The notes under the pieces: generated by a model
Told to the model about the DNA's origin: nothing
Databases searched by the model: none
Seen by the model: only the letters and a program-made list of their open reading frames with translations
Position numbers and translations under genes: made by a program
Shown here: in pieces, positions 1-64,000 of the stretch
How positions within the stretch are numbered: position 1 is the stretch's first letter
Layout: each line of letters opens with the position of its first letter
Assembly (NCBI GenBank): GCA_014687725.1
Contig: GCA_014687725.1_4094.1
Length of the DNA: 64,000 nucleotides
Source of the DNA: a phage
Direction: 5' to 3' (one strand)

Positions 1-1
1 A

Positions 2-190
2 GCACTGGTTAAATCTATGCGGGAACATGCCGACAAAATCGGCGTACAAGATCCAGCCGTTTGCTTCTGCGACGAATTGAATGATGATACCCTGGTAATA
101 GCAGAAGTCCAGGACGTTTCTAACTATTCCTCGCGTTACACTGGCGGCGTAGCAAATAAAGGTGACTTCTGTTTATACCTTACAAAATAA
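2..190 (+). CDS. hypothetical protein, C-terminal fragment (5' end outside window)
   Basis: Frame open from window edge to TAA 188-190, followed directly by a terminator hairpin; not in ORF track because no start codon in window. Confidence 0.4.
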   Translation, partial: ALVKSMREHADKIGVQDPAVCFCDELNDDTLVIAEVQDVSNYSSRYTGGVANKGDFCLYLTK

Positions 191-192
191 CA

Positions 193-226
193 ACGCGGGG
201 AGATAATAACTCCCCGTTACTTTTTC
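193..226 (+). terminator. rho-independent terminator
   Basis: GC stem ACGCGGGGAG/CTCCCCGT with 7-nt loop followed by T-run, right after stop codon. Confidence 0.6.
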
Positions 227-356
227 AGTACTGAATCATTTAATAGACGGATCTCGGCACCCGGTGGGTTAGTGACTGTTTCGTCTTGATGTAGTAATTA
301 TGCCAGTACTGGATGCACTTGTCAACAACTATTTTTCAAATACTTTTTATTAAAAT

Positions 357-412
357 ACTTGCAATTAGTTTTTAAACGCGTATAATGTTTTGCATAGGGG
401 GAGCGGTTCCCC
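357..412 (+). promoter_or_regulatory. class I early promoter + 5'UTR stem-loop cassette (PeSL-like)
   Basis: -35-like ACTTGCA 357-363, TATAAT 381-386, conserved TTTTGCAT, hairpin GGGGGAGCGGTTCCCC 397-412, then SD AAGGA. Confidence 0.6.
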
Positions 413-433
413 TGGTAACTAAGGAATAAGAAA

Positions 434-670
434 ATGGTCGAACAAATCAAATCAACGTCTTCGAATGTAACGGGAACGGTAGCACACTTTACTAGTGATG
501 AATCGCGGGGCGTTCCCTATTGTGCTGTACATGTAAACACTGAGGGTAACTACTGGTTTACGGTTTACGGATCATATTCATTTGGACGGCCAGGGCATCA
601 AAAAATTCTGGATAAAGTACAACCAACGGGTAAAAATATCACTGCCGAAATGTTTTATAAAAAATCATAA
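434..670 (+). CDS. hypothetical small protein (78 aa)
   Basis: ATG with SD AAGGA upstream; follows class I cassette. Confidence 0.7.
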   Translation: MVEQIKSTSSNVTGTVAHFTSDESRGVPYCAVHVNTEGNYWFTVYGSYSFGRPGHQKILDKVQPTGKNITAEMFYKKS

Positions 671-673
671 AGT

Positions 674-734
674 ACTTGATAATAGTTTTTAGTACTGTAT
701 AATATTTTACATCGCAAGGGGGAGCGGTTCCCCC
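674..734 (+). promoter_or_regulatory. class I early promoter + 5'UTR stem-loop cassette
   Basis: TTGATA 676-681, TATAAT 698-703, hairpin GGGGGAGCGGTTCCCCC 718-734. Confidence 0.6.
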
Positions 735-754
735 TGGTAACTAAGGATAATCAA

Positions 755-1054
755 ATGAAAATTGCAATCATCGCCCTGGCTTTATCTGTTTCCTCTTTCG
801 CTGTTAATGCGTCATTAGATGTAAGTAGTGAAAAATTCATTCAGTGCACTGTTGCAATGACCGATGAAAGTACTGGCGAGATTGTTTTAAAGGATTTAGA
901 GATCCAGCCAGAAGCATTTAAAAACGGGCCGTTCCATGAAGAAGACGAAAAAGGTAGCACGACAATTTATTACGATGCAAGTACTAAACGCGGTTCGGTC
1001 ACTGTTATGGATACTGAGAAAGTTACATTCACTGGCGTAATTAATTGTTTATAA
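755..1054 (+). CDS. small secreted/periplasmic protein (predicted signal peptide)
   Basis: N-terminus MKIAIIALALSVSSFAVNA = hydrophobic core + AxA-type cleavage motif; SD AAGGA. Confidence 0.7.
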   Translation: MKIAIIALALSVSSFAVNASLDVSSEKFIQCTVAMTDESTGEIVLKDLEIQPEAFKNGPFHEEDEKGSTTIYYDASTKRGSVTVMDTEKVTFTGVINCL

Positions 1055-1071
1055 TATAGTACTGAATCACT

Positions 1072-1100
1072 AGCCCACTATAAGAAGTGGGCTTTTTTTA
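1072..1100 (+). terminator. rho-independent terminator
   Basis: stem AGCCCACT/AGTGGGCT followed by T7 run. Confidence 0.8.
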
Positions 1101-1150
1101 TTGTAGTATTGTAGTACTGGTATACTTTGAAAATAGTTTTAAAAAAGTAG

Positions 1151-1178
1151 TTGACATTACCAGGGAAAAGCGTAGAAT
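1151..1178 (+). promoter_or_regulatory. sigma70-like promoter with ~115-nt leader
   Basis: TTGACA 1151-1156, 16-nt spacer, TAGAAT 1173-1178. Confidence 0.5.
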
Positions 1179-1292
1179 GTATTACATCAAGACGGGGAAC
1201 ACTAAGTAGACCGCCAGTAAGTCGAATGAAAAACTGGACACGTCAAACAAACTTTGATAAACTAACTTAAACTTTAATTGAGGATTTATAAA

Positions 1293-1775
1293 ATGGCTAA
1301 TGTAAAATCATTTCTGAAAGCACTGATTTCTAACGATACTGTTATTGCTGCTGAATTGCTGGCTGACCTGGATAATGATACCATGAAAGCAGTACGCAAC
1401 AATTTTAACATTGCTTACAGTGAAGCGAAAGAACTACAAGCCAAAAAGGTAGCAGAACTGGAAGAACAGAAAAAAGCCCGTGAAGCAGAACTGCAAGCAA
1501 CAATAGAAAGTATTCAGGCGGCGGTGTCTGGTTTAGATCTGGAAGTGGTTATTGAAATGGCACATAAAGCCCTGGCGGTTAAGTACGGTGAAGATAAGCC
1601 GGAATCTAAGCCTAAAAAATGGATTCAAGAACGTGTTACGGTTGTCCTTGATAACGGGGAAGAACATTTGATTCCTGTACGCGGTAACTGCATTGCGGTA
1701 GTACTGGATGCAATCAAAGAAAGCGGTATGACTCGCGAGGAATGGATCGAAGCTCACCGCAAAGTTGAAGCATAA
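1293..1775 (+). CDS. hypothetical protein (160 aa)
   Basis: ATG 1293 with SD GAGGA 8 nt upstream; track ORF began at in-frame TTG 1278. Confidence 0.75.
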   Translation: MANVKSFLKALISNDTVIAAELLADLDNDTMKAVRNNFNIAYSEAKELQAKKVAELEEQKKAREAELQATIESIQAAVSGLDLEVVIEMAHKALAVKYGEDKPESKPKKWIQERVTVVLDNGEEHLIPVRGNCIAVVLDAIKESGMTREEWIEAHRKVEA

Positions 1776-1796
1776 CAATTAAAGTACTGAATCACT

Positions 1797-1823
1797 AGCC
1801 CACTGTATAAGTGGGCTTTTTTG
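1797..1823 (+). terminator. rho-independent terminator
   Basis: stem AGCCCACT/AGTGGGCT + T-run; near-identical to terminator at 1072-1100. Confidence 0.8.
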
Positions 1824-1839
1824 TGTTTATCGTTTACCA

Positions 1840-1912
1840 GGCCACCAGCACCGCCTAGAATCGATTCTAACGCATTAAACTGATTATCTGATGCATCGCC
1901 CTAGCTGGTGGC
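1840..1912. repeat. inverted-repeat element with opposed Chi octamers flanking a perfect 14-bp palindrome
   Basis: CCACCAGC 1842-1849, palindrome TAGAATCGATTCTA 1856-1869, GCTGGTGG 1904-1911. Confidence 0.5.
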
Positions 1913-1975
1913 GTTAAGGTCGTTAGAATGCGATTGAGGACGTTTAAAGTATTTTGCAAAAAGTAATAAAAAGTA

Positions 1976-2036
1976 CTTGCACGATTAAGAGATTAGCGTA
2001 TAATGTTTTACATCGAGAGGGGGAAACGGTTCTCCT
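1976..2036 (+). promoter_or_regulatory. class I early promoter + 5'UTR stem-loop cassette
   Basis: -35-like TTGCAC 1977-1982, TATAAT 1999-2004, GGGGGAAACGGTTCTCC hairpin in leader. Confidence 0.55.
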
Positions 2037-2059
2037 TCCAAATCAAAGGAATCAAAACA

Positions 2060-2287
2060 ATGGCTATCGTAATCGCTTATGTAACTGGTACTACTGGCAC
2101 TTCTTCTACTGTTGCTGTAATTACCAACAAGAAAGGTGCGGAATTACATTCTGCAATGGATACCTGGGCGGTAAATGAGTTCGGTCAGTGGGCAAGTGTA
2201 GCATATGTTGAAACCTATCAAGTGCCAACCATTAGCTTAACGGATCTCGGTGTAGATCGTATCCTTTGCCTGGATGAATTAAATTAA
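2060..2287 (+). CDS. hypothetical small protein (75 aa)
   Basis: ATG 2060 with SD AAAGGA; track ORF start 2003 lies in promoter -10/leader. Confidence 0.7.
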   Translation: MAIVIAYVTGTTGTSSTVAVITNKKGAELHSAMDTWAVNEFGQWASVAYVETYQVPTISLTDLGVDRILCLDELN

Positions 2288-2373
2288 AAAAGTACTTGCA
2301 AAGTAAATCAGATAAAGTATAATACATTACATCAAGGGGAGAAATGGTTCTCCCTGATAATGAGGAAACTAAT

Positions 2374-2517
2374 ATGAAAACTTGTCAATGTGGTAAAAAA
2401 TCTATTACTGGTTTAAAGCGGGGCGTTGCTCTTTGCCAGTACCATTATAATTTACAAGTATGGGGTAAAGAATGGGCCGACCAGGTGGAAGCAGCAAAGA
2501 AAGCAAAAAGTAAGTAA
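2374..2517 (+). CDS. Cys-rich small protein (47 aa)
   Basis: ATG with SD GAGGAA behind class I cassette; C-x-C...C-x2-H pattern; below track size cut-off. Confidence 0.55.
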   Translation: MKTCQCGKKSITGLKRGVALCQYHYNLQVWGKEWADQVEAAKKAKSK

Positions 2518-2528
2518 AATTATTATCA

Positions 2529-2566
2529 CAGTACTATTGACATAGATTGATAGTACTGGCATAATA
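2529..2566 (+). promoter_or_regulatory. class II promoter with palindromic -35 region
   Basis: TTGACA 2537-2542, 17-nt spacer, CATAAT 2560-2565; -35 embedded in near-palindrome CAGTACTATTGA..TGATAGTACTG. Confidence 0.55.
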
Positions 2567-2598
2567 GATTTTATCAAGACAACTAAGAGGAAACAATA

Positions 2599-2811
2599 AT
2601 GGCTATCATCACAAAAATCAAAGTAAACAAATCACTGGTTAAGCTGGAAGAAGTGAAAGAAGGTTATAAAGTATCGTGGTGCGGCATGTATCGGATTTTT
2701 ACAGATGTTGACGATGCAATCAATTACTACACTGACACGGTAAAAAACTTTGTTCGTGCTGATGTGGTTATGGCAGTGGCAACACACAAAGCATCGAAAG
2801 AAAGTAAGTAA
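2599..2811 (+). CDS. hypothetical small protein (70 aa)
   Basis: ATG with SD AGAGGAA. Confidence 0.7.
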   Translation: MAIITKIKVNKSLVKLEEVKEGYKVSWCGMYRIFTDVDDAINYYTDTVKNFVRADVVMAVATHKASKESK

Positions 2812-2822
2812 AAATATTATCA

Positions 2823-2860
2823 CAGTACTATTGACATAGTTTGATAGTACTGGCATAATA
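2823..2860 (+). promoter_or_regulatory. class II promoter (duplicate of 2529-2566 block)
   Basis: TTGACA 2831-2836, CATAAT 2854-2859; ~80-nt block incl. leader nearly identical to 2508-2590. Confidence 0.55.
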
Positions 2861-2892
2861 GATTTTATCAAGACAACTAAGAGGAAATTAAA

Positions 2893-3237
2893 ATGGCTAA
2901 TATCAACACTATCGCAAAACAAAATATCAACCTGTCTTCTGTTGAAGTTGTACATATTGCCGCTCGGCGTTGGTTCCAGGCTTCATATGGTAACACTTAT
3001 TTCTCTTTAAGTGTAGACGTAGAAATTGATGGTAATTTTATTGAAGTAGTAAACGTGCCGTTCCAATATGGATACGGGGATCACTTTGACACTGTAGCAA
3101 TGGAAGAATTTAGCAAGGTTATTAATATGGAAGATAAAGAGTTTTTACGCGGTTCTTATCTTTCCCGTTTTTGCCGTGACAATAATATCACTGTTTACAG
3201 TTCGGTAACTGATGTTAAACGCAAAAAAGATCTTTAA
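2893..3237 (+). CDS. hypothetical protein (114 aa)
   Basis: ATG with SD AGAGGAA. Confidence 0.7.
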   Translation: MANINTIAKQNINLSSVEVVHIAARRWFQASYGNTYFSLSVDVEIDGNFIEVVNVPFQYGYGDHFDTVAMEEFSKVINMEDKEFLRGSYLSRFCRDNNITVYSSVTDVKRKKDL

Positions 3238-3317
3238 TTAGCTTTACTTTATGCAGATACTTTGATATAGTGTCTGCATAGGGGAAAGAAATTAAATTAA
3301 CTTAAGAGGATAGTATA

Positions 3318-3587
3318 ATGAAAAATATCAGTACTTTAATTGATGCAGGTACACATGTTCGGCGGTCTATGGTTGCAACCAGTACTACAAAACAAGTAGC
3401 GAGCGGTTATCTTGTATTTGTGCACGATGGTAAACTCCTGGAACGTTCAATCAATTTTGATGTTAAAAACAATTGCCGTTTTATTATCTTTAAGCGTGAA
3501 CAATATAAAATTGATTTACCAGCGAAGCCCATAAGCGGGGCGTATAACGTCTATTCATTGTTTGAGCGTCAACCATACACCTATTAA
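3318..3587 (+). CDS. hypothetical protein (89 aa)
   Basis: ATG with SD AAGAGGA. Confidence 0.65.
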   Translation: MKNISTLIDAGTHVRRSMVATSTTKQVASGYLVFVHDGKLLERSINFDVKNNCRFIIFKREQYKIDLPAKPISGAYNVYSLFERQPYTY

Positions 3588-3638
3588 TCAAAACATCGTT
3601 AGCGGTCGATTTAGGCCGCTTATATTGGGGATTATACC

Positions 3639-3911
3639 ATGAACGTTAATCAAGTACTGAATGAGATCGAAAGCATCATTAAACCGATGAAGCGTACTGA
3701 TGCTATGTTAACACCGGAAGAATGCCGCCTTTATGAGCGTTACAGCGTCGAACAAGTCCAGGCAATGGCTATGGCTACGCCAGCCGTTAAACCGCCTGAG
3801 AATGCGTTACAGGACGTTACAGGGGATTATATCATCAATCCAGTACTAGGGAAGATGGCTGCAATCACCGAAGATCAACAAGACTACTTAAGCCAGTACT
3901 TAAAAGGTTAA
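3639..3911 (+). CDS. hypothetical protein (90 aa)
   Basis: ATG preceded by G-rich SD-like TTGGGGA; hairpin upstream. Confidence 0.65.
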   Translation: MNVNQVLNEIESIIKPMKRTDAMLTPEECRLYERYSVEQVQAMAMATPAVKPPENALQDVTGDYIINPVLGKMAAITEDQQDYLSQYLKG

Positions 3912-3916
3912 TTAAT

Positions 3917-4126
3917 ATGCTTACTGTACAGGATAAGATCGACATCTTAAAGGTTAATATGTATGTGATTGATGCAGTACCTGGTAAAGTATTTGCATAC
4001 GATGACACCACTGTAAGCGATTTCTACTATAGCCAGGACGTGGGGGATCTTTCTGTACAGTCGGTTATTGAAAACGTAGTTAATGCAGCGTATGAGCATT
4101 TACTTTCAAATAGTACTTGCAATTAG
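3917..4126 (+). CDS. hypothetical protein (69 aa)
   Basis: ATG 6 nt after previous stop, SD AAAAGG. Confidence 0.6.
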   Translation: MLTVQDKIDILKVNMYVIDAVPGKVFAYDDTTVSDFYYSQDVGDLSVQSVIENVVNAAYEHLLSNSTCN

Positions 4127-4176
4127 TTTTTAAACGCGTATAATGTTTTACATGAAGGGGAGAAATGATTCTCCCC
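4116..4176 (+). promoter_or_regulatory. class I early promoter + 5'UTR stem-loop cassette
   Basis: TTGCAA 4117-4122, TATAAT 4139-4144, hairpin GGGGAGAAATGATTCTCCCC 4157-4176. Confidence 0.6.
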
Positions 4177-4195
4177 ACTAATTAAGGAATATGAA

Positions 4196-4342
4196 ATGAA
4201 AGCATCAAAAAAGAGTAATACTAAGAAAGCACGTTCACCTTTCGCTGGGGTATTCCCTTTACGTTTCGTTGATGAAGTGGTTTCCTACCCGCCTGGCCTT
4301 ACTCCTGAGATGGTAGAAAGTTTGCGTAAATCTAAAAAATAA
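4196..4342 (+). CDS. basic small protein (48 aa)
   Basis: ATG with SD AAGGAA; below track size cut-off. Confidence 0.55.
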   Translation: MKASKKSNTKKARSPFAGVFPLRFVDEVVSYPPGLTPEMVESLRKSKK

Positions 4343-4344
4343 TA

Positions 4345-4405
4345 CTTGCAATTAGTTTTTAGTACTGTATAATAGTTTACATGAAGGGGAGAAATAGTTC
4401 TCCCC
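4345..4405 (+). promoter_or_regulatory. class I early promoter + 5'UTR stem-loop cassette
   Basis: TTGCAA 4346-4351, TATAAT 4368-4373, hairpin GGGGAGAAATAGTTCTCCCC 4386-4405. Confidence 0.6.
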
Positions 4406-4423
4406 AATAACAGGAGAAACAAA

Positions 4424-4576
4424 ATGAAACAATATAATGCTCGGATGGATGTAACTATCGGTAACGGCAAAGGTCAATTCTCTTTCAGTACTCGCAAAAG
4501 TTATACAGAAAACTTCCTGCGTAATTGTGCACTGACCGCCGCACAAATTAAACATTACTTTCAGGCTAAAAAATGA
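4424..4576 (+). CDS. hypothetical small protein (50 aa)
   Basis: ATG with SD AGGAGA; below track cut-off. Confidence 0.55.
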   Translation: MKQYNARMDVTIGNGKGQFSFSTRKSYTENFLRNCALTAAQIKHYFQAKK

Positions 4577-4662
4577 AATCATTAGCTTATTACAGTTCGG
4601 CCCTGGTCGGTGCATTGATCGCGGCATTGTTAGTAACCTATCTATTCTTTATGGTGATTTAA
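4573..4662 (+). CDS. 29-aa hydrophobic peptide (one predicted TM helix)
   Basis: ATGA overlap with upstream stop; MKSLAYYSSALVGALIAALLVTYLFFMVI. Confidence 0.4.
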   Translation: MKSLAYYSSALVGALIAALLVTYLFFMVI

Positions 4663-4800
4663 ATGAATCCTAACGGTTTAATTTACAGTACTCCTAAAAC
4701 GAAAGCAGATAAAGCGAAAGCACGTAAAGCGAAAGTAAAGGAGTACATCAAGCAAGGCATGACGCGAAAGGCGGCAATTCTAAAAGCTAAAAATAAATGA
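4663..4800 (+). CDS. lysine-rich small protein (45 aa)
   Basis: ATG directly after upstream TAA; followed by R1 terminator. Confidence 0.45.
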   Translation: MNPNGLIYSTPKTKADKAKARKAKVKEYIKQGMTRKAAILKAKNK

Positions 4801-4808
4801 AAAAAAAA

Positions 4809-4895
4809 GTGGTTGACTTCGGTCAGCCATTTTGCTATTATGTATTCATTGAGAGATAGCTCACTAGCCCACAGGGTGCATAAGTGTATCTATTG
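4809..4895 (+). repeat. R1 terminator-promoter cassette, copy A (divergent)
   Basis: hairpin TGGTTGACTTCGGTCAGCCA 4810-4829 + T-run; TTGACT 4813-4818 inside hairpin, 17-nt spacer, TATTAT 4836-4841; 3' box AGCCCACAGGGTGCATAAGTGTATCTATTG. Confidence 0.55.
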
Positions 4896-4944
4896 TATAA
4901 TGATTGAGTACTGAAAACTATTTTAAAGTATTTGATAAAAAGTA

Positions 4945-5004
4945 CTTGCATACTATCTCAATAGGCGTATAATGTTTTACATCGCAAGGGGAAACGGTTT
5001 CCCC
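4945..5004 (+). promoter_or_regulatory. class I early promoter + 5'UTR stem-loop cassette
   Basis: CTTGCA 4945-4950, TATAAT 4968-4973, hairpin GGGGAAACGGTTTCCCC 4988-5004. Confidence 0.6.
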
Positions 5005-5024
5005 TGGTAATAAGGAAACGAATC

Positions 5025-5366
5025 ATGACTATTGCAATTGCTCAATCTAACTTTGAAAACGAAATCATCGCTCAGGCACTGCGTTTAAATGATGGTCGGG
5101 CCGAAATCAATTACGGTTTCAATAGTGGTGGATGTGAAAAATATCAGTACTTTATAACTGCTGATGGCGGTGTCCTGGGCATCAATACCGTTATTGTAAA
5201 CATTCAGAAAATTAATTTCAATGATCCAGACGATAGCCAGTTTTACATCACGGGCGTAGACGTGAACTATGAGGATGACTCACTAACTGATGATCACACT
5301 GGTGAGAAGTTAGAAAGTGCATACGGTGAAGATGATTATCAGTCCGGTCCAGAAGATTTCGAATAA
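5025..5366 (+). CDS. hypothetical acidic protein (113 aa)
   Basis: ATG with SD AAGGAA. Confidence 0.7.
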   Translation: MTIAIAQSNFENEIIAQALRLNDGRAEINYGFNSGGCEKYQYFITADGGVLGINTVIVNIQKINFNDPDDSQFYITGVDVNYEDDSLTDDHTGEKLESAYGEDDYQSGPEDFE

Positions 5367-5458
5367 TATTAAAAAATAGTTTGACAATAGTTTTTAGTAC
5401 TGTATAATAGTTTACATGAAGGGGAGAAATGATTCTCCCCACTAAGAGGAAAAACAAA

Positions 5459-5671
5459 ATGGCTAATATCCGCACTGTACTGAAAAATGCAAAACAAGTT
5501 TTATTTTCTGATCATGAAAATTTCAACAAGGATATCACAGGTGTTCGGAATATCAAAGATGTAAAAAGTGTTATGGGTATCTATTGCAATATGAAACGTG
5601 TTGGCACGTTCGGCGATAAAGTACTATACCAGGCAGGGGATTACAATTTTACACTGACTATCATTAACTAA
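5459..5671 (+). CDS. hypothetical small protein (70 aa)
   Basis: ATG 5459 with SD AGAGGA; track start 5429 lies inside leader hairpin. Confidence 0.7.
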   Translation: MANIRTVLKNAKQVLFSDHENFNKDITGVRNIKDVKSVMGIYCNMKRVGTFGDKVLYQAGDYNFTLTIIN

Positions 5672-5684
5672 AAATATTATCACA

Positions 5685-5720
5685 GTACTATTGACAACGT
5701 TTGATAGTACTGGCATAATA
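5685..5720 (+). promoter_or_regulatory. class II palindromic promoter
   Basis: TTGACA 5691-5696, CATAAT 5714-5719; CAGTACTATTGACA..TGATAGTACTG. Confidence 0.55.
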
Positions 5721-5762
5721 ACTTTTATCAAGACAACGCATATTAATTTAAGGAATACTAAA

Positions 5763-5942
5763 ATGGCTATTATCGCAAAAACTGAAATCATCGGCCTGGA
5801 TTCTATCATCATGACGTTTGAAGATCAAAAAGGGATGTATGTAGTTTCCTATGGTGATTATGTTCGGGAGTATGAAACGGTAGACGAAGCCTTTGAAAGT
5901 TACATTCGCCAGGTGAATAAAGCATACGACGACTACCGCTAA
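5763..5942 (+). CDS. hypothetical small protein (59 aa)
   Basis: ATG 5763 with SD AAGGAA; track ORF started in promoter. Confidence 0.6.
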   Translation: MAIIAKTEIIGLDSIIMTFEDQKGMYVVSYGDYVREYETVDEAFESYIRQVNKAYDDYR

Positions 5943-5961
5943 AATATATTACCAGTACTAT

Positions 5962-5997
5962 TAAATCTATTGACAATGATTGATAGTACAGTATAAT
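5962..5997 (+). promoter_or_regulatory. class II palindromic promoter
   Basis: TTGACA 5970-5975, TATAAT 5992-5997. Confidence 0.5.
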
Positions 5998-6041
5998 AAG
6001 TTTTATAAACAGTAGTTAACTTAACCTAAGAGAGAAACAAA

Positions 6042-6185
6042 ATGATCGCACTGGATTCATTCATCGACGCAGTACTGGCAAAAACTGGCGAGGATCTGAC
6101 CGCAGAACAATACGCGATGATCGAGCAATGCCAGCAAAACGGTAAATCGGTGAAAGATACTGTTAAGATTATCCGCAAGATGTAA
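6042..6185 (+). CDS. hypothetical small protein (47 aa)
   Basis: ATG with SD AAGAGAGA; below track cut-off. Confidence 0.55.
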   Translation: MIALDSFIDAVLAKTGEDLTAEQYAMIEQCQQNGKSVKDTVKIIRKM

Positions 6186-6191
6186 GAATAT

Positions 6192-6220
6192 AGCCCACTG
6201 GTTAACGCTGGTGGGCTTTA
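6192..6220 (+). terminator. terminator-like hairpin containing a Chi octamer
   Basis: stem AGCCCAC/GTGGGCT with 12-nt loop, weak T-tract; GCTGGTGG 6207-6214. Confidence 0.4.
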
Positions 6221-6290
6221 ATCATTTACCCTATACAATGCCAGTACTAAACCGTTTAACTCGTTAGAATGCATTACAGGACGTTTAACA

Positions 6291-6488
6291 ATGATTAGCA
6301 TGAAATCAGTACAAAAACAAATTGATACATTATCAAAAATTAAACGTAAACAATACTCATTAGAATATACAATCAATGGTAACTATCATCTAATGAAAGA
6401 GAATAATTTCATAGTCATTGATGAATCATTGCAAGTTATTAGTATAGTACTGAAAGCATTAATCAATGACAGAAAAAAGTTAAAATAA
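6291..6488 (+). CDS. hypothetical small protein (65 aa), weak
   Basis: Track ORF; poor SD, very AT-rich. Confidence 0.35.
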   Translation: MISMKSVQKQIDTLSKIKRKQYSLEYTINGNYHLMKENNFIVIDESLQVISIVLKALINDRKKLK

Positions 6489-6492
6489 TCTA

Positions 6493-6521
6493 TTGACAAA
6501 TTATGCCAGTACTGGCATAAT
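6493..6521 (+). promoter_or_regulatory. class II-type promoter
   Basis: TTGACA 6493-6498, 17-nt spacer, CATAAT 6516-6521. Confidence 0.55.
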
Positions 6522-6583
6522 ACTTACATCAAGACGAGAACGTCACTAACCCATAGGGTGCACAAATGTAGCTGTCTAATATT

Positions 6584-6614
6584 GATCAAAAAATGATCTG
6601 ATCAATACTTGATC
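6584..6614. promoter_or_regulatory. GATC cluster within repeated TGATCA motifs (4 GATC in 31 bp)
   Basis: GATC at 6584, 6595, 6600, 6611; sits in a 330-bp gene-free region. Confidence 0.5.
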
Positions 6615-6819
6615 AATTTGCGTAAAGTAGTATAATTCTATGCAGTTGGTTAGACGAAAGGTTATGATTAGTAGTGGAAGTGTATAAAAATTTTCATGGT
6701 GTGGTGATCCGCACATATGGGGATGAATATGTCGTGTCGTATGGATTGGAAAAAGTAAGAACAAGTAATATACTTGTCGCGTTACAGTACTATAGTATTT
6801 TTATAATGAGGTTAAAATA

Positions 6820-7077
6820 ATGGCTGTAGGATTCACGAAAGATGGGGCCGAGCAAGACGAGATTAACGCAGTGATTCAGGCCGCTGTTAACCACGCTAGA
6901 ACGCAAATTAACGCACAAATAGAATCACTGATACATTGCCTCGACTGCGGCGATATAATCCCTGAGAAACGACGCCAGGCCGTTAAGGGATGTAAGTACT
7001 GCATAACTTGCCAGGAGGATCATGATAGTACTTTTAAACGTCCCCCGCGTAATTGTTGGCATAGATCTATGAGATAA
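6820..7077 (+). CDS. DksA/TraR-family C4 zinc-finger protein
   Basis: CLDCGDIIPEKRRQAVKGCKYC matches the TraR/DksA zinc-finger signature (CxxC...GxxIPxxRRxA...CxxC). Confidence 0.75.
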   Translation: MAVGFTKDGAEQDEINAVIQAAVNHARTQINAQIESLIHCLDCGDIIPEKRRQAVKGCKYCITCQEDHDSTFKRPPRNCWHRSMR

Positions 7078-7083
7078 AAAGTA

Positions 7084-7111
7084 TTGACAGTACTGAAAGA
7101 TAGTGTATAAT
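7084..7111 (+). promoter_or_regulatory. sigma70-like promoter
   Basis: TTGACA 7084-7089, 16-nt spacer, TATAAT 7106-7111. Confidence 0.5.
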
Positions 7112-7140
7112 ATTTTATATCTTAACTGAGGATTGAAATC

Positions 7141-7497
7141 ATGGGAATACAACATATCACGCGTACTACTGACAATGGCGAGATCACTGGCTATCAAGTA
7201 CAGGGCAAAGTAGCACAATTGCAGTACTGGTTTGTTAAACGTGGAATCATTGCACCGGATCTTGATTATGACCGTGTAGCGTTTATTGATTCTCTTTATG
7301 TTGATCCTGATAGTCGGGGCAATGGTGAAGGTAACGAATTAATGAATGCCTTTATTGATGCCGCCGATGATTCAGATTGTATCATTTTAGAATGCGATAC
7401 GGGAGAAGATAACGCCTTTAATCTTAAAGAATGGTACGAAGGTTTCGGATTCGAGGTACTGATCGATAGTGAATATCCTATCATGATTTTATCATAG
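7141..7497 (+). CDS. GNAT-family acetyltransferase-like protein (118 aa)
   Basis: VDPDSRGNGEGNELMNAF resembles the acetyl-CoA-binding R/QxxGxG/A loop; family call tentative. Confidence 0.6.
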   Translation: MGIQHITRTTDNGEITGYQVQGKVAQLQYWFVKRGIIAPDLDYDRVAFIDSLYVDPDSRGNGEGNELMNAFIDAADDSDCIILECDTGEDNAFNLKEWYEGFGFEVLIDSEYPIMILS

Positions 7498-7575
7498 TAC
7501 TTGCATTTAGTTTTCAGTACTGTTATAGTACTTACATCAAGGGGAAACATCTTCCCCTACTAAGAGGAAATAAAA

Positions 7576-7764
7576 ATGGAAAACTTATCAAGTATTTTAG
7601 TACAAGATGATTTCGGTAATCCTGGAAGTGCTATCATTGTTCGGGGTAATAAAGCAACATTTGTTATTGCTGGTGGACCTGTACAGCGTAGCATTAAAAA
7701 TAATGCTGTTACCATTAATAATGTACGCTATCGCTTAGATAAAGAATTGATTCATAAACTTTAA
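7576..7764 (+). CDS. hypothetical small protein (62 aa)
   Basis: ATG with SD AAGAGGAA behind class I cassette. Confidence 0.65.
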   Translation: MENLSSILVQDDFGNPGSAIIVRGNKATFVIAGGPVQRSIKNNAVTINNVRYRLDKELIHKL

Positions 7765-7848
7765 AAAGTATTTGACAATAGATTATAGTACTGTATAATA
7801 AGTTACATGAAGGGGTGAAATGATTCTCCCCACTAAGAGGAAAGAAAA

Positions 7849-8061
7849 ATGCAAGGTCAACTAATCGTTCGTAAATGGTCTGATACTAACGAAAAACCGT
7901 GGGATGTACAATACATCGGACCGGATGGGGTATCACGTTATCAGCCTGGCGTAACGCATAGTACTGAGCAATTCGCAAACGCTCACCGCGAACGCCTGTT
8001 AGAATCCATGAAACAGGGATTCTGTGAAAAATTCATTCAAGATCATTGGCTGAAAGATTAA
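7849..8061 (+). CDS. hypothetical small protein (70 aa)
   Basis: ATG with SD AAGAGGAA behind class I cassette. Confidence 0.7.
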   Translation: MQGQLIVRKWSDTNEKPWDVQYIGPDGVSRYQPGVTHSTEQFANAHRERLLESMKQGFCEKFIQDHWLKD

Positions 8062-8078
8062 TATAAGGAGTACAGCTT

Positions 8079-8171
8079 ATGCAAATGAATCCGATGATTA
8101 TTGTTTTAGCTGTACTTATGATCATTCATGCAATAGTAGAAGTATTAACGCAATCAGGAGTAATAAAATGA
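8079..8171 (+). CDS. 30-aa hydrophobic peptide
   Basis: ATG 8 nt after SD AAGGAG; MQMNPMIIVLAVLMIIHAIVEVL...; below track cut-off. Confidence 0.45.
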   Translation: MQMNPMIIVLAVLMIIHAIVEVLTQSGVIK

Positions 8172-8341
8172 TTCAAGTAGAATTATCAGTACTGAAAGAT
8201 CTGTTTTATCGGTTAGGTACTACTGGCGAGTATCCTAAAAGTGATACCGCAAAACTTTTTGTATCACTCGACTTATGGCAACGCGAACAATTAGTAATGT
8301 CCTGGCGTAAAGGTAAAGCAGATAGCGAGGTGAAAGCATGA
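8168..8341 (+). CDS. hypothetical small protein (57 aa)
   Basis: ATGA overlap with upstream stop; below track cut-off. Confidence 0.5.
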   Translation: MIQVELSVLKDLFYRLGTTGEYPKSDTAKLFVSLDLWQREQLVMSWRKGKADSEVKA

Positions 8342-8487
8342 AAGAATTCTTATTCGAAGTAGTGTTTCAAGGTGTCGGTAGTAACCAACTGATTCGCTCA
8401 AGTGGTTACAATGTTAACCAGGCATGGAATAACATTAAACAAATGTACCCGAACGCTATCACCTATCGCAACCCGAAACAAGTTTAA
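8338..8487 (+). CDS. hypothetical small protein (49 aa)
   Basis: ATGA overlap with upstream stop; followed by R1 terminator. Confidence 0.5.
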   Translation: MKEFLFEVVFQGVGSNQLIRSSGYNVNQAWNNIKQMYPNAITYRNPKQV

Positions 8488-8494
8488 AAATAAT

Positions 8495-8585
8495 TGAAAA
8501 AGGGATTGACTCCGGTCAGTCCCTTTGCTATTATATACGCATAGAAACAAATCAGCCCACAGGGTGCATAAATGTATCTATTGTT
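8495..8585 (+). repeat. R1 terminator-promoter cassette, copy B
   Basis: A-run + hairpin GGGATTGACTCCGGTCAGTCCC 8502-8523 + T-run; TTGACT 8506-8511, 17-nt spacer, TATTAT 8529-8534; 3' box ..AGCCCACAGGGTGCATAAATGTATCTATTG. Confidence 0.6.
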
Positions 8586-8812
8586 TGCTGGTGGCTAGTA
8601 CTATCAAGTACTGAAAACTATTTTTAAAAAAGTACTTGCATTGTACTTAGAATCAAGTATAATGTTTTACATCAGGACGGGGAACGAAACAAGTAACCCC
8701 GTTAAGTAGTCCAGGAGTAAGACATAAGAAAACCTCCCCTGATAAAATAGTTTGACAATAGAAAGTAAACGAGTATAATACTTACATCAACCACTGATAA
8801 GGAAACATTAAA

Positions 8813-9088
8813 ATGCGGATTCTACTGACAGCTAACGAAATCGAACAAGTACTGACTACTAACCTGGAAGACTGGAAACGTGAAGCAGATATCCAGGCGG
8901 TTCAACGGCTTAACGATGAGTTAACGCCGGATGACTTAAGCAAGATTGTAGATCCTCAATTCTACGAAGATATCCACGACACCGCGTTAAGCGTCGAGGA
9001 TGTACTAGATAAGCACTACATTGATATTGATTTGCAGGTTTACGGTCGTAAAAACTTTATCACTATTCACGACATTTACAATAATTAA
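8813..9088 (+). CDS. hypothetical protein (91 aa)
   Basis: ATG with SD AAGGAA; two promoters upstream. Confidence 0.7.
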   Translation: MRILLTANEIEQVLTTNLEDWKREADIQAVQRLNDELTPDDLSKIVDPQFYEDIHDTALSVEDVLDKHYIDIDLQVYGRKNFITIHDIYNN

Positions 9089-9174
9089 GTATTGACAAAG
9101 TATCTTAGTACTGTATAATAGTTTACATCGAGAGGGGGAATGGTTCCCCTCCTAACAAAGAGAGAGAAATAAAA

Positions 9175-9357
9175 ATGGCTAAATGCACTATCTGTAAGAA
9201 AGAAATCGTATTAGTTCCAAGTGCCCGTGAACGTGCCGCTCGGTTCGGTGGCAAACCGTCAGACTATACAAAAATGTTTACTGTCCATGCAGCTTGCCAG
9301 GTAGCAAAACGTTCACAAGAAAGCGTAGAATTAATGCGTAAACTTTCCAAAAAATAA
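9175..9357 (+). CDS. hypothetical small protein (60 aa), Cys-containing
   Basis: ATG with SD AGAGAGA behind class I cassette. Confidence 0.7.
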   Translation: MAKCTICKKEIVLVPSARERAARFGGKPSDYTKMFTVHAACQVAKRSQESVELMRKLSKK

Positions 9358-9445
9358 GTATTGACAAAGTATCTTAGTACTGTATAATAGTTTACATCAA
9401 GTGAGGGGAAACGGTTCCCCTCCTAACAAAGAGAGAGAAATAAAA

Positions 9446-9769
9446 ATGGCTATGATCCTTGCCCAGAAAGTAGAACTGAAAATTGTAACCTCCTTTGACA
9501 TTAAAGTTAATCGGTGGACTGATTCACACGGCAATACTTACCACTCTTGCTACGTGTCTGCGTTAATTGGTGATCGTTGGGAAGACCTGGGACATGAAAC
9601 CTTTACATACGGTTACGGCACACAAGGCGAATACACGGGCTTGGAGATCATTAAAGAAACCGTTATAGGTTTCAACCCGAAAGAAACAGTTATTCACCGC
9701 ATCGAGGAAGAGATCAACAAAGAAATAACAGTTCGATACTACGATGTAAAACGTAAGAAAGATATGTAA
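9446..9769 (+). CDS. hypothetical protein (107 aa)
   Basis: ATG 9446; track start 9401 is a GTG inside the leader hairpin; cassette 9355-9445 duplicates 9084-9174. Confidence 0.7.
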   Translation: MAMILAQKVELKIVTSFDIKVNRWTDSHGNTYHSCYVSALIGDRWEDLGHETFTYGYGTQGEYTGLEIIKETVIGFNPKETVIHRIEEEINKEITVRYYDVKRKKDM

Positions 9770-9855
9770 TAGAATCCATTTAAAGTACTATTTGACATTG
9801 CCCAGATAGTACTTTATAATAGACTCTAACTTGTAGTACTAACTCAACTAATAGG

Positions 9856-10260
9856 ATGTATACCATGATTACTAAATTCTACGCTACCCGTGAAGCTGCC
9901 CGTATTGTTGCACGCGAGGAAGGAGCAGCATTTAAAGACATGGGCAAAGATGCACCGAAAGGCCAACGCTGGGCCGTACAGTTCAAAGAGATCTCTGATA
10001 TTGTGAATTCACCTGAGCCAGTACTAACAGCAGCAGAACTAAAACGAGCGGATTTACTGGCGTCAATACTTGATGCACAAGATGAGTTTATCGCTGATTC
10101 TGATATCAAAGTACAGACAAACCATACCGCTTGGACTCACGCGGATCACCTGGCAAACCTGAAGCGTCCAAGTGAACTGGTACGCAACCAGAAAGAGATC
10201 CGACACGACCGTAAGGGTAATCGTGTAACAGTATACAGTAAACGCCGCCAGGTTATCTAA
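9856..10260 (+). CDS. hypothetical protein (134 aa)
   Basis: Track ORF; alternative ATG at 9865; GC-richer than neighbours. Confidence 0.7.
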   Translation: MYTMITKFYATREAARIVAREEGAAFKDMGKDAPKGQRWAVQFKEISDIVNSPEPVLTAAELKRADLLASILDAQDEFIADSDIKVQTNHTAWTHADHLANLKRPSELVRNQKEIRHDRKGNRVTVYSKRRQVI

Positions 10261-10282
10261 TAACTTGCAGTACTAACAACAC

Positions 10283-10308
10283 GGCGGGATCAGTTCCCGC
10301 CTTTTTTA
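10283..10308 (+). terminator. rho-independent terminator
   Basis: stem GGCGGGA/TCCCGCC + T6. Confidence 0.8.
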
Positions 10309-10321
10309 TAGGACAAACAAA

Positions 10322-10576
10322 ATGATTAAGGTTCAACTATATAAAGATAATATCTTGCGGGTACACTATAAAGCCCCTCAGAGAATCATCACAAAGGCCG
10401 TACAGCTTGCTAATGAGTTTATTAATGGTAACCTATTACCAAGGAAGTTAAGCAACGGAAAACTGCGTGTAATCGATGTAGACACTAACAACAGAATAGT
10501 AATTGAGAACACAGGAAAGATAAACCTATATGAACACCAACAATATAATAAGAAAATAAAACTAATATCACGTTGA
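10322..10576 (+). CDS. hypothetical protein (84 aa)
   Basis: ATG with SD AGGA. Confidence 0.6.
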   Translation: MIKVQLYKDNILRVHYKAPQRIITKAVQLANEFINGNLLPRKLSNGKLRVIDVDTNNRIVIENTGKINLYEHQQYNKKIKLISR

Positions 10577-10629
10577 CAGTACTCAATTGTTTTAGTACTA
10601 TGTACATATACCAACACGGGAGAAACAAA

Positions 10630-10848
10630 ATGAAATTATCTAAAATCGAAAAGAAAACTATTGATGAAGCAGTTAAGCACGGTTATACCTTTCGTAATGA
10701 TTCACATTTTACCAATTTTCAACAAGGGTATCGTACTATTAAAAAACTCATTGACAAAGGTTTATTAGTTGAAGTCAATAACGGCAATGGTATTGAGTAT
10801 CAACCAACACAAGACGCATTTTATTTTAAGAAATATAATATTATCTAA
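10630..10848 (+). CDS. hypothetical protein (72 aa)
   Basis: ATG 10630 with SD GGGAGAAA; track start 10573 is the TTG of the promoter -35. Confidence 0.65.
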   Translation: MKLSKIEKKTIDEAVKHGYTFRNDSHFTNFQQGYRTIKKLIDKGLLVEVNNGNGIEYQPTQDAFYFKKYNII

Positions 10849-10905
10849 TTGACAGTACTCAAATGTTTTAGTACTATATGTACATACCAACACGGGGAAA
10901 ACAAA

Positions 10906-11148
10906 ATGATTACTTTAGAAAAACGTATCAAAGAAACTACATCGCTGGTGGAACTGTTAACAGTACTGAAATGCCGTACTACTCGGTTTAGTACACCGGA
11001 CTTTATTAATATGGTTGATGTTAACGGTCGTTATCGCATTGCAGTAGAACAAGGAACAGCGAAAGTATTCAGTACTAAAAACACTAAGGAAGTGATTCAT
11101 GCTGTAAGTGTTAAAAAAGTAGTTGCCATTGATAGTAAAGTACTGTAA
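10906..11148 (+). CDS. hypothetical protein (80 aa)
   Basis: ATG 10906; promoter/leader block 10849-10905 duplicates 10563-10629. Confidence 0.65.
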   Translation: MITLEKRIKETTSLVELLTVLKCRTTRFSTPDFINMVDVNGRYRIAVEQGTAKVFSTKNTKEVIHAVSVKKVVAIDSKVL

Positions 11149-11179
11149 GATAGTTTCATTAACTCAAGGAGAACATGCA

Positions 11180-11764
11180 ATGCGTAATTATACTAAATTC
11201 ATCCGTACCCTGTCAGAAATGGAAACCAACAAAGAGATCCTTTCAGCTTGTCGGTTAGCTGGTCTGGAGATCATCGGTGCGGGTTCTTCCCGTATTGTAT
11301 TCGCTTTAAATGATCGGTTAGTGATCAAGGTCGCGAATTGTGATGCGGGTGTAGAACAAAATGAAACTGAATGTAAGGTATGGAATTTTTTAGATTATGA
11401 CCGCCCTCAATTGAAACAGTACTTTGCAAAGGTGCATATGCATTTATGCGATCCTGATAATATGTTTATCGTTATGGATCGGTTGAGTACTGCAAGTAAA
11501 GGCAGTGTAAAGCACGTAAACGCGTGCAATGAATTAAAGTACAATATTAAACGTAATGCCATTGAACGCCAGCACCGCTTTGCTGATGCACTACAACACG
11601 TTGATGATACATTATCAACACTAACGATAAGAGATATCAGAAAACAGAATATCGGCCAGGATCGTAATGGCCTTATTAAAGTACTTGATTACGGTTTAAC
11701 CCGCAATATCTGGAATCAGTACTATAAAAAGCGTGATGTAGAAGCAAGTAAGGTAACACGATAA
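11180..11764 (+). CDS. protein kinase-like protein (eukaryote-type kinase fold)
   Basis: Gly-rich loop GAGSSRIVF, VIKVA lysine, catalytic-loop-like IRDIRKQN, DFG-like DYG; ATG with SD AAGGAG. Confidence 0.75.
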   Translation: MRNYTKFIRTLSEMETNKEILSACRLAGLEIIGAGSSRIVFALNDRLVIKVANCDAGVEQNETECKVWNFLDYDRPQLKQYFAKVHMHLCDPDNMFIVMDRLSTASKGSVKHVNACNELKYNIKRNAIERQHRFADALQHVDDTLSTLTIRDIRKQNIGQDRNGLIKVLDYGLTRNIWNQYYKKRDVEASKVTR

Positions 11765-11771
11765 AAAAGAT

Positions 11772-11862
11772 TAAAAAAGGGATTGACTCCGGTCAGTCCC
11801 TTTGCTATTATATATTCATTGAGAGATAACTCACTGACCCATAGGGTGCGGAAGTGTATCTA
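11772..11862 (+). repeat. R1 terminator-promoter cassette, copy C
   Basis: hairpin 11779-11800; TTGACT 11783-11788, TATTAT 11806-11811. Confidence 0.6.
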
Positions 11863-11984
11863 TTATATAAGTATTCAGTACTGAAAACTATTTTAAAAAA
11901 GTACTTGCAATGTACTTAGAATCAAGTATAATGTTTTACATAGAGAGGGGGAAATGGTTCTCCCTGGTAATAAGGAATAAAATC

Positions 11985-12206
11985 ATGACTACAATGACTT
12001 GCATTTACGCTTCCAATCTTCTGAATGATGCGGCCTTTAATGTTGATTCAGAATATCAATGTTATCGGGATGAAAATAAAAAAGTTTTTGTAGTTGATAA
12101 TAATGGTTTCCATATTGAATTACAATCCGGTTTCACTGGTGTTGATGGTAAATCAGTGTGGGGCGTACAGGATGATAAAGGCACATATCATTTTAAACGT
12201 AATTAA
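11985..12206 (+). CDS. hypothetical small protein (73 aa)
   Basis: ATG 11985 with SD AAGGAA; track start 11910 is inside promoter/leader. Confidence 0.7.
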   Translation: MTTMTCIYASNLLNDAAFNVDSEYQCYRDENKKVFVVDNNGFHIELQSGFTGVDGKSVWGVQDDKGTYHFKRN

Positions 12207-12290
12207 GTATTGACAAAGTATATCAGTACTGTATAATAGTTTACATCAAGGGGAGAATAGTTCTCCCCGATACTAAAAGGAAACAAAATT

Positions 12291-12563
12291 ATGTCCAGCT
12301 ACTCCGCTACTATGATCATTAAAGATATGAACGGTAATCCTACTTCTGCTGGTGGATCATTTGGAAACATTAATTTAGATGGTCGGTTATCCATGCAATC
12401 AGCCATCGATGCAGCGAAAGAAGTTTTTAAGAATGAATGTACTGTTAGTAAGCTGGATTATATGGGATTCGCTATCGAGAAAACTAATCGTTTTGTGAAC
12501 TACAAAAATCCACTGATGATTGATACTAACCTGAAAGCTAACGAAGTGGGGTACTTATTATGA
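12291..12563 (+). CDS. hypothetical protein (90 aa)
   Basis: ATG with SD AAAGGAA behind class I cassette. Confidence 0.7.
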   Translation: MSSYSATMIIKDMNGNPTSAGGSFGNINLDGRLSMQSAIDAAKEVFKNECTVSKLDYMGFAIEKTNRFVNYKNPLMIDTNLKANEVGYLL

Positions 12564-12751
12564 CAGTAGAAGAAGTTAAAAAAGTACTGGCAGTACTACG
12601 CTATCATAATCATTGCAAGGTGAAGAATGATCCTGATTATGTTGATTCATCCCTGGAGGAAGACACATTAAACGCAATAAGCCATATGCAAACATTAGCA
12701 AAGCGTATGACCGAAAAGAATAGACCGGACTATATCGGAAATAAAATTTAA
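12560..12751 (+). CDS. hypothetical small protein (63 aa)
   Basis: ATGA overlap with upstream stop. Confidence 0.6.
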   Translation: MTVEEVKKVLAVLRYHNHCKVKNDPDYVDSSLEEDTLNAISHMQTLAKRMTEKNRPDYIGNKI

Positions 12752-12837
12752 AAAGTACTTGCATTGTAGTTAGATTAACGTATAATGTTTTACATAGAGC
12801 GGGGGAACTATTCCCCCGCCAGTCCAGGAGATACACC

Positions 12838-13101
12838 ATGAACACTATCGAAATCACTATCAATGCACACGTATACGACAACGTAGTACTGCAAACTACT
12901 ATGACCGCTAATGATACCAGTACTTTGCGGAATACTGTTATTAGTGCCGTATGTGCCGCTATCGGTGATGTCGCCCTGGAAAATGCAGAACACATCAACA
13001 ACGGTTTCACTATGTGCAAACGTGATAACGCAAAACATATCATCGTAGAAGGTTACGGCGGTGTAGAATATAATCTTTATATGAAAAAAGTACTTGCATA
13101 A
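12838..13101 (+). CDS. hypothetical protein (87 aa)
   Basis: ATG with SD AGGAGA behind class I cassette. Confidence 0.7.
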   Translation: MNTIEITINAHVYDNVVLQTTMTANDTSTLRNTVISAVCAAIGDVALENAEHINNGFTMCKRDNAKHIIVEGYGGVEYNLYMKKVLA

Positions 13102-13168
13102 TAACTAAAACAAAGTATAATGTTTTGCATAGGGGGAGATATCCTCCCCCACTAAAAGGAGTAATAAA

Positions 13169-13393
13169 ATGGCTAACTTTGATGAACTGATGCGGGAAGT
13201 AGCTAACCTGGCAGAAGAGAAGAAATCATTCGATTCTATCTATAACACCGCTCACCGTGATTCAGTACTGGCATGTACTCAGGATCAAAAAGATGAACTA
13301 ATCGCCACATATCATGAAGCATGGAAGTACTACCGCCAATGGGAGAAAGAAGAAAGCGAGTCTACCATCAACGGCATCAATAATCTAATCTAA
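13169..13393 (+). CDS. hypothetical small protein (74 aa)
   Basis: ATG with SD AAAGGAG behind class I cassette. Confidence 0.7.
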   Translation: MANFDELMREVANLAEEKKSFDSIYNTAHRDSVLACTQDQKDELIATYHEAWKYYRQWEKEESESTINGINNLI

Positions 13394-13469
13394 AAGTTTT
13401 ATTTCAGTACTATTGACATAGCTTGATAGTACTGATGTAATAACTTTACTAACTACAAGGGGAAACATA

Positions 13470-13727
13470 ATGGAACAGTTCACACAATATCGGGTAAATC
13501 CTCAAGCTATGGCCTACGTAGAAGACCATAAAACGTTACCAGTACTAACACCAATTAAAGGCCATATCTATCGTGCAATGTCATGGAATACGGCCCAGGA
13601 TGGATATACTACCGCTGGCGTGGGTATGTATTGCGGGAATGGTGAATGGTTTGATCCAAATAATCCGGTAGCCATTGACAGTACTGAAAAAATGAAATGG
13701 GCCGACTACATCGAAGATATTTCATAA
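13470..13727 (+). CDS. hypothetical protein (85 aa)
   Basis: ATG with SD AAGGGGAA behind class II promoter (TTGACA 13413-13418). Confidence 0.7.
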   Translation: MEQFTQYRVNPQAMAYVEDHKTLPVLTPIKGHIYRAMSWNTAQDGYTTAGVGMYCGNGEWFDPNNPVAIDSTEKMKWADYIEDIS

Positions 13728-13816
13728 AACTATTTGACAGTACTAACCAGTAATGTATAATGTTTTACATAGAGCGGGGGAATAGTTCTCCCGCCAATAG
13801 TTTGGAGTAAAACATT

Positions 13817-14017
13817 ATGTCTATCGCTATCGCCCTGGTTGAAGTACTGAAAGAAGCTAAAGCCAACCTTATCGATGTACAGATTAAGGAATTACAAAAT
13901 GGTTTAATCGGCTGTACTTGTACCGCTGGTGGAGCGGCAGACTATCGGGAATTCGAATCACTTGAATCGATGGTCCGTTATCTTACCATGATCGTAGAAG
14001 ATTGGAGAATCATCTAA
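13817..14017 (+). CDS. hypothetical small protein (66 aa)
   Basis: ATG with SD TTGGAG behind class I cassette. Confidence 0.7.
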   Translation: MSIAIALVEVLKEAKANLIDVQIKELQNGLIGCTCTAGGAADYREFESLESMVRYLTMIVEDWRII

Positions 14018-14028
14018 CAAAAAAGAAT

Positions 14029-14115
14029 AAAAAAAGGGATTGACTCCGGTCAGTCCCTTTGCTATTATATACGCATAGACAAAAACTAGCCCACTGGGTG
14101 CAGGAGTGTATCTAA
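14029..14115 (+). repeat. R1 terminator-promoter cassette, copy D
   Basis: hairpin 14036-14057; TTGACT 14040-14045, TATTAT 14063-14068. Confidence 0.6.
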
Positions 14116-14263
14116 AATATATAGTTAATAACGGTGAGTAACTATCTGCTGGTGGGGTGAAAACTATTAATAAAAAAAGTATTGACAAAGTATATCAGTA
14201 CTGCAATAATGTATCTCGTAGGGCGGCAATGGTGCGACGGCCCACAAAGTTAGGAGATTCAAA

Positions 14264-14596
14264 ATGAGTACTTCAATCGCTATCGTTAAAGCTTTCATCC
14301 GTACCAATGTTTCATCTGTATTCATCGACGGTCTGGATCGGGAAGTAGAATACTCAATCATTATCGCACAGACTGCAAACGGTGCTCGGTATATCCTTAA
14401 TGATAGTGAAGCAAATCACTACTACTTCACTAAAGCTACTGGCTTTAAACGCATCGATGCTGACGTAGTATACACTAAGATGAATAAGCTGGTAGACAAG
14501 ATTAACGCGAAAGGTACTATCGATTTACAGTACTGGACCGAAACCGATCCAGAATATGGATCTCACCGCTACCTGAATCCAGGTATTAAAATGTAA
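14264..14596 (+). CDS. hypothetical protein (110 aa)
   Basis: ATG with SD TAGGAGA. Confidence 0.7.
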   Translation: MSTSIAIVKAFIRTNVSSVFIDGLDREVEYSIIIAQTANGARYILNDSEANHYYFTKATGFKRIDADVVYTKMNKLVDKINAKGTIDLQYWTETDPEYGSHRYLNPGIKM

Positions 14597-14685
14597 AAAG
14601 TACTTGCATAGTACTTAGAATCAAGTATAATGTTTTACATAGAGAGGGGGAAATGGTTCTCCCTCCTAAATTAAGGAGTTTTATC

Positions 14686-15087
14686 ATGACCTTCTCAATC
14701 AATTCCTTCGCTGACGTTTTAGTACTGGCTCGGACTTTCGGTAAAGATGCACTGGAGTACGCTGTAAGTAATGGTACTATCCAACCGGAACAGTGCCGCA
14801 TCATTGGAAACTGCAAACGTTGGGCGGTATCCAATACTATTGCACTGGAAAACTTCCACGATGGCAACAATGAATATTCTGTTGATGTAGTATTCGAAGC
14901 CGTTGATCTCGGCGGTATCTATAATACTAACCTGAATGATGTGCGTATCGTTCGCACGGGGTTCGGTGCTTATGATGTATCTATTCGTGAAGCTATGAAC
15001 ACCGGATACATTAGCAAGGACTTACTTGCTCACATCATGCAGCTGTGTACGGAACGTAACGAAGCACGCACTATCTTAGGACTGTAA
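14686..15087 (+). CDS. hypothetical protein (133 aa)
   Basis: ATG 14686 with SD AAGGAG; track start 14653 lies in leader hairpin. Confidence 0.7.
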   Translation: MTFSINSFADVLVLARTFGKDALEYAVSNGTIQPEQCRIIGNCKRWAVSNTIALENFHDGNNEYSVDVVFEAVDLGGIYNTNLNDVRIVRTGFGAYDVSIREAMNTGYISKDLLAHIMQLCTERNEARTILGL

Positions 15088-15155
15088 GCGTTACACATCA
15101 CCAAACATCATAGGCCGCCTTGTAGCGGCCTTAACTATATCAGGAGGGCATACAT

Positions 15156-15365
15156 ATGTTCTATACAGTATACAGCGTTCTAGGTACTATTGCAGGCGTA
15201 CATGATAACGTCAATGATGCTATGCGTACAGTACTGCAACAGGTTCCACTAAAGCCTAAGACCATTAAGCAGATGACAGCACGACTAACCAGGGCGACCG
15301 ATGGCGTGGAAGTATGGCAGGACTACGGGGATACACAGATAATCGTTAGCGTAACGAAGGATTAA
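15156..15365 (+). CDS. hypothetical small protein (69 aa)
   Basis: ATG with SD AGGAGGG. Confidence 0.65.
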   Translation: MFYTVYSVLGTIAGVHDNVNDAMRTVLQQVPLKPKTIKQMTARLTRATDGVEVWQDYGDTQIIVSVTKD

Positions 15366-15393
15366 TGCGTAAAGGGATCTAGTACTGATTCAG

Positions 15394-15459
15394 AAAAAAG
15401 TCAAGGCGTTTTTAAAATTATGCGTTAAAAAAATGCATAGGTAATCCCTTGACTTTTTT
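15394..15459. repeat. 13-bp perfect inverted repeat flanking a 40-nt AT-rich core
   Basis: AAAAAAGTCAAGG 15394-15406 / CCTTGACTTTTTT 15447-15459; in the 250-bp gene-free region before the array. Confidence 0.5.
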
Positions 15460-15556
15460 GAAATAAAAGGGATTGGACTATGGCAAAATGCGTAGGGGGC
15501 TAAAGGGCGGGTAACCTTAGCGACTTCGATAAAGGGGTATTACGAATAAAATGTTA

Positions 15557-15585
15557 TTGACTTTTTATATGAATCGTATAAAATA
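15557..15585 (+). promoter_or_regulatory. promoter at head of paralog array
   Basis: TTGACT 15557-15562, ~16-nt spacer, TAAAAT -10; then SD AAGGGAG. Confidence 0.5.
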
Positions 15586-15614
15586 TGATTGATATTAATT
15601 TTAAGGGAGTCCCT

Positions 15615-15812
15615 ATGCGTATTTTAACTAAAGAACAGCACCACGAAAGACTTATCAATAACATGGCTATGATAATGTATAAGTCCCATGACCGTGGTAT
15701 TGCCTATAAGCGTGAATTAATTATGGCACTATTCATTGGAACTAACTTTCAGGAAAGGTATGTCAACGATTGGATTTGGTATTTAATTGAAGATATAACG
15801 AGTAAACTATGA
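15615..15812 (+). CDS. family A paralog (LGTNYQ-motif small protein)
   Basis: motif FIGTNFQER; ATG 15615 with SD AAGGGAG (track start 15585). Confidence 0.65.
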   Translation: MRILTKEQHHERLINNMAMIMYKSHDRGIAYKRELIMALFIGTNFQERYVNDWIWYLIEDITSKL

Positions 15813-16009
15813 AAATGCGTATTTTAAATAAAGAAGAATATCAATCACTGTTACGTAAAAACTTCACAAAGATTTATAATACAGACACACACGTAGAACG
15901 AATGGAGTTATACCTTTTGATTACATTGGGAACAAACTATCAGGGTAGATGGGTGTGGCAATATATGGATACATTGAAAAATAAAATATTGTCCACGAGG
16001 AAACAATGA
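15809..16009 (+). CDS. family A paralog
   Basis: motif LGTNYQGR; ATGA stop/start overlap. Confidence 0.65.
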   Translation: MKMRILNKEEYQSLLRKNFTKIYNTDTHVERMELYLLITLGTNYQGRWVWQYMDTLKNKILSTRKQ

Positions 16010-16215
16010 AAACTATAACACGAACCCAATCATACGGTCTTATCTTGAAATACATGGACTTAATGGTGGATATCAGCAAAGACCTGCCTAAAACTGAAAT
16101 TGAAGTTGCAAGAGCAGAGATCCGCATGTTGGCTGTACTGAACACAAACCATCAGGAAGATTATGTTGAAGAATGGATTCGATTTTTAATAGAAGATATT
16201 AAGAGTAAACTATGA
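16006..16215 (+). CDS. family A paralog
   Basis: motif LNTNHQED; ATGA overlap. Confidence 0.65.
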   Translation: MKTITRTQSYGLILKYMDLMVDISKDLPKTEIEVARAEIRMLAVLNTNHQEDYVEEWIRFLIEDIKSKL

Positions 16216-16427
16216 TTATTATAGAAAACTCATATCAATATACTAAACGCATCGCTGCCAGACAACTTGAAATCCTCATAATATACGAAGAGACTTCTGA
16301 TTTAAACTTAGCCGAGGTATTGGAAAATGAAATACTTTTGGGTGCATTCTTGGGAACAGACTATCAGGAGTATTATGAGGAAAAGTATTTGTCATCTCTA
16401 GAGAAATACATCAGGAGCAAATTATGA
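16212..16427 (+). CDS. family A paralog
   Basis: motif LGTDYQEY; ATGA overlap. Confidence 0.65.
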   Translation: MIIIENSYQYTKRIAARQLEILIIYEETSDLNLAEVLENEILLGAFLGTDYQEYYEEKYLSSLEKYIRSKL

Positions 16428-16636
16428 TTATATTAACACCAGAAGAATATAAGAAACGTTTCAATTCTGTCCAGACTGAAATATTACTTATATACCTTTC
16501 AAATGCAGACCTTAACTTATCAAGGGCAATGGAGAAGGATTTACTTATGGGTGCATTTTTGGATACAGACTTTCAGGAGTATTATGTAGGGAAATACTTA
16601 ATTGAACTTCAGAACTACATTAAGAGTAAACTATGA
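16424..16636 (+). CDS. family A paralog
   Basis: motif LDTDFQEY; ATGA overlap. Confidence 0.65.
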   Translation: MIILTPEEYKKRFNSVQTEILLIYLSNADLNLSRAMEKDLLMGAFLDTDFQEYYVGKYLIELQNYIKSKL

Positions 16637-16860
16637 AACATTTAAGTAATATTGAGAAGATGAGAATTATCATTGATGCATTAAACAAATACGATACCCT
16701 TTTACAAATAAAAGGTTTAACTCGATTGGAACACAAGATAAACACCACCGATGTACGCATGTTGGCTGTACTGGGGACGAACTTTCAGGAAGAGTATGTT
16801 GTTGCACACATAGTTGCACTCACTAATTACATAATGGACAAATGTAATGAACATCATTAA
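16633..16860 (+). CDS. family A paralog
   Basis: motif LGTNFQEE; ATGA overlap. Confidence 0.65.
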   Translation: MKHLSNIEKMRIIIDALNKYDTLLQIKGLTRLEHKINTTDVRMLAVLGTNFQEEYVVAHIVALTNYIMDKCNEHH

Positions 16861-17071
16861 TAACTTTGAATACGAGGCCCGTGCTAAGAGTGCCAGAAAA
16901 AAAGAGAACACCATTTACTTCACTATGATGTACTTACAATGGACTGAAATTGAAGAAAAGGTTGCTGAAGTATGGATGTTGGAATTCATGGGGACGCAGT
17001 ATCAGAATAGGTTTGCGGGTGAGTATATCAATGTTCTTATGAAACAAATAGAAAGAAAGGAAAAGAACTAA
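16847..17071 (+). CDS. family A paralog
   Basis: motif MGTQYQNR. Confidence 0.65.
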   Translation: MNIINNFEYEARAKSARKKENTIYFTMMYLQWTEIEEKVAEVWMLEFMGTQYQNRFAGEYINVLMKQIERKEKN

Positions 17072-17229
17072 TGGTTTTCATTAACATATCTGACCAACTC
17101 GATACTAAACTAGAAGTCGAGCAGAGTGAGGGATGGATGCTGTACTTTCTTGGAACTTCTCATCAGAATTTTTATATCCATGAACACATAGTTGCACTCA
17201 AGAATTACATTATGGACAAATGCAAATGA
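17071..17229 (+). CDS. family A paralog, N-terminally shortened copy (52 aa)
   Basis: motif LGTSHQNF; C-terminus HIVALKNYIMDKC repeats that of the 16633-16860 copy; TAATG overlap; below track cut-off. Confidence 0.4.
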   Translation: MVFINISDQLDTKLEVEQSEGWMLYFLGTSHQNFYIHEHIVALKNYIMDKCK

Positions 17230-17483
17230 AATACTTAACACAAGATGAATATTCACTTAGAATTCGAAAGCTCACCCCAGAAGCAAGAGTAATCTACGAT
17301 GACCCCACCCTTACATGGAACCAAATGCGAGCTAAAGTTAATGAGCTATGGTTGCTGTACTTTATGGGGACTCAATATCAAGATAAGTTTTGCAAAGAAT
17401 TTGTCGATCAATTAATGAATGTTATACAGGATAAACTAGATGAATATTGGCTCGCAAAACATGAAGACTTTATCAGGAGTTGA
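17220..17483 (+). CDS. family A paralog
   Basis: motif MGTQYQDK. Confidence 0.65.
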   Translation: MQMKYLTQDEYSLRIRKLTPEARVIYDDPTLTWNQMRAKVNELWLLYFMGTQYQDKFCKEFVDQLMNVIQDKLDEYWLAKHEDFIRS

Positions 17484-17712
17484 GTATCAAACTGCCCTCT
17501 TCTCTCTTATTAACACCCTTAGAAAAAACAATGCATTACATGGTGCACCTGAAGTGGATGTTATCAACGGTGATGTTTATCTTATGAAATTCATTGGAAC
17601 AAACTATCAAGATCTGTTCATTCAACGATACTTGGCAGCATTAAGAAACCAAATCCAATATAAAACCCGTCAAGCCCAAAGAGAATGGAAGAGACAATGC
17701 GACAAAGACTAA
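17461..17712 (+). CDS. family A paralog
   Basis: motif IGTNYQDL; start uncertain (track 17440). Confidence 0.6.
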   Translation: MKTLSGVEYQTALFSLINTLRKNNALHGAPEVDVINGDVYLMKFIGTNYQDLFIQRYLAALRNQIQYKTRQAQREWKRQCDKD

Positions 17713-17945
17713 ATCACAAAATGTATTGTAAACTATTACAAACACTGGCACAGAAACACTATGACACCGTATCTGAAATATTACCCTATGATATCATGCG
17801 TTTAATTCATAGTGAGGCCGAGATGCTTGTACTGATGAGAGGGACTGATAAAACAGCAATAGCCAGATCGATTGAGCAATATATTGATGCACACTGCCAA
17901 CACATGAGAACCGAAATCTGGAGGAAAGAGAATGATAATCCTTAA
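17685..17945 (+). CDS. family A paralog (divergent)
   Basis: motif region MRGTDKTA; tandem position. Confidence 0.55.
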   Translation: MEETMRQRLNHKMYCKLLQTLAQKHYDTVSEILPYDIMRLIHSEAEMLVLMRGTDKTAIARSIEQYIDAHCQHMRTEIWRKENDNP

Positions 17946-18147
17946 TGAGTATCAGTATCATTGGAGGTTACAAACTATCAAATCAAAAGTGTATAGTATT
18001 GTGTTAAACAAATCTATTGCACAAGAGGACAAATGTGTTATAATAGCTGAAATGAAGTTGGGTGTATTCGTAGGGACAAACTATCAAAACATCTACACTG
18101 ACGTATTATTAAGTTCCTTACGTAACAAGGTGGTATCCAAAATATGA
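17932..18147 (+). CDS. family A paralog
   Basis: motif VGTNYQNI. Confidence 0.65.
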   Translation: MIILNEYQYHWRLQTIKSKVYSIVLNKSIAQEDKCVIIAEMKLGVFVGTNYQNIYTDVLLSSLRNKVVSKI

Positions 18148-18362
18148 GAAATTTACAAGGCTTTGAATACATCAGACTCCTGAAAACATGTGGAAGCAGA
18201 AGGAGAATGATATCAAGCGATAAGAGCATCCAAGCTAACCTTAAGCACGCACTAGTAACTGAACTCTATGTAGGTGCACTCTTAGGCACAAACTATCAAC
18301 AAATGTATGTAGATCTATGGATTGACGCTCTACAGAAAGAGGTTAAAAGTAAATGCAAATGA
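18144..18362 (+). CDS. family A paralog
   Basis: motif LGTNYQQM; ATGA overlap. Confidence 0.65.
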   Translation: MRNLQGFEYIRLLKTCGSRRRMISSDKSIQANLKHALVTELYVGALLGTNYQQMYVDLWIDALQKEVKSKCK

Positions 18363-18571
18363 TTAATTTAAGTAAAGACGAATTTTATGTTATACTGGCG
18401 AAAACTTATCCAGCACGTAAGGCCGTTTATGATAGTCACATTATTGAACCCTCAAAGAAGTTGATTTTAGTAAATGAGATAAAGATGCTTTCAGTCTTAG
18501 GAACAAACTATCAAGAGAATGCTGTACTGATGTTAATTGATGCCCTCCAGCGAGAGGTTAAACGTAAATGA
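18353..18571 (+). CDS. family A paralog
   Basis: motif LGTNYQEN. Confidence 0.65.
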   Translation: MQMINLSKDEFYVILAKTYPARKAVYDSHIIEPSKKLILVNEIKMLSVLGTNYQENAVLMLIDALQREVKRK

Positions 18572-18798
18572 AAATGATTCATTTAACTTACCATGAATAT
18601 CAAAAACGTTTAAATGCATCCAGAGATATAAGGATTCAAATATTCAATAACAAAAGATTGAAGCCTGATATCAGAAAAATCAAAATTATAGAAGCAGAGT
18701 TATGCAACTTTCTAGGGACCAACTATCAGGCAGGTAAGGTAAAAAACTATCTTAGAGAACTAATGAATAGTATTGAAAATAAATGTAAGGGTAATTAA
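18568..18798 (+). CDS. family A paralog
   Basis: motif LGTNYQAG; ATGA overlap. Confidence 0.65.
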   Translation: MKMIHLTYHEYQKRLNASRDIRIQIFNNKRLKPDIRKIKIIEAELCNFLGTNYQAGKVKNYLRELMNSIENKCKGN

Positions 18799-18799
18799 C

Positions 18800-19039
18800 A
18801 TGAAAATGATTAAATTATCTCAAGCAAAATATAAAGAACGCCTGGTGAAAATTGCACCTGGACTTAATGAAATCCATCACGGAGAAGTCATTAAACACGG
18901 AAATAAGATGATTATGAAACTTGAGTTAAAGGTGGGTGCATTCATAGGAACAAACTATCAGGAGTATTATGTAGATGAATACATAATCGCACTTAAGAGA
19001 TACATTGGAAGAAAACTATATCTACAAACTAAAGAATAG
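18800..19039 (+). CDS. family A paralog
   Basis: motif IGTNYQEY; ATG 18800 right after upstream TAA (track TTG 18773). Confidence 0.6.
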   Translation: MKMIKLSQAKYKERLVKIAPGLNEIHHGEVIKHGNKMIMKLELKVGAFIGTNYQEYYVDEYIIALKRYIGRKLYLQTKE

Positions 19040-19068
19040 TATTGAAAATAAATGTGAGGTTGATGAAC

Positions 19069-19332
19069 ATGCAAATGATCAATTTAAGTAAAGATGAATA
19101 TACCGAGCGTATGACAAAAATTACGCACAAACGTAATACAATCTATCACAACCCAGAAATTCAACACAGTAAGAAAATGATTATGATGCGTGAGTTAAAG
19201 ATGGGTGTATTCTTAGGAACAAACTATCAAGATACAGAAGTAAATCGCTTAATCGCGGAGTTACTACTGGAAATCAGAGGTAAGCTGTACTTTCATCAAA
19301 TGACCCAACCACTGAGGTGTACTAAGAAATGA
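19069..19332 (+). CDS. family A paralog
   Basis: motif LGTNYQDT; start uncertain (track TTG 19042). Confidence 0.6.
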   Translation: MQMINLSKDEYTERMTKITHKRNTIYHNPEIQHSKKMIMMRELKMGVFLGTNYQDTEVNRLIAELLLEIRGKLYFHQMTQPLRCTKK

Positions 19333-19544
19333 TCAACATCACATTGCAAGAAAGATTCATCCGAATCAACTATGCAATTACCAAATTAGATGCTACTATA
19401 GGATTCCAAAGTCTACCATACAAAACCAGATTGTTATTAGAGTGTGAAGCTAAGTTGGGTGTACTGTTAGGGACGCAACACCAACAACGATATGTGGAAA
19501 TCTGGATTGACCTTTTAACCCAAAATATATATGAGAGAATGTAA
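19329..19544 (+). CDS. family A paralog
   Basis: motif LGTQHQQR; ATGA overlap. Confidence 0.65.
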   Translation: MINITLQERFIRINYAITKLDATIGFQSLPYKTRLLLECEAKLGVLLGTQHQQRYVEIWIDLLTQNIYERM

Positions 19545-19775
19545 ATGCAAAATGAAATGATATACTTAACGAATGAAGAATTTCAAGAGAAGATGTTAAA
19601 AACCAAAAACATTACTCTTAAGTTCGTTCCAAATCAATCAATATCTGAAGTATCTGCAAATGTATTGTTTCAGAAGCTACCATACGTTCTTGGAACTGAT
19701 AAACAAGAATTTATGGTTCAAAATATGATTGAACATCTTATAATGAGTATTAAGGAAAAAGTTAATGCAAAATGA
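19545..19775 (+). CDS. family A paralog (long-N variant)
   Basis: motif LGTDKQEF. Confidence 0.65.
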   Translation: MQNEMIYLTNEEFQEKMLKTKNITLKFVPNQSISEVSANVLFQKLPYVLGTDKQEFMVQNMIEHLIMSIKEKVNAK

Positions 19776-20019
19776 AATGATATACTTAACCTATAATGAA
19801 TACGTCGAGAGATTAGTTCGTGCCAAGAGATATACCAATAAACGTCCAATTGACCTAAACCAAACCCCAGCAGAAAGGAGTGCAGAAGTATTATTCCAAT
19901 CACTACCATATCTTCTGGGAACTGATAGACAAGAGGAATATGTTGCACGTATGATTAGATATCTTAAAATCACTATTAAGGAAAAAGTAAATGCAAATGA
20001 AATACTTAACAGACGATGA
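19765..20019 (+). CDS. family A paralog (long-N variant)
   Basis: motif LGTDRQEE; first 33 nt identical to the 19545 copy. Confidence 0.65.
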   Translation: MQNEMIYLTYNEYVERLVRAKRYTNKRPIDLNQTPAERSAEVLFQSLPYLLGTDRQEEYVARMIRYLKITIKEKVNANEILNRR

Positions 20020-20242
20020 GTTAAAAGAACGACTAATTAAATCAAGAAAACATACAAATCAACTTCCAAACGACACAAACAAGTCTCCAGCGGAAAGGAG
20101 TGCAGAAGTTTTATACATTCAACTCATGTACTTTCTTGGCACTGACAGACAAGAGTATTACATTGAAAGTATGCTTCGATATCTTAAATTCTCTATAAAG
20201 GAAAAGATACATGATCAAGTATTTAAAAATCCTAACAGTTAA
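19991..20242 (+). CDS. family A paralog (long-N variant)
   Basis: motif LGTDRQEY. Confidence 0.65.
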   Translation: MQMKYLTDDELKERLIKSRKHTNQLPNDTNKSPAERSAEVLYIQLMYFLGTDRQEYYIESMLRYLKFSIKEKIHDQVFKNPNS

Positions 20243-20453
20243 TGAATATCATAAGATTGTAATGAAAACTAATAGTGCTTACGCTAAAAAATCAAACCCA
20301 AAGTACATACTGGAACACACATTTGAAGAACGTCAATTAGCTTTAGTTGAAGCAAAACTTCTTGCACTATTAGGAACAAACTATCAGGAAGAATACAATA
20401 GAAAACTAATATACCTTTTAACTAAACATATAAGAAAAAGAAAAAATGCATGA
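20211..20453 (+). CDS. family A paralog
   Basis: motif LGTNYQEE. Confidence 0.65.
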   Translation: MIKYLKILTVNEYHKIVMKTNSAYAKKSNPKYILEHTFEERQLALVEAKLLALLGTNYQEEYNRKLIYLLTKHIRKRKNA

Positions 20454-20680
20454 AACACTTGACAGATGATGAACATGGGCTTATAGTAATGGATGTAATC
20501 AACATCGAATACAAAAAGTTGATACGCTATCGTTGTTATGAAGATAAGCAACTCGTTCTAGCAGAACAGAAGTTGTTTCGACTCTTAAACACAAACTACC
20601 AAGCACAATACGAAGAATCGTATATGTACCTTTTGGCGAGGAAAGCAAAAAGAGATTATGAAAATTTTAAGCAAAGGTGA
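20450..20680 (+). CDS. family A paralog
   Basis: motif LNTNYQAQ; ATGA overlap. Confidence 0.65.
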   Translation: MKHLTDDEHGLIVMDVINIEYKKLIRYRCYEDKQLVLAEQKLFRLLNTNYQAQYEESYMYLLARKAKRDYENFKQR

Positions 20681-20879
20681 TTCAGTAATATTACTTATAG
20701 AGAGTTCAAGTAAATTCTTAAACATAACACTGTCTGATATAGATGAAGATGACAAAGAAGTACTGAGAGCAGATTTAAGAGTACTGTTACATATCGGAAC
20801 AAACCTACAAGAAGAATATGTAGAGTGCTACATCAATGAACTTAAAGAATCAGTACTGAGAAAATGCAAATGCAAATGA
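20658..20879 (+). CDS. family A paralog
   Basis: motif IGTNLQEE. Confidence 0.65.
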   Translation: MKILSKGDSVILLIESSSKFLNITLSDIDEDDKEVLRADLRVLLHIGTNLQEEYVECYINELKESVLRKCKCK

Positions 20880-21097
20880 AAATCATTACCGATGTAGAAT
20901 ACCTAACAATCATAAATGGACTGTTTTTGAAGCTCTTCGTCATTAACACATCAGATATACCAGATATGGATAAAATTATTAAGAGAAATGAAGTCTATGT
21001 TCTAGCTACCCTTGGAACGAACTATCAAGAACACGACATTAAAGATTATATTAATACACTTAAACGAGCTATTGAACTAAAATGCCAAAACCACTAG
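20864..21097 (+). CDS. family A paralog
   Basis: motif LGTNYQEH. Confidence 0.65.
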   Translation: MQMQMKIITDVEYLTIINGLFLKLFVINTSDIPDMDKIIKRNEVYVLATLGTNYQEHDIKDYINTLKRAIELKCQNH

Positions 21098-21297
21098 GAA
21101 CAGCAGAATACATTGAACTCATGGGATTACACTTCTCATCCTTTCAGAAACTTATGCGAGAATCAAAGAATGATTTAGAATATACCATCAGAGGTTCCGA
21201 TTTAAGAATGCTTCTCACCCTAGACACAGATTCCCAAGAGCGATTTGTCAATGAGCATATTAGAGCACTTTTAATGGAAATTAAAAGTAAACTATGA
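21082..21297 (+). CDS. family A paralog
   Basis: motif LDTDSQER. Confidence 0.65.
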   Translation: MPKPLGTAEYIELMGLHFSSFQKLMRESKNDLEYTIRGSDLRMLLTLDTDSQERFVNEHIRALLMEIKSKL

Positions 21298-21509
21298 AGA
21301 TAATATCAAACCAAGAGTACTTGGCACTATTCAGGAAGAATAATCACAAATATATGGCACTTGATTCAAGAACTGATATAAGTGAACTTGAAAAAAATCT
21401 TTTGCGTTCAGATATGATAGTACTGACACTCTTAGGAACACAGCATCAAGAGAGAACTGTTAATTCATACATAGGTATTCTTATACAGATAGTACAGGAA
21501 AAGATATGA
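21294..21509 (+). CDS. family A paralog
   Basis: motif LGTQHQER; ATGA overlap. Confidence 0.65.
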   Translation: MKIISNQEYLALFRKNNHKYMALDSRTDISELEKNLLRSDMIVLTLLGTQHQERTVNSYIGILIQIVQEKI

Positions 21510-21727
21510 GAATCATAACACAACAAGATATTCTTAAGTTCACAAGGGTTCATGCATCTGAATTTGATGCTATATTATCAAAAAGTTACAATGACCCTTA
21601 TACACAAGATGTACATTACAGTGAATTATGGATGTATATACTTTTAGGTACAAATAAGCAAGAGCAAGCCGTACAGAAGTATTTGACAGCTTTACGTGAT
21701 GCTACTGCTAATGGAGTATGTGTTTAA
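21506..21727 (+). CDS. family A paralog
   Basis: motif LGTNKQEQ; ATGA overlap. Confidence 0.65.
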   Translation: MRIITQQDILKFTRVHASEFDAILSKSYNDPYTQDVHYSELWMYILLGTNKQEQAVQKYLTALRDATANGVCV

Positions 21728-21728
21728 T

Positions 21729-21971
21729 ATGAAAGTACTGACAGAACTAGAAATGTATCATAGATTTAATAAGTACTATCATTTACTTAAGCCTATACAG
21801 AGGATTAAATGTCCATTTGAAGAGAAACAGGTTTTAATCTATGAGCACAAGTTCTTTGTATCATTAGGTACAGATCAACAAGAGTACTATTTGACGTTGT
21901 ACTTGATTACATTAATAGATTTAATTCACTATAAAACCAAACAAGCTAATAAAGAGAAATATGAAAACTAA
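21729..21971 (+). CDS. family A paralog
   Basis: motif LGTDQQEY; ATG 21729 just after upstream TAA (track 21696). Confidence 0.6.
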   Translation: MKVLTELEMYHRFNKYYHLLKPIQRIKCPFEEKQVLIYEHKFFVSLGTDQQEYYLTLYLITLIDLIHYKTKQANKEKYEN

Positions 21972-22305
21972 TATACAACTCAAGGTATATAAATCATTTG
22001 AACATACATATATCAAAAGTAGTCTATGTAGAGATGTAATGGATTACAAGGGTAAGCCATTCACAATTACCTATGATTCTTATGTTAGTGATTTATATAT
22101 ATCATTTGTTAATTACGAAAATAAAATATACAAGCACGTTGATATTAAAGATTTAAGTACTTTATCACCAGAGGAATACTTTCAGGAATCATTAGTATGG
22201 GATTTAGAGTTTCCTATGCCATTAGTACATAAGATGATAGTACTAATGAAAGAATCTAAACAGGAGCCTAATGGTGATTATGAAGAACACACAGTTGAGT
22301 ATTAA
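21961..22305 (+). CDS. family B paralog (EEYFQ-motif protein)
   Basis: motif LSPEEYFQESLVWD. Confidence 0.65.
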   Translation: MKTNIQLKVYKSFEHTYIKSSLCRDVMDYKGKPFTITYDSYVSDLYISFVNYENKIYKHVDIKDLSTLSPEEYFQESLVWDLEFPMPLVHKMIVLMKESKQEPNGDYEEHTVEY

Positions 22306-22675
22306 AAGTACTGATAATACTAAGAGTTATACAAGCTCAAGTACTGTGACAATCGAAGTGAATTCTATTAATGCTGGTAATGCAGTAGATAAGTTCTTTA
22401 TTGCTCAAGGGTACAGGAAAGATATTCATCAATATTGTTCAGTATATGGGGAGTACAATTCTACTGAAGATATAATTTATTGGTCAACACATCAAGATTA
22501 TATAACTAAAATTGGCGTTCCAGATGTTAGTACTTTATCTGAAGAAGAATACTTTCAGTACAGCTTAGTACATGATGTACCTATACCTTTAGGGTTAATC
22601 AAGGGTATGCAGGAAGAGGTTCATAAGCTTAAATCCATGAGTTCAGGTACTTTCATTAGAACAGTGCAATACTAG
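22271..22675 (+). CDS. family B paralog
   Basis: motif LSEEEYFQYSLVHD; start uncertain (alt ATG 22280). Confidence 0.6.
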   Translation: MVIMKNTQLSIKSTDNTKSYTSSSTVTIEVNSINAGNAVDKFFIAQGYRKDIHQYCSVYGEYNSTEDIIYWSTHQDYITKIGVPDVSTLSEEEYFQYSLVHDVPIPLGLIKGMQEEVHKLKSMSSGTFIRTVQY

Positions 22676-22676
22676 C

Positions 22677-22705
22677 TTGACAGTACTTTTCATTACTGAT
22701 ATAGT
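22677..22705 (+). promoter_or_regulatory. sigma70-like promoter inside array
   Basis: TTGACA 22677-22682, 17-nt spacer, TATAGT 22700-22705. Confidence 0.55.
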
Positions 22706-22734
22706 ACACTAACGTTAATCATAGGGTAAAAATT

Positions 22735-22980
22735 ATGTTAAATTTTTTAAATTTCCTTATCGTTTTGTGTATTGTTCTTGGGATTGCACCATTTGTATTG
22801 TATTTCATGGATTCAGATGAAATGCAGAAGATGAATTGCACAAGGACAGGACAGAGTAGAGAAGAGACGATTCTTATGCCTGTTACGGTTATTGTTAACA
22901 ACATGCCCATTACAAACATGGTCCCTACCCTAACGACAACGTACCAGTACTCTTGTGCTGACGGAGAGAGGTGGAGATGA
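22735..22980 (+). CDS. hypothetical small membrane protein (81 aa)
   Basis: N-terminal hydrophobic helix MLNFLNFLIVLCIVLGIAPFVLYF; own promoter. Confidence 0.55.
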   Translation: MLNFLNFLIVLCIVLGIAPFVLYFMDSDEMQKMNCTRTGQSREETILMPVTVIVNNMPITNMVPTLTTTYQYSCADGERWR

Positions 22981-23297
22981 AATTTAATATAGCAAAAACA
23001 TCGAGTATATGTATTTTTGGTTATGCAGAAGAGTTAGGTGATATTGACATTCTTTTGTACAAAAAGGATGGTGTTATGCATTTCAAGTACCAGGATGAAG
23101 AGGCAGACAATTATCCTTTACCTAATTTAGTACAAATGCAGGAAGATGAATTATTCCAGTACAGCTTAATATACGACATTGATATTTGCACGATGCCAGT
23201 ACTAATTAGTATTCAAAAAGTGATGCTCGATATGTATGATAAGCTAATACAAGGTACATCAGGGAGAATCATTGAAATCGATATACAAGACAATTAA
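22977..23297 (+). CDS. family B paralog
   Basis: motif MQEDELFQYSLIYD; ATG 22977 in ATGA overlap (track GTG 22971). Confidence 0.6.
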   Translation: MKFNIAKTSSICIFGYAEELGDIDILLYKKDGVMHFKYQDEEADNYPLPNLVQMQEDELFQYSLIYDIDICTMPVLISIQKVMLDMYDKLIQGTSGRIIEIDIQDN

Positions 23298-23490
23298 TCA
23301 AGAATGGAAGACCCAAAAGTACAGGGAATTCAACAGGAATTTTACAAAAGATGCATTGAATTTAAAAACAACAGAGTTTGATATGTTTATTTTTCTTGGA
23401 ACACGTTCACAAGAACAATTTGTTCATTATTATATAAATTCGTTGCGAACGGAGATAGTATGCAAAACACAGGGTATTATAAAAAGGTAA
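23272..23490 (+). CDS. family A paralog (island inside family B block)
   Basis: motif LGTRSQEQ; TTG start with SD GGGAGA. Confidence 0.55.
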   Translation: MKSIYKTINQEWKTQKYREFNRNFTKDALNLKTTEFDMFIFLGTRSQEQFVHYYINSLRTEIVCKTQGIIKR

Positions 23491-23726
23491 ACCAATATTT
23501 GTACGCTACAAAGTACAGGGATTTTTGTTTAAAGGGTGGTGATGAAGATTTTTCTTTGCGATTATCAGAATTTAATCTGTTATTTTATCTTGGTACAAAA
23601 GAACAAGAAGAAATGGCACAGAAATTTATCAAGCACCTTGTACAAAAAATTAATATGCAAATTTTGATGCTTAAGATACAGAATGAGATAAATGAATATG
23701 AATCCAGAAATAGTTCAGGATCTTAA
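23460..23726 (+). CDS. family A paralog (island)
   Basis: motif LGTKEQEE; ATG with SD GGAG. Confidence 0.6.
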   Translation: MQNTGYYKKVNQYLYATKYRDFCLKGGDEDFSLRLSEFNLLFYLGTKEQEEMAQKFIKHLVQKINMQILMLKIQNEINEYESRNSSGS

Positions 23727-24084
23727 AAAAGTAATATTTCTTTTGAATACCAGAAGTGAATTGTATACAGAGTTAAAAGAGATTAATGCATTTTATCAGA
23801 ATTTTGTAATCCAAGAGATCAGTGATTTAATTACAGATGCATTATTTGAATTATCGGAGAAATACAAAGGTTCAGAGTTCAGTGTTAAGAATGTTATTCG
23901 TCCAAGTGCAAGGAAAATTATATTATCACATTTTACATTTGACAATAAAGATTTATTCAGTCATAATCCAAGTACAGCTTTATATTTTATTCCTGATTCA
24001 GACAAAAATCATCCTATTCATTACGGATGGATTTTGTCATATATAGTACAAGGAAAGGAGTATCCTATTAAATGGAAAGATTAG
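23692..24084 (+). CDS. hypothetical protein (130 aa) with family A-like N-terminal segment
   Basis: FLLNTRSELYTELKEI resembles family A core; longer C-terminal extension. Confidence 0.55.
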   Translation: MNMNPEIVQDLKKVIFLLNTRSELYTELKEINAFYQNFVIQEISDLITDALFELSEKYKGSEFSVKNVIRPSARKIILSHFTFDNKDLFSHNPSTALYFIPDSDKNHPIHYGWILSYIVQGKEYPIKWKD

Positions 24085-24232
24085 GGCGATTAGATTATTA
24101 CACAATTAATACAAATTATTTGTTGCGTAATATAAAATCCGATTACAAAATATGGATAAAGAACAGAGATAGCATGTGTTATGAATTTTATTTAGATTAT
24201 GCTATCAAACGATTTTTAAGAGAAGAACATTA

Positions 24233-24436
24233 ATGCAAAAGATTAATACGATAACATTAAATGCATTACAGGATTCATTATTAGATAGTATTAAGATGTA
24301 TTACAATATACATTTGAAGGGTGGTATTGATAATTACGATTATTATTTGAGTTTAATTACATTTGAGCACCTTTCAGTACAGGACAGGATTTTACATCCT
24401 ACAAATCCTAGGTATCCATCGATAGGTAAATTATGA
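24233..24436 (+). CDS. hypothetical small protein (67 aa)
   Basis: Track ORF after 148-bp gap. Confidence 0.5.
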   Translation: MQKINTITLNALQDSLLDSIKMYYNIHLKGGIDNYDYYLSLITFEHLSVQDRILHPTNPRYPSIGKL

Positions 24437-24981
24437 ATGAGATAGAGTTATTAGCACACAAGATAAGTACAATAATGCTTATCCTCAATAACAACCATCC
24501 TATATCGCATATAGATGGAATCCTGAGTCAGAGGACAGGTGGTAGTTTATATTTGTCCATAAACGCAGATATCGCAAGGAAATACATTGATATTGATGTT
24601 GAAATCGAATATGATACAACGGGGATTGTTGATGTAGGTGCATTAATCAGTTCAAATCCAGTATCAGCATCCCCATTGACCAAAGATGTTAGTACAGGAT
24701 TCGAAGGATATTTGTGGTACAATACCAATGATGATTATTTTATATATCAGCATTCCAATACAAATTATGATGAAGACAAATTTCAGTTCATAGACCCTTA
24801 TGATGAAGCTGGCGTATTCCAACAATCATTAATCACAAAACCGCATGAGATGATGTATCTAATGTTATTCAGTACAATGCATTTGAATCCATTAATTAAA
24901 GGTTTAAAATTTTATATTCAATTAAATTTAGTCCATGTAGTTTATGATTTATTAATGCAAGGATATAGTTATGAAGTATAA
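24433..24981 (+). CDS. family B paralog (divergent)
   Basis: motif DEAGVFQQSLITK; ATGA overlap. Confidence 0.6.
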   Translation: MNEIELLAHKISTIMLILNNNHPISHIDGILSQRTGGSLYLSINADIARKYIDIDVEIEYDTTGIVDVGALISSNPVSASPLTKDVSTGFEGYLWYNTNDDYFIYQHSNTNYDEDKFQFIDPYDEAGVFQQSLITKPHEMMYLMLFSTMHLNPLIKGLKFYIQLNLVHVVYDLLMQGYSYEV

Positions 24982-25282
24982 AATGATGTATACCCCAGAT
25001 ATGATTTATGTTGAATTAGAAGATGATGACGATGGGTGGAATTTGATTTATTCAAGAAGTTCAGGTTGGTACATGGCACATTTAAATGATTCGATAGTTA
25101 CAGATTATTTTGTAGATTTCAATACATTATCCGATGAAGAATTGTTCCAACAGCAATTAGTGATTGACACGGGTGGTTATGATGTCTTATTATTAAAAAA
25201 GATACAGAAAGCTGTTATTGATTTTAAGCCCATGATATGGCAAAGGAAATATTATGACCTCGAAGTACCGTACCAGCAATGA
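24971..25282 (+). CDS. family B paralog
   Basis: motif LSDEELFQQQLVID. Confidence 0.65.
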   Translation: MKYKMMYTPDMIYVELEDDDDGWNLIYSRSSGWYMAHLNDSIVTDYFVDFNTLSDEELFQQQLVIDTGGYDVLLLKKIQKAVIDFKPMIWQRKYYDLEVPYQQ

Positions 25283-25820
25283 AATTCAGTACACCTACGC
25301 TAATGCAATCCTTATGGGACAAAAGTTAGCTTGTATTGTTGCAGCCTTATATAATGCCCAGAAATATCACAAGCGTCATTTCCACAAATGTATTGGTATT
25401 ATTCCATCGAAGTACAATACATATATTGCGTGCACGAGTCATTTTGATAAACGATTCAATACACCTGATACCCCAAATTCCCGTAGTGTTATTGGTCTTT
25501 TGGATTTCGCACCTGGTGCTGTTATTGGAAAGAATGATTTAGAGTACGCATGGTATAATAAAAATGCCCCATTAGTAATGGTAACATATGATAAAGAAAC
25601 GAACAAAACAATAGAGTACAATACATATAAATCAGAGGAAGAATTTTTCCAAGGTTCAATGCTTGTACCAGTGCGTTTGTTATTTTATAATGTCATAATG
25701 AGTACAGTACACAATAGTCCATTACACAAGAATCACAAAATTAATTTCAATTTTTGTGCTTATGCGATTGATGGTGTGTATGAGTGTTTAATGGAGGTAT
25801 TGAGTTATGAAGCTGAATAA
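25254..25820 (+). CDS. family B paralog
   Basis: motif KSEEEFFQGSMLV. Confidence 0.65.
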   Translation: MTSKYRTSNEIQYTYANAILMGQKLACIVAALYNAQKYHKRHFHKCIGIIPSKYNTYIACTSHFDKRFNTPDTPNSRSVIGLLDFAPGAVIGKNDLEYAWYNKNAPLVMVTYDKETNKTIEYNTYKSEEEFFQGSMLVPVRLLFYNVIMSTVHNSPLHKNHKINFNFCAYAIDGVYECLMEVLSYEAE

Positions 25821-26148
25821 TACATTTGATATTAATAAGTTAAGAGAATGGTTTTATAGTATTGAAATTGAAGCCATCCCGTATCATAGATATGAACAAT
25901 ATAATTTAACCAGTATTGATATCAGTGAGTTGTACGCGTATTATCAAAGTGCATTAGAGATGCATAAGTTATTTTTGAGTACAGATTTTGTTCTAAATTA
26001 CAATTTTGAGGAATTTAAAAATTATAATTTAGTACAGAAATATGTAGTAGCAAAGTACATGTACCTTCAAGGAATTACAAGTATAGTGGAATTCAATACA
26101 GTCCTTGCTTTAGTTGAGGTAATTTTATGCAGTACATGTATGATTTAG
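25807..26148 (+). CDS. hypothetical protein (113 aa), array member
   Basis: Track ORF; no clear family motif. Confidence 0.5.
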   Translation: MKLNNTFDINKLREWFYSIEIEAIPYHRYEQYNLTSIDISELYAYYQSALEMHKLFLSTDFVLNYNFEEFKNYNLVQKYVVAKYMYLQGITSIVEFNTVLALVEVILCSTCMI

Positions 26149-26633
26149 AGTTCAGCTTAGATGCTGCATTTAAATATGTTCACAAGATAGAAACAATATA
26201 CAGTACATTATGTGCAATAAAATCAGTAACAGAAGAGCTTGATGTTGGTGAAAAATATCAGGTATGGAATAATACATTTTTAAATAAAGAACGTTGCTCT
26301 ACGGGGTTTAATATTTTAACATTTAATCCCAGCAATTGTTACCCAGAGAAGCATGAACGTTATCCGAATGACGACATGTGGTTTGAGTACAAAGAAGATT
26401 GTGATATGTCGTTCATTGAAGTTCCTGATGATTTTAATGCACAAGATTTAACAGACGAGTGGTGGTTCCAGCAGAATTTAGTCCACGATGATATTGATTT
26501 ATTTTTTTATGTAGTATTTAAAATGCTTTATCACAACAATATAGTACAAGATAGTGTGTTTTTTTCATGTCTATATATTGATGATTTGTACAATGAAATT
26601 CAAATCAACATGCCCAGCACGCCTGTATCGTAA
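26127..26633 (+). CDS. family B paralog
   Basis: motif LTDEWWFQQNLVHD. Confidence 0.65.
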   Translation: MQYMYDLEFSLDAAFKYVHKIETIYSTLCAIKSVTEELDVGEKYQVWNNTFLNKERCSTGFNILTFNPSNCYPEKHERYPNDDMWFEYKEDCDMSFIEVPDDFNAQDLTDEWWFQQNLVHDDIDLFFYVVFKMLYHNNIVQDSVFFSCLYIDDLYNEIQINMPSTPVS

Positions 26634-26649
26634 GATATGGGCTTTTTTC
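26612..26649 (+). terminator. terminator-like hairpin + T-run
   Basis: 5-bp stem GCCCA/TGGGC with long loop, then T6. Confidence 0.4.
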
Positions 26650-26658
26650 GTTTTGGTA

Positions 26659-26687
26659 TTGACAAAGAAGTGCAAAGCTGTTATCAT
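26659..26687 (+). promoter_or_regulatory. sigma70-like promoter inside array
   Basis: TTGACA 26659-26664, 17-nt spacer, TATCAT 26682-26687. Confidence 0.5.
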
Positions 26688-26715
26688 GTGTAATCATTTT
26701 AAAGGAGAACATATA

Positions 26716-27228
26716 GTGAGTTTCATAATCCCAAGTACATACGAAGATGCATCAAGTGCAGTTCATAAGATTCATTATATTTTTAATTTAATTATTAGAT
26801 CTGCAAAAATTAAAATGTATGCACCTCTTGTGACAAATAATCGAAATGAAGAAATTTTTATTAGCACAGACAAAATTATTTTTCCATATTTCAATGAAGA
26901 TAGATTGTGGTTCATACATTTAGCTGCATTACAAAAATATAAGATGTCAATTCGTAATAATTTGGTTATACCGTTATATCATCCAGATATTGGAGAGGAT
27001 GAGTATTTTCAGTACAGTACAGTGCATCGCCATGAAGATATCTTTGTTGCTATGCTTATTGCTAAATTGAACACCGTTGATTTGGAGTACCACAAATACA
27101 ATAATAAATCATGTAAGATCATAATCCCTGCATTCATAGCTCTTTATGATTATGTGGTGCATAACAAAAAAGATGATACATATGCTTTCAATGAAGAGTA
27201 TTTGGATTTTTTTAAGGATAACATATGA
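26716..27228 (+). CDS. family B paralog
   Basis: motif IGEDEYFQYSTVH; GTG 26716 with SD AAAGGAG (track ORF began upstream at 26554; alt ATG 26683). Confidence 0.55.
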   Translation: MSFIIPSTYEDASSAVHKIHYIFNLIIRSAKIKMYAPLVTNNRNEEIFISTDKIIFPYFNEDRLWFIHLAALQKYKMSIRNNLVIPLYHPDIGEDEYFQYSTVHRHEDIFVAMLIAKLNTVDLEYHKYNNKSCKIIIPAFIALYDYVVHNKKDDTYAFNEEYLDFFKDNI

Positions 27229-27764
27229 GCAGTACAACAGTATCAAAAGTACAGAAAGCAATGTCATTCAATGAAATTGGTACATTTAAAGATAAGATCA
27301 TTGATTGCCTTGAATACATGATTTGTAGTAATATCGAAAGTATCGAGATATTTAACAAGACAAATCGCTCTTACCATATGATGTACATTGCAAACAATAA
27401 TGGTATCATTCCATTTATTTCGGATAGTACAATATGGTACGCATGTGATACGAAAAAATACACAGCAGGTTCGTATAGCTTAGGGTCACATACGGAATTG
27501 ATTATTCCTGAGCATTGTATGAAAGAAGAAGAATATTTTCAAATGCAATGTATACATTCACCATTAGTGTTGTTTAGTTTATATATTATACCTTATATCA
27601 CCAAATGTGTTCATGAGAATAAAGCTCCGTGGAATCATGAATTTGTATCGTTGAAGTTATTGTATAATGTATTAGTAGAATATTATGATTACAGGCACAA
27701 TGGTACAATCAGTGATGTATGGGATTTTGAATCGCTAAGGGTGAAAACATACACAGGTGAATGA
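27225..27764 (+). CDS. family B paralog
   Basis: motif MKEEEYFQMQCIH; ATGA overlap. Confidence 0.65.
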   Translation: MSSTTVSKVQKAMSFNEIGTFKDKIIDCLEYMICSNIESIEIFNKTNRSYHMMYIANNNGIIPFISDSTIWYACDTKKYTAGSYSLGSHTELIIPEHCMKEEEYFQMQCIHSPLVLFSLYIIPYITKCVHENKAPWNHEFVSLKLLYNVLVEYYDYRHNGTISDVWDFESLRVKTYTGE

Positions 27765-27765
27765 T

Positions 27766-28380
27766 ATGACCAGAATTAAAATGTATGATTTGATGCAGTA
27801 CAGTAAAATTGCCATTCCAGTGCTTAATAAAGTGCTGGATGCATTCATTGCCAAATACCCTGAGAATTCAGTGTTATGTATTCCATTTAGTGTTCCAGAT
27901 AAAGATGATATATTCCAAGTGAATGTCAGTACACGTGGTATTACATTACAGCAGAAATACATGGATACGGAATATTATGGAATAAAGTTGGATTCAGTAC
28001 AGGGTTCAAAATCAGCCTATGATTTTTTTGTTCCTAATAATATAGAGTCATGGGAAACAAACATTTCAAAGAAAGATGAAAATGATGTTCCTATTAGTGG
28101 TGTGTTCAACAATAAAGTTTTTTATTATTACGAAACCGACAAATTCCCTGAAGAGTTATATTACAATTCAGAAATGAATGAAGATGTAGATGCATTCATG
28201 TTTCAATTATCTTTAGTACATGATATCATTGATGTTCAAGAGTTAAGAGCAGAAATCAATTTAGCTAAAGAGTTATCGGACATGCTGCCACCGTTTAGTA
28301 TGCTTTTTTGTGAAGGTGGTTATTTTTCAAAAGAAGTGTTTGAACATTTCGTAGATGTTGTAAAAGGGTTGGATATATAG
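27766..28380 (+). CDS. family B paralog
   Basis: motif DVDAFMFQLSLVHD; ATG 27766 with SD AGGTGA (track GTG 27757). Confidence 0.6.
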   Translation: MTRIKMYDLMQYSKIAIPVLNKVLDAFIAKYPENSVLCIPFSVPDKDDIFQVNVSTRGITLQQKYMDTEYYGIKLDSVQGSKSAYDFFVPNNIESWETNISKKDENDVPISGVFNNKVFYYYETDKFPEELYYNSEMNEDVDAFMFQLSLVHDIIDVQELRAEINLAKELSDMLPPFSMLFCEGGYFSKEVFEHFVDVVKGLDI

Positions 28381-28381
28381 T

Positions 28382-28576
28382 ATGCTTACAGTTGATGTTA
28401 AACAAAAATACCGTAAGTTTGATTGGTTCACCGACAGTTTCCAGCTTGAATTATTACATTTGAATATCTGTGAAACATTATGTGCAGAAACACAAGATGA
28501 ATTTGATGATAGAGTGATGAACATAGTAATGCTTTCTTGCTTTAAACATTTTGGTTATTTTTTCGGACAGAATTGA
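28382..28576 (+). CDS. hypothetical small protein (64 aa)
   Basis: Track ORF. Confidence 0.5.
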   Translation: MLTVDVKQKYRKFDWFTDSFQLELLHLNICETLCAETQDEFDDRVMNIVMLSCFKHFGYFFGQN

Positions 28577-28584
28577 GGTAAAAA

Positions 28585-29100
28585 ATGCATCAACACAAGC
28601 ATCATTCATATGATTTTGCAATTAACATTATGAAGTTCATTCGAGCGTTGGAGGATGGGAAGCTTAGTCATAAGTACACCAAAGTGGGTGACAATTGGTT
28701 CAGAAATGATGATGAGTTCAGAAGTCATAAGATTGTTTACAGCAATAATTACAGTGCCAATTACCTACAAGATGTAGTGATGTGTTTTGAATACGTGTTG
28801 CAGTTCAGGGGTTCAATCCAGGATGAGTTGATGGAGCACATGTACATCCGATACCTTCCAATGCTCAAAGATGAAAATGTATTATTAAATTCAATATACC
28901 AACGAGTTCGTGAAATTGAGTGCAGGGATATATTAGATACAGAAGAATCGTATTTCCAGCAATCCCTGATTTATGCACCTGATTTATTACAGGTACATAA
29001 TTTGTTTAATACATTACGTCAAAACATCAGTACAGACATATTTTTGTCATTATCGGATTATGATACATTTGTCAAAGATTTAGAGGAAATAGGTTTATGA
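28585..29100 (+). CDS. family B paralog
   Basis: motif TEESYFQQSLIY; SD GAGG. Confidence 0.65.
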   Translation: MHQHKHHSYDFAINIMKFIRALEDGKLSHKYTKVGDNWFRNDDEFRSHKIVYSNNYSANYLQDVVMCFEYVLQFRGSIQDELMEHMYIRYLPMLKDENVLLNSIYQRVREIECRDILDTEESYFQQSLIYAPDLLQVHNLFNTLRQNISTDIFLSLSDYDTFVKDLEEIGL

Positions 29101-29441
29101 GTCGATTTTCGGTTTATATAGTAAACGTCAGTAAAGATGGTAGTTTAATTGAATTTGATGTAGTTGATAACAATGATAATTCATATGGTATTAAGGTACA
29201 GGACAATGATGTACAGTTCAGTACAAGGACAAATTTTGAGAATCCAGTCCAAGTTCCGAATTTCATAGAAGATGAAGCTGCACGATTCCAATACGAAACG
29301 GCATATGACAATGTACATATGCATATTATTATGCAAACGAGTTTAGTTCAATTAGTTCCTTTGTTCAGACAAAATATATATGTACATGAAGTGTCGATTA
29401 ATGGCATTCAAAGTTCCGTTTTGTTCGGTACAAATATGTAA
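29097..29441 (+). CDS. family B paralog (divergent)
   Basis: motif EDEAARFQYETAYD; ATGA overlap. Confidence 0.6.
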   Translation: MSRFSVYIVNVSKDGSLIEFDVVDNNDNSYGIKVQDNDVQFSTRTNFENPVQVPNFIEDEAARFQYETAYDNVHMHIIMQTSLVQLVPLFRQNIYVHEVSINGIQSSVLFGTNM

Positions 29442-29451
29442 GGAAAGTACA

Positions 29452-30003
29452 ATGAGTTCAATGAGTTTATTAGATACATTAGAAAAAGACAGAAGTGCAA
29501 TTAAGCGTTTAAAAGAGCAAGTACAAAAGATTGTATACAACGTTGATAAGTTTGAAGTCCCAGGAAGATTTGGTGATATTTCCCATACGGAGATCAAATC
29601 CCTTAAGTCAGATTTGTTGATTAAAAATAAAAATGGGTTGATTTTAGTTTTGAGTTCAGATATGATGGGGGCAACACATAGTTATAATGCAGTATCGGTG
29701 CGTTCAGAGTGTGAAGGTATATATCTATCACAGGGTTTCAATAGCGAGACACAGGTTTGTTTTTGTGATGCAGTACATGACCCTATGAAGTTCACGAGAA
29801 GTGAAGCCCAAGCGTTATTAGAGCTATCAGACGAGAGTTTGTTTCAGTACAGTACAATGTATGACAATGATAAGCTTCGTTGTATGTACGCTGTAAAGCA
29901 TTATACACAGGAGTTTTCTGGATTTGCATACCTTTTAGTTAGAACCAATACCAGATATATTGATATGTTAGAAGATTACATCGATAAAGTTGTTAATGTA
30001 TGA
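29452..30003 (+). CDS. family B paralog
   Basis: motif SDESLFQYSTMYD; ATG 29452 with SD AAGGAAAG (track 29380 overlaps upstream gene). Confidence 0.65.
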   Translation: MSSMSLLDTLEKDRSAIKRLKEQVQKIVYNVDKFEVPGRFGDISHTEIKSLKSDLLIKNKNGLILVLSSDMMGATHSYNAVSVRSECEGIYLSQGFNSETQVCFCDAVHDPMKFTRSEAQALLELSDESLFQYSTMYDNDKLRCMYAVKHYTQEFSGFAYLLVRTNTRYIDMLEDYIDKVVNV

Positions 30004-30185
30004 TGTATGATTATGTGATGGTATAATGCTGATGAAAGAGTTATTTGAAGATCAGTTCAATACATATGTGGATAATATTCTTTATTCCAGCCGTGCTAGT
30101 CAACGAGGAAATCGTGCTTACAATATAGATTACCTATTAGTGGTGCTGAGTTCACAGTACACCTACGCTGTACAGAGGACATATT

Positions 30186-30389
30186 ATGAATAATTTTAGA
30201 GATGTTGCTAAGGAGAAGTTCAAGTGCAGTTTAGATTTTGGGTTAAATGATTTTCTGACATGCACAATGTACAGGAATGATGATTATGAGCAATCCGTAA
30301 TTTCGTTGCACAGATATTTCGAAATAATTTACGCAAGATATCTTAGAAGGTTAGAGGGAATAGGGGATTGGAATTATGATTACGTTTGA
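30186..30389 (+). CDS. hypothetical small protein (67 aa)
   Basis: Track ORF after 180-bp gap with extended -10 TGGTATAAT 30020-30028. Confidence 0.5.
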   Translation: MNNFRDVAKEKFKCSLDFGLNDFLTCTMYRNDDYEQSVISLHRYFEIIYARYLRRLEGIGDWNYDYV

Positions 30390-30600
30390 AGAGCCGGAAG
30401 TGGCATATTGCTTTAGTGTGAAAGGTTTTGAATTCATGATGGATTCTATTTTGAAGGATACATATTTGGTTCAGATTGCAGTTGCAGATAATACAGATAA
30501 TGCATTACAGCGAGTATTGAATATATACGAGAGGACGAGTCGAAGGCTTTGTGCAATGAAAAGGATTGAAGAAATCAAGGTTTCTAGGCTGAATAAATAG
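30376..30600 (+). CDS. hypothetical small protein (74 aa)
   Basis: Track ORF. Confidence 0.5.
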   Translation: MITFEEPEVAYCFSVKGFEFMMDSILKDTYLVQIAVADNTDNALQRVLNIYERTSRRLCAMKRIEEIKVSRLNK

Positions 30601-30798
30601 AGACGTTTCATTTTGACAGGCCGCAGGGGGGGGTCAAAAAAATTTCCGCTGAAAAACATGCTAAGGTATATGTTTAATATAAAGTTTTATATTGTGTTTT
30701 TCAGAGTACAGTTCATGTTTCCTGAAACAAAAAATACCCCGCCGCCGAACGTTCTCCTTATATTGGAGTTTACCTTATTAATTATAGTAGAGATTAAG

Positions 30799-31176
30799 AT
30801 GGAAATAAAATATAATGAATTTTGTGCAAGGACATGGATGTACACTGGTGAGTTAGTTACGCACTCTAACTTATACAAGGGTGATTTAAACTACGCTAGG
30901 GACAAGATTTTAAAGTACTGGAATGCTGACTTTTATTTGATGGATTTTAGTACTGGGTTTAGGGGTAAAGCAACCGAGATGTTGGACTATACAGTACTTG
31001 ATGATGCTGCACTGTTTCAGGCGGCATTAGTATTTGATAAGAAGTACATCTGTACATTAGAAGAGATGATTGAATTACAGCGTAGAATTAAATGTATTCA
31101 CAGGGAATGTATAGATATCTGGTGCAGTACTGGTGAAGATGATTTTTGTAATCATTTCAATCTAGGGGAAGTGTGA
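30799..31176 (+). CDS. family B paralog
   Basis: motif LDDAALFQAALVFD; ATG 30799; track start 30613 (TTG) runs through a G8 tract and non-coding-looking sequence. Confidence 0.55.
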   Translation: MEIKYNEFCARTWMYTGELVTHSNLYKGDLNYARDKILKYWNADFYLMDFSTGFRGKATEMLDYTVLDDAALFQAALVFDKKYICTLEEMIELQRRIKCIHRECIDIWCSTGEDDFCNHFNLGEV

Positions 31177-31337
31177 TGGAATTTGATTTTTTAATATCAG
31201 TACATTCTTTTAAGCACAGTTATCAGTACTTTTGTAATTTAAACAAAGGTGATTTGATTATGGATACAGATACAGAGGCTGTATACAGTTCTAATATTCT
31301 GTACAAATTCAGTACTAATCTGAAGGAGATTTTATGA
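31176..31337 (+). CDS. family B paralog, truncated N-terminal duplicate (53 aa)
   Basis: first 27 codons near-identical to gene 31705-32061 (MEFDFLISVH(S/T)FKHSYQYFCNLNKGDL); likely recombination remnant. Confidence 0.4.
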   Translation: MEFDFLISVHSFKHSYQYFCNLNKGDLIMDTDTEAVYSSNILYKFSTNLKEIL

Positions 31338-31705
31338 AAAAAGAAATTAGAATTCAATTCGGTATGAGGAAAAAAGAGGTCATCTGTACACTGAATCATG
31401 CGGTCGTGGAAAGCCTTGGTGGTGCATTACAAAAATTCTCCCATTTTGTTCTTGTACTATATGAAAATGGGTCTTTTAAAATCTTCACATATGATGATTC
31501 AAAAAATTACCGTAATGATTTTGTAAATCTGACAGTACTGTCAGAAGAGGAATTCTTTCAGGAAAGTACTGTCTGGAATTTACCAGGAGCACCAATTGAA
31601 TACGTCCGTGCTACACAGGCAGAAATGATCAAAGTAATGCAGAACTATCCAGAAGATTATATGACTAAGTTTCCTGAATCTATTTATGTAGAGGTTGAGT
31701 ACTGA
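31334..31705 (+). CDS. family B paralog
   Basis: motif LSEEEFFQESTVW; ATGA overlap. Confidence 0.65.
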   Translation: MKKEIRIQFGMRKKEVICTLNHAVVESLGGALQKFSHFVLVLYENGSFKIFTYDDSKNYRNDFVNLTVLSEEEFFQESTVWNLPGAPIEYVRATQAEMIKVMQNYPEDYMTKFPESIYVEVEY

Positions 31706-32061
31706 TGGAATTTGATTTTTTAATATCAGTACATACTTTCAAGCACAGTTATCAGTACTTTTGTAATTTAAACAAAGGTGATTTAATGCACAGTGCAAAT
31801 GAGTATATTCATTACACTCAGGGTAAATTTACATTCATTGATTACAGTTCATTACAGTATCCACACCAAGATATGCCGGACTATACATTAATGGATACCG
31901 CAGAACTATTCCAAGAATCATTAGTATTTGATAAGAAGTACTTGTGTACATTTGAAGAAGTTATTGCAATACAAAATGAAATGAAAGAGTATGCTGCTTT
32001 GCATAAACCCAATGCAAGTATTAATCAAGAATACAAATTCAATTTAGGAATTCAAGAATGA
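31705..32061 (+). CDS. family B paralog
   Basis: motif MDTAELFQESLVFD. Confidence 0.65.
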   Translation: MEFDFLISVHTFKHSYQYFCNLNKGDLMHSANEYIHYTQGKFTFIDYSSLQYPHQDMPDYTLMDTAELFQESLVFDKKYLCTFEEVIAIQNEMKEYAALHKPNASINQEYKFNLGIQE

Positions 32062-32417
32062 CATATGATTATTCTATGTACTATTATAAGTTACCTAAAG
32101 GATGGGACTTGTGCTGTAATCTTATTAAGGGCGACTCGGAACATGAGTTGAGTTTATATATGCATTACAAAGATTCTTGTTTTAAATTTATTCATGTATC
32201 ACATGACGACTATGACTATGAATCTGAGAGTCTTATAGATTATACAGTACTGGACGATGGTGAACTATTTCAGGCTGCATTAGTGTTTGATAAGAATAAG
32301 TACTCCTGTACATTTGAAGAAATGGTTTCTTTGCAAAATGAAATGAAGAGATTTGAAAAAGAAAACGTATTTAATCCATCCCCATCAAGAACGAATAATT
32401 ATTATTTCAATATATGA
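32058..32417 (+). CDS. family B paralog
   Basis: motif LDDGELFQAALVFD; ATGA overlap. Confidence 0.65.
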   Translation: MTYDYSMYYYKLPKGWDLCCNLIKGDSEHELSLYMHYKDSCFKFIHVSHDDYDYESESLIDYTVLDDGELFQAALVFDKNKYSCTFEEMVSLQNEMKRFEKENVFNPSPSRTNNYYFNI

Positions 32418-32426
32418 GATTATAAA

Positions 32427-32918
32427 ATGACATTACAGAGTTCATTGGAAAAAGCAAAGAAGATTCATGAGTACATGAATATGGCAAAAGAAGGTTCAGT
32501 TTACGGTGTTTTCAAAGACACAAGTACTCAATATTATGTACCGGATAACCTCCTTTATAATGACTGCTCAGATACAGAAACGTGCGTACTGGATACAGAA
32601 ACGTGCATACTAGATACCGACCCTAATGATTATGAATGCTTCATTAATATGCATAATGAGTACATGGTCTATATTAATGATACAGATACCATCAACAGTA
32701 CTGACAGCGATTCCAATGACATTATAATTCCGAGTGAAGTACTGGAAGGTCCGTGGGATAGTGAAGAGTATTACTTCCAACAAAGTACTGTATATGATAA
32801 TGAAGTACTTGATGTTATTATAATTATGTGGTACTTTAAAAGTATTGGTTCTGGGAACTTCTATTTCGATTACAAATACGTAAAGAAAACTGTAGATAAC
32901 GGTATTAACAGGGGTTGA
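32427..32918 (+). CDS. family B paralog (WDSEEYYFQ subgroup)
   Basis: motif WDSEEYYFQQSTVYD; contains in-frame 21-bp tandem repeat 32571-32621. Confidence 0.65.
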   Translation: MTLQSSLEKAKKIHEYMNMAKEGSVYGVFKDTSTQYYVPDNLLYNDCSDTETCVLDTETCILDTDPNDYECFINMHNEYMVYINDTDTINSTDSDSNDIIIPSEVLEGPWDSEEYYFQQSTVYDNEVLDVIIIMWYFKSIGSGNFYFDYKYVKKTVDNGINRG

Positions 32919-32919
32919 A

Positions 32920-33390
32920 ATGAGTTTAGAAAGAGCATTAGAGATTGCGAAGTTAATTGATTTATGCAGCAAAGAAATTGTAGCAAATTGTCTTAATGGA
33001 TATCTATTCAAGGAAGGTAAATCATATTGTCGAATGAGATACGATGACAGTAGTGAGTACATTCACATGTATGAAGAAAACTTAGATTCTTCTGAAACAA
33101 CACTCAATGGGTGTGATGTTAATTTGGAAGATAATTACATGTACTTCTGTCGTGATGCTGATATTTTAATACAAGATTCTGACATTATATCTGGTGCAGC
33201 AGAGAAACATCTTCCGTATTCAGTACTGGATAATGACTGGGGAAGTGAAGAGTACTACTTCCAGCAGAATACTATCTACGAGGAAGATGTACTTGACAAG
33301 CTTGTCATTCTGTGGTACTTTAATAATACAGATTGTCCTAGCTTCTATTTGGACTTGGATCTACTACGAGTTATTAAAGAGGATATATGA
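32920..33390 (+). CDS. family B paralog (WDSEEYYFQ subgroup)
   Basis: motif WGSEEYYFQQNTIYE. Confidence 0.65.
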   Translation: MSLERALEIAKLIDLCSKEIVANCLNGYLFKEGKSYCRMRYDDSSEYIHMYEENLDSSETTLNGCDVNLEDNYMYFCRDADILIQDSDIISGAAEKHLPYSVLDNDWGSEEYYFQQNTIYEEDVLDKLVILWYFNNTDCPSFYLDLDLLRVIKEDI

Positions 33391-33830
33391 GTTTAGCAAG
33401 TGCACTTGAACTAGCACACAGAATACATCACTTCCACGATAACATAAAAAGTGGTTTCTATGGTGATAAAGTAAGTGCATTTGGTAATGAGTATTATCTA
33501 TCAGGTATAAAGACATACTCTGATGATATTTTACTTATGGGACAGGATAAAGACAATACTATACAGTACTCTTCATGTAGTCAATATACTAATTTTTTTG
33601 TATATATTCCAGGTACTAAGATTACTTTTGACACAACAAATACACCTGTTGACTTCGGGGTACTTGATGGCCCGTGGGGTACTGAAGAGTATTACTTCCA
33701 ACAGAGTCTCATTTTTAACCAAGAAATTCTTGATTCCTTGGTTGTGTTGTGGTACTTTAAGGAATTGAATTTTGAACCATTCTTTCTTGACTGGGGAGCA
33801 TGTGAATATTTAAGTACAGGGGATTTGTAA
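33387..33830 (+). CDS. family B paralog (WDSEEYYFQ subgroup)
   Basis: motif WGTEEYYFQQSLIFN; ATGA overlap. Confidence 0.65.
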   Translation: MSLASALELAHRIHHFHDNIKSGFYGDKVSAFGNEYYLSGIKTYSDDILLMGQDKDNTIQYSSCSQYTNFFVYIPGTKITFDTTNTPVDFGVLDGPWGTEEYYFQQSLIFNQEILDSLVVLWYFKELNFEPFFLDWGACEYLSTGDL

Positions 33831-34318
33831 TGTCATTACAAAGTGCATTGAAAGAAGCAAAGAAGATTCATGAGTACATGATTATGGTACAGGAAGGTTC
33901 AGTACCAGGTGTATATAAAACATCTGATACTGAATTTTTTGTAAAAGACCGTGACGATTATGACGAGTCCGAGATATGTGCAGAAACATTAGTACTGCAC
34001 ACTGATACTGGTGACAGTGATAACTGTGAATATCATATGTACAATCAGTACATTAGTTATTGCCGTAATGAAGATATTACCATCTACAACACAGATAGTG
34101 ATGCTGATGACACTATCATTCCTTATTCAGTACTGGAAGGACCGTGGGATAGTGAAGAATATTACTTCCAGAATAGTACGTTGTACAATGAAGAAGAATT
34201 AGATGTTATTGTAATTATGTGGTATTTCAAAAGTATTGACTCCAGTAGTTTCTATTTTGATTATGAATATGTAGAGAATACTGTAGGAGAAGGTAATGTC
34301 ATTACAAAGTGCTCTTGA
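33830..34318 (+). CDS. family B paralog (WDSEEYYFQ subgroup)
   Basis: motif WDSEEYYFQNSTLYN. Confidence 0.65.
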   Translation: MSLQSALKEAKKIHEYMIMVQEGSVPGVYKTSDTEFFVKDRDDYDESEICAETLVLHTDTGDSDNCEYHMYNQYISYCRNEDITIYNTDSDADDTIIPYSVLEGPWDSEEYYFQNSTLYNEEELDVIVIMWYFKSIDSSSFYFDYEYVENTVGEGNVITKCS

Positions 34319-34748
34319 AAAAGCAAAAGAACTACATGGATACTTTGACGATATAAAGGCAGGAAAGTTCAAAGAAGTGTACAAAGCCGAGAACGGCAAC
34401 TACTACAAGGATGAAATGTATAATAACTCCGTTGGTGTAAGGGTTATTCTTGGGTTGAATTCCAATAGTCCTATATCGTTTTCTGAATACAATAGAGATG
34501 CAGAATTTATTAGTTATGTTGAAAATGGTAGCATTCGTTTTATTAATCGCAAAAAACCATTAATTTTGAATTATGAAGTACTGGAAGGTCCGTGGGATAG
34601 TGAAGAGTATTACTTCCAAAACAGTACTGTTTACGATGATGAAGTACTTGAAGCATTAGTTATTATGTGGTACTTAAAGAGTGTTAACTGTCCTCGATTT
34701 TATTTGGATTTCGAAGAACTTCGTAAAGATCCAGAAGGTATAGAATGA
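34296..34748 (+). CDS. family B paralog (WDSEEYYFQ subgroup)
   Basis: motif WDSEEYYFQNSTVYD. Confidence 0.65.
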   Translation: MSLQSALEKAKELHGYFDDIKAGKFKEVYKAENGNYYKDEMYNNSVGVRVILGLNSNSPISFSEYNRDAEFISYVENGSIRFINRKKPLILNYEVLEGPWDSEEYYFQNSTVYDDEVLEALVIMWYLKSVNCPRFYLDFEELRKDPEGIE

Positions 34749-35059
34749 AAAACTTATTCAGTGTTCAGTACGTCCCTGGTGAAATTAGTTTATTGTATCT
34801 GTTTGATCATGATAATTCATTATTACTAGTAGTAAAGAAATGCCAAGCTAGTTCGTTTGTTGAATACATTCACGATAGTGAATATATACCTGATTTTTTA
34901 GAGTGTGATTATTACGATGAACATGAATCATTTATTTTCCAGGAATCTCTCGTATGGGATAAATCGATCAACTTCTTTACGTTAATTGAATTACAAAAGC
35001 AGGTGAAGTATCATTGGGATTATTTAATCACACAGGATTACATTGAGATAGAAATATAA
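34745..35059 (+). CDS. family B paralog
   Basis: motif DEHESFIFQESLVWD; ATGA overlap. Confidence 0.65.
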   Translation: MKNLFSVQYVPGEISLLYLFDHDNSLLLVVKKCQASSFVEYIHDSEYIPDFLECDYYDEHESFIFQESLVWDKSINFFTLIELQKQVKYHWDYLITQDYIEIEI

Positions 35060-35367
35060 TGACTAAAAATGAATTTGATTCACTTTGTACGGTTTATAAT
35101 TCATTGACAGAAATACCTGACTTTATTAATTACATTTCAGCTTTAAATCAAATTATGCATAGTTTTGAACAATCGTTTGAAGAGAAATATGCTGGTAGAA
35201 AAGTTCTATGTCATATGTCAATGTACTTAGGAGATGGTGAGCCTTACACTACAAGTACTACATGTGAAATAAAAAAATATAATATATTATTGGGGACAAT
35301 AGAATTCACAGTATCCAATGGTGGTAGTTATATGTACTTTAGAGATGGAGTGGTTGAATTATTATGA
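35059..35367 (+). CDS. hypothetical protein (102 aa), array member
   Basis: Track ORF; no clear motif. Confidence 0.5.
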   Translation: MTKNEFDSLCTVYNSLTEIPDFINYISALNQIMHSFEQSFEEKYAGRKVLCHMSMYLGDGEPYTTSTTCEIKKYNILLGTIEFTVSNGGSYMYFRDGVVELL

Positions 35368-35813
35368 GTTACGAAAGTGCAATCAAGAAAGCAAATGATA
35401 TTCTACGCGTCGTTAAATTCTTCAAAGAAAATCCTGAATACTTAGCTGATGAAAACCATGATCACGATGAGAGATTGAGACGAAAAATTGTCGCTTTATT
35501 TGACACTAATGCGGATAATTATAGTCTAATTGAGTTAGCATACGATTATATTTCATTGAACCGAAACGGCAATATAGTTAATATAGAAAGACATGCAACT
35601 GAAGAATCTTTTAAAATTTCAGATATTTTATCCCTGAGTACTGAAGAAGGGTACTTCCAGGGTAGTACTGTTTATGAACAAGGAACACTTGACAATCTAT
35701 GCACATTCAGTGTAATATATCAGAAATCTGTATTAGATGTATTTTATCTTGACACTGCTGAACTGGATACACTAACCAATTTTGTTACTACTGAAGAGGC
35801 TACATTCGAGTGA
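35364..35813 (+). CDS. family B paralog
   Basis: motif LSTEEGYFQGSTVYE; ATGA overlap. Confidence 0.65.
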   Translation: MSYESAIKKANDILRVVKFFKENPEYLADENHDHDERLRRKIVALFDTNADNYSLIELAYDYISLNRNGNIVNIERHATEESFKISDILSLSTEEGYFQGSTVYEQGTLDNLCTFSVIYQKSVLDVFYLDTAELDTLTNFVTTEEATFE

Positions 35814-36346
35814 TGAAAGTTAACATCAATGACTTTGATGCATTACAAGATTTATCAAAAAAGATTCGCACCATTGTACCAGTACTCAAAAAATGCAGTA
35901 CTGGTTTAATCGATCCTAGTACTGTTGTTAATGAGAAGTACAATTTTCATTATGTATTACAGGGTACTGGGGCATTCCAGAAGTGTGAGGTGCGTGAGAC
36001 ACACGTAATTGATACATCATTGTTTTCTATTGGTGCACCTGTGTCGAATAATACTATTTTCCTAGACAACGCTGGAAATATTCAACAATTAACATTTAAG
36101 AAAAGGAAAAAGAACAATAACATTGGTGTGTATGCGATGAAGTGGGGTCAACCTGATTTGAAGCGTGAAATTCACATCCCTAAGTACAATTACAATGCAT
36201 TTGACGAACAGTGTTTTCAACTATCGTGTACTGACCCTGACTATGCTATCATTCAGTTCTATATGGAATTGCAGATAGCATTTAACAGTAATTTGTATAT
36301 TAACTTATTGGCGATTAACATTGATGAAGTATTCAAAAACATTTAA
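35813..36346 (+). CDS. family B paralog (divergent)
   Basis: motif FDEQCFQLSCTD; ATG 35813 (track GTG 35810). Confidence 0.55.
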   Translation: MKVNINDFDALQDLSKKIRTIVPVLKKCSTGLIDPSTVVNEKYNFHYVLQGTGAFQKCEVRETHVIDTSLFSIGAPVSNNTIFLDNAGNIQQLTFKKRKKNNNIGVYAMKWGQPDLKREIHIPKYNYNAFDEQCFQLSCTDPDYAIIQFYMELQIAFNSNLYINLLAINIDEVFKNI

Positions 36347-36542
36347 TCGAATTGAATACATGAGAACTGTGAGTGCAGTGTGGGACATATGGTTCACTAC
36401 TAAACCAAAAATGGATTACCATGACTTTAAGCTCTTGTTCTTCGTTGGCTCTAACAAACAGGATGTTGCAATGAAGGGTTATATTCAGCACTTACAGGAA
36501 CTAATCCAGAAGAGAATATATGAAAATAATAGACCAAAATGA
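36324..36542 (+). CDS. family A paralog (island inside family B block)
   Basis: motif FFVGSNKQDV; ATG 36324 (track TTG 36321). Confidence 0.55.
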   Translation: MKYSKTFNRIEYMRTVSAVWDIWFTTKPKMDYHDFKLLFFVGSNKQDVAMKGYIQHLQELIQKRIYENNRPK

Positions 36543-36711
36543 CATTGCTAAACTATTCAATATATATTCTACTAGAATGATGCAAACAGACTCATATAGT
36601 ACTGAATTCAAAGAGTTGAAAGTCCTGATGTACTTGGGAACCCAATATCAGGAACAAGTTATTTTGGAATATATTAATTCGCTGAAGAAGGATATCCGTT
36701 ATGTACGATGA
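36520..36711 (+). CDS. family A paralog (island)
   Basis: motif LGTQYQEQ. Confidence 0.6.
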   Translation: MKIIDQNDIAKLFNIYSTRMMQTDSYSTEFKELKVLMYLGTQYQEQVILEYINSLKKDIRYVR

Positions 36712-37261
36712 TTTAGATATTGCGTTTGAACGTATGGTAATTTTAATGCAATGTGCAGAAATGCATGAAACAATCCGTCGCACCAAAGGGATTGAATATA
36801 CAAGTAAACTATTCTCATACGAAAGTCGTCGAGGGATGGATCATTTTTACTGCACTGATTGTTCAAAGTTTTCAGTACTGAAATATTATCATCCTACTGT
36901 TTCCAATAATAGTTTAATATCCACATATGACGGTGATCTGTTTAGTGTAATGTATGACACATTACATCCATCAATTTCAATCTATAAAGATTGCGATAGT
37001 AGTTTATCGTATATAATTGAAGATTACTTATCTCCTAATACTGAAGAGAATATTTTTCAGAACAGTGTGTTGCATGATGAATTAAGTATAAAATGCATCT
37101 ATATGTTCAATAAGTTAAAAGAGTACGCCGATAATAATTACTTAATTGATAAGTTAGCAGTATTGTCTGTTTCCGTTTTTAATACAAATGACATTGATAT
37201 GAAATACTATAATGAGATTTGTAAAGTACATCATATGTATAAGGAACTATTATGTCAATAA
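36701..37261 (+). CDS. family B paralog
   Basis: motif NTEENIFQNSVLHD. Confidence 0.65.
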   Translation: MYDDLDIAFERMVILMQCAEMHETIRRTKGIEYTSKLFSYESRRGMDHFYCTDCSKFSVLKYYHPTVSNNSLISTYDGDLFSVMYDTLHPSISIYKDCDSSLSYIIEDYLSPNTEENIFQNSVLHDELSIKCIYMFNKLKEYADNNYLIDKLAVLSVSVFNTNDIDMKYYNEICKVHHMYKELLCQ

Positions 37262-37854
37262 ATGCAAATAAATGTTGTAGTGCAGATGTGCATTTGTTTT
37301 TTAAGAAATTAGCAAATGATATTATATATATGCAGGAAATGATTTATCACAAACGAGCGGATTTAGAAAAAGCATTAGTACAGTTCTCATTTATGCTTGA
37401 TGGTGATATATTTCTAGAGAGTGATGCATTGCGAATAGTATTAGACAAAAATGCTAAAAGATTTTTATTTCATATAGATAATAAATTATGTTCCTCCGTA
37501 TGTCGTACTTTTTATAATCGTGATTCGGACTTATATCAATTCCTTTATTCTAAAGGTGCAGTAGAAGCATCATATGGTGATGGTTATGCCCTAGGAAAGA
37601 GTATTCCATTTATGAAATCATTTAAAATAGAACACATCAGTACTGATGAAGATGCAATGTTCACAAATGATATAACTATGGGACGTGAAGATGCAATGCG
37701 ATATATTACAAATTCTATGCATACATTCTTTCAACGAACAGAATTTGATAATGTATATATATCAAATGTAAATATTTTCAATGACCTGTGTCAGTACTTG
37801 AGAAGTGTTTGTGATTTTGATGAAAGCTATTGTAAGCTTTATACTGAGGTATAA
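37252..37854 (+). CDS. hypothetical protein (200 aa), array member
   Basis: Track ORF; no clear motif. Confidence 0.55.
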   Translation: MSINANKCCSADVHLFFKKLANDIIYMQEMIYHKRADLEKALVQFSFMLDGDIFLESDALRIVLDKNAKRFLFHIDNKLCSSVCRTFYNRDSDLYQFLYSKGAVEASYGDGYALGKSIPFMKSFKIEHISTDEDAMFTNDITMGREDAMRYITNSMHTFFQRTEFDNVYISNVNIFNDLCQYLRSVCDFDESYCKLYTEV

Positions 37855-37859
37855 AACAA

Positions 37860-38222
37860 ATGAACACATTAAGTATTACATACTATACAACTAAAAAATT
37901 AGTTACTTGTTTAATATCATTGAAGACAAACCATGATGATATGTTTGATATGGCTGCATATGAATTAGAATTATCAGAAGATGGCTTCAAGAGCTATGAA
38001 GTATATAGCTATGTTCGTGAAGATGTAATTGACACTACACTAATGCAAGAGGATGAGTTATTCCAAGAAAGTTTAGTATGGGATAATAAGTACGATTGTA
38101 ACTTTGATTTCTTATGTTTAATCCAGAAAGAAATGAAAAGAATCTTTGATAATTATCCAGTGAAGAGATTGAGTACTGGACCGGAGCAGTACAGGAGAAT
38201 TTTATTCCGTTATGAAGACTGA
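37860..38222 (+). CDS. family B paralog
   Basis: motif MQEDELFQESLVWD. Confidence 0.65.
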   Translation: MNTLSITYYTTKKLVTCLISLKTNHDDMFDMAAYELELSEDGFKSYEVYSYVREDVIDTTLMQEDELFQESLVWDNKYDCNFDFLCLIQKEMKRIFDNYPVKRLSTGPEQYRRILFRYED

Positions 38223-38547
38223 ATTAGTTAAAGTAATGTACGCTACTCATATTAAACTACTACTTGTTAAATTTGATTATAATAAAAAACATAATGATTT
38301 CTATACTTTAATTCGTGATGAAAATACATTCTCCTTGCGATGCAACAATATACCCTTGAAGATAAATGATTTTACTTCACTTGACGAGGGGGAATTATTT
38401 CAAGAATCATTAGTTTTTAATAGTAATATAAAAATTGATATAGAAGTTATTAAAAAATACCAGATTCTATTGAACAAAATTATGAATTGTTATCCATGTG
38501 AAATAGGTGGTCATATGCAGTTCAAATCAAAAATGTATGAATTATGA
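38212..38547 (+). CDS. family B paralog
   Basis: motif LDEGELFQESLVFN. Confidence 0.65.
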   Translation: MKTELVKVMYATHIKLLLVKFDYNKKHNDFYTLIRDENTFSLRCNNIPLKINDFTSLDEGELFQESLVFNSNIKIDIEVIKKYQILLNKIMNCYPCEIGGHMQFKSKMYEL

Positions 38548-38554
38548 GGTTTAT

Positions 38555-39091
38555 ATGTTAGATAAAAAAATGAACTCTGGAACCCAATATAATCATCTTA
38601 AGTTGGATACATTCGAATCAGCTATCAGTACAGCACAAGATATAATTGATATTATCAAGTTCATTAAAGAAGATAAGTTCAAATGTTTGAAAATACTAAA
38701 TCGTTCAATGTACCGTGATAAAAATATTCATGTATCAGTACGTAGACCGAAAGATCAAGAAAGTGGGAGAGATTTCTATAACAACAGTGAGCAGTTCGAA
38801 TGTGAATATGATCCAGAATTTAGAGGTGGTTTCATGTGTTACAGTATGAAGGATACCTCACACATTGAGATACGTTCATCGAAAGGTGGCATACGTACAT
38901 TAGAGTTTATTGATATAGTTTTAAATCAGGAATACTACTTTCAACTATCATTATTGTTTCCTGCATACGATTTAGGAGTTCTATTCATGTATAAGTACTT
39001 TCATGAGCACTGGAATGAAGACTTCTATCTGGACTTAGAAGATTACCAATTAGTTTGGGAAGAAATGGTAGAACTTCGCAACCACTCTTGA
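38555..39091 (+). CDS. family B paralog
   Basis: motif LNQEYYFQLSLLF; ATG 38555 with SD GAGG (track GTG 38507 overlaps upstream gene). Confidence 0.6.
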   Translation: MLDKKMNSGTQYNHLKLDTFESAISTAQDIIDIIKFIKEDKFKCLKILNRSMYRDKNIHVSVRRPKDQESGRDFYNNSEQFECEYDPEFRGGFMCYSMKDTSHIEIRSSKGGIRTLEFIDIVLNQEYYFQLSLLFPAYDLGVLFMYKYFHEHWNEDFYLDLEDYQLVWEEMVELRNHS

Positions 39092-39117
39092 CACCCACCG
39101 ATTTTTTGTGATATAAT
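39088..39117 (+). promoter_or_regulatory. sigma70-like promoter with extended -10, inside array
   Basis: TTGACA 39088-39093 (overlaps upstream stop), TG-n-TATAAT ending 39117; hairpin CCCTTTA..TAAAGGG downstream. Confidence 0.55.
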
Positions 39118-39150
39118 CCCTTTATATTAATTGTAAAGGGTTATAACACA

Positions 39151-39627
39151 ATGTCCAAAGACCTATCATTTAGCAATGCACAAAAAATAGCAAAAGACAT
39201 TATCAGGGTTTATAAATTCCTTGCGAATGTTACTGAAGATTTTTTAATTGATAAAAATAAAGTTATTAAACGAAATGGATATCTTTCCTTTATGGATGGG
39301 TTACTCTATAGCTCAGATGAATCAACTTGTAGTATTAGAGTGCTTGATGAAGTACCAAGTGGTGATTTTATTTCATACCATTTCCCAAGTTCAGATAATT
39401 TCAAATACTACAATCATCTTCTTATAAATGAAGCATTTGATACGATTGTAATTAACACTGAAGAAGAGTTCTTCCAGTACAGTACTGTGTATCCAGAGAG
39501 GATTGTTTTCAGTTCAGTGATTTTAACAGCCCTTAAAAATGAACTAAATTCCGATAGTGATCATTTCTACTTGGACCTGAACAATGTCGATTGTATTATT
39601 GAGTACCTGGAGAAAAATGGTTTATGA
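39151..39627 (+). CDS. family B paralog
   Basis: motif NTEEEFFQYSTVY. Confidence 0.65.
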   Translation: MSKDLSFSNAQKIAKDIIRVYKFLANVTEDFLIDKNKVIKRNGYLSFMDGLLYSSDESTCSIRVLDEVPSGDFISYHFPSSDNFKYYNHLLINEAFDTIVINTEEEFFQYSTVYPERIVFSSVILTALKNELNSDSDHFYLDLNNVDCIIEYLEKNGL

Positions 39628-40094
39628 TTACTACAGAATATGATTACGATGGTGTTTTAGAATTTGCAGAAAATATCTATCGCATTGCAAAGGAGTTCAG
39701 AAGTCCTAAACCTTTTGGTGGTATGTTTCAATACGATGAGTTCAGTTCATCTAAAGGAAGACTAGCATTTACTAATGGTAGAGGTAATCAAATCTACGCG
39801 GAGTACTTTGATGATAATGACTTTCATTACAAAGCAGAATACATTTCATATTGCCCTGGGTCTGATTTGAAGATTAATATTGATACATTTAGAGAAGCAG
39901 TACAAGTTCCATATAATGATTTAGTATTCATGTCAGAGGAAATGTACTTTCAGAAATCATTGATTAATGATACAAAAGTACTTAATGCTATGTTATTTTA
40001 TGGTGCACTACTTAATCATTACAAATACAATCAACGATTCTTTTTAGATTTAGCAGTATACTATAAATGCGTGGATTATTTGAATGCAAAATAA
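39624..40094 (+). CDS. family B paralog
   Basis: motif MSEEMYFQKSLIND; ATGA overlap. Confidence 0.65.
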   Translation: MITTEYDYDGVLEFAENIYRIAKEFRSPKPFGGMFQYDEFSSSKGRLAFTNGRGNQIYAEYFDDNDFHYKAEYISYCPGSDLKINIDTFREAVQVPYNDLVFMSEEMYFQKSLINDTKVLNAMLFYGALLNHYKYNQRFFLDLAVYYKCVDYLNAK

Positions 40095-40446
40095 GAAAAC
40101 AATTCAGTACATGACTGATGGTTCTGAATACTTTGTTTCAAGATATGTAATCAACTACAACCATTATGTAACCTATATTCCAGAGTACAATCAATTTTAT
40201 ATTCAGATTTATCAAAATAATGGAAAGATAAATGATATATATTCAGAAATAAAAATCCCTGATTATAGTACTTTATCAGAAGAGGAATTGTTTCAGGAGA
40301 ACACTATAAGTACTGAAGATGTGTACGAAATAATGGAATACCAGAAGGTACTTAAACATTTTCATGAAGCAAATGATATACAAATAGATATTGTTAAACC
40401 GTGGTGTTACAATACATATGAGGTAAATTATGTTAGAAATGATTAA
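40084..40446 (+). CDS. family B paralog
   Basis: motif LSEEELFQENTIS. Confidence 0.65.
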   Translation: MQNKKTIQYMTDGSEYFVSRYVINYNHYVTYIPEYNQFYIQIYQNNGKINDIYSEIKIPDYSTLSEEELFQENTISTEDVYEIMEYQKVLKHFHEANDIQIDIVKPWCYNTYEVNYVRND

Positions 40447-40843
40447 AATTATGCAACGCTGTCTTGTTGATCAACACGGGGTATATGGATATCGTTTAAG
40501 TGCTCCTATTGACAAAAATAAAACAACCTATGTAAGCTATAATGCTGTACATGGATTTGATATATTCATTGATGCCAACAATAAAATCAAACAAGCTAAG
40601 GATGTGTCTATAATGACCCCTGATGAGTTATTCCAGTACAGCTTAGTTCTTCCTACATGTATCGATTTACAACGTCTAGGAGCGATACAGAAGGTTTTAC
40701 GCGAACATAAAGTACAACCCAATAAAGTCACACACATTCCAGAAACAATCTTCAAAACCATAGAAGTAGAAACTCCTGATTATATGTTAAGTGATGATGA
40801 GTACTACGAAAAACACTTCCCTGGTAAAGTTTGGAGAGACTAA
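40430..40843 (+). CDS. family B paralog
   Basis: motif MTPDELFQYSLVL. Confidence 0.65.
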   Translation: MLEMIKIMQRCLVDQHGVYGYRLSAPIDKNKTTYVSYNAVHGFDIFIDANNKIKQAKDVSIMTPDELFQYSLVLPTCIDLQRLGAIQKVLREHKVQPNKVTHIPETIFKTIEVETPDYMLSDDEYYEKHFPGKVWRD

Positions 40844-41334
40844 TGAACCGAAAGTACAGAGAAACTATGAAGTTCGCTAAGGAGTGTTTAGAAGTGTTTG
40901 AGTTCATCAATGCTCATAAAGATTTACTCCATAGATACATTGCAATCAGTGAGACAGATGACCATAGGTACATATGTTCTCGAATTCAAGATAAGATATA
41001 TAAGATTGTGTTCTCGGAAACATACACAGATACATCTAATTCACTATATGATTTTGCACGTACTGATTACGTTTCATACAAATCTTGGTCTGATAGTATT
41101 AAAATTGTGCACAAGCAAAATACATTTTATTCTTTTCTTACGGACATTTCCGAAGAAAGTTACTTTCAAAACAGTTTAATTTATACAGAAAAAGAACTCA
41201 AAATGTTATTCATAATGTCGTACTTTAAAAAGTACTGCAAATTTAATACATTATCTTTTGAGATTTCTGCAATGAAAGTATTCATTAAAAATGTAAAAGA
41301 ATTAAAGAGGGCTTTTAATGTACATAGAAAATGA
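40843..41334 (+). CDS. family B paralog
   Basis: motif ISEESYFQNSLIY; ATG 40843 (track TTG 40831). Confidence 0.6.
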   Translation: MNRKYRETMKFAKECLEVFEFINAHKDLLHRYIAISETDDHRYICSRIQDKIYKIVFSETYTDTSNSLYDFARTDYVSYKSWSDSIKIVHKQNTFYSFLTDISEESYFQNSLIYTEKELKMLFIMSYFKKYCKFNTLSFEISAMKVFIKNVKELKRAFNVHRK

Positions 41335-41860
41335 GAATGTAAAATGCATTACTGACATTTGTATAAAATTAATGAAAATTTTCATTAACCCAAAATACAA
41401 GACTCGTTCTTTACGTCATAATATTGATGAGCATTGTACCATTAATATACTAGGTAGTATTCTTGATGTAAAATATGATGGTAAAATGTTATTCGGTATA
41501 AGAGAAGAGAAGATAGATGATGCATTCTTTTCTTCTAAAGATAAATTTGAACCTTCTGATTATAAAGTGATTATTCGTGATGATAGCATCTATATTAGTA
41601 GTGATTATTCAAATTACTTCGATAAAATATACACTGAAAACGTTGACTACCATTATGAAATGATTGATTTACCAGTAACAGACATTGATATGGAGAGAAT
41701 CAAATTTTCATTATCAGATAATGAGTACTTAGGTATACAAACATATTATTCACTACAAGGAAAGATTCCACCTGCTATGTATATAAGGATTGAGATTGGT
41801 AATGTATTCAATGATAAGGTTATATCAATTGCTGATAAAATATTGGGGGTTGAATTATGA
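41318..41860 (+). CDS. hypothetical protein (180 aa), array member
   Basis: Track ORF; no clear motif. Confidence 0.55.
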   Translation: MYIENENVKCITDICIKLMKIFINPKYKTRSLRHNIDEHCTINILGSILDVKYDGKMLFGIREEKIDDAFFSSKDKFEPSDYKVIIRDDSIYISSDYSNYFDKIYTENVDYHYEMIDLPVTDIDMERIKFSLSDNEYLGIQTYYSLQGKIPPAMYIRIEIGNVFNDKVISIADKILGVEL

Positions 41861-42420
41861 ATATCAATGATTACCAATTTCATAGGCTTGAATTTCGTCA
41901 TTGTGTTGCATTTGCAAAAACATTGATGTGCATCATTGACACTCTTTCATCCAAACAATTTCGTAAGGATAATGATTTATTTCTGAAAAAAGGTCGTGTA
42001 ACATCATCCGATATCTGTGTTGAACTATTTGTTGATATCAGTGTTGATACCGGAGACAGTACAAGGGTTGGTTGTATAGGTCATATTGGTACACATTGCT
42101 TCACATGGAATCCAAATACAAGTCAAGTACGAATTGATTATAGAAATTCACGTTGGGTTGATCTTAGTACTGAATCAGATTTAGAATCAGCTATGTTCCA
42201 GCTAAGTTTAATTCACAATCCTAATGAACTTCTTTACATTATTACTTTCAGTTATCTGTTACAAAACTACGATAAACCATCAGGGTTTTTCATAGAATCG
42301 GATATAGAAGAAATTATGGAAGAGTTTCCTAGTTTAAAGGATATTCTGGTAGAAAAAGATTTCTATGAAGACTTCAGAGATTTATACGACATGCACTTGG
42401 AGTTATTTAAGAATGGATAA
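41857..42420 (+). CDS. family B paralog
   Basis: motif SDLESAMFQLSLIHN; ATGA overlap. Confidence 0.65.
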   Translation: MNINDYQFHRLEFRHCVAFAKTLMCIIDTLSSKQFRKDNDLFLKKGRVTSSDICVELFVDISVDTGDSTRVGCIGHIGTHCFTWNPNTSQVRIDYRNSRWVDLSTESDLESAMFQLSLIHNPNELLYIITFSYLLQNYDKPSGFFIESDIEEIMEEFPSLKDILVEKDFYEDFRDLYDMHLELFKNG

Positions 42421-42931
42421 AGATGATATTCTAATTAGACTAATCAACAGTCTGTTAAATTTCGTGAATAGTGCCAGTGATACACACAATATAGGTGACA
42501 TTGAATTCAAATCATTTGGAATGTACGGTGAGGAAAAAACATATTATGCATCAATGAAATTCCAAGATTATTATGAAATGTTAGTTTCATTATCATACGA
42601 AGATGTGGACCCAAGATGGAGTTCCAGTATTTCACTATCGAGAATGGTAATTCGTAGTAAACATCGTTACATTTCGTCAAAGAATACTCCCAACTTGTTT
42701 GATATTGTTTTAAATGAAAATACCAATCCTATATCTAAACATGATATCGTACCTTTAACTGATGAAGTACTTTTTCAATTAAGTACCATTTGTGATGAAG
42801 ATGTGATATCATGTATGAAAATTTATGAGAAGGTTGGGAGTGATATTCCCATGAACTATTACCTAACGATAGATGGAACATACCTCAGAGATGAAGCTCT
42901 AGCGTACATTGACAGTGTTTTACCAAAATAA
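42413..42931 (+). CDS. family B paralog
   Basis: motif LTDEVLFQLSTICD; ATG 42413 (track 42365 overlaps upstream gene). Confidence 0.6.
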   Translation: MDKDDILIRLINSLLNFVNSASDTHNIGDIEFKSFGMYGEEKTYYASMKFQDYYEMLVSLSYEDVDPRWSSSISLSRMVIRSKHRYISSKNTPNLFDIVLNENTNPISKHDIVPLTDEVLFQLSTICDEDVISCMKIYEKVGSDIPMNYYLTIDGTYLRDEALAYIDSVLPK

Positions 42932-42953
42932 AGACCCGTATTGGGTCTTTTTG
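42932..42953 (+). terminator. rho-independent terminator
   Basis: stem AGACCC/GGGTCT, 5-nt loop, T-run. Confidence 0.7.
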
Positions 42954-42963
42954 TGTTTACGTC

Positions 42964-42992
42964 TTTACAGTAGCATTCAGATGTGTTATAAT
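42964..42992 (+). promoter_or_regulatory. promoter with extended -10
   Basis: TTTACA 42964-42969, 14-nt spacer, TG-n-TATAAT 42984-42992. Confidence 0.5.
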
Positions 42993-43019
42993 CGCTTTTA
43001 ATAGAGTACAGGAGAAGAT

Positions 43020-43586
43020 ATGAGTACTGAATTAATTAAAGAAGTTACCTTACTTCTGAAGCATTGTTTTAAGTTCATTCCTGATACTGGTTCACGCCAG
43101 TACATTAAAGTTAATGAGAAATATAACATCAATATCCTTGTATCTGAAACTGCGAGCAGTTATGCTAACATTGAGTTGGATTCTGAAGAAAAATATACAG
43201 TATTACAAATCATAGCAGATGTACAACGTAAACAAGATTATCGTTCTTCATTTTACAACGATTATCTGTGTGTTTGCTCAAACTTCAGTGAGAATAAAAT
43301 TGTGTATAAGAATTTATACACACATGAAGTGATTGATACATATAATTATAAAATTTCATCTGATGAATACAATGTGCTAATGTTCAACGCAAACCTTTTG
43401 TATGATACCAGTACTGTACGCTGTTTAGAGTTAGCATATAAAATTCCAAAGATCATGGAAAGAAAAGATTTGATTCACTTTAAAACTATTTTAAAATACA
43501 GTACAAAAGAATTAGAGGATTTAGTACAGGCTCTTAAGAATTTCATTAATGAACATGTACCTGTTAAATTCGAGGATGCACAATGA
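43020..43586 (+). CDS. hypothetical protein (188 aa), possibly very divergent family B
   Basis: weak motif-like segment VLMFNANLLYD; SD AGGAGAAG. Confidence 0.6.
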   Translation: MSTELIKEVTLLLKHCFKFIPDTGSRQYIKVNEKYNINILVSETASSYANIELDSEEKYTVLQIIADVQRKQDYRSSFYNDYLCVCSNFSENKIVYKNLYTHEVIDTYNYKISSDEYNVLMFNANLLYDTSTVRCLELAYKIPKIMERKDLIHFKTILKYSTKELEDLVQALKNFINEHVPVKFEDAQ

Positions 43587-44167
43587 ACCATATCAGAACT
43601 AAAATTTTGAGACTCATGCATGACATTGCAGAACTTTCAGAGATTCATGACATTACAGAAATTGTTGAATTTGGTGATTATCGACTGAAAATTGAAAACA
43701 AATCCAAACATCGTTTTGGTTCAGTTCAGTTGGATGTATATAAAACTTATGAATTTTCTAAAAAAATTAAAAGTTCATGGGATACGATTACTATGTACAT
43801 TCGCACATCCAGAAATCGTGAACGTATTGGTTCTATTTCTTCTAATATGGTATTTGCGAATGCATTACATGAAAAAATGAATAAAATTGTAGAATCTGAT
43901 TTCAGTGAAGATGATGGTTTTATTGGGTTGGATGTTCCACCAGAATTAGACCAAAGTGAAGATATTCGAGATGCATTCATTTTCCAGAAATCATTGTTGG
44001 ACAATTACAAAGAATTCGAGTACTTAATGCTTTGTTACGATACTGCAAAAGTTCTTGATTGTGGTGAACTAGTTATGTACAATGATTTTATCAATTACAA
44101 GACTGATGTTCTGAATACACTACTTCAAAATATAGAATCGGTTAAGGAAAAATATGAACGCTTATAG
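43583..44167 (+). CDS. family B paralog
   Basis: motif IRDAFIFQKSLLDN; ATGA overlap. Confidence 0.65.
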   Translation: MNHIRTKILRLMHDIAELSEIHDITEIVEFGDYRLKIENKSKHRFGSVQLDVYKTYEFSKKIKSSWDTITMYIRTSRNRERIGSISSNMVFANALHEKMNKIVESDFSEDDGFIGLDVPPELDQSEDIRDAFIFQKSLLDNYKEFEYLMLCYDTAKVLDCGELVMYNDFINYKTDVLNTLLQNIESVKEKYERL

Positions 44168-44732
44168 TTATATGACAGAACGCCATCAGTTATTATATGA
44201 TATCAGTACAAAAATGTTATCAATTGTTAGTAGTGCAAAAGAAATTGAAAAACAATACCTCATCCGTGATGTAGCAATTTCATCTAAATGTTGGTCCAAT
44301 GAATATTACGATCACGGTATTCTTACTATTTCTGGGGCTAGAAATATTTGTATTGTAAAAAATAAAAATAAAAGTAATGAAGAGTGTGAGATTAGAACCG
44401 ATATACAAATTAAGGATGATGGGAGTTTTTCACACCACCCATTCCATATTAGTACTATTAGTGTTTTATATAATATTAAAGTACTATTCGGTGATGAAGA
44501 GTATGTGTTAAAAGCTATCAATCCAGAATCAAGTACAGTTGAAGAAGAACTGTTCCAGATGAGCACTGTTATACATGAAGAGGTTCTTAGTACTGTTATT
44601 TTTTGTAGTTTAATTTATCATGAATACAAAAAGTTCCAGTTCGATTTCCACATGTTAGGAACATACATCTTCAATAATTTGAATGTAGATCGTTTAAAAG
44701 CATTAAATGCAGCAATGGATAAGGTGCTATAA
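44154..44732 (+). CDS. family B paralog
   Basis: motif VEEELFQMSTVIHE. Confidence 0.65.
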   Translation: MNAYSYMTERHQLLYDISTKMLSIVSSAKEIEKQYLIRDVAISSKCWSNEYYDHGILTISGARNICIVKNKNKSNEECEIRTDIQIKDDGSFSHHPFHISTISVLYNIKVLFGDEEYVLKAINPESSTVEEELFQMSTVIHEEVLSTVIFCSLIYHEYKKFQFDFHMLGTYIFNNLNVDRLKALNAAMDKVL

Positions 44733-45160
44733 TGACAAGAGATGATTGTTTGTACATATGGGATATAATTGAAACTACACTTTCAAATCCAGAAAATTAT
44801 AAAACAAAAAAAAGACAACGACACAAAATATGGATAGATTTGTTCGTTGAGGGCATACACGCAGTGACTATTTGGCATTCACCAAGGGCATCAGCATCTA
44901 CTCTATTGGACAATGAATGCATTGATTGCATTAATTCCACTTTTCATCTCCACGGTACTACAATTTTCGGTACATTTCTGGATATTGAAAGTAAAGATGA
45001 TATTGATTCACTTGCGTTACAATACCAAGTACTATATAATACTAAATTAATTTACGATTTAGTACTAGCTTCTTATGTGTATAAATTAATGATGAAATAT
45101 AATCATATTTCTGTTTCAGTTTATACTAAGGATATTCTTTCATTAAGAGACAAAACATGA
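44732..45160 (+). CDS. hypothetical protein (142 aa), array member
   Basis: Track ORF. Confidence 0.55.
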   Translation: MTRDDCLYIWDIIETTLSNPENYKTKKRQRHKIWIDLFVEGIHAVTIWHSPRASASTLLDNECIDCINSTFHLHGTTIFGTFLDIESKDDIDSLALQYQVLYNTKLIYDLVLASYVYKLMMKYNHISVSVYTKDILSLRDKT

Positions 45161-45666
45161 GTTTATTAAATGCACGAGAATTAGTTGAGATGTATGAGAT
45201 CTTATCTTCATATAAAAATTCTCCAAAAGATGTAATTCTAAACAAAAAGTTCCATGTCAGTGTTGAACATATAACAAATATAGATATGATTTCTTTGGTG
45301 GAAAGTAATAAGTCAGGTCTGGAGCGTGATATCATGCGTTTGATTTATATTCCTAAACCATCATATACTAATGATAGTACTATTAGCAATGAGACATTCA
45401 TGTATAGTCCTGGTACGGATTCTACTATAGTATCGCTGTCCAATAAATCAATGGATACTTTACAATTCATCAATACCAGTACTGATAACATTGAAGAAAT
45501 TGAATTTCAAAACAATACATTAAGTCCATGTAGTAGTGTTATAACCTTTATGTCATATCTATGGTCAACTAAAACAAGTGCTGTTGTATATAGTTCAAAT
45601 TATACACAAGATAGTATTGTTGAATCATATAAAGTTCTAAAGGAATACTATGAAAATAACAAATGA
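45157..45666 (+). CDS. family B paralog (divergent)
   Basis: motif NIEEIEFQNNTLS; ATGA overlap. Confidence 0.55.
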   Translation: MSLLNARELVEMYEILSSYKNSPKDVILNKKFHVSVEHITNIDMISLVESNKSGLERDIMRLIYIPKPSYTNDSTISNETFMYSPGTDSTIVSLSNKSMDTLQFINTSTDNIEEIEFQNNTLSPCSSVITFMSYLWSTKTSAVVYSSNYTQDSIVESYKVLKEYYENNK

Positions 45667-46231
45667 TTTTATTAAAAGTGTAGTACACCCTATGCTTAGT
45701 ATTATGAAAAAAATACAGAATCTACCGGAAGATAACGATTACAAGTTTAATCGTTTTGATTCAGATGTGTTTTGTATTGAAATTGAAATTAATAACAATC
45801 GTAATTTACATTTAAAATTCAAAGAATCTTCGAGTCCGTACTACAACTTTGATATGAATTTTAAAATAGATACTGACATTGAAGAAAACATAATATCAAA
45901 TCATACTAGCAAAAATGGTTTTATGCATAGAACTACTATGTACAATAATAAAAATAGTATTATATCTAAATGGAATCAACAATTCACTAAAATTTGTGAA
46001 ATTGAATATAATGATTTTGGTGAAGAACATTACTTTCAGTTAAGTACAATTCATGAACTTCCACCATATGATTATGTTAAAACATGGTTTGATATTCATA
46101 ATATAATTGATGATGCAATCAAACTTCCATTTGGTGTGTCAATATCATATACTGCTCCTAAAACATTTGTTTTTACTGAAGATATGATTATGAAAAAGAT
46201 ATGGGCAATCATCCCACTTATGATGGATTAA
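45650..46231 (+). CDS. family B paralog
   Basis: motif FGEEHYFQLSTIHE. Confidence 0.65.
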   Translation: MKITNDFIKSVVHPMLSIMKKIQNLPEDNDYKFNRFDSDVFCIEIEINNNRNLHLKFKESSSPYYNFDMNFKIDTDIEENIISNHTSKNGFMHRTTMYNNKNSIISKWNQQFTKICEIEYNDFGEEHYFQLSTIHELPPYDYVKTWFDIHNIIDDAIKLPFGVSISYTAPKTFVFTEDMIMKKIWAIIPLMMD

Positions 46232-46237
46232 ATTTGT

Positions 46238-46263
46238 ACCAGGGGTTGACTCTGGTTTTTTTG
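46238..46263 (+). terminator. rho-independent terminator (contains TTGACT)
   Basis: stem ACCAG/CTGGT, loop GGGTTGACT, T7 run. Confidence 0.65.
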
Positions 46264-46292
46264 TATGATACATTGTTCTCAAGGAGAATTTT

Positions 46293-46844
46293 ATGAACTA
46301 CAATCATGATCTTTTTACATTATGTGCATCCAAATGTGTTGAAGGATGGGCAGATAAAATCAATACCATAATTCATCGATATCTCGTCTTTAGTTCCCGT
46401 GCACGAAGTGAGGGGGCTATGGATTTCAAATATACACTATCTATTGATGGTGTAACTATCCATGCAGACGAAGAACGTCTGAACATTAATTTGTATGATT
46501 CCTGTGTATTTGCTATTCACCAAAAGATGGGGAAAGGATGGGGTTGTAATAACATTAACTCCAAAGCTATCTTTTGGGTTGGTCACCATCAGACAGTACT
46601 TGATCCTTCAATCAAATCTAATCTTTTATCCGATAATATGGTTTATGATTTATTGTACTCCGAAGAACAACATTTTCAGTTAAGTACATTGCATGTTCTG
46701 GCACAGTACGAGGATTGTTACAAAACATTAGAACTATGCCATTCCCTTGAACTTAAAGATAAATTAATACAAGTTTACCCTTCATTCTTTCATGAAGAAG
46801 TCCAAAGTACACTAGATCATATTTTATATGGATACGATAAATGA
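46293..46844 (+). CDS. family B paralog
   Basis: motif SEEQHFQLSTLHV; SD AAGGAGAA. Confidence 0.65.
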   Translation: MNYNHDLFTLCASKCVEGWADKINTIIHRYLVFSSRARSEGAMDFKYTLSIDGVTIHADEERLNINLYDSCVFAIHQKMGKGWGCNNINSKAIFWVGHHQTVLDPSIKSNLLSDNMVYDLLYSEEQHFQLSTLHVLAQYEDCYKTLELCHSLELKDKLIQVYPSFFHEEVQSTLDHILYGYDK

Positions 46845-47443
46845 GAAAAAGTTATCAAGAAGCTATTGACTTAATTCGTGAAGTTATCAAGGTGGCTCCT
46901 GCTGCTATTGAGTTCAAGAAGTCCATATACAAGAAGTATGGGTCAATGTCGAGTATGTGCTTTCAAAAGAAACGTAGAGCATTCACTACCCAGTACTGGA
47001 ATGATTCTATCATCCTGAGCAATGAGACTCAGCGTATTTTAACACTAGAATCTGAACCTAATGAGTACGGGGAAGGGAACATTTGTGTACCTGATTATGA
47101 TGAAATTAACTTCAACTGCGGTGATTTTGAAACAACATTATTACTTCATGAGGGTTATCCAGAAGGTGATGTATTAGCTGAGTACAATCCAAAAACTAAA
47201 ATTCTCAAAAGAGGAATCCAGTTCACTATTAATAACAAAGATGATGTTCAAGCAGCACTGATGCAACTGAGTACAAGTGAACCTATCACTATTAGTGTAG
47301 AAGAGTTATGGGGAATTATTTCAGTACTCAATGAGTGCTACAAAGTAAAATCATTGCGTAAACACAGCATTATATTACATACCAATATGGCAAATATAAA
47401 ATGTAAGCACATTCAAGAAATGGTGGTTCCAGATGGACTTTAA
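46841..47443 (+). CDS. hypothetical protein (200 aa), weakly family B-like
   Basis: segment AALMQLSTSEP; ATGA overlap. Confidence 0.55.
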   Translation: MRKSYQEAIDLIREVIKVAPAAIEFKKSIYKKYGSMSSMCFQKKRRAFTTQYWNDSIILSNETQRILTLESEPNEYGEGNICVPDYDEINFNCGDFETTLLLHEGYPEGDVLAEYNPKTKILKRGIQFTINNKDDVQAALMQLSTSEPITISVEELWGIISVLNECYKVKSLRKHSIILHTNMANIKCKHIQEMVVPDGL

Positions 47444-48017
47444 AGAAATTGAAAGTAAATTAAAGTACTTCAAAGATATCAAACTTCTTTGGAAAAAGTA
47501 TAAAGTTGATTACAATTTCAGTGATGATGAGACAATAAAATACATTGAGATTAATATCAAAATCAAGTTCAAGAATAATAATTATGGTGAAGTAACCTTA
47601 AATCATACTGGTATATCACTCAAGGACTATGATGGTACAACACTCGCATATTTTGACTTCACACCAGAACCAGGTGAAACACTACTTAGTGAGATAAATT
47701 CCTATGACATGGAAGTGTTCGGCGGGAATCCGTTACTGTTCCGACTTTCTGAAGAGTGGAGTGAAGAGTACTACACTTACAAAGATGGTGTAGTACTTGA
47801 TATTCATGGAGAAGTTGTGAATGACTTGGAAGAACGTTTGTTCCAAGAATTGTGTGTTTCAAATACTTCATATGCATACAATCATATCCTTGACATGTTT
47901 GATTTATATAGTAAAATAGATGCTGAAATGAAGGCACATGGTATTCATTACCTTACAATTAACGACTATGCTCAACTCGAAACCGCTGTGAAAGCATTGA
48001 CTAAAGTACTGAAATAG
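47433..48017 (+). CDS. family B paralog (divergent)
   Basis: motif LEERLFQELCVSN. Confidence 0.55.
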   Translation: MDFKEIESKLKYFKDIKLLWKKYKVDYNFSDDETIKYIEINIKIKFKNNNYGEVTLNHTGISLKDYDGTTLAYFDFTPEPGETLLSEINSYDMEVFGGNPLLFRLSEEWSEEYYTYKDGVVLDIHGEVVNDLEERLFQELCVSNTSYAYNHILDMFDLYSKIDAEMKAHGIHYLTINDYAQLETAVKALTKVLK

Positions 48018-48026
48018 GAATGAAAT

Positions 48027-48440
48027 ATGAAACTGTATCATGCGAGTACTGTAAAAATTGATAACTTTTATATCCCGTATGGTGGTCTTCATATGGGAGG
48101 TAAACACAGTGCTTTGGAAGCTGCATTACGCAAGCTGAGAAGCCCACTGAACGTAGTAGACGCATGTACAGTATACTTGCATACCTTAGAAGTTGATGTT
48201 GATAACGTGCTTCTGTGTGAAGATTTAGGCAGTGATGATGAGTGGCGTTCACTTATTGAGAATTGCACTGCTCAAGGTTATGATGCTGTTCAGTACAAAA
48301 ATGATTACGAGCCAGACAATGTTCCTAGCTTTATGATTTGGGATGCATCTAAAGTTCGCATCATTGAAGTTGATGCTATGCATATGGATGAAGCTGAAAT
48401 GATTATCGAAGATTTTCTTGATGAATATGAAGGTGTATAA
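48027..48440 (+). CDS. hypothetical protein (137 aa)
   Basis: Track ORF; distinct from families A/B. Confidence 0.6.
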   Translation: MKLYHASTVKIDNFYIPYGGLHMGGKHSALEAALRKLRSPLNVVDACTVYLHTLEVDVDNVLLCEDLGSDDEWRSLIENCTAQGYDAVQYKNDYEPDNVPSFMIWDASKVRIIEVDAMHMDEAEMIIEDFLDEYEGV

Positions 48441-48976
48441 TGTCTGAACCGATGGTAGCACTGGCACGTACAAAATTACTATTAAAGATTGGTGAGATTT
48501 TTACGGTTCTTCTGTCCAATAATATTGATATCACTGAGCTAGATATTAAGCAACCGTGGGAAGTGACTATGTTCTCGGCGTTCCACCGATTGTCATATAA
48601 AGGTGAAAGTGTTCTTGATTTTAACCCTAAAGCAAAATTCATAGATTATGCTGCGTTGTACAGAGAGTTGCACAGAAATATTTATTCCGGTTGTATAACC
48701 AATAACTTCAAAGAAATTAAAGTTCAAACTGCATCACATGAGTTCAATGATTTACTTTATCCAGAATTTAATCTAACGGAAGAATTACTCTTTCAGTACT
48801 CGTTAATTCTCACAAATCTCGAAACGCTAGAGTACTACAAAGAGTTAGTAGATATTTTTATGAATACACGACTTTCAAAAGATATTGTGATATTCTGGTA
48901 TACAGAGCATGTTACGGAGGAATTGCTTACTGAATTTCTTCTAAATATGACAGCTATAAAGGAGAAGTTATGTTAG
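48440..48976 (+). CDS. family B paralog
   Basis: motif LTEELLFQYSLIL; TAATG overlap. Confidence 0.65.
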   Translation: MSEPMVALARTKLLLKIGEIFTVLLSNNIDITELDIKQPWEVTMFSAFHRLSYKGESVLDFNPKAKFIDYAALYRELHRNIYSGCITNNFKEIKVQTASHEFNDLLYPEFNLTEELLFQYSLILTNLETLEYYKELVDIFMNTRLSKDIVIFWYTEHVTEELLTEFLLNMTAIKEKLC

Positions 48977-49443
48977 ATATTTTAGGAAACATCGATACTG
49001 CAAATTATTTTATCCAGGACGCACTGTTCAATACAGTTCAACAAGGATTAGAAGTTCGTCATAACGTTTACCAAGGTGATGGTTATTTCGTTGATATTGT
49101 TGAGGCACGAAAGAATACGTTTAATGTTAACATTACAACACTGGGTAGACAGAACATTGCACGAATTTTAGTAAGTAAAGATGAAATTGTATTGAGATAC
49201 AGTGCTAAGTTTATGTTGACTTATAAGAAAAAAACTGATATGTTCAGTACTAATTTATTTGATGAACCATTTGACCTTGATGATATTGAAGCTACTTTCT
49301 TTACTCAAAGTACTATGGTAAAATACACTGATGTTCAATTTTCTGCTGATGTAATGTCAGAAACATTACAAATGATCAAGGTATTATTTTATGCATTTGA
49401 GCAATTTAGAGAAGAAAGAAACAAGGTTAACAACCACAGATGA
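48970..49443 (+). CDS. hypothetical protein (157 aa), weakly family B-like
   Basis: segment IEATFFTQSTMV. Confidence 0.55.
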   Translation: MLDILGNIDTANYFIQDALFNTVQQGLEVRHNVYQGDGYFVDIVEARKNTFNVNITTLGRQNIARILVSKDEIVLRYSAKFMLTYKKKTDMFSTNLFDEPFDLDDIEATFFTQSTMVKYTDVQFSADVMSETLQMIKVLFYAFEQFREERNKVNNHR

Positions 49444-49804
49444 ACTAATAGAGGCGATCACTAAGGAGTCAAAATACCACAAAGGGATTCGTCTATATTT
49501 TATAGATATTGGTTCAATGGAAGGCATATACATTTATGGTTCACAATCTTTATCTTATGATGTAATGCCAAAAAAACATGTAAAAATCTTTTTAGGTTCA
49601 AATAAAAAAACTTTCTTGACAATTAATGATAAAAACGTTATTATGAATTCGTTGGGTCATGATAAGGTGGAAATTGATCTAAACACACTGGAGGATATTG
49701 ATTTTTTTCAATACGAGTGTTTAGGTGTTGACTTACATGGCATTAGTAGCGATATGATAAAATCATTAATCAAATATTTCGAAGGTGTTCATAAATGTAT
49801 CTAA
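49391..49804 (+). CDS. family B paralog (divergent)
   Basis: motif LEDIDFFQYECLG; 53-nt overlap with upstream gene, start uncertain. Confidence 0.5.
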   Translation: MHLSNLEKKETRLTTTDELIEAITKESKYHKGIRLYFIDIGSMEGIYIYGSQSLSYDVMPKKHVKIFLGSNKKTFLTINDKNVIMNSLGHDKVEIDLNTLEDIDFFQYECLGVDLHGISSDMIKSLIKYFEGVHKCI

Positions 49805-50292
49805 CTAAATCAATGAAAAATTCATTTGATAAAATCAAGAGTTGTCTTGATGGGGAAAATATTACAAGTGTTACACAAACTGCTGACCAAATTCAAAGCA
49901 GTTCAAGTGATTGTACTGTTATTTTAGGTTTACATAGTCTACGTTTATCAATAGTAAATAATATTGACAACACTGCTATTGTAATCACACCATGCCATAT
50001 TCAAAATGAGAATGGTGTATATCTTCATCACATGGGAACAGTATTTCATATTTTCAATACAAACGAAAACATTGTTAAGGAATACAAATCTCTTAATATT
50101 GATTCAGGTGAATTATTTCAAATGAGTACTTTGTACTCATGTAATTTTACAGATACTTCATGTATTTTGCCATTTTTCTTGGAAATTATTAAGAAAATGG
50201 AAAATTTAAAACGTGAATACAATAAAGAAATGGTTCCTGAAGCTATATTAAATATTACTAATGCTATAGAGAAGTATAATGCAGTGACTTAA
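49795..50292 (+). CDS. family B paralog
   Basis: motif DSGELFQMSTLYS. Confidence 0.65.
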   Translation: MYLTKSMKNSFDKIKSCLDGENITSVTQTADQIQSSSSDCTVILGLHSLRLSIVNNIDNTAIVITPCHIQNENGVYLHHMGTVFHIFNTNENIVKEYKSLNIDSGELFQMSTLYSCNFTDTSCILPFFLEIIKKMENLKREYNKEMVPEAILNITNAIEKYNAVT

Positions 50293-50334
50293 TAAAAACG
50301 CACATGGAGTGCATTAGAAGATCAAGGATAGATC

Positions 50335-50808
50335 ATGGAGATTAAAACTGTTGAAAATGGGAAAATTGATGACATTTTAGAGTTGGACGCATTCAAAGTT
50401 CATGATATAATGTTTAATGTGAAGGACATTATTCAATGTCTATTTTTGTGTAGCAAGACAATGCATGATTTTTTTCACAACCCAAATACTAACGTTTTTA
50501 TACTAACAATCAGTACTGAAAACTCGTTTATCATGGGTATGCCTATGAGTACAAATGAACAATATATTGATTGTGTTATTCGTAATAACGATAGTATTAC
50601 GCCACAATCTGAAGTACGTAAAAAGAAAAACACCTACACAATCAAAGATGATAAAATTATGATGTGCTGTAGTAAAGGGTTTATATTAGATAATTTTATC
50701 GTCAAAGACAGTTATCACGACTTTAAAGTGTCTGAAAATCAATCCAATGTAGTTCTTTATGCGAGTGACATAGAAAGTCTAACAGTTAAAGATCCCAGTT
50801 TGGAGTAA
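50335..50808 (+). CDS. hypothetical protein (157 aa)
   Basis: Track ORF; SD AAGGA. Confidence 0.6.
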   Translation: MEIKTVENGKIDDILELDAFKVHDIMFNVKDIIQCLFLCSKTMHDFFHNPNTNVFILTISTENSFIMGMPMSTNEQYIDCVIRNNDSITPQSEVRKKKNTYTIKDDKIMMCCSKGFILDNFIVKDSYHDFKVSENQSNVVLYASDIESLTVKDPSLE

Positions 50809-50810
50809 GT

Positions 50811-50942
50811 ATGGCTAAGAAAGTAAACAATTTCGTACAGAAACACATGAATGAGTTTAACAAGCCTCAGACACATGTGGATCGTAAAAAAGAAATGAAA
50901 AATGGTAAAGTAAAACACAAGTCGAGATTTATTCTCGACTAA
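50811..50942 (+). CDS. basic small protein (43 aa)
   Basis: ATG with SD GGAG 7 nt upstream; MAKKVNNFVQKHMNEFNKPQTHVDRKKEMKNGKVKHKSRFILD; below track cut-off. Confidence 0.45.
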   Translation: MAKKVNNFVQKHMNEFNKPQTHVDRKKEMKNGKVKHKSRFILD

Positions 50943-50971
50943 TTTTTTGTCTAAATTTATGAGGATTGTAT

Positions 50972-51820
50972 ATGTTAGATATTTCAGATTTTCTTAATTT
51001 TAAAAAGTATTCAGTACTTGAACATATCAACGAATTTCTGAATTCTACTACACCATTTGGTATCAGTACATCAGATGCATACGATGGATATACAATCTTC
51101 CCATACAATGACTTTCAAATTTCCGTCAAAAAAGGTTTTACAAAAGAAGTTGCAATTCGTGATGTAGTAATGTATAGCGATTCTTCTATTTCTTACTGTC
51201 ATGACGTGAACAAGTTTGAATCTCTTTCAACACCTAATTGTTCATACTACAAATCCCATGACACGATGATGTATAAAGAACAACATATCAATGGTGTTTC
51301 GTTCTATAAAACTAGCAGTGATAAATCATATACATCTAGAGATGATTTTGGAAAATACACATGTACTATGCACACGGATAATGAAAAAACAAATTACACT
51401 CATTCATTCGAGTCCAAATTCCAAGAGAGTGAAGTTTCAAATATCACTATACAAGAACAGGTTTCAGAAGGCATTGTATATCGTAGTACTGCATTCTTTC
51501 GCATGAAAGATATTGCCACAGGCAGACCAATGATGTACAATATTGACATATACATGAAAGGTGATATATCCGAAGTAGTGATTAGTACTGGTTATCGTGA
51601 AAAATATACAGTTACAATGGAATCACCAGATGCATCATTAGTTCACCTCTTTAACAATTTATATACATTCCAATTCGAACTTAGTTTCGATCCAAATGAA
51701 TATCAAATATTTGATATATTAAAAAGTAATATTATTAATAAGTTAGAATATTACTACAAGTTAGGTGGTAAGATGTGCATAGTTAATACTATGTTACATA
51801 ACATAAAAGAAACATTATAA
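50972..51820 (+). CDS. hypothetical protein (282 aa)
   Basis: ATG 50972 with SD GAGGA (track TTG 50966). Confidence 0.7.
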   Translation: MLDISDFLNFKKYSVLEHINEFLNSTTPFGISTSDAYDGYTIFPYNDFQISVKKGFTKEVAIRDVVMYSDSSISYCHDVNKFESLSTPNCSYYKSHDTMMYKEQHINGVSFYKTSSDKSYTSRDDFGKYTCTMHTDNEKTNYTHSFESKFQESEVSNITIQEQVSEGIVYRSTAFFRMKDIATGRPMMYNIDIYMKGDISEVVISTGYREKYTVTMESPDASLVHLFNNLYTFQFELSFDPNEYQIFDILKSNIINKLEYYYKLGGKMCIVNTMLHNIKETL

Positions 51821-51836
51821 ATCTGGAGGATTTGGT

Positions 51837-52130
51837 ATGGATACTAAATTCAAAATTATTTTTAAAACTAAGCCGTATATTCCACATACAGCAGAACGTT
51901 TTATACCACATGGTGCTGAGGAAATTATTCACCAAGATGGTACTAAGTTATACCTTGTTCCTTGTTCTTATGAACGTGCAGTAGAAATGTTACTAATGAA
52001 TGCTAGACTATGCAAAAACAAGTACATTAGTTACCTATACAATGAACATATTTTAGATTTCAATGATGAAAATATGTTCATTCTAGCAATTGAGGATTTT
52101 GATAACTGGTACAATATTATTAAAATCTAA
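51837..52130 (+). CDS. hypothetical protein (97 aa)
   Basis: ATG with SD GGAGGA. Confidence 0.65.
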   Translation: MDTKFKIIFKTKPYIPHTAERFIPHGAEEIIHQDGTKLYLVPCSYERAVEMLLMNARLCKNKYISYLYNEHILDFNDENMFILAIEDFDNWYNIIKI

Positions 52131-52140
52131 TGAAAATAAT

Positions 52141-52175
52141 GTGAACATATTAGATTCTTGTGATATAATGTTCAC
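52141..52175 (+). promoter_or_regulatory. extended -10 promoter bracketed by 8-bp inverted repeat (operator-like)
   Basis: GTGAACAT 52141-52148 / ATGTTCAC 52168-52175 flank TG-n-TATAAT 52161-52169. Confidence 0.45.
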
Positions 52176-52201
52176 ATCTTTTTTTGATAACGGAGATATA
52201 G

Positions 52202-52588
52202 ATGAATACAAGTTCAGTCCTAAAAGCAATTGGTGGTGTTTTACTCATTGAAGTAAAAGGTGAGCCAAAGCTATGCTGTTTAGAAGATATGAAGAATACA
52301 AAACACTTCAGTACTGGTCAGATTTTCAATGCCATTCGTATTCTAAATGACAAATCCATTGCTGATTATGGAAAAGTTTGGCCTGTATATCAAAATGCTG
52401 ATGGTGATATCAGTACTGATTGGAAAACAATTGAGGCGGTACGACAAAGTTGTGAGAGTGATTGGGACTTCATTGTTGAAGTTTGTGATCAACTACAAGA
52501 AGATGTTCCAGAAATTGTTGAACGAAAAGAAGTTCTAGCACGACTTGAAAAATTCCGTCACGGAACACTACAGTATGACACAATCTAA
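52202..52588 (+). CDS. hypothetical protein (128 aa)
   Basis: ATG with SD GGAGA. Confidence 0.65.
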   Translation: MNTSSVLKAIGGVLLIEVKGEPKLCCLEDMKNTKHFSTGQIFNAIRILNDKSIADYGKVWPVYQNADGDISTDWKTIEAVRQSCESDWDFIVEVCDQLQEDVPEIVERKEVLARLEKFRHGTLQYDTI

Positions 52589-52637
52589 TCTGCTTATTAA
52601 AAATATCTAATTAACATTATATAAAAGGAATTTAAAA

Positions 52638-52943
52638 ATGGAAGACAATGGAATGAAATTTGATATGTTTGAAGGTGTACCAGAGTTCGATTTCAACAAA
52701 CTTGAAGAAGGTGAGGAATCAGAACTAGTTAGTGTTACACTTAAAGCAGATTCTAAAAAGAAATATTCATCATCAGTACGTTCACGTTCACAAGAAGAAT
52801 ACGAAACATTTATTGAAAGTATTCATTATGAAACATTCCATCACGCAGATGGAACTCCATATGAAGTACGTGTAACAGTACTGAAGCCTGAAGTAAATCC
52901 AATGGAAAATCTACGTCCTGTTTACTGCTGGGCAAGTCACTAA
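52638..52943 (+). CDS. hypothetical acidic protein (101 aa)
   Basis: ATG with SD AAAGGAA. Confidence 0.65.
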   Translation: MEDNGMKFDMFEGVPEFDFNKLEEGEESELVSVTLKADSKKKYSSSVRSRSQEEYETFIESIHYETFHHADGTPYEVRVTVLKPEVNPMENLRPVYCWASH

Positions 52944-52951
52944 TAAACCAA

Positions 52952-52983
52952 AGGACGGGATTTGTTATCTCGTCCTTTTTTTG
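52952..52983 (+). terminator. rho-independent terminator
   Basis: ~10-bp stem AGGACGGGAT/ATCTCGTCCT + T7. Confidence 0.75.
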
Positions 52984-52994
52984 TCTGGAGATGT

Positions 52995-53849
52995 ATGAAA
53001 CTTTATCTAATCGTTGACTACAATAAGGATTATGCTGGTAACTTCACCGAAGATTCGGATGGATATTGCACATCGACTAATGTCAATGTACGTAGCAGTA
53101 GTGCTCATGAACATGAATCTTGTAAAAATCTAAAAGATTTTATCGCATACCGAGCATTTGAAAAGAACTTCTGCCGCAGTAGATATTCGAAGTTTGAGTA
53201 CCCGTTAATTGATGTTCCTGATGATTTAATGTTCCAGTTAATGCTGACTGGAGTTCAAGATTATGATTACATAGCGTATAATCATATTACTAAGAAAATT
53301 TATATTGGTACATCATCACATGACACTTCTATGTATGCATCATGCCCAGATGATCGAATGAATGATAGAAAATCATACTATAGTGGGTCAGTTGGTTTAA
53401 ATGATTCATTAAATAAAAATTCATTCTTTGAGTATGTTTATGATTACCATCATGAGAAAAAAGAACGTGAAGATTACTGTATAGCAATTGATAGTACTAA
53501 TGGTTATGAAGACGTGAAAGAAGCACTTATGCCGTACATTATTGAAAAGTACTACAAAGATTTTCAGTACTGTAGTAATTTTCTAATCAGAAATTCTATT
53601 ATAATCGGTCGCCAATCTAGTGCATACTCTCAGTACTATAATGATTCACCAGTAGCATCGGCAAATGAAATGTGTGATATTTTACAAATTCCACGTGAAG
53701 ATATGGCATTCATTTTTACATCTTTTATTGAAGATGATGAGTTGTATATTAAAAATAAACACCGTTTCATGCCAAGCAAGATTGAGGTTATTCGAAGTTT
53801 TAGTGTTGATATACTAACAAATTTCACAGAAAAAACCGAATATAACTGA
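52995..53849 (+). CDS. hypothetical protein (284 aa), weakly family B-like
   Basis: ATG 52995 with SD GGAG (track 52962 overlaps terminator); segment DDLMFQLMLTG. Confidence 0.65.
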   Translation: MKLYLIVDYNKDYAGNFTEDSDGYCTSTNVNVRSSSAHEHESCKNLKDFIAYRAFEKNFCRSRYSKFEYPLIDVPDDLMFQLMLTGVQDYDYIAYNHITKKIYIGTSSHDTSMYASCPDDRMNDRKSYYSGSVGLNDSLNKNSFFEYVYDYHHEKKEREDYCIAIDSTNGYEDVKEALMPYIIEKYYKDFQYCSNFLIRNSIIIGRQSSAYSQYYNDSPVASANEMCDILQIPREDMAFIFTSFIEDDELYIKNKHRFMPSKIEVIRSFSVDILTNFTEKTEYN

Positions 53850-53878
53850 GACAAATGATAAGTTAATGATATAATATA

Positions 53879-53912
53879 AGGTGACAACATAATATGTTGG
53901 TCACCTTTTTTA
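53879..53912 (+). terminator. rho-independent terminator
   Basis: 12-bp stem AGGTGACAACAT/ATGTTGGTCACCT + T6. Confidence 0.8.
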
Positions 53913-53913
53913 A

Positions 53914-54527
53914 TCCTGAAAGGTTCCCATAAGGAAATGATTAAAAGCCTAATCCACTCGAAAATGTAGAGGGTAGATGAGTAGTCCTTTCAGTACGAAC
54001 AGCAGATGAAACCCGTTAGATGATGGCATAGTTTGAACCACTCACGGCAATGCGGCTGTATAAAGAACTCCAATAGGATAAAGAGAGTTCCTCGATAGAC
54101 ATATAAGGATCGCACCTTACCAATTATCTAAGGGAGATTTCATAAGAAATATGCGGTCGGAATTATACAATATAGTTGCGTCCAAATTTTGTGAAATCAA
54201 ATACAAGTACTGGTCATATGGTATTTGTATTATGTGTCGGGATGTTTAAGACCGACGACCGTTGCTACAAGAACCGCGATAGAGAGAAACAGAGCAACCC
54301 GCTTTCGTCTCGTAAGAGAATTCGTGATATGAACTATGTGAAGGCCACCAGCGTCAAATTTTTTTGTTCTTTCCCCTGCGGGGGGGATGAAATATGCTCA
54401 AGCAAACCCCGTCAATATTAATTAAAAGAAAATAGTACTTGTAGAATTAGACATGCGTAGCATGATAATTCTACTGATGTTGATGCAATCAACGTCACGT
54501 ATATTCATTGATGTTTCCATAGGAATA
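53914..54527. other. ORF-poor, GC-richer intergenic region (candidate structured RNA / origin-type element)
   Basis: ~600 bp with no convincing ORF on either strand; multiple short hairpins; G7 tract 54380-54386; minus-strand Chi 54345-54352. Confidence 0.4.
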
Positions 54528-55073
54528 ATGATGGCATTTATTAGAAAAGAAAAAACTGTTACTTATAAAACTTTGAATTTTGATGATTGCATTAATCAAT
54601 CACAAGACGAAGATATCTTTACTGGATATGTGGTTATTAAAGAAAAAGGATGCATTTCTTATATAAAGGAATTACAAAATGGAATTGAAGTGACTTCAGT
54701 TAAATTACTTCCTACTCAAAAACCAACAATATCAAAAGCCCAGTATGGTAATTATTTTGAAGAAAGATATAGTAATAATTCAATAAGTGTTAAGGCTCAT
54801 ATTATTAAAGGAGAACTAGAAGGAGAATATAGAAAATACAACCCACAAGGAAAATGTGTTTGGGTTAAATACTTCAATTCAGGATATGATGTAACATCTG
54901 AAATTATAGAATTCTTGGGTTTAAAATGTACCCCTGAGACTATTCATGATTACAAGTTCAATACTGAAGAAGAGTTTAATCTGATGATGCGTTACGGTTC
55001 ACATTTTAAATTTTTATATGAATATAACATTGACAGTAGTACTTTTGATAAGATAGTACACAACTGTCTCTAA
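54528..55073 (+). CDS. hypothetical protein (181 aa)
   Basis: ATG 54528 with SD AGGAA (track start 54453 upstream); repeated G-x-Y/W-x-Y-N-x-G-like units, weakly MORN-like. Confidence 0.6.
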   Translation: MMAFIRKEKTVTYKTLNFDDCINQSQDEDIFTGYVVIKEKGCISYIKELQNGIEVTSVKLLPTQKPTISKAQYGNYFEERYSNNSISVKAHIIKGELEGEYRKYNPQGKCVWVKYFNSGYDVTSEIIEFLGLKCTPETIHDYKFNTEEEFNLMMRYGSHFKFLYEYNIDSSTFDKIVHNCL

Positions 55074-55089
55074 CAAAAGGAATTATATA

Positions 55090-55611
55090 ATGTCGAAGAA
55101 GGATGCTTCGAAAAAACATTCAGTACATTTCAGTACTGGAAAGGACAACTGGACAACTCCCAAAGATTTCTTTGAAGATTTGGATGAGTTATGGGGATTT
55201 ACACTTGATGCTGCTTGTGTTGATGAGACTGCATTGTGTGATAACTATTTTACACCTGATGATAATTCTCTTGAACAAGACTGGGGAAAAAATATTGTTT
55301 GGTTAAATCCCCCATATAGTGATTTAAAAACTTGGTTAGCCAAGGCAGTAGATGCGTATAATAAAGGTGCTACAGTACTGATTCTAGTACCATCCAGGAC
55401 TGATACAATAGCATTTCAGGAATATGCAGCCAAAATATGTGATTGTATTTGTTTTATCAAAGGTAGATTACGTTTTGGTATTCCAGAAGAACCTGATAAG
55501 AAAACAGATTCAGCACCATTTCCTTCGTGTCTTATAGTCCTTGATAAGTACCTCACTACTGCTAAAATTAATTATCTTAAATCTCTCGGATTGGTGATGA
55601 AGAATCTATGA
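55090..55611 (+). CDS. DNA N6-adenine methyltransferase (phage Dam-type, NPPY family)
   Basis: WTTPKDFF, LNPPYS, VPSRTDT, GRLRFG blocks; SD AAAGGA. Confidence 0.85.
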   Translation: MSKKDASKKHSVHFSTGKDNWTTPKDFFEDLDELWGFTLDAACVDETALCDNYFTPDDNSLEQDWGKNIVWLNPPYSDLKTWLAKAVDAYNKGATVLILVPSRTDTIAFQEYAAKICDCICFIKGRLRFGIPEEPDKKTDSAPFPSCLIVLDKYLTTAKINYLKSLGLVMKNL

Positions 55612-56141
55612 AAGAAACATGTGTATTAACGTTTGGTCGTATTAATCCTGTACATCGTGGACATGGTTTAGTTTTTGAAAAGGCCAAAACATTACAAGAA
55701 CAGTACAATGCTGATTTAAAAATATATCTAAGCACCAGTACTGACAATATAAAAAACCCACTCCCACCTGAACTAAAAATGTATTATACAGAGGGATTCT
55801 ATCCTTCAGTGCAAGAGAACATCTACACAGAAGACAATCTATTTGATATAATGAGAGAACTGGATGGAAAGTACTTAGATGTTCTTTTCATTTGTGGTTC
55901 TGACCGTATTGATTCTTTTCAAAAAACTCTTGACATGTACAATGGTAAGTTGTATAATTTTTGTAGTATAAAAGCAATTCAGGCAGGTATTGACCGTAAT
56001 GTAAGTCAATATAGCTCAACACAAATGCGTAACTTCGCAAAAAATGAAGATTTTGATAGTTTTCGTGAGTTTTTACCTGGAAATGACGAGGACTTAAAAA
56101 TACAATTATTTGAAGACGTTATAAAATACATGAGGAAATAA
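55608..56141 (+). CDS. HxGH-motif nucleotidyltransferase (cytidylyl/adenylyltransferase superfamily, NMN adenylyltransferase-like)
   Basis: N-terminal TFGRINPVHRGH = (T/H)xGH signature; ATGA overlap with methyltransferase gene. Confidence 0.7.
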   Translation: MKETCVLTFGRINPVHRGHGLVFEKAKTLQEQYNADLKIYLSTSTDNIKNPLPPELKMYYTEGFYPSVQENIYTEDNLFDIMRELDGKYLDVLFICGSDRIDSFQKTLDMYNGKLYNFCSIKAIQAGIDRNVSQYSSTQMRNFAKNEDFDSFREFLPGNDEDLKIQLFEDVIKYMRK

Positions 56142-56143
56142 TT

Positions 56144-56437
56144 ATGTCAGTACTGTTCAAAACCAATCCAGTACTTTGGGTTCAAAATGAGCAATCAGGA
56201 TTTCGTTCCATCCATGTTGAATACAAAGGTAATACTGTAGTTGCAATTATTGCTAACAAAACTCTAGGAAACTGGACTGCACAGGTTGTTCCTATGGGAT
56301 ATTCTTACACATCTGATGAGGTACAATTCCTGGCTGAACTATATCGCCAAGTGCCGTTTATCATTAATGTACTAGAAGGTAATGATACATTATCACATGC
56401 AGATGTGATTAATTTTCTTGGAAACTTGCATGTGTGA
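56144..56437 (+). CDS. hypothetical protein (97 aa)
   Basis: ATG with SD GAGGAA. Confidence 0.65.
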   Translation: MSVLFKTNPVLWVQNEQSGFRSIHVEYKGNTVVAIIANKTLGNWTAQVVPMGYSYTSDEVQFLAELYRQVPFIINVLEGNDTLSHADVINFLGNLHV

Positions 56438-56717
56438 TGAAATAAATCTTACAGGATATTTTTTACAAGAATCAATGATTAAATTTAGTGAAAAATTTTC
56501 AGTACTGGATGGTATCGAAATGTGGCATGTCAAACCACTGTTCCACACTTTCAGTAAAGAGCACAAAATGTTATTGACTGAAGCGAGTAAATCAAATAAC
56601 ATATGTGAAATCAAAATTGGTGTAAATGTCTATAAAGGGATGGTTATCTTTTTTGACAATAACAGCAACTACTTTTATATTGTTAAGGAGCATTACGTTG
56701 ACAAATACAAATACTAA
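56430..56717 (+). CDS. hypothetical protein (95 aa)
   Basis: ATG 56430 (track TTG 56418). Confidence 0.55.
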   Translation: MCDEINLTGYFLQESMIKFSEKFSVLDGIEMWHVKPLFHTFSKEHKMLLTEASKSNNICEIKIGVNVYKGMVIFFDNNSNYFYIVKEHYVDKYKY

Positions 56718-57312
56718 TACATACTTCCGTTATCTTCGCTTAGGTCTTTCCCTACGTCCGATCCGTGGAAAGTGCGATTCACTCGCTGACCTTGACTATG
56801 CATATGCATTACATCATGAAGGTGTACAGTATGTATTGGGTGATTATGGTGAATTTGAAGAAACAAATGACAGTACTGGAATTAATGCTGGTGTAGAAAA
56901 TCTTAACAACATTGCTAACAGTTCTCGCCATGACATTGTGTTACAGATTCAAAACTTTATTGAGCAGCACACAGGTAAACGTGTTTGGTGCTATGTCGGC
57001 ACTGATGCACAAATGTCAATTTCATTCGGTAACGATGAAGGATATGTTGCACAGCTTATTATGGATTTTGAATCTGAAGAGAAGTTTTTAGAATTCAAAG
57101 AAAAGATTATTCAGTCACTTGTTGATATGGGTATCCCCGAAGATAAAATGCCAGAAGTTCAAAACATTGATGAATTTGTTTTGATTCCATCTGATGAGAA
57201 ATATGATGCAATGTTTACTGCTCTTAATATTCCAGGAGTTATTGTGGAGTACTTTGATGATGGTGATGATAGTATCTATATCGATCTAGATGACGATGAC
57301 GACGATGAATAA
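56698..57312 (+). CDS. hypothetical protein with poly-Asp C-terminus (204 aa)
   Basis: TTG 56698 with SD AAGGAG 7 nt upstream (track ATG 56626 would overlap upstream gene by 90 nt); tail DLDDDDDDE. Confidence 0.55.
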   Translation: MTNTNTNTYFRYLRLGLSLRPIRGKCDSLADLDYAYALHHEGVQYVLGDYGEFEETNDSTGINAGVENLNNIANSSRHDIVLQIQNFIEQHTGKRVWCYVGTDAQMSISFGNDEGYVAQLIMDFESEEKFLEFKEKIIQSLVDMGIPEDKMPEVQNIDEFVLIPSDEKYDAMFTALNIPGVIVEYFDDGDDSIYIDLDDDDDDE

Positions 57313-57318
57313 TGTACA

Positions 57319-57347
57319 TAGCCCGACATAAGTTCGGGCTATTTTTG
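57319..57347 (+). terminator. rho-independent terminator
   Basis: stem TAGCCCGA/TCGGGCTA + T5. Confidence 0.8.
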
Positions 57348-57358
57348 TAAGGGGATAT

Positions 57359-57634
57359 ATGAATTATAAAGTTCTACAATATACATACAGTGTTTTGTTT
57401 GATTTACATCACAATGGAAGATATCTCAATACAATACGAGAAAACACATTCACTCATACTATCTGGATTAATCACTTAATAATGATACGTGAATATTTTG
57501 TTAATAGTGAGATAATCATTCGTGGTAAAAAACAGAAGATAGAACAAGTTAATAGTTTTGGTGGTAAATTAGTGCTATCATTTATAGATAGTAATACTAA
57601 TGAAAGATATAGTATAGATTTGGTGGACATATGA
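57359..57634 (+). CDS. family C paralog
   Basis: N-terminus MNYKVLQYTYSVLFDL; SD GGGGA. Confidence 0.65.
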   Translation: MNYKVLQYTYSVLFDLHHNGRYLNTIRENTFTHTIWINHLIMIREYFVNSEIIIRGKKQKIEQVNSFGGKLVLSFIDSNTNERYSIDLVDI

Positions 57635-57897
57635 ATTATAAAGATTTCCTACTAACATACAAGATTATTCAAGATTTAGCACACGACAATGATAGCCCTA
57701 GTCTAGAAGACACATGCACTGAAATGATTCATACGATTCGTGGTAAGATTAAAAAAAAATTCAGTACTGTTATTATTGGTGATGACCATGCAGAATTTTC
57801 TGATATAATCATTAGACGTGATGGTAAAGTTGAGGTTCAGTACTACACTGATTTTGGATTTACCAGTATTCCGTTGGAGATATTCCCTTGGGATTAA
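57631..57897 (+). CDS. family C paralog
   Basis: N-terminus MNYKDFLLTYKIIQDL; ATGA overlap. Confidence 0.65.
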   Translation: MNYKDFLLTYKIIQDLAHDNDSPSLEDTCTEMIHTIRGKIKKKFSTVIIGDDHAEFSDIIIRRDGKVEVQYYTDFGFTSIPLEIFPWD

Positions 57898-58199
57898 ATT
57901 TAAATGATATACAATTCACTTATAAGATCCTATATGATTTGTATGATGTATACCTTGTTAGTAACAACATAGGTTCACATAACCGATCCAAAGAACAACC
58001 ATTTATTGATTTATATATTGAGTACTTAGATTCAGTAGGTGAATATATAAAAAAGAATTACAGTACTTTTATCGATGGAAATGATAAATTCGATTTCTAT
58101 GGTGTGCAATCATATAATGGTATAATCCATGTTCAATTTCAGGAAATAACCGATAGGGGATTTATCGAGATTAAAGTTGTGAAGTTGGTGAATTTATAA
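57888..58199 (+). CDS. family C paralog
   Basis: LNDIQFTYKILYDLYD; TTG start with SD GGAGA, no in-frame ATG nearby. Confidence 0.5.
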   Translation: MGLNLNDIQFTYKILYDLYDVYLVSNNIGSHNRSKEQPFIDLYIEYLDSVGEYIKKNYSTFIDGNDKFDFYGVQSYNGIIHVQFQEITDRGFIEIKVVKLVNL

Positions 58200-58209
58200 G
58201 AGGTTACAT

Positions 58210-58521
58210 ATGTTATTAAATGATATACAATTCACATACAAATTTTTGTATATCCAATACGCTACGGTTGATGCTGGAGAATATCTCTACAGTGAAATCT
58301 ATCGTTCGGTATGGATAAAGTTTTTGGATGAATTACATGAATATTACCATGATTTGTGTATAGTTCGTGATAATAAAATATACAAATTCCGCGATATTGT
58401 TAGTCATAGCGGTAAGCTACGATTGGAATTAAGTACTGATAGTGATGTTGATTGGATTGGTGTAAATTTACTGGAGTTGGAGAATGAAAAACAACTTAAA
58501 GGAAATACAAGTATTTTATAA
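58210..58521 (+). CDS. family C paralog
   Basis: MLLNDIQFTYKFLYIQY; SD AAGAGG. Confidence 0.65.
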   Translation: MLLNDIQFTYKFLYIQYATVDAGEYLYSEIYRSVWIKFLDELHEYYHDLCIVRDNKIYKFRDIVSHSGKLRLELSTDSDVDWIGVNLLELENEKQLKGNTSIL

Positions 58522-58768
58522 ATTCTTATACTTATCATATGTAAAAGATGAGTACTATGAAAGTGTGTATTATTTTTTATGGCAACATTACCGTACTATA
58601 GTAAGAGATTTATATATAGGAAAATCTATCATATACAATGGTGAAAAATGTATATGTACTGATGTCGTTAGTTTTAATGGTTCTTTAACACTGTGTTTCA
58701 GATGCGATAATAATAGTGGGTCATTTTCATTAAACGTATATCAGTTAGAAGGAATAAATTTTGAATAA
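58484..58768 (+). CDS. family C paralog
   Basis: LKEIQVFYKFLYLSY; 38-nt overlap with upstream gene. Confidence 0.55.
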   Translation: MKNNLKEIQVFYKFLYLSYVKDEYYESVYYFLWQHYRTIVRDLYIGKSIIYNGEKCICTDVVSFNGSLTLCFRCDNNSGSFSLNVYQLEGINFE

Positions 58769-58961
58769 ATGTCCATATTGTAACAGTACTCAATTAGCTC
58801 GTTTCCGTTTAGATTCAGACTGGGCGACTGGTGCTGGTGATTTCTTCCCTATTAATGATGATGCGGAATACACCGAAGAACAGCACAAAGATTTTGATAA
58901 ATCATGGCGACCTGACATTGAGTGCATTTATTGCCTTAATTGTGAGCGTGTTCATGACTAA
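58761..58961 (+). CDS. zinc-ribbon small protein (66 aa)
   Basis: CPYC...CLNC pattern; TTG start with SD AAGGA. Confidence 0.5.
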   Translation: MNKCPYCNSTQLARFRLDSDWATGAGDFFPINDDAEYTEEQHKDFDKSWRPDIECIYCLNCERVHD

Positions 58962-59217
58962 AGCTGAACTAATAGTTCATACATATAAAATGATATCAAG
59001 TACTGAGTTATCATATAGTGCAGATAATCCAGTACTGGATTATTTTGTTGAATTATTGAAAGAGCATTATATTGGTAAATCACTGAATATTAATAATATT
59101 AATTTCACTATAACGGATGTGGGACCAGGAAAAAACGTACTAATTGTATGTATTACTTCAACTGGTAACCCATTATACCCAATATCAGTAATTTTTGAGG
59201 TATTAGGTGATTTATGA
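58954..59217 (+). CDS. family C paralog
   Basis: ATG 58954 (track 58831 is out-of-frame overlap of zinc-ribbon gene); shares layout with 59214 copy. Confidence 0.55.
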   Translation: MTKAELIVHTYKMISSTELSYSADNPVLDYFVELLKEHYIGKSLNINNINFTITDVGPGKNVLIVCITSTGNPLYPISVIFEVLGDL

Positions 59218-59504
59218 ATATCATATTAATACAAAAAACATATACTCTACTGATGAAAGAATATACTAATACTTATGATGAAAAGTGCAGTGCAAATCAT
59301 AATATGTATGAATTCATTACTCAAGAGTACAGGGATTATATATATGCTGTGTTAGTTGGTAGATATTTCAGTACTAGAAAATACCCAAAACTTCAAATAG
59401 TTGATGTTTCTTTTTATTTCAATGGTCATATTACTATTCATAGTTTAGACCAAGATTCAACAACGTACTTAAACTTTTCATTTGATGAGGTAATATTTTT
59501 ATGA
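59214..59504 (+). CDS. family C paralog
   Basis: MNIILIQKTYTLLMKEY; ATGA overlap. Confidence 0.65.
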   Translation: MNIILIQKTYTLLMKEYTNTYDEKCSANHNMYEFITQEYRDYIYAVLVGRYFSTRKYPKLQIVDVSFYFNGHITIHSLDQDSTTYLNFSFDEVIFL

Positions 59505-59677
59505 GAACAGTATTTTTTATCTGGAGTCTTTTTTCATTGGCAGTACTGACAGTATGTGGGATTTGTTTCCTTTCATCAATTAATACTTGGTATATCAATT
59601 TACTATTTCCATTTGTCGGTGTTGGTTTAGGGTTTACTTTGCATAGTGTATGTAAGGATTACAATGAGAACAAATGA
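59501..59677 (+). CDS. small membrane protein (58 aa, two predicted TM helices)
   Basis: ATGA overlap; FFIWSLFSLAVLTVCGICFL and INLLFPFVGVGLGFTL segments; below track cut-off. Confidence 0.45.
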   Translation: MRTVFFIWSLFSLAVLTVCGICFLSSINTWYINLLFPFVGVGLGFTLHSVCKDYNENK

Positions 59678-59942
59678 AGTACTTATTGCTGAAACAATGA
59701 AGATGATTTACAATATCACGTCAGCACAGAATATGCCCTATCCAACTAAGTCTTTATTGAGGACTGTGTATCTGGGGATAGTACAGGAGTACTACAAATC
59801 CAAGCACCGAAGCATTATTAGTGTTTATCGTGATTATGAAAGGATTCGTATTTTATTCTGGAACAAGAATCGAGTACGTTCTGAATGTGACCTAGTGGAC
59901 TTTAAATTAGAGAATCTTTATTGCTATAAACAGGGACAATAG
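59664..59942 (+). CDS. hypothetical protein (92 aa)
   Basis: ATG 59664 with SD AAGGA (track GTG 59646). Confidence 0.55.
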   Translation: MRTNEVLIAETMKMIYNITSAQNMPYPTKSLLRTVYLGIVQEYYKSKHRSIISVYRDYERIRILFWNKNRVRSECDLVDFKLENLYCYKQGQ

Positions 59943-60000
59943 TTTAATTCATGATATAATAATGGGTAAGGAACAATAATTAACACAAGGAGTGTGTGAA

Positions 60001-60729
60001 ATGCTTGACCGTATCCGTTTCGCTACAGAGATGGCGAATGAATTAAACATGGCAAATTTCCAAATGTTAACATCAGTAATGGCTGAACATGCATGTGCTT
60101 ATTCTGTAAGTGGTGTGCAGTGTGGTCAGGAGAATATGTTAGCAGATGTTTATAGTGAAGTGCAAAGTAAGCAATATAGTGTAAAGACATATAAGGATAA
60201 GTTTGTTAGTCTTTATATGAACGAAGATATTGCCGAAGACCGTAAATTCACTGATTTTATTATTGAACGCCGAGTATCAGGTGTATCTAATCCTAATGCA
60301 TCAAGCGAGGAAGTTTTTGCAGAAGTACTGAAAGATATATACGAAAATGAATTAAAAAGTAAGAATCATTACAATGTACGTGAAACGAACACAGTGCTCT
60401 TGGGATATGATGAAGACGAAGAATACTATTATTTTCGTATGACTGAAGTTCCTTTTGAATACAAATCTCCATATACAACTACAGTGAAAGAATTTACTGA
60501 AAAAAGTAAAAACTTCATGAAGCATGAAGGAAATCGTTGTAGTATAAATGGTTATGACGAAAATGGCATTCACATTTATGAATGGGTTCACCCAAATTGT
60601 CAGACATACACTCGTTGCTTGAAAAAACGTTATAATTTAGAAGAGCATGAATCATTCTATTTTAAAGTTAAGAAGCAAGGTTATACTCGCCCCGCCGATT
60701 CTGAATTGATGGGTATGATATATTTCTAA
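60001..60729 (+). CDS. hypothetical protein (242 aa)
   Basis: ATG 60001 with SD AAGGAG (track GTG 59992). Confidence 0.7.
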   Translation: MLDRIRFATEMANELNMANFQMLTSVMAEHACAYSVSGVQCGQENMLADVYSEVQSKQYSVKTYKDKFVSLYMNEDIAEDRKFTDFIIERRVSGVSNPNASSEEVFAEVLKDIYENELKSKNHYNVRETNTVLLGYDEDEEYYYFRMTEVPFEYKSPYTTTVKEFTEKSKNFMKHEGNRCSINGYDENGIHIYEWVHPNCQTYTRCLKKRYNLEEHESFYFKVKKQGYTRPADSELMGMIYF

Positions 60730-60739
60730 GGAAACTTCT

Positions 60740-61021
60740 ATGGATTTTTATCTACACACATGGACATACGAACAATATATTACATTATATCTTGAAATTA
60801 TTAACACAGAACCTAGGTGTGGTTGTAGGTTCGCAGATATCATAAAAGAGTATGCTGACGAGTTCGAGTTTGTGTATCTTGGGTCTGATATATTTGTAAA
60901 AAGTGTAGGTAAAACCGGACGAATCACTGATATAGATTACGACACTGTTAGTGTGAATTTCTATGTTGATTTTCCTGATGCTGGCGTTGATGGTGTATAT
61001 TGTCTTTATGAAATAATTTAA
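60740..61021 (+). CDS. hypothetical protein (93 aa)
   Basis: Track ORF; followed by terminator. Confidence 0.65.
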   Translation: MDFYLHTWTYEQYITLYLEIINTEPRCGCRFADIIKEYADEFEFVYLGSDIFVKSVGKTGRITDIDYDTVSVNFYVDFPDAGVDGVYCLYEII

Positions 61022-61027
61022 ATTCTT

Positions 61028-61053
61028 AGGCCAGCGTTTGCTGGTCTTTTTTC
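61028..61053 (+). terminator. rho-independent terminator
   Basis: stem AGGCCAGC/GCTGGTCT + T6. Confidence 0.75.
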
Positions 61054-61065
61054 GCAGGTACAAAG

Positions 61066-61368
61066 ATGTTCAGTATAGATTTAATTAACAGTACTATCAA
61101 AATGTTGGCTGATTTGGTGAGACAATCCAATGGAACTTTATATCCATCAATGTATAAAATGTTTGACCGATACATCAAGGATTGTAACATATCATTATAT
61201 GGACTTGCTGTTGATATAGACGATTACTATGGAATTAATACTTCATATAAAACAGGAATTTTAATTGGTATTAATATAAAGATGGGGTATTTACCTTATT
61301 ACTGTATAGGATTACCAGATAATACTTTTGTAGAATATCCAGCCAGTACTATTAAATTAAGAGGATAA
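61066..61368 (+). CDS. hypothetical protein (100 aa)
   Basis: Track ORF. Confidence 0.6.
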   Translation: MFSIDLINSTIKMLADLVRQSNGTLYPSMYKMFDRYIKDCNISLYGLAVDIDDYYGINTSYKTGILIGINIKMGYLPYYCIGLPDNTFVEYPASTIKLRG

Positions 61369-61375
61369 AACTAAA

Positions 61376-61954
61376 ATGAATGTATTAGAATTAAGTACTA
61401 AGCTGATTAGTATGCGTAATGAGTGGTACGATTGGTTTTATAATGGTACTGATATGGATTTTTCAAAATATCCATTTATGGAATCAGGATGTGATGCAAG
61501 ATACCGCTGGTTGAGCAAAGATTGTTCTGGTTTACATATTCTAGTTGACGATAGTGGTCAGGGAATTATAAAAGATTTACTTCAAGTTGAACAACTCGTC
61601 CATGATAATTGGTGTGATAACGATCCATACCTTGGAAATATGATTTATGTAAGTGAAGATGATTGCATATTCGTTATCCAGCGTCATGGTAATTCTATGT
61701 TTTATGTAGCAGATAGCAGTACTCCAGAAGGTGCAGCAGCCGATGGACTTATGCCTAAGATTGATATATTGGAATTTGGATTACCTGAGCACTTCCAGAT
61801 TAGTACTTTATACGATATTCCACCACTTGAGTTCTTTGAAGAATTTAAATTGTACTACAATGATCTTCAAAAATTGAGTACTGATCGACGCATTGAAATA
61901 ACTGTTAAGTACATGGACGGAACGAAATTAACTGATACGGGGATAGAATTTTGA
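61376..61954 (+). CDS. family B paralog (outlier copy)
   Basis: motif GLPEHFQISTLYD. Confidence 0.6.
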   Translation: MNVLELSTKLISMRNEWYDWFYNGTDMDFSKYPFMESGCDARYRWLSKDCSGLHILVDDSGQGIIKDLLQVEQLVHDNWCDNDPYLGNMIYVSEDDCIFVIQRHGNSMFYVADSSTPEGAAADGLMPKIDILEFGLPEHFQISTLYDIPPLEFFEEFKLYYNDLQKLSTDRRIEITVKYMDGTKLTDTGIEF

Positions 61955-62640
61955 TTAAAGATTTAGATAGAATTTTATATGTACTAAGGGGTGTAATTAC
62001 ATTACATCCACAAATCAATCGAATTGAAAGTACATTTCAGTTGGAGTCAAGAGAAACTCCATATTCACATATATCAAATGTAGTTGGTTCACTCAGTACT
62101 GAAGACTCGTCTTACGATATTTGTGTATGTGAAGTACAACCAAGTTCGGATCTTGGATTTGCTATTTTTGATAAAGATCAAAATCTCATTAGTATGTTTC
62201 AGTGCAATAATCCTTTTTGGAAAACATGCCTGTATCCAGAGTGGGCTATGCTTGATCCAACCAAGAGTACCATTAAAGTTTATGACTCTAAAAATGATGA
62301 AGTCGTTATTGATTTGGATGAGTCAATGTCAGAGGAAGAACACTTTCAGCTAATGATGATGCGTGCTATGCCGGAATACAATGCAATGATTAACACTGTG
62401 CAATACATTAAGGATACCATGCCAGCGTTGCGTACACATGAGTTTTGTCATCCGGTATTGTATGAACATCTAGATTTAGACTTCAGTACTATTAAATTTA
62501 AAGATAGTGTTAAAAAATATATTCAAGAGAATGTTAAATTTGATTTTATTAGTACTATGAACAATAATCCAAAAACTAATTTTAGGCATCAGTACAATGA
62601 ATCTTTGTCTAATGGACGTGATACAAGTTGGTGGAAATAA
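61951..62640 (+). CDS. family B-like paralog (outlier copy)
   Basis: motif MSEEEHFQLMMMRAM; TTG start with SD GGGGA. Confidence 0.5.
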   Translation: MIKDLDRILYVLRGVITLHPQINRIESTFQLESRETPYSHISNVVGSLSTEDSSYDICVCEVQPSSDLGFAIFDKDQNLISMFQCNNPFWKTCLYPEWAMLDPTKSTIKVYDSKNDEVVIDLDESMSEEEHFQLMMMRAMPEYNAMINTVQYIKDTMPALRTHEFCHPVLYEHLDLDFSTIKFKDSVKKYIQENVKFDFISTMNNNPKTNFRHQYNESLSNGRDTSWWK

Positions 62641-62641
62641 T

Positions 62642-62905
62642 ATGAATATTAAAGATAGATTACAATTACTATACACTATTGAACAGGCTGCTTATGATCT
62701 TGTTCGAAAAATCTCAGATGAACTACCTAAAGGAACTAAAGTTCGTGTACGTGAGATGAATTATTTTTCTGGAAAATTTGAAGAACAAGTACTAACAGTG
62801 AATAAAGTAACATACTATGAATCTGAGTTGTCTATTCAGTGTGAATCTGATCATGGATTAATATCATATTATGGAACTGATGTAGATATAGAGGTAATAA
62901 AATGA
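62642..62905 (+). CDS. hypothetical small protein (87 aa)
   Basis: ATG 62642 just after upstream TAA (track 62597). Confidence 0.55.
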   Translation: MNIKDRLQLLYTIEQAAYDLVRKISDELPKGTKVRVREMNYFSGKFEEQVLTVNKVTYYESELSIQCESDHGLISYYGTDVDIEVIK

Positions 62906-64000
62906 CCCTTTTGCAAATATATGAAGATTTAATGCACTTATGTAATACAAACGATGCATTCTTTTATGTGGATCATAAAAGCCCTGCTGGTGGCACGTAT
63001 CGTGTATTCAGTTATCGTCTAGCATCATACACTGATTTCATGCAACCAAATGCGTTGGAAACCCGTGGCTCTATGTGGGAAATTGATGAAGAAGGTGAAA
63101 TGATACGTTGTGCAGCACGTACAATGAAAAAGTTCTTCAATGCTTACGAGAATCCTGCTACAATGTTCCCTGCTAACACCACATTCGATGACATTGCGGT
63201 AGTGATGCCTAAGTTGGATGGTTCGATTATCAGTACTTACCGTGATAATGATGGTGAGATTCGTTGTAAATCACATACTGCATTGTATTCTGACCATGCG
63301 ATTAACAGTACTCGACTTATTAACGAGAACCAGAATTTGTATCAGTACATCGACGAAGCGGAACGTTTAGGTTACACAGTTAATATGGAGTATACAAGCC
63401 CAGAGTACCGAATTGTATTACCATATCAGGTAGAACAACTGTTTGTACTGAACGTTCGTCATCGTGTGAGTGGTGAGTTGCTATGTGGTAAAGCACTACG
63501 TGATAAGTTTCCATGTCTTGCACAGTACAGTACTAATATGACTGGAAAAGATATTCATCACACTTTTCCGGTACGAAATACCTTCCGTGAAAGCGTGGAG
63601 GAAGTTCATAAAATGCTTGATATTGAGGGTTTTGTGTGCATCCTAAATAATGGGACAATGTGTAAAATAAAGACTGACTGGTACAGTTCATTACATCTTA
63701 CAAAAGATAGTATTATTATTGATTCTCATTTATATGAAGCAGTATTAAATGGTTCAAGTGATGATTTAAAACAATTGTTCAGTACTGATGAATATGCTAT
63801 GCAAAAGATATTAAGAATGGAACAATTGGTATTTTCGTGCTATAATGCATTACAAGATGAAGTAGAAAGCTTCGTCAAGGAACACAAGCACTTGGAGCGA
63901 AAGGAATTCGCAATGAAGGTTCAGGAGTGTTTAACTAATGAACTGAATCGTCAGGGCTTGGCCTTTGCAATGTATAACAATAAGAAAGTTGATTACAAAG
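62902..64000 (+). CDS. rnlA: RNA ligase 1 (T4 gp63/Rnl1-like), 3'-truncated by window end
   Basis: ATGA overlap start; blocks TYRVFSYRLASYTDF, ALETRGSMWEID, nucleotidyl-lysine motif KLDGS, IEGFVCILNNG..KIKTDWYSSLH parallel T4 Rnl1; not in track (no stop in window). Confidence 0.9.
   Translation, partial: MTLLQIYEDLMHLCNTNDAFFYVDHKSPAGGTYRVFSYRLASYTDFMQPNALETRGSMWEIDEEGEMIRCAARTMKKFFNAYENPATMFPANTTFDDIAVVMPKLDGSIISTYRDNDGEIRCKSHTALYSDHAINSTRLINENQNLYQYIDEAERLGYTVNMEYTSPEYRIVLPYQVEQLFVLNVRHRVSGELLCGKALRDKFPCLAQYSTNMTGKDIHHTFPVRNTFRESVEEVHKMLDIEGFVCILNNGTMCKIKTDWYSSLHLTKDSIIIDSHLYEAVLNGSSDDLKQLFSTDEYAMQKILRMEQLVFSCYNALQDEVESFVKEHKHLERKEFAMKVQECLTNELNRQGLAFAMYNNKKVDYK

Follow-up and report, generated by a model that had tools for sequence, protein, structure and literature searches.

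A large pseudoknotted RNA predicted from comparative analysis of an ORF-free gap in 121Q-like jumbo phages

Large, intricately folded RNAs of bacteria and phages are, to our knowledge, rare, with few classes known; where a function has been worked out, the RNA is a ribozyme or the core of an essential ribonucleoprotein. ROOL, GOLLD and OLE, which are orphan classes, have reportedly been shown in recent work to form unexpected RNA-only assemblies, and ROOL and GOLLD are said to form homo-oligomeric cages by cryo-EM. ROOL, GOLLD and OLE were discovered through ORF-free, conserved intergenic regions. They are several hundred nucleotides long with many helices and pseudoknots, form GC-richer islands in AT-rich genomes, and are stand-alone genes of phages or prophages with no partner protein gene and no known function. 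All these properties recur in a gap within the window, the 64,000-nucleotide stretch of DNA from an Escherichia phage 121Q-like jumbo phage that was analysed here. However, this RNA has no sequence or structure homology to ROOL, GOLLD and OLE and no Rfam hit to them at any threshold, and its hosts are Enterobacterales and their jumbo phages, in contrast to the Lactobacillales, rumen and extremophile lineages of those RNAs. It also differs from them in having four to five ancient paralogues per genome and two direct repeats that co-vary within its 3' module. PA5oct, a distantly related jumbo phage, has four transcribed regions without ORFs that resemble the family as well; these regions, ncRNA001-004, were defined by RNA-seq as 'lncRNAs' of 236-619 nt, all on the plus strand and some of them very abundant (PMC7318152). 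An nhmmer comparison with the filters off showed no similarity to ncRNA002 or ncRNA004, and the PA5oct lncRNAs are at most analogous to this family. A full-text search of the literature returned no description of the RNA and no study in which a RaK2-like phage was examined by RNA-seq.

An ORF survey of the gap showed no conserved ORF between 53850 and 54530. The gene on the 5' side ends at 53849, and the next convincing gene starts from ~54531 and is preceded by AGGAA. The longest ORF inside the gap has 81 codons (54176-54421), begins with TTG and lacks a Shine-Dalgarno sequence, as the initial annotation had stated. The GC content is 0.385-0.445 over 53900-54499 compared with ~0.27-0.33 in both flanks, confirming the lower AT content reported earlier; the several short GC hairpins are present too, and the earlier claims at the level of the sequence all held. 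The feature goes well beyond chance, since the gap DNA is kept at 70-75% identity in jumbo phages whose hosts belong to seven further genera and recurs four to five times per genome. Several GenBank genomes annotate three to five 'hypothetical proteins' over the stretch, and others leave the locus empty. These small ORFs and the 81-codon ORF are what could be cited for a decayed or unannotated protein gene, the probability of which is negligible. The reading frame is not conserved among the homologues, their stop-free stretches extend over 28-93 amino acids, and their length differences are evenly spread over the frames (27/24/20). Together with the missing Shine-Dalgarno sequence and the compensatory substitutions in the RNA helices, these results refute the decayed gene that had been listed as a candidate.

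The conservation of a fold was assessed in a sequence-only MAFFT alignment (A2) of 41 diverse homologues of at most 90% identity, RaK2 included, with 500 shuffles and slid alignments as controls; the alignment was not fitted to the structure. It showed 105 pairs in 22 helices, three pseudoknots among them (Table 1). The proportion of paired cells is 91.8%, compared with 73.3 +/- 0.4% in the shuffled and 39-43% in the slid alignments. Changes on both sides are found in 83 of the 105 pairs (shuffled mean of 57), the covariation score is 0.493 (0.170 shuffled, at most 0.115 slid), and none of the 500 shuffles matches the observed values. The compensatory changes that the initial annotation had suggested looking for in a comparative alignment thus exceed both the shuffled and the slid controls, the generic mark of a conserved structured RNA. 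Its candidate structured non-coding RNA is strongly supported by these changes, by the three pseudoknots, by a conserved promoter and by G·U wobbles on the plus strand. In an unsupervised all-against-all covariation scan, the hand-drawn helices were the top hits and PK3 was revealed blind, and RNAalifold recovered most of the nested helices independently. The wobbles in Pn, Pi and Pz fix the strand: the Pn pair 54284-54304 is GU in 24 sequences and AU in 17, and in Pi the counts are UG 31 and CG 9. The folding energy of the single sequence is unremarkable (z = -1.0 for the plus strand and 0.0 for the minus strand) and uninformative.

Table 1. Positions of the promoter, helices and 3' elements in the window
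Feature	Position	Strand	Remarks
TGAGAC, -35-like hexamer of the predicted promoter for the RNA	53847..53852	+	overlaps the upstream gene's TGA stop; 17 nt before TATAAT
Extended -10 element TGATATAAT	53867..53875	+	TGnTAYAMT upstream of 68/70 full-length copies
Terminator hairpin and U6	53878..53911	+	ends the upstream gene; just 3' of the RNA promoter
5' pseudoknot domain (H1, Pa, Pb, Ps)	53916..53996	+	covariation
H1	53916-23 with 53986-93	+	92.5% paired; 7/8 pairs changed on both sides
Pa	53924-27 with 53933-36	+	
Pb	53949-51/54-55/57-59 with 53969-76	+	conserved loop GAAAAYGUA
Ps	53981-83 with 53994-96	+	zero unpaired cells in 41 sequences; UA 22, AU 12, CG 7
Central domain (Pc-Pg)	53999..54118	+	covariation
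Pc	53999-54003 with 54055-59	+	100% paired; 4/5 pairs covarying
Pd	54013-16 with 54044-47	+	CCGU/ACGG changed to CCGA/UCGG in one class
Pe	54019-26 with 54038-43	+	
Pf	54065-70 with 54085-90	+	6/6 pairs covary
Pg	54105-08 with 54115-18	+	
Invariant junction UAAGGGAG, then variable hairpin Ph	54128..54198	+	Ph carries module UACAAUAUAGUUGCGUCCAAAUU
Ph	54136-42 with 54192-98	+	base 99% paired; its 3 pairs all covary
3' pseudoknot domain (Pi-Pn, PK3)	54200..54333	+	covariation
Pi	54200-10 with 54221-31	+	11/11 pairs covary
PK3	Pi loop 54213-19 with 54327-33	+	99.7% paired; 7/7 pairs covary
Pj	54236-40 with 54252-56	+	
Pk	54261-65 with 54294-98	+	100% paired
Pm	54275-79 with 54322-26	+	99% paired; 5/5 pairs covary
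Pn	54282-86 with 54302-06	+	100% paired
Pl	54308-11 with 54316-19	+	
Repeat site 1, CCAGCGUCAAAU	54348..54359	+	direct repeat with site 2; Chi complement contained, apparently by coincidence
U7 run	54360..54366	+	terminator-like hairpin and U run inserted here in about half of the homologues
Conserved hairpin Pz, UUCUU-U-CCCC-UGC-GGGG-GGG-AUGAA	54367..54391	+	includes the G7 run; -12.3 kcal/mol
Repeat site 2, ACCCCGUCAAUA	54406..54417	+	conserved 3' tail CAAAYCNCGUCAR; AAA and UCA invariant in 41 sequences
Downstream hairpin, by which the element probably extends 3'	54441..54474	+	-14.8 kcal/mol, z = -4.9

The same substitutions bear on a signal at the DNA level, which would be a packaging site, a Chi recombination hotspot or a protein-binding repeat. 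The sequence is repeated in the genome, and the minus-strand Chi of the initial annotation is present as its complement, CCACCAGC, at 54345-54352. However, base pairing is conserved rather than sequence, which contradicts a packaging signal acting as DNA, the G·U-type changes would read A·C from the opposite strand, and the paralogues are only ~70% identical to one another. The Chi complement is confined to the paralogue class of the window copy; the other paralogues and orthologous classes lack it, the other classes reading CTATCATCG. Judged by this distribution, its occurrence would be a coincidence and not a functional site, and a DNA-level signal is extremely improbable.

In the 5' domain of the structured RNA, the 3' strand of H1 sits inside the Ps loop to form a pseudoknot. 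The junctions of the central domain are near-invariant and read GAAACCCG, CGGCAAU, AUAAAG and GAUAGACAUAUAAGG. The module UACAAUAUAGUUGCGUCCAAAUU is found either at the Ph tip or between Pn and Pl, and paralogue D has it in both positions; the Ph cap is GAAA in other copies. In the 3' domain, Pk crosses Pm and Pn in another pseudoknot. The predicted RNA would thereby consist of at least 20 helices with near-invariant junctions between them, locked at three points: the 5' end into the Ps loop, Pk across Pm and Pn, and the Pi loop with the strand 3' of Pm. Group I introns, like RNase P RNA, are of comparable size and also have conserved single-stranded junctions and crossing helices, and the order of Pk-5', Pm-5', Pk-3', hairpin and Pm-3' recalls P3/P7/P8 of large ribozymes. 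Unlike them, the RNA is not located within a gene, matches no covariance model and shows no terminal P1-type helix and no recognised guanosine-binding or P4 signature. The element lies between complete ORFs, which does not agree with a group I intron. A search to E = 10 likewise gave no match to bacterial RNase P RNA, and pairing of the 5' with the 3' end is absent from the covariation scan.

The Rfam scan proposed by the initial annotation was run with the 4227 covariance models of Rfam 15, at the gathering thresholds and in E-value mode to E = 10, and was negative. At the gathering thresholds, the whole window has 0 hits. In E-value mode, the window region and six diverse members gave only terminator-like or chance matches, none of them in the RNA body. 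The RNA is therefore outside the described families. ARAGORN found 0 tRNA or tmRNA genes in the window.

The unit opens with a promoter motif overlapping the stop codon of the upstream gene. A TGRVAY hexamer is located at the matching place in 63 of the 70 homologues, the extended -10 element is invariant in the alignments, and a promoter scan found CTGAGA/GAGACA with TATAAT at 10 of 12 matches. The motif agrees with the sigma-70-type 'divergent RpoD-like' class of phages CBB and GAP32, defined here by a -35-like TGRAAC, a ~17-nt spacer and TATAAT, and is a predicted promoter. In these phages the class has been described as TGAAACG with a classic -10, and it precedes the DNA-synthesis genes of CBB (PMC5259590). 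Since the unit opens at this promoter, the 'strong terminator' that was annotated as bracketing the gap is downstream of the promoter and not upstream of the element. The terminator itself is real. Its stable GC-containing hairpin (53878-53907; -13.5 kcal/mol, z = -4.1) is directly followed by U6, as in an intrinsic terminator, and was overlooked by a simple scan because of a 1-nt bulge. For a transcript beginning at 53883, within the 5' arm, the same hairpin has only -5.0 kcal/mol. The order of promoter and hairpin is repeated in another paralogue class (L048, L038). From the predicted sigma-70-type promoter (TGAGAC, 17 nt, TGATATAAT), the RNA would start at ~53881-53884. As this start falls within the 5' arm of the terminator, the hairpin should halt transcripts coming from upstream and be weakened in the RNA's own transcripts, which may escape it.

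A 3' module would close the RNA, with two identical sites, AYC(A)NCGUCAR, around a U run, and with the G-rich hairpin Pz. The sites are two short direct copies of this consensus at the 3' end. The Y position is the same at both sites in 41 of 41 sequences, and rare changes occur in parallel at both (CUUCA in RaK2, UGUCA in L051 and CGACA in L205). An 8-nt complementarity scan for a guide to the sites, covering every alignment position, gave a best average of 5.5/8, and the close pairs L205/L207 and L051/L034 showed no compensating changes for the site variants. A fixed-register Px hairpin of a 5' arm with site 1 or 2 was rejected; its pairing is no better than that of shuffles because the register differs between the classes. 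One partner may read both 3' sites; self-processing or alternative pairing as the means is conjecture, since an internal partner of the sites was not found.

Site 1 and Pz are separated by either 5-26 nt or 34-44 nt, a bimodal spacing of which the long form always has a hairpin of variable sequence with T5 or more; many relatives would carry a terminator hairpin in place of the bare U run between the sites. In the window copy, the sequence before the U7 run is unfolded (-1.6 kcal/mol), and so no efficient terminator is predicted there. In about half of the relatives the terminator-like hairpin precedes the conserved Pz and tail, an arrangement that is hard to fit to one simple transcript. Pz is kept in all copies, including those of RaK2 and bacteria, and the G7 tract noted earlier at 54380-54386 is its 3' arm. 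The inner stem of Pz varies on one side to U·G only (CG 30, UG 10), which fits a plus-strand RNA. Many homologues have a hairpin 35-80 nt past site 2, with a conserved loop, GAACGNAGUGA, and covarying stems, and the downstream hairpin of the window copy may be homologous to these. The functional unit extends from 53847 to ~54417 and probably on to 54474. The downstream loop motif AACGNAGUGA was discarded as a general phage motif, as its sole match in the window is inside a coding region.

The nhmmer search gave 141 matches, representing 70 unique full-length copies. Every RaK2-like jumbo phage has four to five diverged copies. In 121Q, four copies are dispersed at 90.3, 192.8, 247.5 and 326.7 kb, all on the plus strand, with paralogue B antisense between two minus-strand genes, and the related genera have four to five copies per genome. 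At least four ancient paralogue classes are common to Serratia phage BF, CBB, GAP32 and fHe-Yen9-04. RaK2 has a divergent copy that is syntenic with the window copy and has a compensated change in Pn. Full-length copies are also present in the chromosomes of Serratia, Silvania, Enterobacter, Buttiauxella and E. coli, where one copy each is carried by some enterobacterial prophage-like elements and islands with an integrase. These copies are within a few kb of integrase genes (directly downstream in 5 of 8 loci), and the element is placed between integrase and repressor genes. The copy in an E. coli island is 79% identical to a copy of phage BF.

No flanking protein is shared by these contexts. 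Comparison by blastp of the ORFs around the four 121Q copies with all ORFs of nine bacterial loci gave 0 hits, and a tblastn search of a whole 121Q-type genome with the proteins of the bacterial elements found only a DUF4326 protein, away from every RNA copy. Searches with Pfam, PHROGs and PADLOC showed integrases, a CI-like repressor, ParB-like proteins, an LprI-like protein and PDC-M45 candidate defence genes among the neighbours, and no protein common to all contexts. Since chromosomal islands and prophage-like elements also carry the RNA, it should work without a dedicated neighbouring protein gene. ToxI and the pseudo-ToxI decoys of phages are likewise structured RNAs of both bacterial defence-island contexts and lytic phages, with a terminator between the RNA and the following sequence and with repeated identical short sites, possibly for nuclease cleavage. 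Unlike ToxI, the present RNA has no tandem 36-nt repeats and no toxin gene downstream, the downstream genes being unrelated or convergent, and it is more than 10 times larger, which does not agree with a type III toxin-antitoxin system.

The neighbouring genes also bear on a cis-acting leader, a riboswitch-like or processive-antitermination element (cf. HK022 put) that would govern whether transcription passes the terminator or U run and reaches the downstream genes. A promoter followed by the structured RNA, then in many copies by a U run or terminator-like hairpin, and then by plus-strand genes (paralogues A, C and D) fits this reading, as does the window copy without an efficient terminator ahead of the next gene. 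However, in the whole class of 121Q paralogue B a convergent terminator closes the element and no plus-strand gene follows, and the next gene in the prophage-like elements is a convergent repressor gene. Moreover, the downstream genes are unrelated between copies and have their own promoter module following the element, so a leader is quite improbable.

The two direct repeats of ~11 nt could alternatively be the boundaries of an intron-like, ribozyme- or recombinase-driven insertion (splice sites, target-site duplications or crossover cores), with a selfish or mobile element in, or as, the RNA. Their parallel change in at least three independent lineages fits crossover cores or recent duplications; the element is multi-copy, has moved between jumbo phages and integrative islands, as the related E. 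coli and BF copies show, and has integrase genes near its bacterial copies. However, the paralogues are ancient and syntenic, with the RaK2 copy at the locus of the window copy, and every copy has the segment enclosed by the repeats. The phage copies lack an integrase, reverse transcriptase or homing endonuclease, and Rfam gave no match to group I or group II introns. Such an insertion is accordingly judged very unlikely.

The dispersal of the copies is a point of resemblance to the transcripts of ColE1 RNA II and T4 oriF/oriG, in which a promoter likewise drives a ~0.5-kb transcript with a G-rich run near the 3' end; the genome is T4-related, and the promoter class is tied to DNA-synthesis genes. 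As a replication origin, each copy would produce a structured transcript acting as a pre-primer that stays hybridised to the DNA near the G-rich 3' module, as at these R-loop origins. The four plus-strand copies round the 348-kb genome, the promoter class before DNA-synthesis genes in CBB (PMC5259590), the G6-7 run and conserved sequence past the terminator-like hairpin, and the UvsW-like helicase and RNase H encoded by 121Q are consistent with this. However, the DNA downstream of the promoter is GC-richer and selected for RNA pairing, including the three pseudoknots, and the structure is more intricate and more deeply conserved than those of the known origin transcripts. T4-type origins require an AT-rich unwinding element, which is missing here. 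The bacterial copies lie between integrase and repressor genes and outside any recognisable replication module, and interchangeable origins are not expected to form ancient, sequence-distinct paralogue classes. The origin listed in the initial annotation is thus unsupported, though without direct counter-evidence, and appears improbable.

The gap is best read, with a probability of roughly 0.8 on the comparative evidence, as an independently transcribed gene for a ~500-nt non-coding RNA, the function of which would depend on its elaborate, conserved three-dimensional fold. The RNA may act in trans, through catalysis or as a scaffold, to the advantage of the mobile elements carrying it, for example in phage-host or phage-phage conflict. 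A more specific proposal is speculative and should be taken as a doubtful possibility. The RNA could represent a new class of large ribozyme or RNA-only machine on mobile elements, in which a pseudoknotted core of ~420 nt recognises both 3' sites and either self-processes, with the Pz segment released or rearranged, or uses the sites for a regulated assembly. The phage paralogues would then be specialised versions or subunits for phage-host or phage-phage conflict, and the islands and prophage-like elements would carry their single copies for the same end.

As judged from its homologues, the RNA is a candidate new class with unusually strong comparative support. In the GenBank records of therapeutic-candidate phages, its locus is empty or annotated with spurious small ORFs. 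The carriers include the cultivable E. coli phages 121Q, PBECO4 and phAPEC6, and silencing by antisense oligomers is reported to work in jumbo phages (PMC12571901). With cultivable phages, four to five ancient copies per genome and carriage independent of a protein, the RNA would therefore be directly accessible to experiment.

The gap and its borders (a 681-base query, window 53850-54530) are 99.6% identical to the jumbo myovirus Escherichia phage 121Q (genus Asteriusvirus, 348.5 kb), whose position 192745 corresponds to window 53850. The upstream gene, g415, ends at 53849; for g416, the gene that follows, the most plausible start is 54531. The longest frame between them is an 81-codon TTG frame, and the GC content is 0.39-0.45 vs. 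~0.30 in the flanks, confirming the initial annotation of a GC-richer stretch with no convincing ORF; the terminator hairpin, G7 run and Chi complement that it listed are likewise at their stated coordinates. The 121Q record puts the gene 416 start at an ATG equivalent to window 54462 (region 54453/54462-54530), which falls within a downstream hairpin that is conserved; translation more probably begins at 54531, where an ATG is preceded by AGGAA. In GenBank, the locus is either left unannotated or covered by three to five small 'hypothetical proteins'. Just upstream of the window, nearly 2 kb of 121Q (135,194-137,161; L004, 35195-37160) has no annotated gene and sits within a block of very small early genes.

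Searches with blastn showed the stretch in 71 phage records, every one a RaK2-like jumbo phage, with Escherichia, Salmonella, Klebsiella, Yersinia, Erwinia, Serratia, Cronobacter, Pectobacterium and Xanthomonas as hosts. Beyond Asteriusvirus, the identity is 70-75%, with four to five separate matches per genome. Phage 121Q has four copies, at ~90.3, 192.8 (the window copy), 247.5 and 326.7 kb, all on the plus strand and situated in gaps of the deposited annotation; the minus-strand gene 516 (247799-247954) overlaps one of them, paralogue D. Homologues were collected from IMG/VR, from JGI metagenomes and from GTDB genomes, first by pattern scans and then by nhmmer, giving 141 hits and 70 distinct full-length copies. 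The copies form at least four classes, each with members from Serratia phage BF, Pectobacterium phage CBB, Cronobacter phage GAP32 and Yersinia phage fHe-Yen9-04. Since every class spans these four phages, the duplications are older than the genera and each paralogue has been retained. The RaK2 copy, which is divergent and has a compensated change in helix Pn, is in synteny with the window copy (ORF445, gap, ORF446, dam). A mobile intron-like element would explain some features but conflicts with this ancient and syntenic paralogy; the element is situated outside genes, and no reverse transcriptase, IscB/TnpB or homing endonuclease was found as a neighbour common to the copies. Similarly, a cis-acting leader or antiterminator accounts for part of the observations but not for the convergent contexts downstream of some copies. 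The 326.7-kb copy cannot be the leader of a downstream gene, because both flanking genes are on the minus strand.

Alignment of the four 121Q paralogues showed invariant blocks alternating with helices that bear compensatory changes. Helices were drawn from 71 sequences by eye and with RNAalifold; the top matches of an all-against-all covariation scan were the helices already drawn, and one further long-range helix, PK3, was uncovered. The model (105 pairs in 22 helices) was tested on 41 sequences of at most 90% identity, RaK2 included, aligned with MAFFT on sequence alone, with 500 shuffles and sliding by 1-3 columns as controls. Standard pairs form in 91.8% of the cells (73.3 ± 0.4% shuffled, 39-43% slid), and the covariation score is 0.493 (0.170 shuffled, at most 0.115 slid). 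The comparative check proposed in the initial annotation also showed compensatory changes, with 83 of the 105 pairs changed on both sides (57 shuffled, 39-45 slid). The observed values of all three measures were reached in none of the 500 shuffles. Pairing in this alignment is complete (100%) in helices Ps, Pc, Pk and Pn; it reaches 99.7% in PK3, whose seven pairs all covary, and 99% in Pm, which shows 3-5 pair types at each position. In Pn, Pi and Pz, G·U alternates with A·U or G·C; the RNA is the plus strand, because these G·U pairs would read as A·C mismatches on the other strand. Together with a conserved promoter motif, the compensatory changes and wobble pairs strongly support the structured non-coding RNA among the candidates first proposed.

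The model has three pseudoknots, and its junctions are near-invariant (GAAACCCG, CGGCAAU, GAUAGACAUAUAAGG, UAAGGGAG, GACCGU, AUAGAGAGAAAC..ACCCGCUU), a pattern also found in RNAs that have a tertiary core, ribozymes among them. A decayed gene, which had also been proposed, and a DNA-level signal would each account for part of the observations, but neither fits the compensatory, strand-specific pair changes or the absence of a frame conserved among the homologues. Coding was rejected as well: stop-free stretches in the homologues span 28-93 aa, and length differences are distributed evenly over the three frames. An origin pre-primer RNA fits some features but is at odds with the selection on RNA pairing and the GC-rich composition. 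A ~25-nt module, UACAAUAUAG(A/U)U(C/G)CGUCCAAAAUU, is conserved at 54150-54190 in the window and at the matching positions of the homologues, where it occupies the tip of hairpin Ph, a position between Pn and Pl, or both. It has a CGUC core resembling the two 3' sites described below, is partly replaced by a 10-nt palindrome, GGGCUAGCCC, in some classes, and may be a docking or dimerisation element.

Features of the RNA gene and its borders in the window
Feature	Position	Strand	Remarks
-35-like hexamer	53847-53852	+	overlaps TGA stop of g415
-10	53870-53875	+	predicted RNA promoter
g415 terminator hairpin	53878-53907	+	-13.5 kcal/mol
Pseudoknot 1	53916-23	+	RNA 5' end pairs into loop of hairpin Ps
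Pseudoknot 2	54261-65 with 54294-98	+	Pk crosses Pm and Pn
Pseudoknot 3 (PK3)	54327-33	+	partner is loop of Pi
Site 1	54348-54359	+	A-Y-C-A-N-CGUCA-R, after pseudoknotted core
Spacer after site 1		+	short, U-rich; elsewhere terminator-like hairpin and U run
Pz		+	3' of spacer; conserved hairpin holding G run, then linker
Site 2	54406-54417	+	A-Y-C-N-CGUCA-R, after linker

Directly upstream of the RNA, the motif TGnTAYAMT is present in 68 of 70 copies, preceded ~17 nt upstream by TGRVAY in 63 of 70. Judged by its sequence, the predicted promoter is of the 'divergent RpoD-like' class, which has the -35 TGAAACG in phages CBB and GAP32 (PMC5259590). Its position (53847-53875) places the g415 terminator downstream of the RNA's own promoter. 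After a start at the expected 53881-53884, the 5' arm of the terminator hairpin is cut into, leaving only -5.0 kcal/mol. The terminator would halt upstream transcripts rather than the RNA's own. The promoter-then-terminator layout (window 53847-53911) recurs in an unrelated paralogue class (homologue loci L048 and L038).

At the 3' end of the RNA, sites 1 and 2 form ~11-nt direct repeats that covary in identity, not in complementarity. About half of the copies have a terminator-like hairpin and U run, variable in sequence, between site 1 and Pz. The Y position is the same at both sites in 41 of 41 sequences, and rare substitutions hit both together in independent lineages (CUUCA in RaK2, UGUCA in locus L051, CGACA in locus L205). 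This parallel change suggests that one partner reads both sites; a search within the RNA found no intramolecular or complementary partner. The complement of Chi, CCACCAGC, is indeed present at 54345-54352, as part of site 1 in the window paralogue class only, but the match looks coincidental because the other classes read CTATCATCG. Further downstream (35-80 nt from site 2), many copies have an extra hairpin with covarying stems and a conserved 11-nt loop, GAACGNAGUGA; the window hairpin at 54441-54474 (-14.8 kcal/mol) is probably its counterpart. A canonical early promoter (AAAATTCTTGACA...) comes next after the GAACGNAGUGA-loop hairpin. In the paralogue class found at the convergent junction, no more than ~60-70 nt separate this promoter from a bidirectional terminator that it faces, so that its transcript would be very short.

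Full-length chromosomal copies, with the same promoter motif and an A-tract in front, are present in Serratia fonticola, Serratia sp., Silvania hatchlandensis, Enterobacter chinensis, an Enterobacteriaceae isolate and Buttiauxella; in E. coli, two of 5,426 complete genomes have a copy. A serine or tyrosine integrase gene lies directly upstream of the RNA gene in five loci, in four of which the RNA gene is upstream of a divergent CI-like repressor gene. In S. fonticola (NZ_CP183218.1), the RNA gene is located between host rof/tilS and two ParB-like genes. Two tandem rof genes (87 aa each) separate tilS from the RNA gene there, a duplication that may mark the island boundary, and on the far side the two ParB/RepB-like genes precede a gene for a large serine recombinase. 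In E. coli LR-29-1 (locus L213, NZ_AP027515.1 ~3,472,900-3,483,600), the RNA gene lies in a ~10.8-kb island adjoining ffs; this copy nests within a jumbo-phage class, with 79% identity to a Serratia phage BF copy. Between ffs and ybaA, the island carries the RNA gene (L213 8955-9551) along with integrase fragments and an IS3. It also encodes a DuOB/DUF488/DUF4326 trio that corresponds to the PADLOC candidate defence system PDC-M45; a 41%-identical relative of the DUF4326 protein is encoded near 231.1 kb in 121Q. No protein gene common to the phage flanks and the bacterial elements was found, indicating that the RNA is a module in its own right that mobile elements exchange with one another. 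The accessory and lysogeny-region genes around it suggest a part in host takeover, defence or counter-defence.

The Rfam scan proposed in the initial annotation leaves the structured-RNA reading in place but without a described family: the whole window has no match in Rfam 15 at gathering thresholds, and the gap region and six diverse family members gave nothing meaningful at E up to 10. ARAGORN found no tRNA or tmRNA, and no helix links the 5' and 3' ends of the RNA. Full-text literature searches found no description of the RNA, which the jumbo-phage papers on phAPEC6 and CBB do not mention. It has no similarity to the lncRNAs defined by RNA-seq in the distantly related phage PA5oct (ncRNA002 and ncRNA004 compared).

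The element is a plus-strand, non-coding RNA gene with a conserved promoter motif, and its product has a complex, deeply conserved fold. Jumbo phages maintain several copies of the gene that are not redundant, and integrative elements a single one. That the gap feature is real and represents a new class of large structured RNA is very well supported. We consider a stand-alone, trans-acting structured RNA the main reading, with a probability of about 0.8; a specific ribozyme or self-processing RNA is at best an unlikely refinement. Its tertiary structure would let the RNA work in trans, whether as a ribozyme or by serving as a scaffold or assembly RNA, and one partner may handle the twin 3' sites by self-processing or a conformational switch. 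The process concerned would benefit mobile elements of very different kinds. The class is open to experiment in cultivable coliphages.

Follow-up and report, generated by a model that had tools for sequence, protein, structure and literature searches.

Overlapping genes for a putative orphan Dam-family methyltransferase and a candidate virus-specific HxGH nucleotidyltransferase in an Asteriusvirus jumbo coliphage

In our study, two overlapping phage genes were found which are best explained, with a probability of about 0.6, as independent and co-transcribed genes. The first (ORF1) would encode an orphan Dam methyltransferase and the second (ORF2) a virus-specific HxGH nucleotidyltransferase that transfers adenylyl groups and is not the NMN adenylyltransferase (NMNAT) of a pathway based on nicotinamide phosphoribosyltransferase (NAMPT). 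The two genes would be neighbours through clade-specific synteny. They lie in a stretch of 64,000 nucleotides, called the window here, which is DNA of a jumbo coliphage from the genus Asteriusvirus (121Q/PBECO4/slurp01 group), a phage of E. coli with a genome of ~350 kb. The 3-kb stretch around the pair showed 94-98% DNA identity to 33 complete Asteriusvirus jumbo-phage genomes, including those of 121Q, PBECO4, phAPEC6, G17, Sharanji, and slurp01, and 36 phage records contained conserved orthologues of the pair, with DNA identities of 94-98%. The ORF2 protein was 100% identical to its counterparts in slurp01 and 121Q, and ORF1 was 94.8% identical to its slurp01 counterpart. More than 30 GenBank records (121Q, PBECO4, and phAPEC6 among them) label the pair as 'DNA methyltransferase' and 'cytidyltransferase', and ORF2 is misnamed 'ribonucleotide reductase A' in some records. 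The pair is thus not new and is unremarkable, and neither experiment nor computation backs the name 'cytidyltransferase'.

Both open reading frames, their quoted motifs, and the ATGA overlap were present as the original prediction had claimed when the coordinates were read again (Table 1). ORF1 contained the motifs WLNPPYSD, LVPSRTDT, and KGRLRFG and was preceded by a Shine-Dalgarno-like AAGGA sequence 9 nucleotides upstream, whereas the N-terminus of ORF2 was MKETCVLTFGRINPVHRGHG. Profile searches, which had been proposed for both proteins, placed ORF1 in the Dam family (PF05869) and ORF2 in PHROG 3041/395. Since both have Pfam or PHROG matches and conserved orthologues, they are real genes and not chance open reading frames.

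Table 1. Features of the gene pair and its surroundings in the window
Feature	Position	Strand	Remarks
ORF1, Dam-family (PF05869) N6-adenine methyltransferase (predicted)	55090..55611	+	173 aa, ATG start
ORF2, stand-alone HxGH (HIGH-type) nucleotidyltransferase (predicted)	55608..56141	+	177 aa, PHROG 3041/395
ATGA, overlap of ORF1 stop and ORF2 start	55608..55611	+	read directly
Gene upstream of ORF1, phrog_16210, family with no assigned function	54453..55073	+	same probable transcription unit
Three genes downstream of ORF2: phrog_14956, 38105, 15575	56144..57312	+	before terminator
Intrinsic-terminator-like hairpin	57318..57342	+	9-bp stem, 5 G-C pairs, T run

The probable six-gene unit starts after an intergenic gap of 600 nucleotides and is probably ended by the strong terminator-like hairpin. 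The two genes are very probably co-transcribed, as they lie on the same strand with no terminator between them. Thus, the co-expression that had been read from the overlap is likely, whereas a functional link does not follow from it: the ATGA junction was shared by 30 of the 155 adjacent plus-strand pairs (19%) in a simple chain of open reading frames across the window, where overlaps of any kind were found in 83 of the 155. In the curated annotation of 121Q, overlaps of 4 nucleotides were present in 13 of 73 neighbouring pairs. ATGA is the default junction in this genome and the overlap is therefore uninformative on a functional link; co-transcription of the pair likewise says nothing about a shared function. 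The four other genes of the unit belonged only to PHROGs with no function assigned and had no Pfam family in the Pfam and PHROG scans, and the same scans of six neighbouring genes gave only families with no assigned function, so the context gives no clue. Rfam (gathering threshold) and ARAGORN gave no match in the window. As originally posed, the pair matters little, given its annotation in over 30 Asteriusvirus genomes and the routine nature of the overlap.

The call of a Dam-type N6-adenine methyltransferase was borne out. ORF1 matched the Pfam Dam profile PF05869 with 110.9 bits (cut-off 28.1; E 6.6e-32), its residues 16-156 aligning to positions 7-149 of the 169 in the profile, and PHROG 111, 'DNA methyltransferase', with an E-value of 3.3e-56. 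The catalytic (D/N)PPY motif was present as WLNPPYSD at residues 71-78. Like the phage Dam family PF05869/TIGR01712 (Stx phage VT2-Sakai, T1-like and lambdoid dam), which it matches near full length, ORF1 contained an N-terminal W.TP...F..LD(A)A block of the SAM site followed by NPPY, is ~170 aa long, and is encoded by its phage as an orphan. Unlike the equivalogs of that family, it scored 92.7 bits on NCBIfam TIGR01712 (phage_N6A_met), below the equivalog cut-off of 97.05 bits, so that membership holds at the family level and not at the equivalog level. By tblastn, 2,165 phage records were found to contain relatives of ORF1, among them the dam genes of VT2-Sakai and of lambdoid phages; phmmer gave no match among PDB sequences, and no cognate nuclease was seen beside the gene. 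Judged from its sequence, ORF1 is an ordinary orphan phage Dam-family adenine methylase. As its family suggests, it most likely methylates phage DNA and would in this way blunt host restriction.

The characterised members of the Dam family target GATC. In the genome, GATC had an observed/expected ratio of 0.50 and was the second most depleted tetranucleotide; as it is two-fold under-represented, GATC specificity is not to be assumed for ORF1. An attempt to derive this specificity from NGATCN hexamers was dropped, because their pattern (GGATCC 0 and CGATCG 1, depleted; TGATCA 62 and AGATCT 61, kept) did not match the Dam sensitivity of the cognate enzymes.

Other oligonucleotides were also unevenly represented in this phage group. 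GCGC was found 0 times in the ~350-kb genome against ~156 expected; it was also absent from the loci of GAP32, RCIP0023, and 7t3 that were examined, and was present in Wroclawvirus. About 20 GC-rich hexamer palindromes were absent from the genome or occurred in 0-2 copies. The depleted sites included those of NcoI, PstI, KpnI, BamHI, SphI, SalI, SacI, XhoI, NheI, StuI, MscI, BsiWI, and PvuII, and normal levels were found for CACGTG, GTGCAC, ACGCGT, GAATTC, and GATATC. The hexamer AGTACT occurred 233 times in the window (17 expected, ~13-fold excess) and 897 times genome-wide (100 expected, ~9-fold excess). It preferred the form CAGTACTG, was present in all three reading frames, and was enriched outside open reading frames. 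The AGTACT excess was found in all four enterobacterial genera and not in Wroclawvirus. No publication on the absence of GCGC or the excess of AGTACT in jumbo phages was found in the literature. Whether AGTACT or GTAC may be a site of action of a phage methylase, ORF1 included, is a testable question.

The order of the methylase gene followed by the nucleotidyltransferase gene was found in four jumbo-phage genera, with an overlap of 4 nucleotides in 121Q and RCIP0023, an overlap of 8 nucleotides in 7t3, and a gap of 3 nucleotides in GAP32, where the identity of the nucleotidyltransferase was only 39%. Such a conserved order might suggest that the two enzymes act jointly on DNA, the second providing the activated moiety of a hypermodified adenine or acting as a regulator of the methylase. 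We consider this very improbable, because the whole neighbourhood is collinear in the four phages and the order is explained by descent: the orthologue of the gene upstream of ORF1 occupied the same position in each, and an RNA ligase and a polynucleotide kinase were found 5-9 kb downstream of the pair. Moreover, the nucleotidyltransferase of Wroclawvirus PAC2 had no methylase neighbour, and a Dam homologue was found within 4 kb in none of the 80 IMG/VR metagenomic viral loci carrying an ORF2 homologue, where the commonest neighbour was a DnaB-like helicase (31 loci). Joint action is also disfavoured by the unequal spread of the two genes (Dam genes in 2,165 phage records vs 566 for the nucleotidyltransferase) and by the Pfam scans of 81 multidomain relatives, among which no fusion of both domains was seen. 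From the collinearity, the adjacency is taken to be inherited, lineage-specific synteny and not a functional module.

The call of an HxGH nucleotidyltransferase fold for ORF2 was likewise sound. The (H/T)xGH motif was present as H16-R-G-H19 and the C-terminal SxTxxR motif as S136-S-T-Q-M-R141; H19, S136, and R141 were invariant among 41 diverse relatives, and the protein was found to have the Rossmann-like alpha/beta fold of class-I-aaRS-like nucleotidyltransferases. ORF2 matched PHROG 3041 (E 8.5e-58) and PHROG 395 (E 1e-24), both named 'cytidyltransferase', over its full length. Its match to Pfam CTP_transf_like (PF01467) had 17.3 bits (E 0.0059), below the gathering score of 21 bits, so that the case for its place in the superfamily is made by the fold and the motifs; among 71 longer relatives, 31 passed this profile at E<1e-4. 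Models of NaMNAT, FAD synthetase, and 'cyt_tran_rel' aligned only over the first 20-40 residues and scored 14-20 bits against cut-offs of 28-396. The NMN/NaMN models, such as TIGR00482 (19.8 vs 112.45 bits) and NF000840 (15.3 vs 150 bits), also stayed below their cut-offs and aligned over the same short N-terminal stretch.

The family of ORF2 was found to be large. A word-indexed protein search gave only close Asteriusvirus-like relatives. The family emerged only with exhaustive HMMER, for which a profile built from close relatives gave 3,416 cluster representatives at E<=1e-3 and 2,244 at E<=1e-10. The 566 GenBank phage records with a member included 375 of Synechococcus phage, 61 of 'Cyanophage', 24 of Prochlorococcus phage, and 33 of Escherichia, and members were also present in RaK2-like, PA5oct-like, and other large myoviruses. 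ORF2 was single-copy in the 121Q genome plus the window (local tblastn). The back-translated pattern FGRxNPPTxGH, which covers that motif variant only, was scanned over 185,579 prokaryotic species with one genome each. It gave 53 matches. Membership in the family was confirmed for 51 of them, each located on a MAG or bin contig; no true match fell in an isolate genome, and the sole match in a finished chromosome was a false positive. The family appears virus-specific as far as sampled.

ORF2 is predicted to be the minimal, single-domain form of the cyanophage 'cytitidyltransferase' family (PHROG 3041/395). It was 28-37% identical to the members in Syn9 (gp184), S-PM2, P-SSM2, and P-HM2, with a TM score of 0.88-0.92 over the domain. 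Most of these cyanophage members are fusions of 360-1,270 aa, whereas ORF2 is the bare domain; in the 80 IMG/VR loci the homologous reading frames were typically 360-1,130 aa. Pfam scans of 81 long relatives showed DUF5824 as a recurrent domain and, occasionally, a Zeta_toxin/AAA_33 kinase, DUF6267, a Pol-beta nucleotidyltransferase, ParB_N, Hint, and RimK ATP-grasp with a Zn-protease, next to much unannotated sequence. The BFVD matches to ORF2 were all uncharacterised, being unnamed or 'cytidyltransferase-like' viral proteins. A 362-aa homologue of ORF2 was detected in purified virions of cyanophage S-SZBM1, and its function was said to remain unclear (PMC9146016). No biochemical study of the family and no discussion of ORF2 in the jumbo-phage literature were found.

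Among PDB sequences, phmmer gave no match to ORF2, and the family profile was nearly equidistant from MJ0951 (7e-5), phosphopantetheine adenylyltransferase (PPAT; 1e-4), NMNAT (5.5e-4), and NaMNAT (9e-4). Pairwise sequence search found no link between ORF2 and the NadM-type or archaeal NMNATs (PDB 2QJT, 2QJO, 1F9A, 1EJ2). However, hhalign of the family profile against GAP32_112, a NadM-Nudix protein which itself matches solved NadM structures at 9e-21 and 3e-16, gave a probability of 88% (E 2.9e-6). It paired GRxNPxHxGH with GRFQMAHAGH, S.S.D..KNPL...K with GSSELARDPKNPFTFEER, and YSSTQMR with INSTEMR. The ATP-site motifs were thus intact and NadM-like in ORF2 (GRxNPxHxGH, KNPL...K, GSD, SSTxMR), and for this reason ORF2 most likely binds ATP and moves AMP onto a phosphate-bearing acceptor, which would release pyrophosphate. 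In NadM, the D[YW]xY....W block includes the residues that sandwich nicotinamide. This block (after beta-3) and the YYLxxFPxW block (after beta-4) were conserved in 2qjo, 2qjt, and GAP32_112, whereas counterparts of both were absent from the alignments of the ORF2 family. ORF2 itself reads TEDNLFDIMREL and GSDRIDSFQKTLDMYNGKLYNF in the region of the NadM blocks, with no conserved Trp, and this region is variable across the family. The beta-3 region of the family is variable, and its beta-4 region contains a near-invariant GSDR...YNG..YNF signature of its own, with GSDR, YNG, and YNF as blocks that NadM does not share. We read these features as a conserved, NadM-like ATP half-site and an acceptor half-site that differs from that of NadM-type NMNATs.

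The original prediction had also raised a phage NAD+ salvage module that might counteract NAD-depleting host defences, and had proposed a search for a NAMPT partner in the rest of the genome. For the phage NAD+ reconstitution pathways NARP1 (ADP-ribose recycling by Adps and Namat), NARP2 (NAMPT and NMNAT), and NARP3, definitions are given in 10.1101/2024.02.11.579819 and PMC13464706. In GAP32, the module consists of GAP32_112 (NadM-Nudix) and GAP32_114 (NAMPT), followed by Sir2 and Nudix genes, and lies 22 kb downstream of the GAP32_068/069 methylase-nucleotidyltransferase pair. The sister genera were alike, with a NAMPT and NadM-Nudix module ~22-25 kb from the pair in GAP32, RCIP0023, and 7t3. 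By tblastn with the GAP32 proteins, orthologues were found in CBB, Serratia BF, Yersinia fHe-Yen9-04, Salmonella 7t3/Munch, Escherichia EJP2, and Klebsiella RaK2/K64-1/RCIP0023; Asteriusvirus was absent from these matches, although matches down to 35% identity were listed. No partner was detected in the whole 121Q genome plus the window by local tblastn (best E 0.087 for NAMPT and 5.9 for NadM-Nudix), whereas Sir2, the positive control in the same search, gave 2.4e-65. The 121Q annotation, taken for all of the genome but ~140-178 kb (a stretch which the window covers at the sequence level), held no NAMPT, NadR, or PnuC product, NadR and PnuC being sought by annotation name only. At the syntenic site of the module, 121Q was found to contain protease genes, followed by Sir2 and Nudix.

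With neither NAMPT nor a canonical NMNAT detectable in the whole Asteriusvirus genome, the salvage-module reading is not supported, and the anti-defence idea, for want of a NAMPT in this phage, fails the test proposed with it. An NMNAT on its own would in any case be unable to restore NAD+ from ADPR and nicotinamide. The ORF2-type enzyme and a canonical NadM-Nudix occur together in GAP32, RCIP0023/RaK2, 7t3, Serratia BF, and DLP_6, and, among Synechococcus phage records, fewer than 55 had NAMPT vs 375 with the ORF2-type enzyme. Unlike GAP32_112, the NadM-Nudix arm of the phage NARP2 module, ORF2 has no Nudix domain and does not adjoin NAMPT. We conclude that ORF2 does not serve as the NMNAT in an NAD+ salvage or reconstitution module built on NAMPT, since Asteriusvirus has no such module, the sister genera carry the module plus an ORF2-type enzyme, and hundreds of cyanophages carry that enzyme with no NAMPT.

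NMN as the acceptor is a minority reading that keeps some probability, because the folds closest to ORF2 appear to be those of NMNATs. ORF2 would then be a divergent NMN/NaMN adenylyltransferase that boosts NAD+ from host-derived NMN, for example NMN freed by NAD-dependent DNA ligase during replication, and a phage NAMPT would not be required. We hold this to be unlikely. It is improbable that ORF2 activates a carboxylate by adenylation and attaches it to a tRNA, a protein, or a prosthetic group during infection, by a mechanism like that of TmcAL or citrate-lyase ligase (CitC): the match to MJ0951 is confined to the SxTxxR helix, which is generic, the folds of NMNAT and PPAT rank above those of TmcAL and CitC, and ORF2 has no tRNA-binding or extra domain. 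The database name, the weak Pfam CTP_transf_like match, and the analogy repeated for S-SZBM1 (PMC9146016) point to a true cytidylyltransferase of the glycerol-3-phosphate cytidylyltransferase type, for which a polyol, sugar, or choline phosphate would be the substrate to be activated for envelope or glycan modification; we regard this as quite improbable. PPAT (CoaD) differs from ORF2, with which it shares only 11-18% identity, in its (T/S)FDPxTxGH motif with Asp where ORF2 has GRxNP, and no CoA-pathway context was found around ORF2.

Returning to the adenylyl-transferring enzyme that we prefer, we tentatively suggest, at somewhat less than an even chance, that the 'cytitidyltransferase' family is a virus-specific adenylyltransferase with an acceptor other than NMN. 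Candidates for this acceptor are a different 5'-phosphorylated nucleotide or metabolite and the 5'-phosphate end of a nucleic acid. Such acceptors would fit the fusions seen in some relatives, in which the partner domain is a polynucleotide-kinase-like Zeta/AAA_33 kinase or a Pol-beta nucleotidyltransferase.

Asteriusvirus, which has lost the NAMPT and NadM-Nudix genes that were kept in its sister genera, offers a natural point of comparison in studies of NAD-depleting defences. The stand-alone ORF2 of 177 aa, from a culturable coliphage, is a convenient protein for finding the substrate of the family. If the suggested activity is true, the product made by the family would act in replication or host takeover in a way specific to phages, and a function would be assigned to a widespread gene of T4-like cyanophages.

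The hexamer AGTACT was found in large excess. From dinucleotides, 17 copies would be expected in the window and 233 occur; in the ~350-kb genome of the Asteriusvirus phage 121Q, the expectation is 100 and the count 897. The preferred flanks were CAGTACTG. All three reading frames were used by the copies in the window (77/41/57), and 58 of the 233 were located outside the + strand ORFs, where the non-ORF part made up 13% of the sequence. The window bins of 16-20 kb and 24-28 kb contained no copy. A similar excess was present in jumbo phages of the sister genera: 48 copies against 3.6 expected and 111 against 9 in GAP32, 32 against 2.5 in RCIP0023, and 16 against 1.7 in 7t3. It was absent from the Wroclawvirus PAC2 (2 observed, 2.9 expected). 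The motif could be the binding site of a phage DNA-binding protein, or the target of a methylase. No paper on AGTACT over-representation was found in the literature.

The GCGC tetranucleotide was completely missing from the window (38.6 expected) and from the 121Q genome (~156 expected), and its count was also zero in the compared loci of GAP32, RCIP0023, and 7t3; in PAC2 it was present, with 11 copies against 5.9 expected. In addition, about 20 GC-rich 6-bp palindromes were missing or almost missing from the window and the 121Q genome. CCATGG, CTGCAG, GGTACC, GGATCC, GCATGC, TGGCCA, GTCGAC, AGGCCT, TCCGGA, GAGCTC, GCTAGC, CGTACG, and CTCGAG had no copies, CAGCTG and CGATCG had one each, and ACCGGT had two. 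CACGTG, GTGCAC, ACGCGT, GAATTC, and GATATC were found at normal levels. The pattern is an extreme and selective avoidance of sites that is common to genera with different hosts. The avoidance may also be a consequence of a nuclease that the phage encodes and that leaves its own DNA uncut.

Among the tetranucleotides, GATC was the second most depleted (124 copies in the window against 239 expected; genome-wide observed/expected ratio of 0.50 in 121Q). This depletion coexists with a phage-encoded Dam-family methylase. In the window and the 121Q genome, the ratios of CCGG and CATG were 0.57 and 0.67, respectively, and GTAC was enriched (1.41).

Two arrays of small ORFs were found in the window (see table). 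The ORFs of the first were densely packed and many were joined by 4-nt overlaps; the array contained neither tRNA genes nor tandem repeats, and no ORF of at least 150 aa was present at 14.5-24.4 kb. Its 16-20 kb part was also devoid of the otherwise ubiquitous AGTACT. The second array was located immediately downstream of the terminator-like hairpin that probably ends the Dam-NTase unit, the probable transcription unit that carries the methylase gene and ORF2, the HxGH nucleotidyltransferase gene. At least three of its ORFs were clearly paralogous, sharing the start (L)NDIQFTYK(I/F)LY, and their neighbours resembled them more weakly. The two ORFs scanned matched only PHROGs of unknown function.

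A non-coding stretch of ~200 nt upstream of this unit showed 85% identity to a second copy in 121Q and had no match in Rfam. This repeated element is possibly a promoter or regulatory region. A perfect sigma-70 consensus was located upstream of the three small genes 3' of ORF2; promoter-like sites in the region were not significantly enriched (26 against 19 +/- 3.5 expected).

Positions of the arrays, non-coding elements and PHROG-matching segment
Feature	Location	Position	Strand	Description
Small-ORF array	window	~15500-22000	+	~30 head-to-tail ORFs, 65-90 aa each
Small-ORF series	window	57359-58768	+	ORFs of ~90-100 aa
Repeat copy 1	window	53940-54140		within 600-nt intergenic gap 53850-54452
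Repeat copy 2	121Q	326,676-326,875		intergenic, flanked by genes 594 (endonuclease VII) and 595
Sigma-70 consensus	window	55930-55958	+	TTGACA, 17 nt, TATAAT (12/12); inside ORF2
phrog_4808-matching segment	L005 protein (fused relative of ORF2)	residues 303-360		PHROG match

Homologues of ORF2 were wrongly labelled 'ribonucleotide reductase A / NrdB' in the public records KM507819 (121Q gene 418), MK773491 (7t3_0248), and KF156339 (S-MbCM25). Fused cyanophage members have a C-terminal extension with a ~60-aa segment that matched phrog_4808 ('ribonucleotide reductase alpha subunit') and is the likely source of this label; ORF2 itself was devoid of the segment.

Outside the window, Asteriusvirus was found to lack the NARP2-type module of NAMPT and NadM-Nudix (121Q 218-221 kb compared with GAP32 58.5-61.8 kb). 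The syntenic place holds this module in GAP32, CBB, 7t3, EJP2, RaK2, K64-1, and RCIP0023, whereas in Asteriusvirus it is occupied by ClpP/HslV-like protease genes. The adjoining Sir2 and Nudix genes were retained in Asteriusvirus, and a macro-domain protein is encoded elsewhere in the genome. Asteriusvirus and its sister genera offer a natural loss-or-gain contrast for work on NAD-depleting defences.

Follow-up and report, generated by a model that had tools for sequence, protein, structure and literature searches.

A tandem array of diverged small paralogues around two conserved genes in a variable genomic slot of Asteriusvirus jumbo phages

Results

Layout of the array

The window, i.e. the whole 64,000-nt stretch of phage DNA that was analysed, comes from an Asteriusvirus jumbo coliphage of the 121Q/PBECO4/G17 type. 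Between positions 57359 and 59942 it harbours eight small ORFs of 87 to 103 codons, which we call C1 to C8, all on the + strand and all matching coding sequences of phage G17 labelled 'hypothetical protein'. A reading of this DNA from the sequence alone had described them as a family of similar length (about 90 residues), and the sizes agree with that description. A zinc-ribbon ORF and a two-transmembrane (two-TM) micro-protein are interleaved with them, also as that reading had it. The features of the region are as follows.

57318..57342, + strand: intrinsic terminator-like hairpin, 9-bp stem with 5 G-C pairs and a T-tract, 16 nt 5' of C1
57359..57634, + strand: C1, 91 aa, phrog_32291; z 10.9 to C5 and 7.8 to C4; HMM E 2e-29; strict motif LQYTYSVL
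57631..57897, + strand: C2, 88 aa, phrog_35943; z 10.1 to C3 and 6.4 to C1; HMM E 1e-17
57888..58199, + strand: C3, 103 aa, TTG start, phrog_21004; z 11.0 to C4; motif IQFTYKIL
58210..58521, + strand: C4, 103 aa, phrog_21004, the PHROG common to C3; z 11.5 to C5; HMM E 4.5e-28
58484..58768, + strand: C5, 94 aa; HMM E 2.6e-29; the copy modelled with AlphaFold2
58761..58961, + strand: zinc-ribbon ORF, 66 aa, CxxC...CxxC, not a family member; conserved anchor gene
58954..59217, + strand: C6, 87 aa, distant member, phrog_33961; z 5.6 to C5; hhalign P 8.6e-5
59214..59504, + strand: C7, 96 aa, distant member, phrog_28826; strict motif IQKTYTLL
59501..59677, + strand: two-TM micro-protein, 58 aa, with two hydrophobic segments; outside family C, the other conserved anchor gene
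59664..59942, + strand: C8, 92 aa, phrog_32563; candidate member, forming a small sub-family of its own
60740..61021, + strand: 93-aa ORF 3' of a 242-aa core gene, possible remote relative by hhalign to family C
61028..61047, + strand: second strong terminator-like hairpin, the next one 3' of the array
61066..61368, + strand: 100-aa ORF, possible remote relative by HMM and hhalign to family C

The genes form a single, tightly packed, operon-like block, in which successive start and stop codons overlap by 4, 10, 38, 8, 8, 4, 4 and 14 nt and only one pair is separated by a gap (10 nt). Purine-rich, Shine-Dalgarno-like motifs precede the gene starts. The hairpin at 57318..57342, which carries a terminator annotation in G17 too, is the upstream edge of the array; no sigma-70-like promoter was found between it and C1. 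A longer form of C6 starting at 58831 is an artefact: it reads across the zinc-ribbon gene in a different frame. Some annotations call this spurious long form and consequently lack the zinc-ribbon gene.

C1 to C7 as one family

The five core ORFs starting at 57359, 57631, 57888, 58210 and 58484 (C1 to C5) are related beyond doubt. Their similarity far exceeds chance, with Smith-Waterman z-scores of 4.9 to 11.5 along the chain C2-C3-C4-C5-C1 (relative to 400 shuffles) and BLASTP E-values of 2e-7 to 1e-5; C2 is the most divergent of the five. For C6 and C7, we built an HMM from C1-C5-type sequences alone and scored it against the 596 six-frame ORFs of the window. C7 (E=6e-4) and C6 (E=0.011) were the next two matches after C1 to C5, and C6-type orthologues reached E-values of 1e-5 to 6e-4 with the same profile. 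Upon iteration, using C6 entries trimmed of a 33-residue N-terminal extension that belongs to the alternative frame of the zinc-ribbon gene, the HMM converged on exactly C1 to C7, with no other ORF of the window below an E-value of about 0.005. When the extension was left in the profile it produced false matches, L005 6831-7001 among them, which we discarded. We took as our criterion for membership a significant match to a profile devoid of the candidate's own orthologues, and such matches were obtained for family C, C1 to C7.

The N-terminal aromatic motif proposed from the sequence is real, if more degenerate than first written. Its strict version, [ILVF]-Q-x-[TF]-Y-[KST]-h-h, occurs five times in the six-frame translation of the 64-kb window, each time at residues ~5-12 of a copy (C1, C3, C4, C5 and C7), compared with 0.2 times on average, and at most once, in shuffled windows. 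Weaker versions are found in C2 (FLLTYKII) and C6 (LIVHTYKM), and the motif is absent from C8. The most conserved columns of the family are T11 (88%), G66 (86%) and Y12 (79%). Short DNA repeats of 26 and 54 nt were also observed at the 5' ends of C3/C4/C5 and of C1/C2, which are conserved; in our judgement they can be explained by the conserved peptide motif together with AT-rich codon usage.

Could the resemblance be partly illusory, with true relatedness limited to C1 to C5, and with C6, C7 and C8 being small ORFs that merely match in size and composition? The direct pairwise scores of C7 are weak (best z 2.5), C6 connects to C5 alone, the PHROGs database places C6, C7 and C8 in separate families, and C8 fails the HMM test. 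Nevertheless, a profile free of C6 and C7 ranks both of them next among 596 ORFs and detects their orthologues at 1e-5 to 6e-4, C7 carries the strict motif, and the controls (the zinc ribbon, the TM protein, and families A and B, two other expansions of the same genome) remained at null level in the same hhalign tests. We consider this explanation very improbable for C6 and C7; applied to C8, it has about even odds.

C1 to C7 are thus very probably seven tandem paralogues of one lineage-restricted family of soluble proteins of ~90 residues. The seven-or-eight-member family of the sequence-only reading holds for seven, by z-scores and HMM; the eighth, which it had listed as possible, does not reach significance with the HMM. 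At 23-35% identity within one genome, the copies are ancient and strongly diverged, as opposed to recent amplifications. PHROGs distributes them over five families (21004 for C3 and C4, 32291 for C1, 35943 for C2, 33961 for C6 and 28826 for C7), all labelled 'unknown function' and with weak cross-matches among them. Where PHROGs has five unrelated families, our comparisons show a single one, in tandem around conserved anchors, and the five entries should be merged.

C8 and remote candidates

C8 was never significant with the family HMM (E 0.45-1.8 in all iterations). Profile-profile comparison with hhalign gave P 5e-4 and a probability of 31% over 69 collinear columns, with z 5.5 relative to column shuffles. 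Its AlphaFold2 model (pLDDT 82.2; helices 3-19 and 28-47, strands 51-57, 60-66 and 72-76) has the same order of elements as the model of C5. A search of BFVD with the C8 model matched only its own 121Q orthologue, but this is a weak test, as the C5 model meets its own entry at a TM-score of only 0.55. C8 has a paralogue in JNE01 (z 8.6), and its dN/dS is 0.10-0.18. The similarity of C8 to family C is at twilight level; C8 represents a small sub-family of its own and is a candidate member only.

Two ORFs further downstream are possible remote relatives as judged from profile comparisons. ORF 60740 aligns with family C over 78 columns (hhalign P 6e-5, probability 65%), and its HMM score is not significant. 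ORF 61066 has a family HMM E-value of 0.0045-0.0056 and an hhalign P of 1.6e-4 (probability 50%, 53 columns). A link of the latter to the family via L010_4200, a gene of a diverged array, was rejected, since there is no direct similarity (z 1.0-2.6).

Signature, predicted fold and database searches

The signature of family C combines a helix-1 motif, D-I-Q-x-T-Y-K-x-L, with a hairpin turn, S-[YF]-x-G-x-L-x-V. Variation is concentrated in the loop that joins helices 1 and 2 and in the last loops. The AlphaFold2 model of C5 (pLDDT 78.6) has helices at residues 5-21 and 26-44 and strands at 48-51, 54-64, 67-74 and 78-84. Each of the C1 to C7 copies is predicted to consist of an N-terminal alpha-hairpin followed by a C-terminal four-stranded beta-meander. 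In the model, the C5-type meander weakly resembles SH3/Tudor-like barrels. However, SH3-like small beta-barrels (Tudor, KOW, CarD/PcrA-type RNA-polymerase-interacting domains, Sm/Hfq) have no sequence similarity to family C and canonically comprise five strands, compared with four preceded by a helical hairpin in the family C model, and the structure scores are too low for homology to be inferred. The IraD anti-adaptor, of GpW/gp25-like fold (PDB 6od1_B), is also listed among the nearest known systems.

Searches of Pfam, NCBIfam, PADLOC and PDB sequences with family C gave no match above threshold. A restriction endonuclease (PD-(D/E)xK) identity was considered on the basis of a match of C2 to PADLOC REase_II (6e-4) and weak matches to Pfam DpnI and DUF4928. 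It was rejected: only one of 14 members matches, with no catalytic motif and no structural match. Our literature search found no description of family C and none of expression timing or essentiality in Asteriusviruses. Family C is an undescribed family, though an ordinary kind of feature.

The anchor genes

The array is built around the zinc-ribbon and two-TM genes, both of which are conserved. The zinc-ribbon protein (ORF 58761) has two CxxC knuckles ~50 residues apart, and four diverged orthologues all retain C4/C7 and C58/C61. It is 83-100% identical within the genus and 71% identical to RaK2 ORF454, and the dN/dS of its gene is 0-0.06. Its phyletic range is exactly Asteriusvirus and the Klebsiella RaK2-like phages (45 records), and a wider homologue search yielded only six clusters, all unnamed. 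Its matches to Pfam zinc-ribbon families (PaaD, InsA, TFIIS, Lar) are all below threshold. Assignment to Lar (restriction alleviation) was rejected, as it scores 12-13 bits and other generic zinc-ribbon models do as well or better.

In ORF 59501, 17-residue Kyte-Doolittle means reach up to 2.2 at residues 3-27 and ~1.6-1.7 at residues 31-51. Orthologues of this two-TM protein are present in all arrays, including RaK2 (ORF458) and L018 (5713-5898). Both anchor proteins are at null level when compared with family C by hhalign.

Genomic slot and distribution

The array occupies a variable slot in a backbone that is conserved across RaK2-like jumbo phages: Dam methyltransferase, cytidylyltransferase, a gene of ~95 residues, one of ~200 residues, the slot, the 242-aa core gene and, further on, RnlA and PseT. 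It lies between the ~200-aa gene and the 242-aa core gene and adjoins the zinc-ribbon gene in the window, G17, WPEC5, ph0011, A4, JNE01, Turkey5, L008-L011, L018 and RaK2. In GAP32, Munch and Serratia BF the backbone is kept and the slot is filled with other genes.

The search in related phages that the sequence-only reading had called for detected family C in 36 phage records, all of them Escherichia or Salmonella phages of the Asteriusvirus type. Among 1.84e9 representative proteins there were 20 matches at E<=1e-3, two of them spurious, leaving ~18. In Klebsiella phage RaK2, ORF453, ORF455 and ORF456, located around the zinc-ribbon ORF454, match the family HMM at 1e-4 to 8e-4 (100 ORFs), and the two-TM ORF458 comes after them. 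ORF469 and ORF471 of RaK2 match the family HMM weakly. The arrangement thus recurs, in diverged form, in another genus.

Turnover of the array

Five family copies precede the zinc ribbon in the window, three in JNE01 and Turkey5, one in L009/L010 and four in L018, and overall the family has between four and seven copies. C7 has been duplicated recently in L011. In the Salmonella SD phages, which have smaller genomes, we found a C2/C3 fusion, deletions and truncated copies, and in L018 unrelated small families occupy the slot after the TM gene. The family genes are 29-74% identical to their counterparts in A4, JNE01 and ph0011; the values for Dam, the zinc ribbon, the 242-aa gene and RnlA are 83-100%. 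Their dN/dS is 0.17-0.62 versus 0.02-0.13 for flanking genes. All values are below 1 and so do not demonstrate positive selection; the raised dN/dS could equally reflect relaxed constraint. The C7 allele was imported, since its dS relative to G17 is 0.49 while that of neighbouring genes is at most 0.08. Together these comparisons show that the array is subject to birth-and-death evolution, in which copies are duplicated, deleted or fused, and that phages exchange diverged alleles of it, while the anchor and flanking genes stay conserved.

Relation to other expansions

Family C is separate from families A and B, as had been proposed (hhalign P=0.2 and 0.19, with 1-2 aligned columns). This genome had also been suggested to amplify genes in tandem as a general habit, which is borne out by an all-against-all phmmer comparison of 159 window ORFs at E<1e-3, which grouped 30 genes in one cluster (15585-21971 and three outliers) and 35 in another (21961-46231 and 61376-61954). 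A lineage-specific expansion of ~35 zinc-ribbon copies has been described in Bacillus phage G (Iyer et al. 2021, PMC7824862). Family C has in common with that expansion, and with families A and B, that a small ORFan protein of unknown function is present in many copies in tandem and is confined to a single phage lineage. Family C differs from them in sequence and fold, in having seven copies only, in being much older and in being organized around two conserved non-family genes.

Discussion

What might the copies do? Their phAPEC6 orthologues, gp383c-gp389c, are not among the 62 virion proteins identified by mass spectrometry (Table 1 of PMC7247149). The family C proteins would be non-virion proteins produced inside the infected cell, where a common scaffold with diversified exposed surfaces could provide a repertoire of binders. 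Their targets might be variable host factors, host defence effectors or a common partner, e.g. the co-inherited zinc-ribbon protein; co-location and shared phyletic range would tie this protein and the two-TM protein to the family. In large phages, fast change and swapping around conserved partners is a common pattern, often linked to host interaction. A role in host interaction or counter-defence is the likeliest of the functions considered for family C, but it is a tentative proposal that we view with considerable doubt. The setting favours it: the slot adjoins the genes for Dam, RnlA and PseT, which in T4 are classic phage counter-measures against restriction and anticodon nucleases. RNA repair in jumbo phages has been discussed as a conflict system (PMC7824862). 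For the explanation as a whole, one family made up of C1 to C7 and acting as host-interaction binders, we arrived at a compromise probability of roughly 0.55.

Alternatively, the copies might be dispensable duplicates drifting under weak purifying selection at a duplication-prone locus, with no specific individual function and heading for loss. The family dN/dS, 3-10 times that of the neighbours, fits such a scenario, as do the variation from four to seven copies, the replacement of the slot's content after the TM gene in L018, and the fusions, deletions and truncations in the Salmonella SD phages, the first two of which indicate that individual copies are dispensable. Nevertheless, most of the 36 records carry all seven ORFs intact, dN/dS remains well under 1, both the helix-1 motif and the Gly turn show 80-90% conservation among copies with less than 30% overall identity, and the arrangement survives across two genera. 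Drift toward loss is a rather unlikely account of the array.

A different possibility is suggested by the Tudor-like domains of CarD, Mfd and UvrD/PcrA, which dock on RNA polymerase. By analogy, the SH3/Tudor-like barrel of family C would bind to the RNA polymerase of the host or to some other central machine, and the paralogues would be transcription or host-takeover regulators that tune successive stages of infection. We regard this as improbable. Lastly, that the copies are assembly helpers or minor structural proteins of an unusually complex virion with hair-like fibres, one paralogue per fibre type, is hardly credible: Asteriusviruses do bear fibres of several kinds (PMC7247149), and small chaperones often escape notice, but gp383c-gp389c are absent from the virion proteins found, the array lies among nucleic-acid metabolism genes outside any morphogenesis module, and its zinc-ribbon and two-TM partners do not point to fibre assembly.

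The proposal of host-interaction binders can be taken further. In RaK2-like jumbo phages, the array, the zinc-ribbon protein and the two-TM protein might together constitute a single module for counter-defence or host takeover, each paralogue neutralizing a different variable host effector and alleles being traded as host populations change. This extension is speculative, and we would not bet on it.

In the immunity-protein arrays beside polymorphic toxins and in the 'gene accordions' of poxviruses, small binders in tandem diversify and change in number under conflict with an opponent. Family C differs from these systems in that no toxin gene is nearby and no conflict partner is known; moreover, its copies are old and are carried by a virulent phage. 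If the module reading is true, phages would possess in this array a counterpart to the immunity genes that stand in tandem at bacterial conflict loci.

For most jumbo-phage genes no function is known, and many of these genes belong to tandem families like family C. The array is a compact case, with seven copies of one small predicted fold, two conserved partners and a fixed slot in the backbone, adjoining known counter-defence genes. Copy number and alleles vary naturally over more than 40 sequenced phages. With this combination of features, the array lends itself well to studies of the purpose that such expansions serve. It is small enough to be deleted or swapped, and its natural variants predict testable differences in host range.

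Identification of family C

Escherichia phages ECO103 4-12-1 and EC22.5-2 match the window at 99.7% identity between positions 56000 and 62000; for JP4, UB, slurp01, G17, phAPEC6, 121Q and PBECO4 the figure is 97.6-99.2%. All are ~350-kb jumbo myoviruses of the genus Asteriusvirus. Every ORF named in the sequence-only reading was found on the + strand, matching G17 CDSs labelled 'hypothetical protein'.

57318-57342, strong terminator-like hairpin
57359 (start), +, C1
57631 (start), +, C2
57888 (start), +, C3
58210 (start), +, C4
58484 (start), +, C5
58761-58961, +, zinc-ribbon gene
58954 (start), +, C6
59214 (start), +, C7
59501-59677, +, two-TM micro-protein gene
59664-59942, +, C8
60001-60729, 242-aa protein gene
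61028-61047, next strong terminator-like hairpin downstream

The block starts 16 nt downstream of the first hairpin, and its genes are tightly packed, with overlaps of 4-38 nt, a single 10-nt gap and an SD-like motif ahead of each start. A 54-nt DNA repeat (70%) covers the 5' ends and ribosome-binding site of C1 and C2 (57353-57406, 57625-57678), and 26-nt repeats (92% and 77% identical) cover the 5' ends of C3, C4 and C5 (57900-57925, 58216-58241, 58496-58521). Outside the repeats, C1-C5 have diverged to ~27% protein identity.

Pairwise Smith-Waterman scores, judged against 400 shuffles, gave z values of 10.1 (C2-C3), 11.0 (C3-C4), 11.5 (C4-C5), 10.9 (C5-C1), 7.8 (C1-C4) and 6.4 (C1-C2), and BLASTP E values for core pairs were 2e-7 to 1e-5. 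C6-C5 scored 5.6, C8-C6 4.4 and C7 only 2.5 at best, and the zinc-ribbon and TM ORFs scored at null level against family C. We then added the syntenic regions of the diverged phages WPEC5, ph0011, A4, JNE01 and Turkey5 and of metagenomic contigs L008-L012 and L018, trimmed of an artefactual C6 N-terminal extension, to iterated HMM searches of the 596 six-frame window ORFs. A profile of C1-C5-type proteins only next matched C7 (E 6e-4) and C6 (E 0.011); against it, C7 orthologues scored 2e-4 to 6e-4 and C6-type orthologues 1e-5 to 6e-4. Once C6/C7-type sequences were added, the search converged on C1-C7. Apart from these and the borderline ORF 61066 (E 0.005), no ORF of the 64 kb fell below 0.03, C8 staying at 0.45-1.8. 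On these alignments and profiles we regard seven members, C1-C7, as demonstrated. The paralogy proposed earlier is borne out by formal comparison for seven genes, and the suggested eighth, C8, is unproven. The strict form of the N-terminal motif attributed to all members appears five times when the whole window is translated in six frames (0.2 in shuffled windows), each time at an N-terminus, those of C1, C3, C4, C5 and C7, and in no other window ORF.

Family C has no match in Pfam, NCBIfam, PADLOC or a PDB sequence search, and in PHROGs its members fall into five families, all of unknown function, that cross-hit weakly. An exhaustive search of 1.84 billion representative proteins with a profile of 14 core sequences retrieved only 20 at E<=1e-3; two were false hits, one a repeat protein and the other 1241 aa long, and the others were 85-105-aa proteins from the same arrays. 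Conservation, computed on 80 non-redundant members from the first, uncleaned HMM iteration, is highest in helix 1 (T11, Y12, L15, Q9, I8, D7) and the central hairpin (V61, G66, L68, L70), and lowest in the loop joining helices 1 and 2 and in the last loops.

Remote candidates were compared with the family C alignment by profile-profile analysis, with their own columns shuffled as the null. C8 with its JNE01 paralogue gave P 5e-4 (69 aligned columns, z 5.5), 60740 P 6e-5 (78 columns, z 9.9), 61066 P 1.6e-4 (53 columns, z 12.9) and 62642 P 0.007 (43 columns, z 4.9). C8 and the downstream ORFs 60740 and 61066 are thus possibly related to family C, and only remotely. With a dN/dS of 0.10-0.18, C8 is better conserved than C1-C7, and JNE01 carries a paralogue of it (z 8.6).

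The genomic slot

Asteriusvirus, RaK2, GAP32, Munch and Serratia BF share a backbone: a ~175-aa protein, Dam, a cytidylyltransferase-like protein, two proteins of ~95 aa, one of ~200 aa, the slot, the 242-aa protein, small ORFs, RnlA, small ORFs and PseT. Among these phages the slot is the sole differing part; in Asteriusvirus it holds family C with the zinc-ribbon and two-TM genes. The 242-aa gene marks its downstream edge; the protein (71 records in all) is 59-68% identical outside the genus, also occurring in Klebsiella, Cronobacter, Pectobacterium, Erwinia, Serratia, Yersinia, other Salmonella and Xanthomonas jumbo phages (to Xanthomonas phage XaC1). The zinc-ribbon gene is the best conserved of the block (dN/dS 0-0.06) and is found exactly in Asteriusvirus and Klebsiella RaK2-like phages (45 records), with only six clusters in a 5.8-billion-protein collection. 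It is omitted from the phAPEC6 (gp385c) and WPEC5 (CDS0556) annotations, where a 120-aa extended C6 is called through it in another frame.

Arrays were found in Asteriusvirus relatives and metagenomic contigs and, in diverged form, in RaK2, whose slot reads ORF452 and 453, zinc ribbon (454), 455 and 456, 457, and two-TM (458). Among 100 ORFs, RaK2 ORF453, 455 and 456 match the family C HMM at 4e-4, 8e-4 and 1e-4, ORF453 reading '…TCKVIFDLAHN…' where C2 reads '…TYKIIQDLAHD…'. The arrangement, in which variable copies surround conserved zinc-ribbon and two-TM genes, is therefore older than the split of the two genera. Downstream of RnlA, RaK2 ORF469 (8998-9261 of its locus) and ORF471 (10294-10584) flank pseT and match the profile at 6e-5 and 8e-5 among 100 ORFs; relatives dispersed beyond the slot are possible.

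Turnover of the array

Paralogues inside one genome are 23-35% identical and orthologues between genomes 60-99%, so most duplications are old. Five copies precede the zinc ribbon in the window, WPEC5, ph0011 and A4, and three in JNE01 and Turkey5; L009/L010 have one upstream and five downstream instead. L018 carries four recent, near-alike tandem copies before the zinc ribbon (2988-4001, z 21-32) and, after the TM gene, a trio of mutually similar genes (5899-6855) in which no similarity to C8 or family C was detected; one slot can be the site of expansion for different small families. In L011 (1096-1885), an inserted DUF7205 gene separates two C7-type copies (52% identity), and no C8-type gene is called after the TM gene. 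Salmonella phages SD-6_S16, SD-15_S21 and SD-1_S14 (P0028, P0030, P0032, P0033) have fused or truncated copies; P0028 is a fusion with the front of C2 and the end of C3, and several other copies are truncated. Their genomes are smaller (310-326 kb), and the array is therefore decaying there.

Between the window and ph0011, A4 or JNE01, family C proteins are 29-74% identical or undetectable, and Dam, the zinc ribbon, the 242-aa protein and RnlA 83-100% identical. Identities form a mosaic: for C5, 99% to WPEC5 and 60% to ph0011; for C6, 82% to A4 and 30% to WPEC5 and ph0011. Against G17 (98.4% nt identity overall), the C6 protein is 87% identical and C7 74%, with a dS of 0.49 for C7 and <=0.08 for its neighbours. 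The C7 allele was thus imported rather than mutated in place, and 58954-59504 (C6-C7; G17 locus 5955-6505) is a short stretch of imported DNA. The same is seen at the Dam gene (55090-55611), where dS is 0.58.

Other expansions and possible roles

Jumbo phages are known for tandem expansions of small ORFans that are confined to one lineage, such as the zinc-ribbon family of Bacillus phage G with its ~35 copies (PMC7824862). The window holds two far larger ones:

15585-21971, with 23460-23726 and 36324-36711, family A, 30 tandem genes of ~65-90 aa (phmmer E<1e-3), three representatives without Pfam match
21961-46231, with 61376-61954, family B, 35 genes of ~100-190 aa (one phmmer cluster), no Pfam match

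One family B gene (61376-61954) stands well apart from that family's main array, directly downstream of the family C region. Profile-profile comparison of family C with families A and B, the zinc ribbon and the TM protein remained near the null (P 0.19-0.44, 1-2 columns; z 7.9 for B, over only 2 columns). Family C is thus a separate expansion interleaved with two unrelated ORFs, and tandem amplification is a general habit of this genome, as had been proposed.

On the preferred reading, C1-C7 would form a repertoire of intracellular binding proteins involved in host interaction or counter-defence (probability about 0.3), because they are small, soluble, non-virion proteins with a shared scaffold, variable loops and raised non-synonymous rates, and because of copy-number change, allele exchange and their location beside Dam, RnlA and PseT. 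They would possibly act together with the co-inherited zinc-ribbon and two-TM proteins. Drift of dispensable duplicates is a somewhat less likely explanation; dN/dS is 0.17-0.62 for C1-C7 and 0.02-0.13 for conserved neighbours. That they regulate a central host machine is improbable. Our literature search found no paper on family C, its expression or essentiality. A role as assembly helpers is very improbable; the phAPEC6 orthologues gp383c-gp389c are absent among the 62 virion proteins detected by mass spectrometry (PMC7247149).

Family C itself is undescribed and unnamed. It adds modest interest through the conservation of its anchor genes, through having persisted in two genera and through the clear variation seen in nature.
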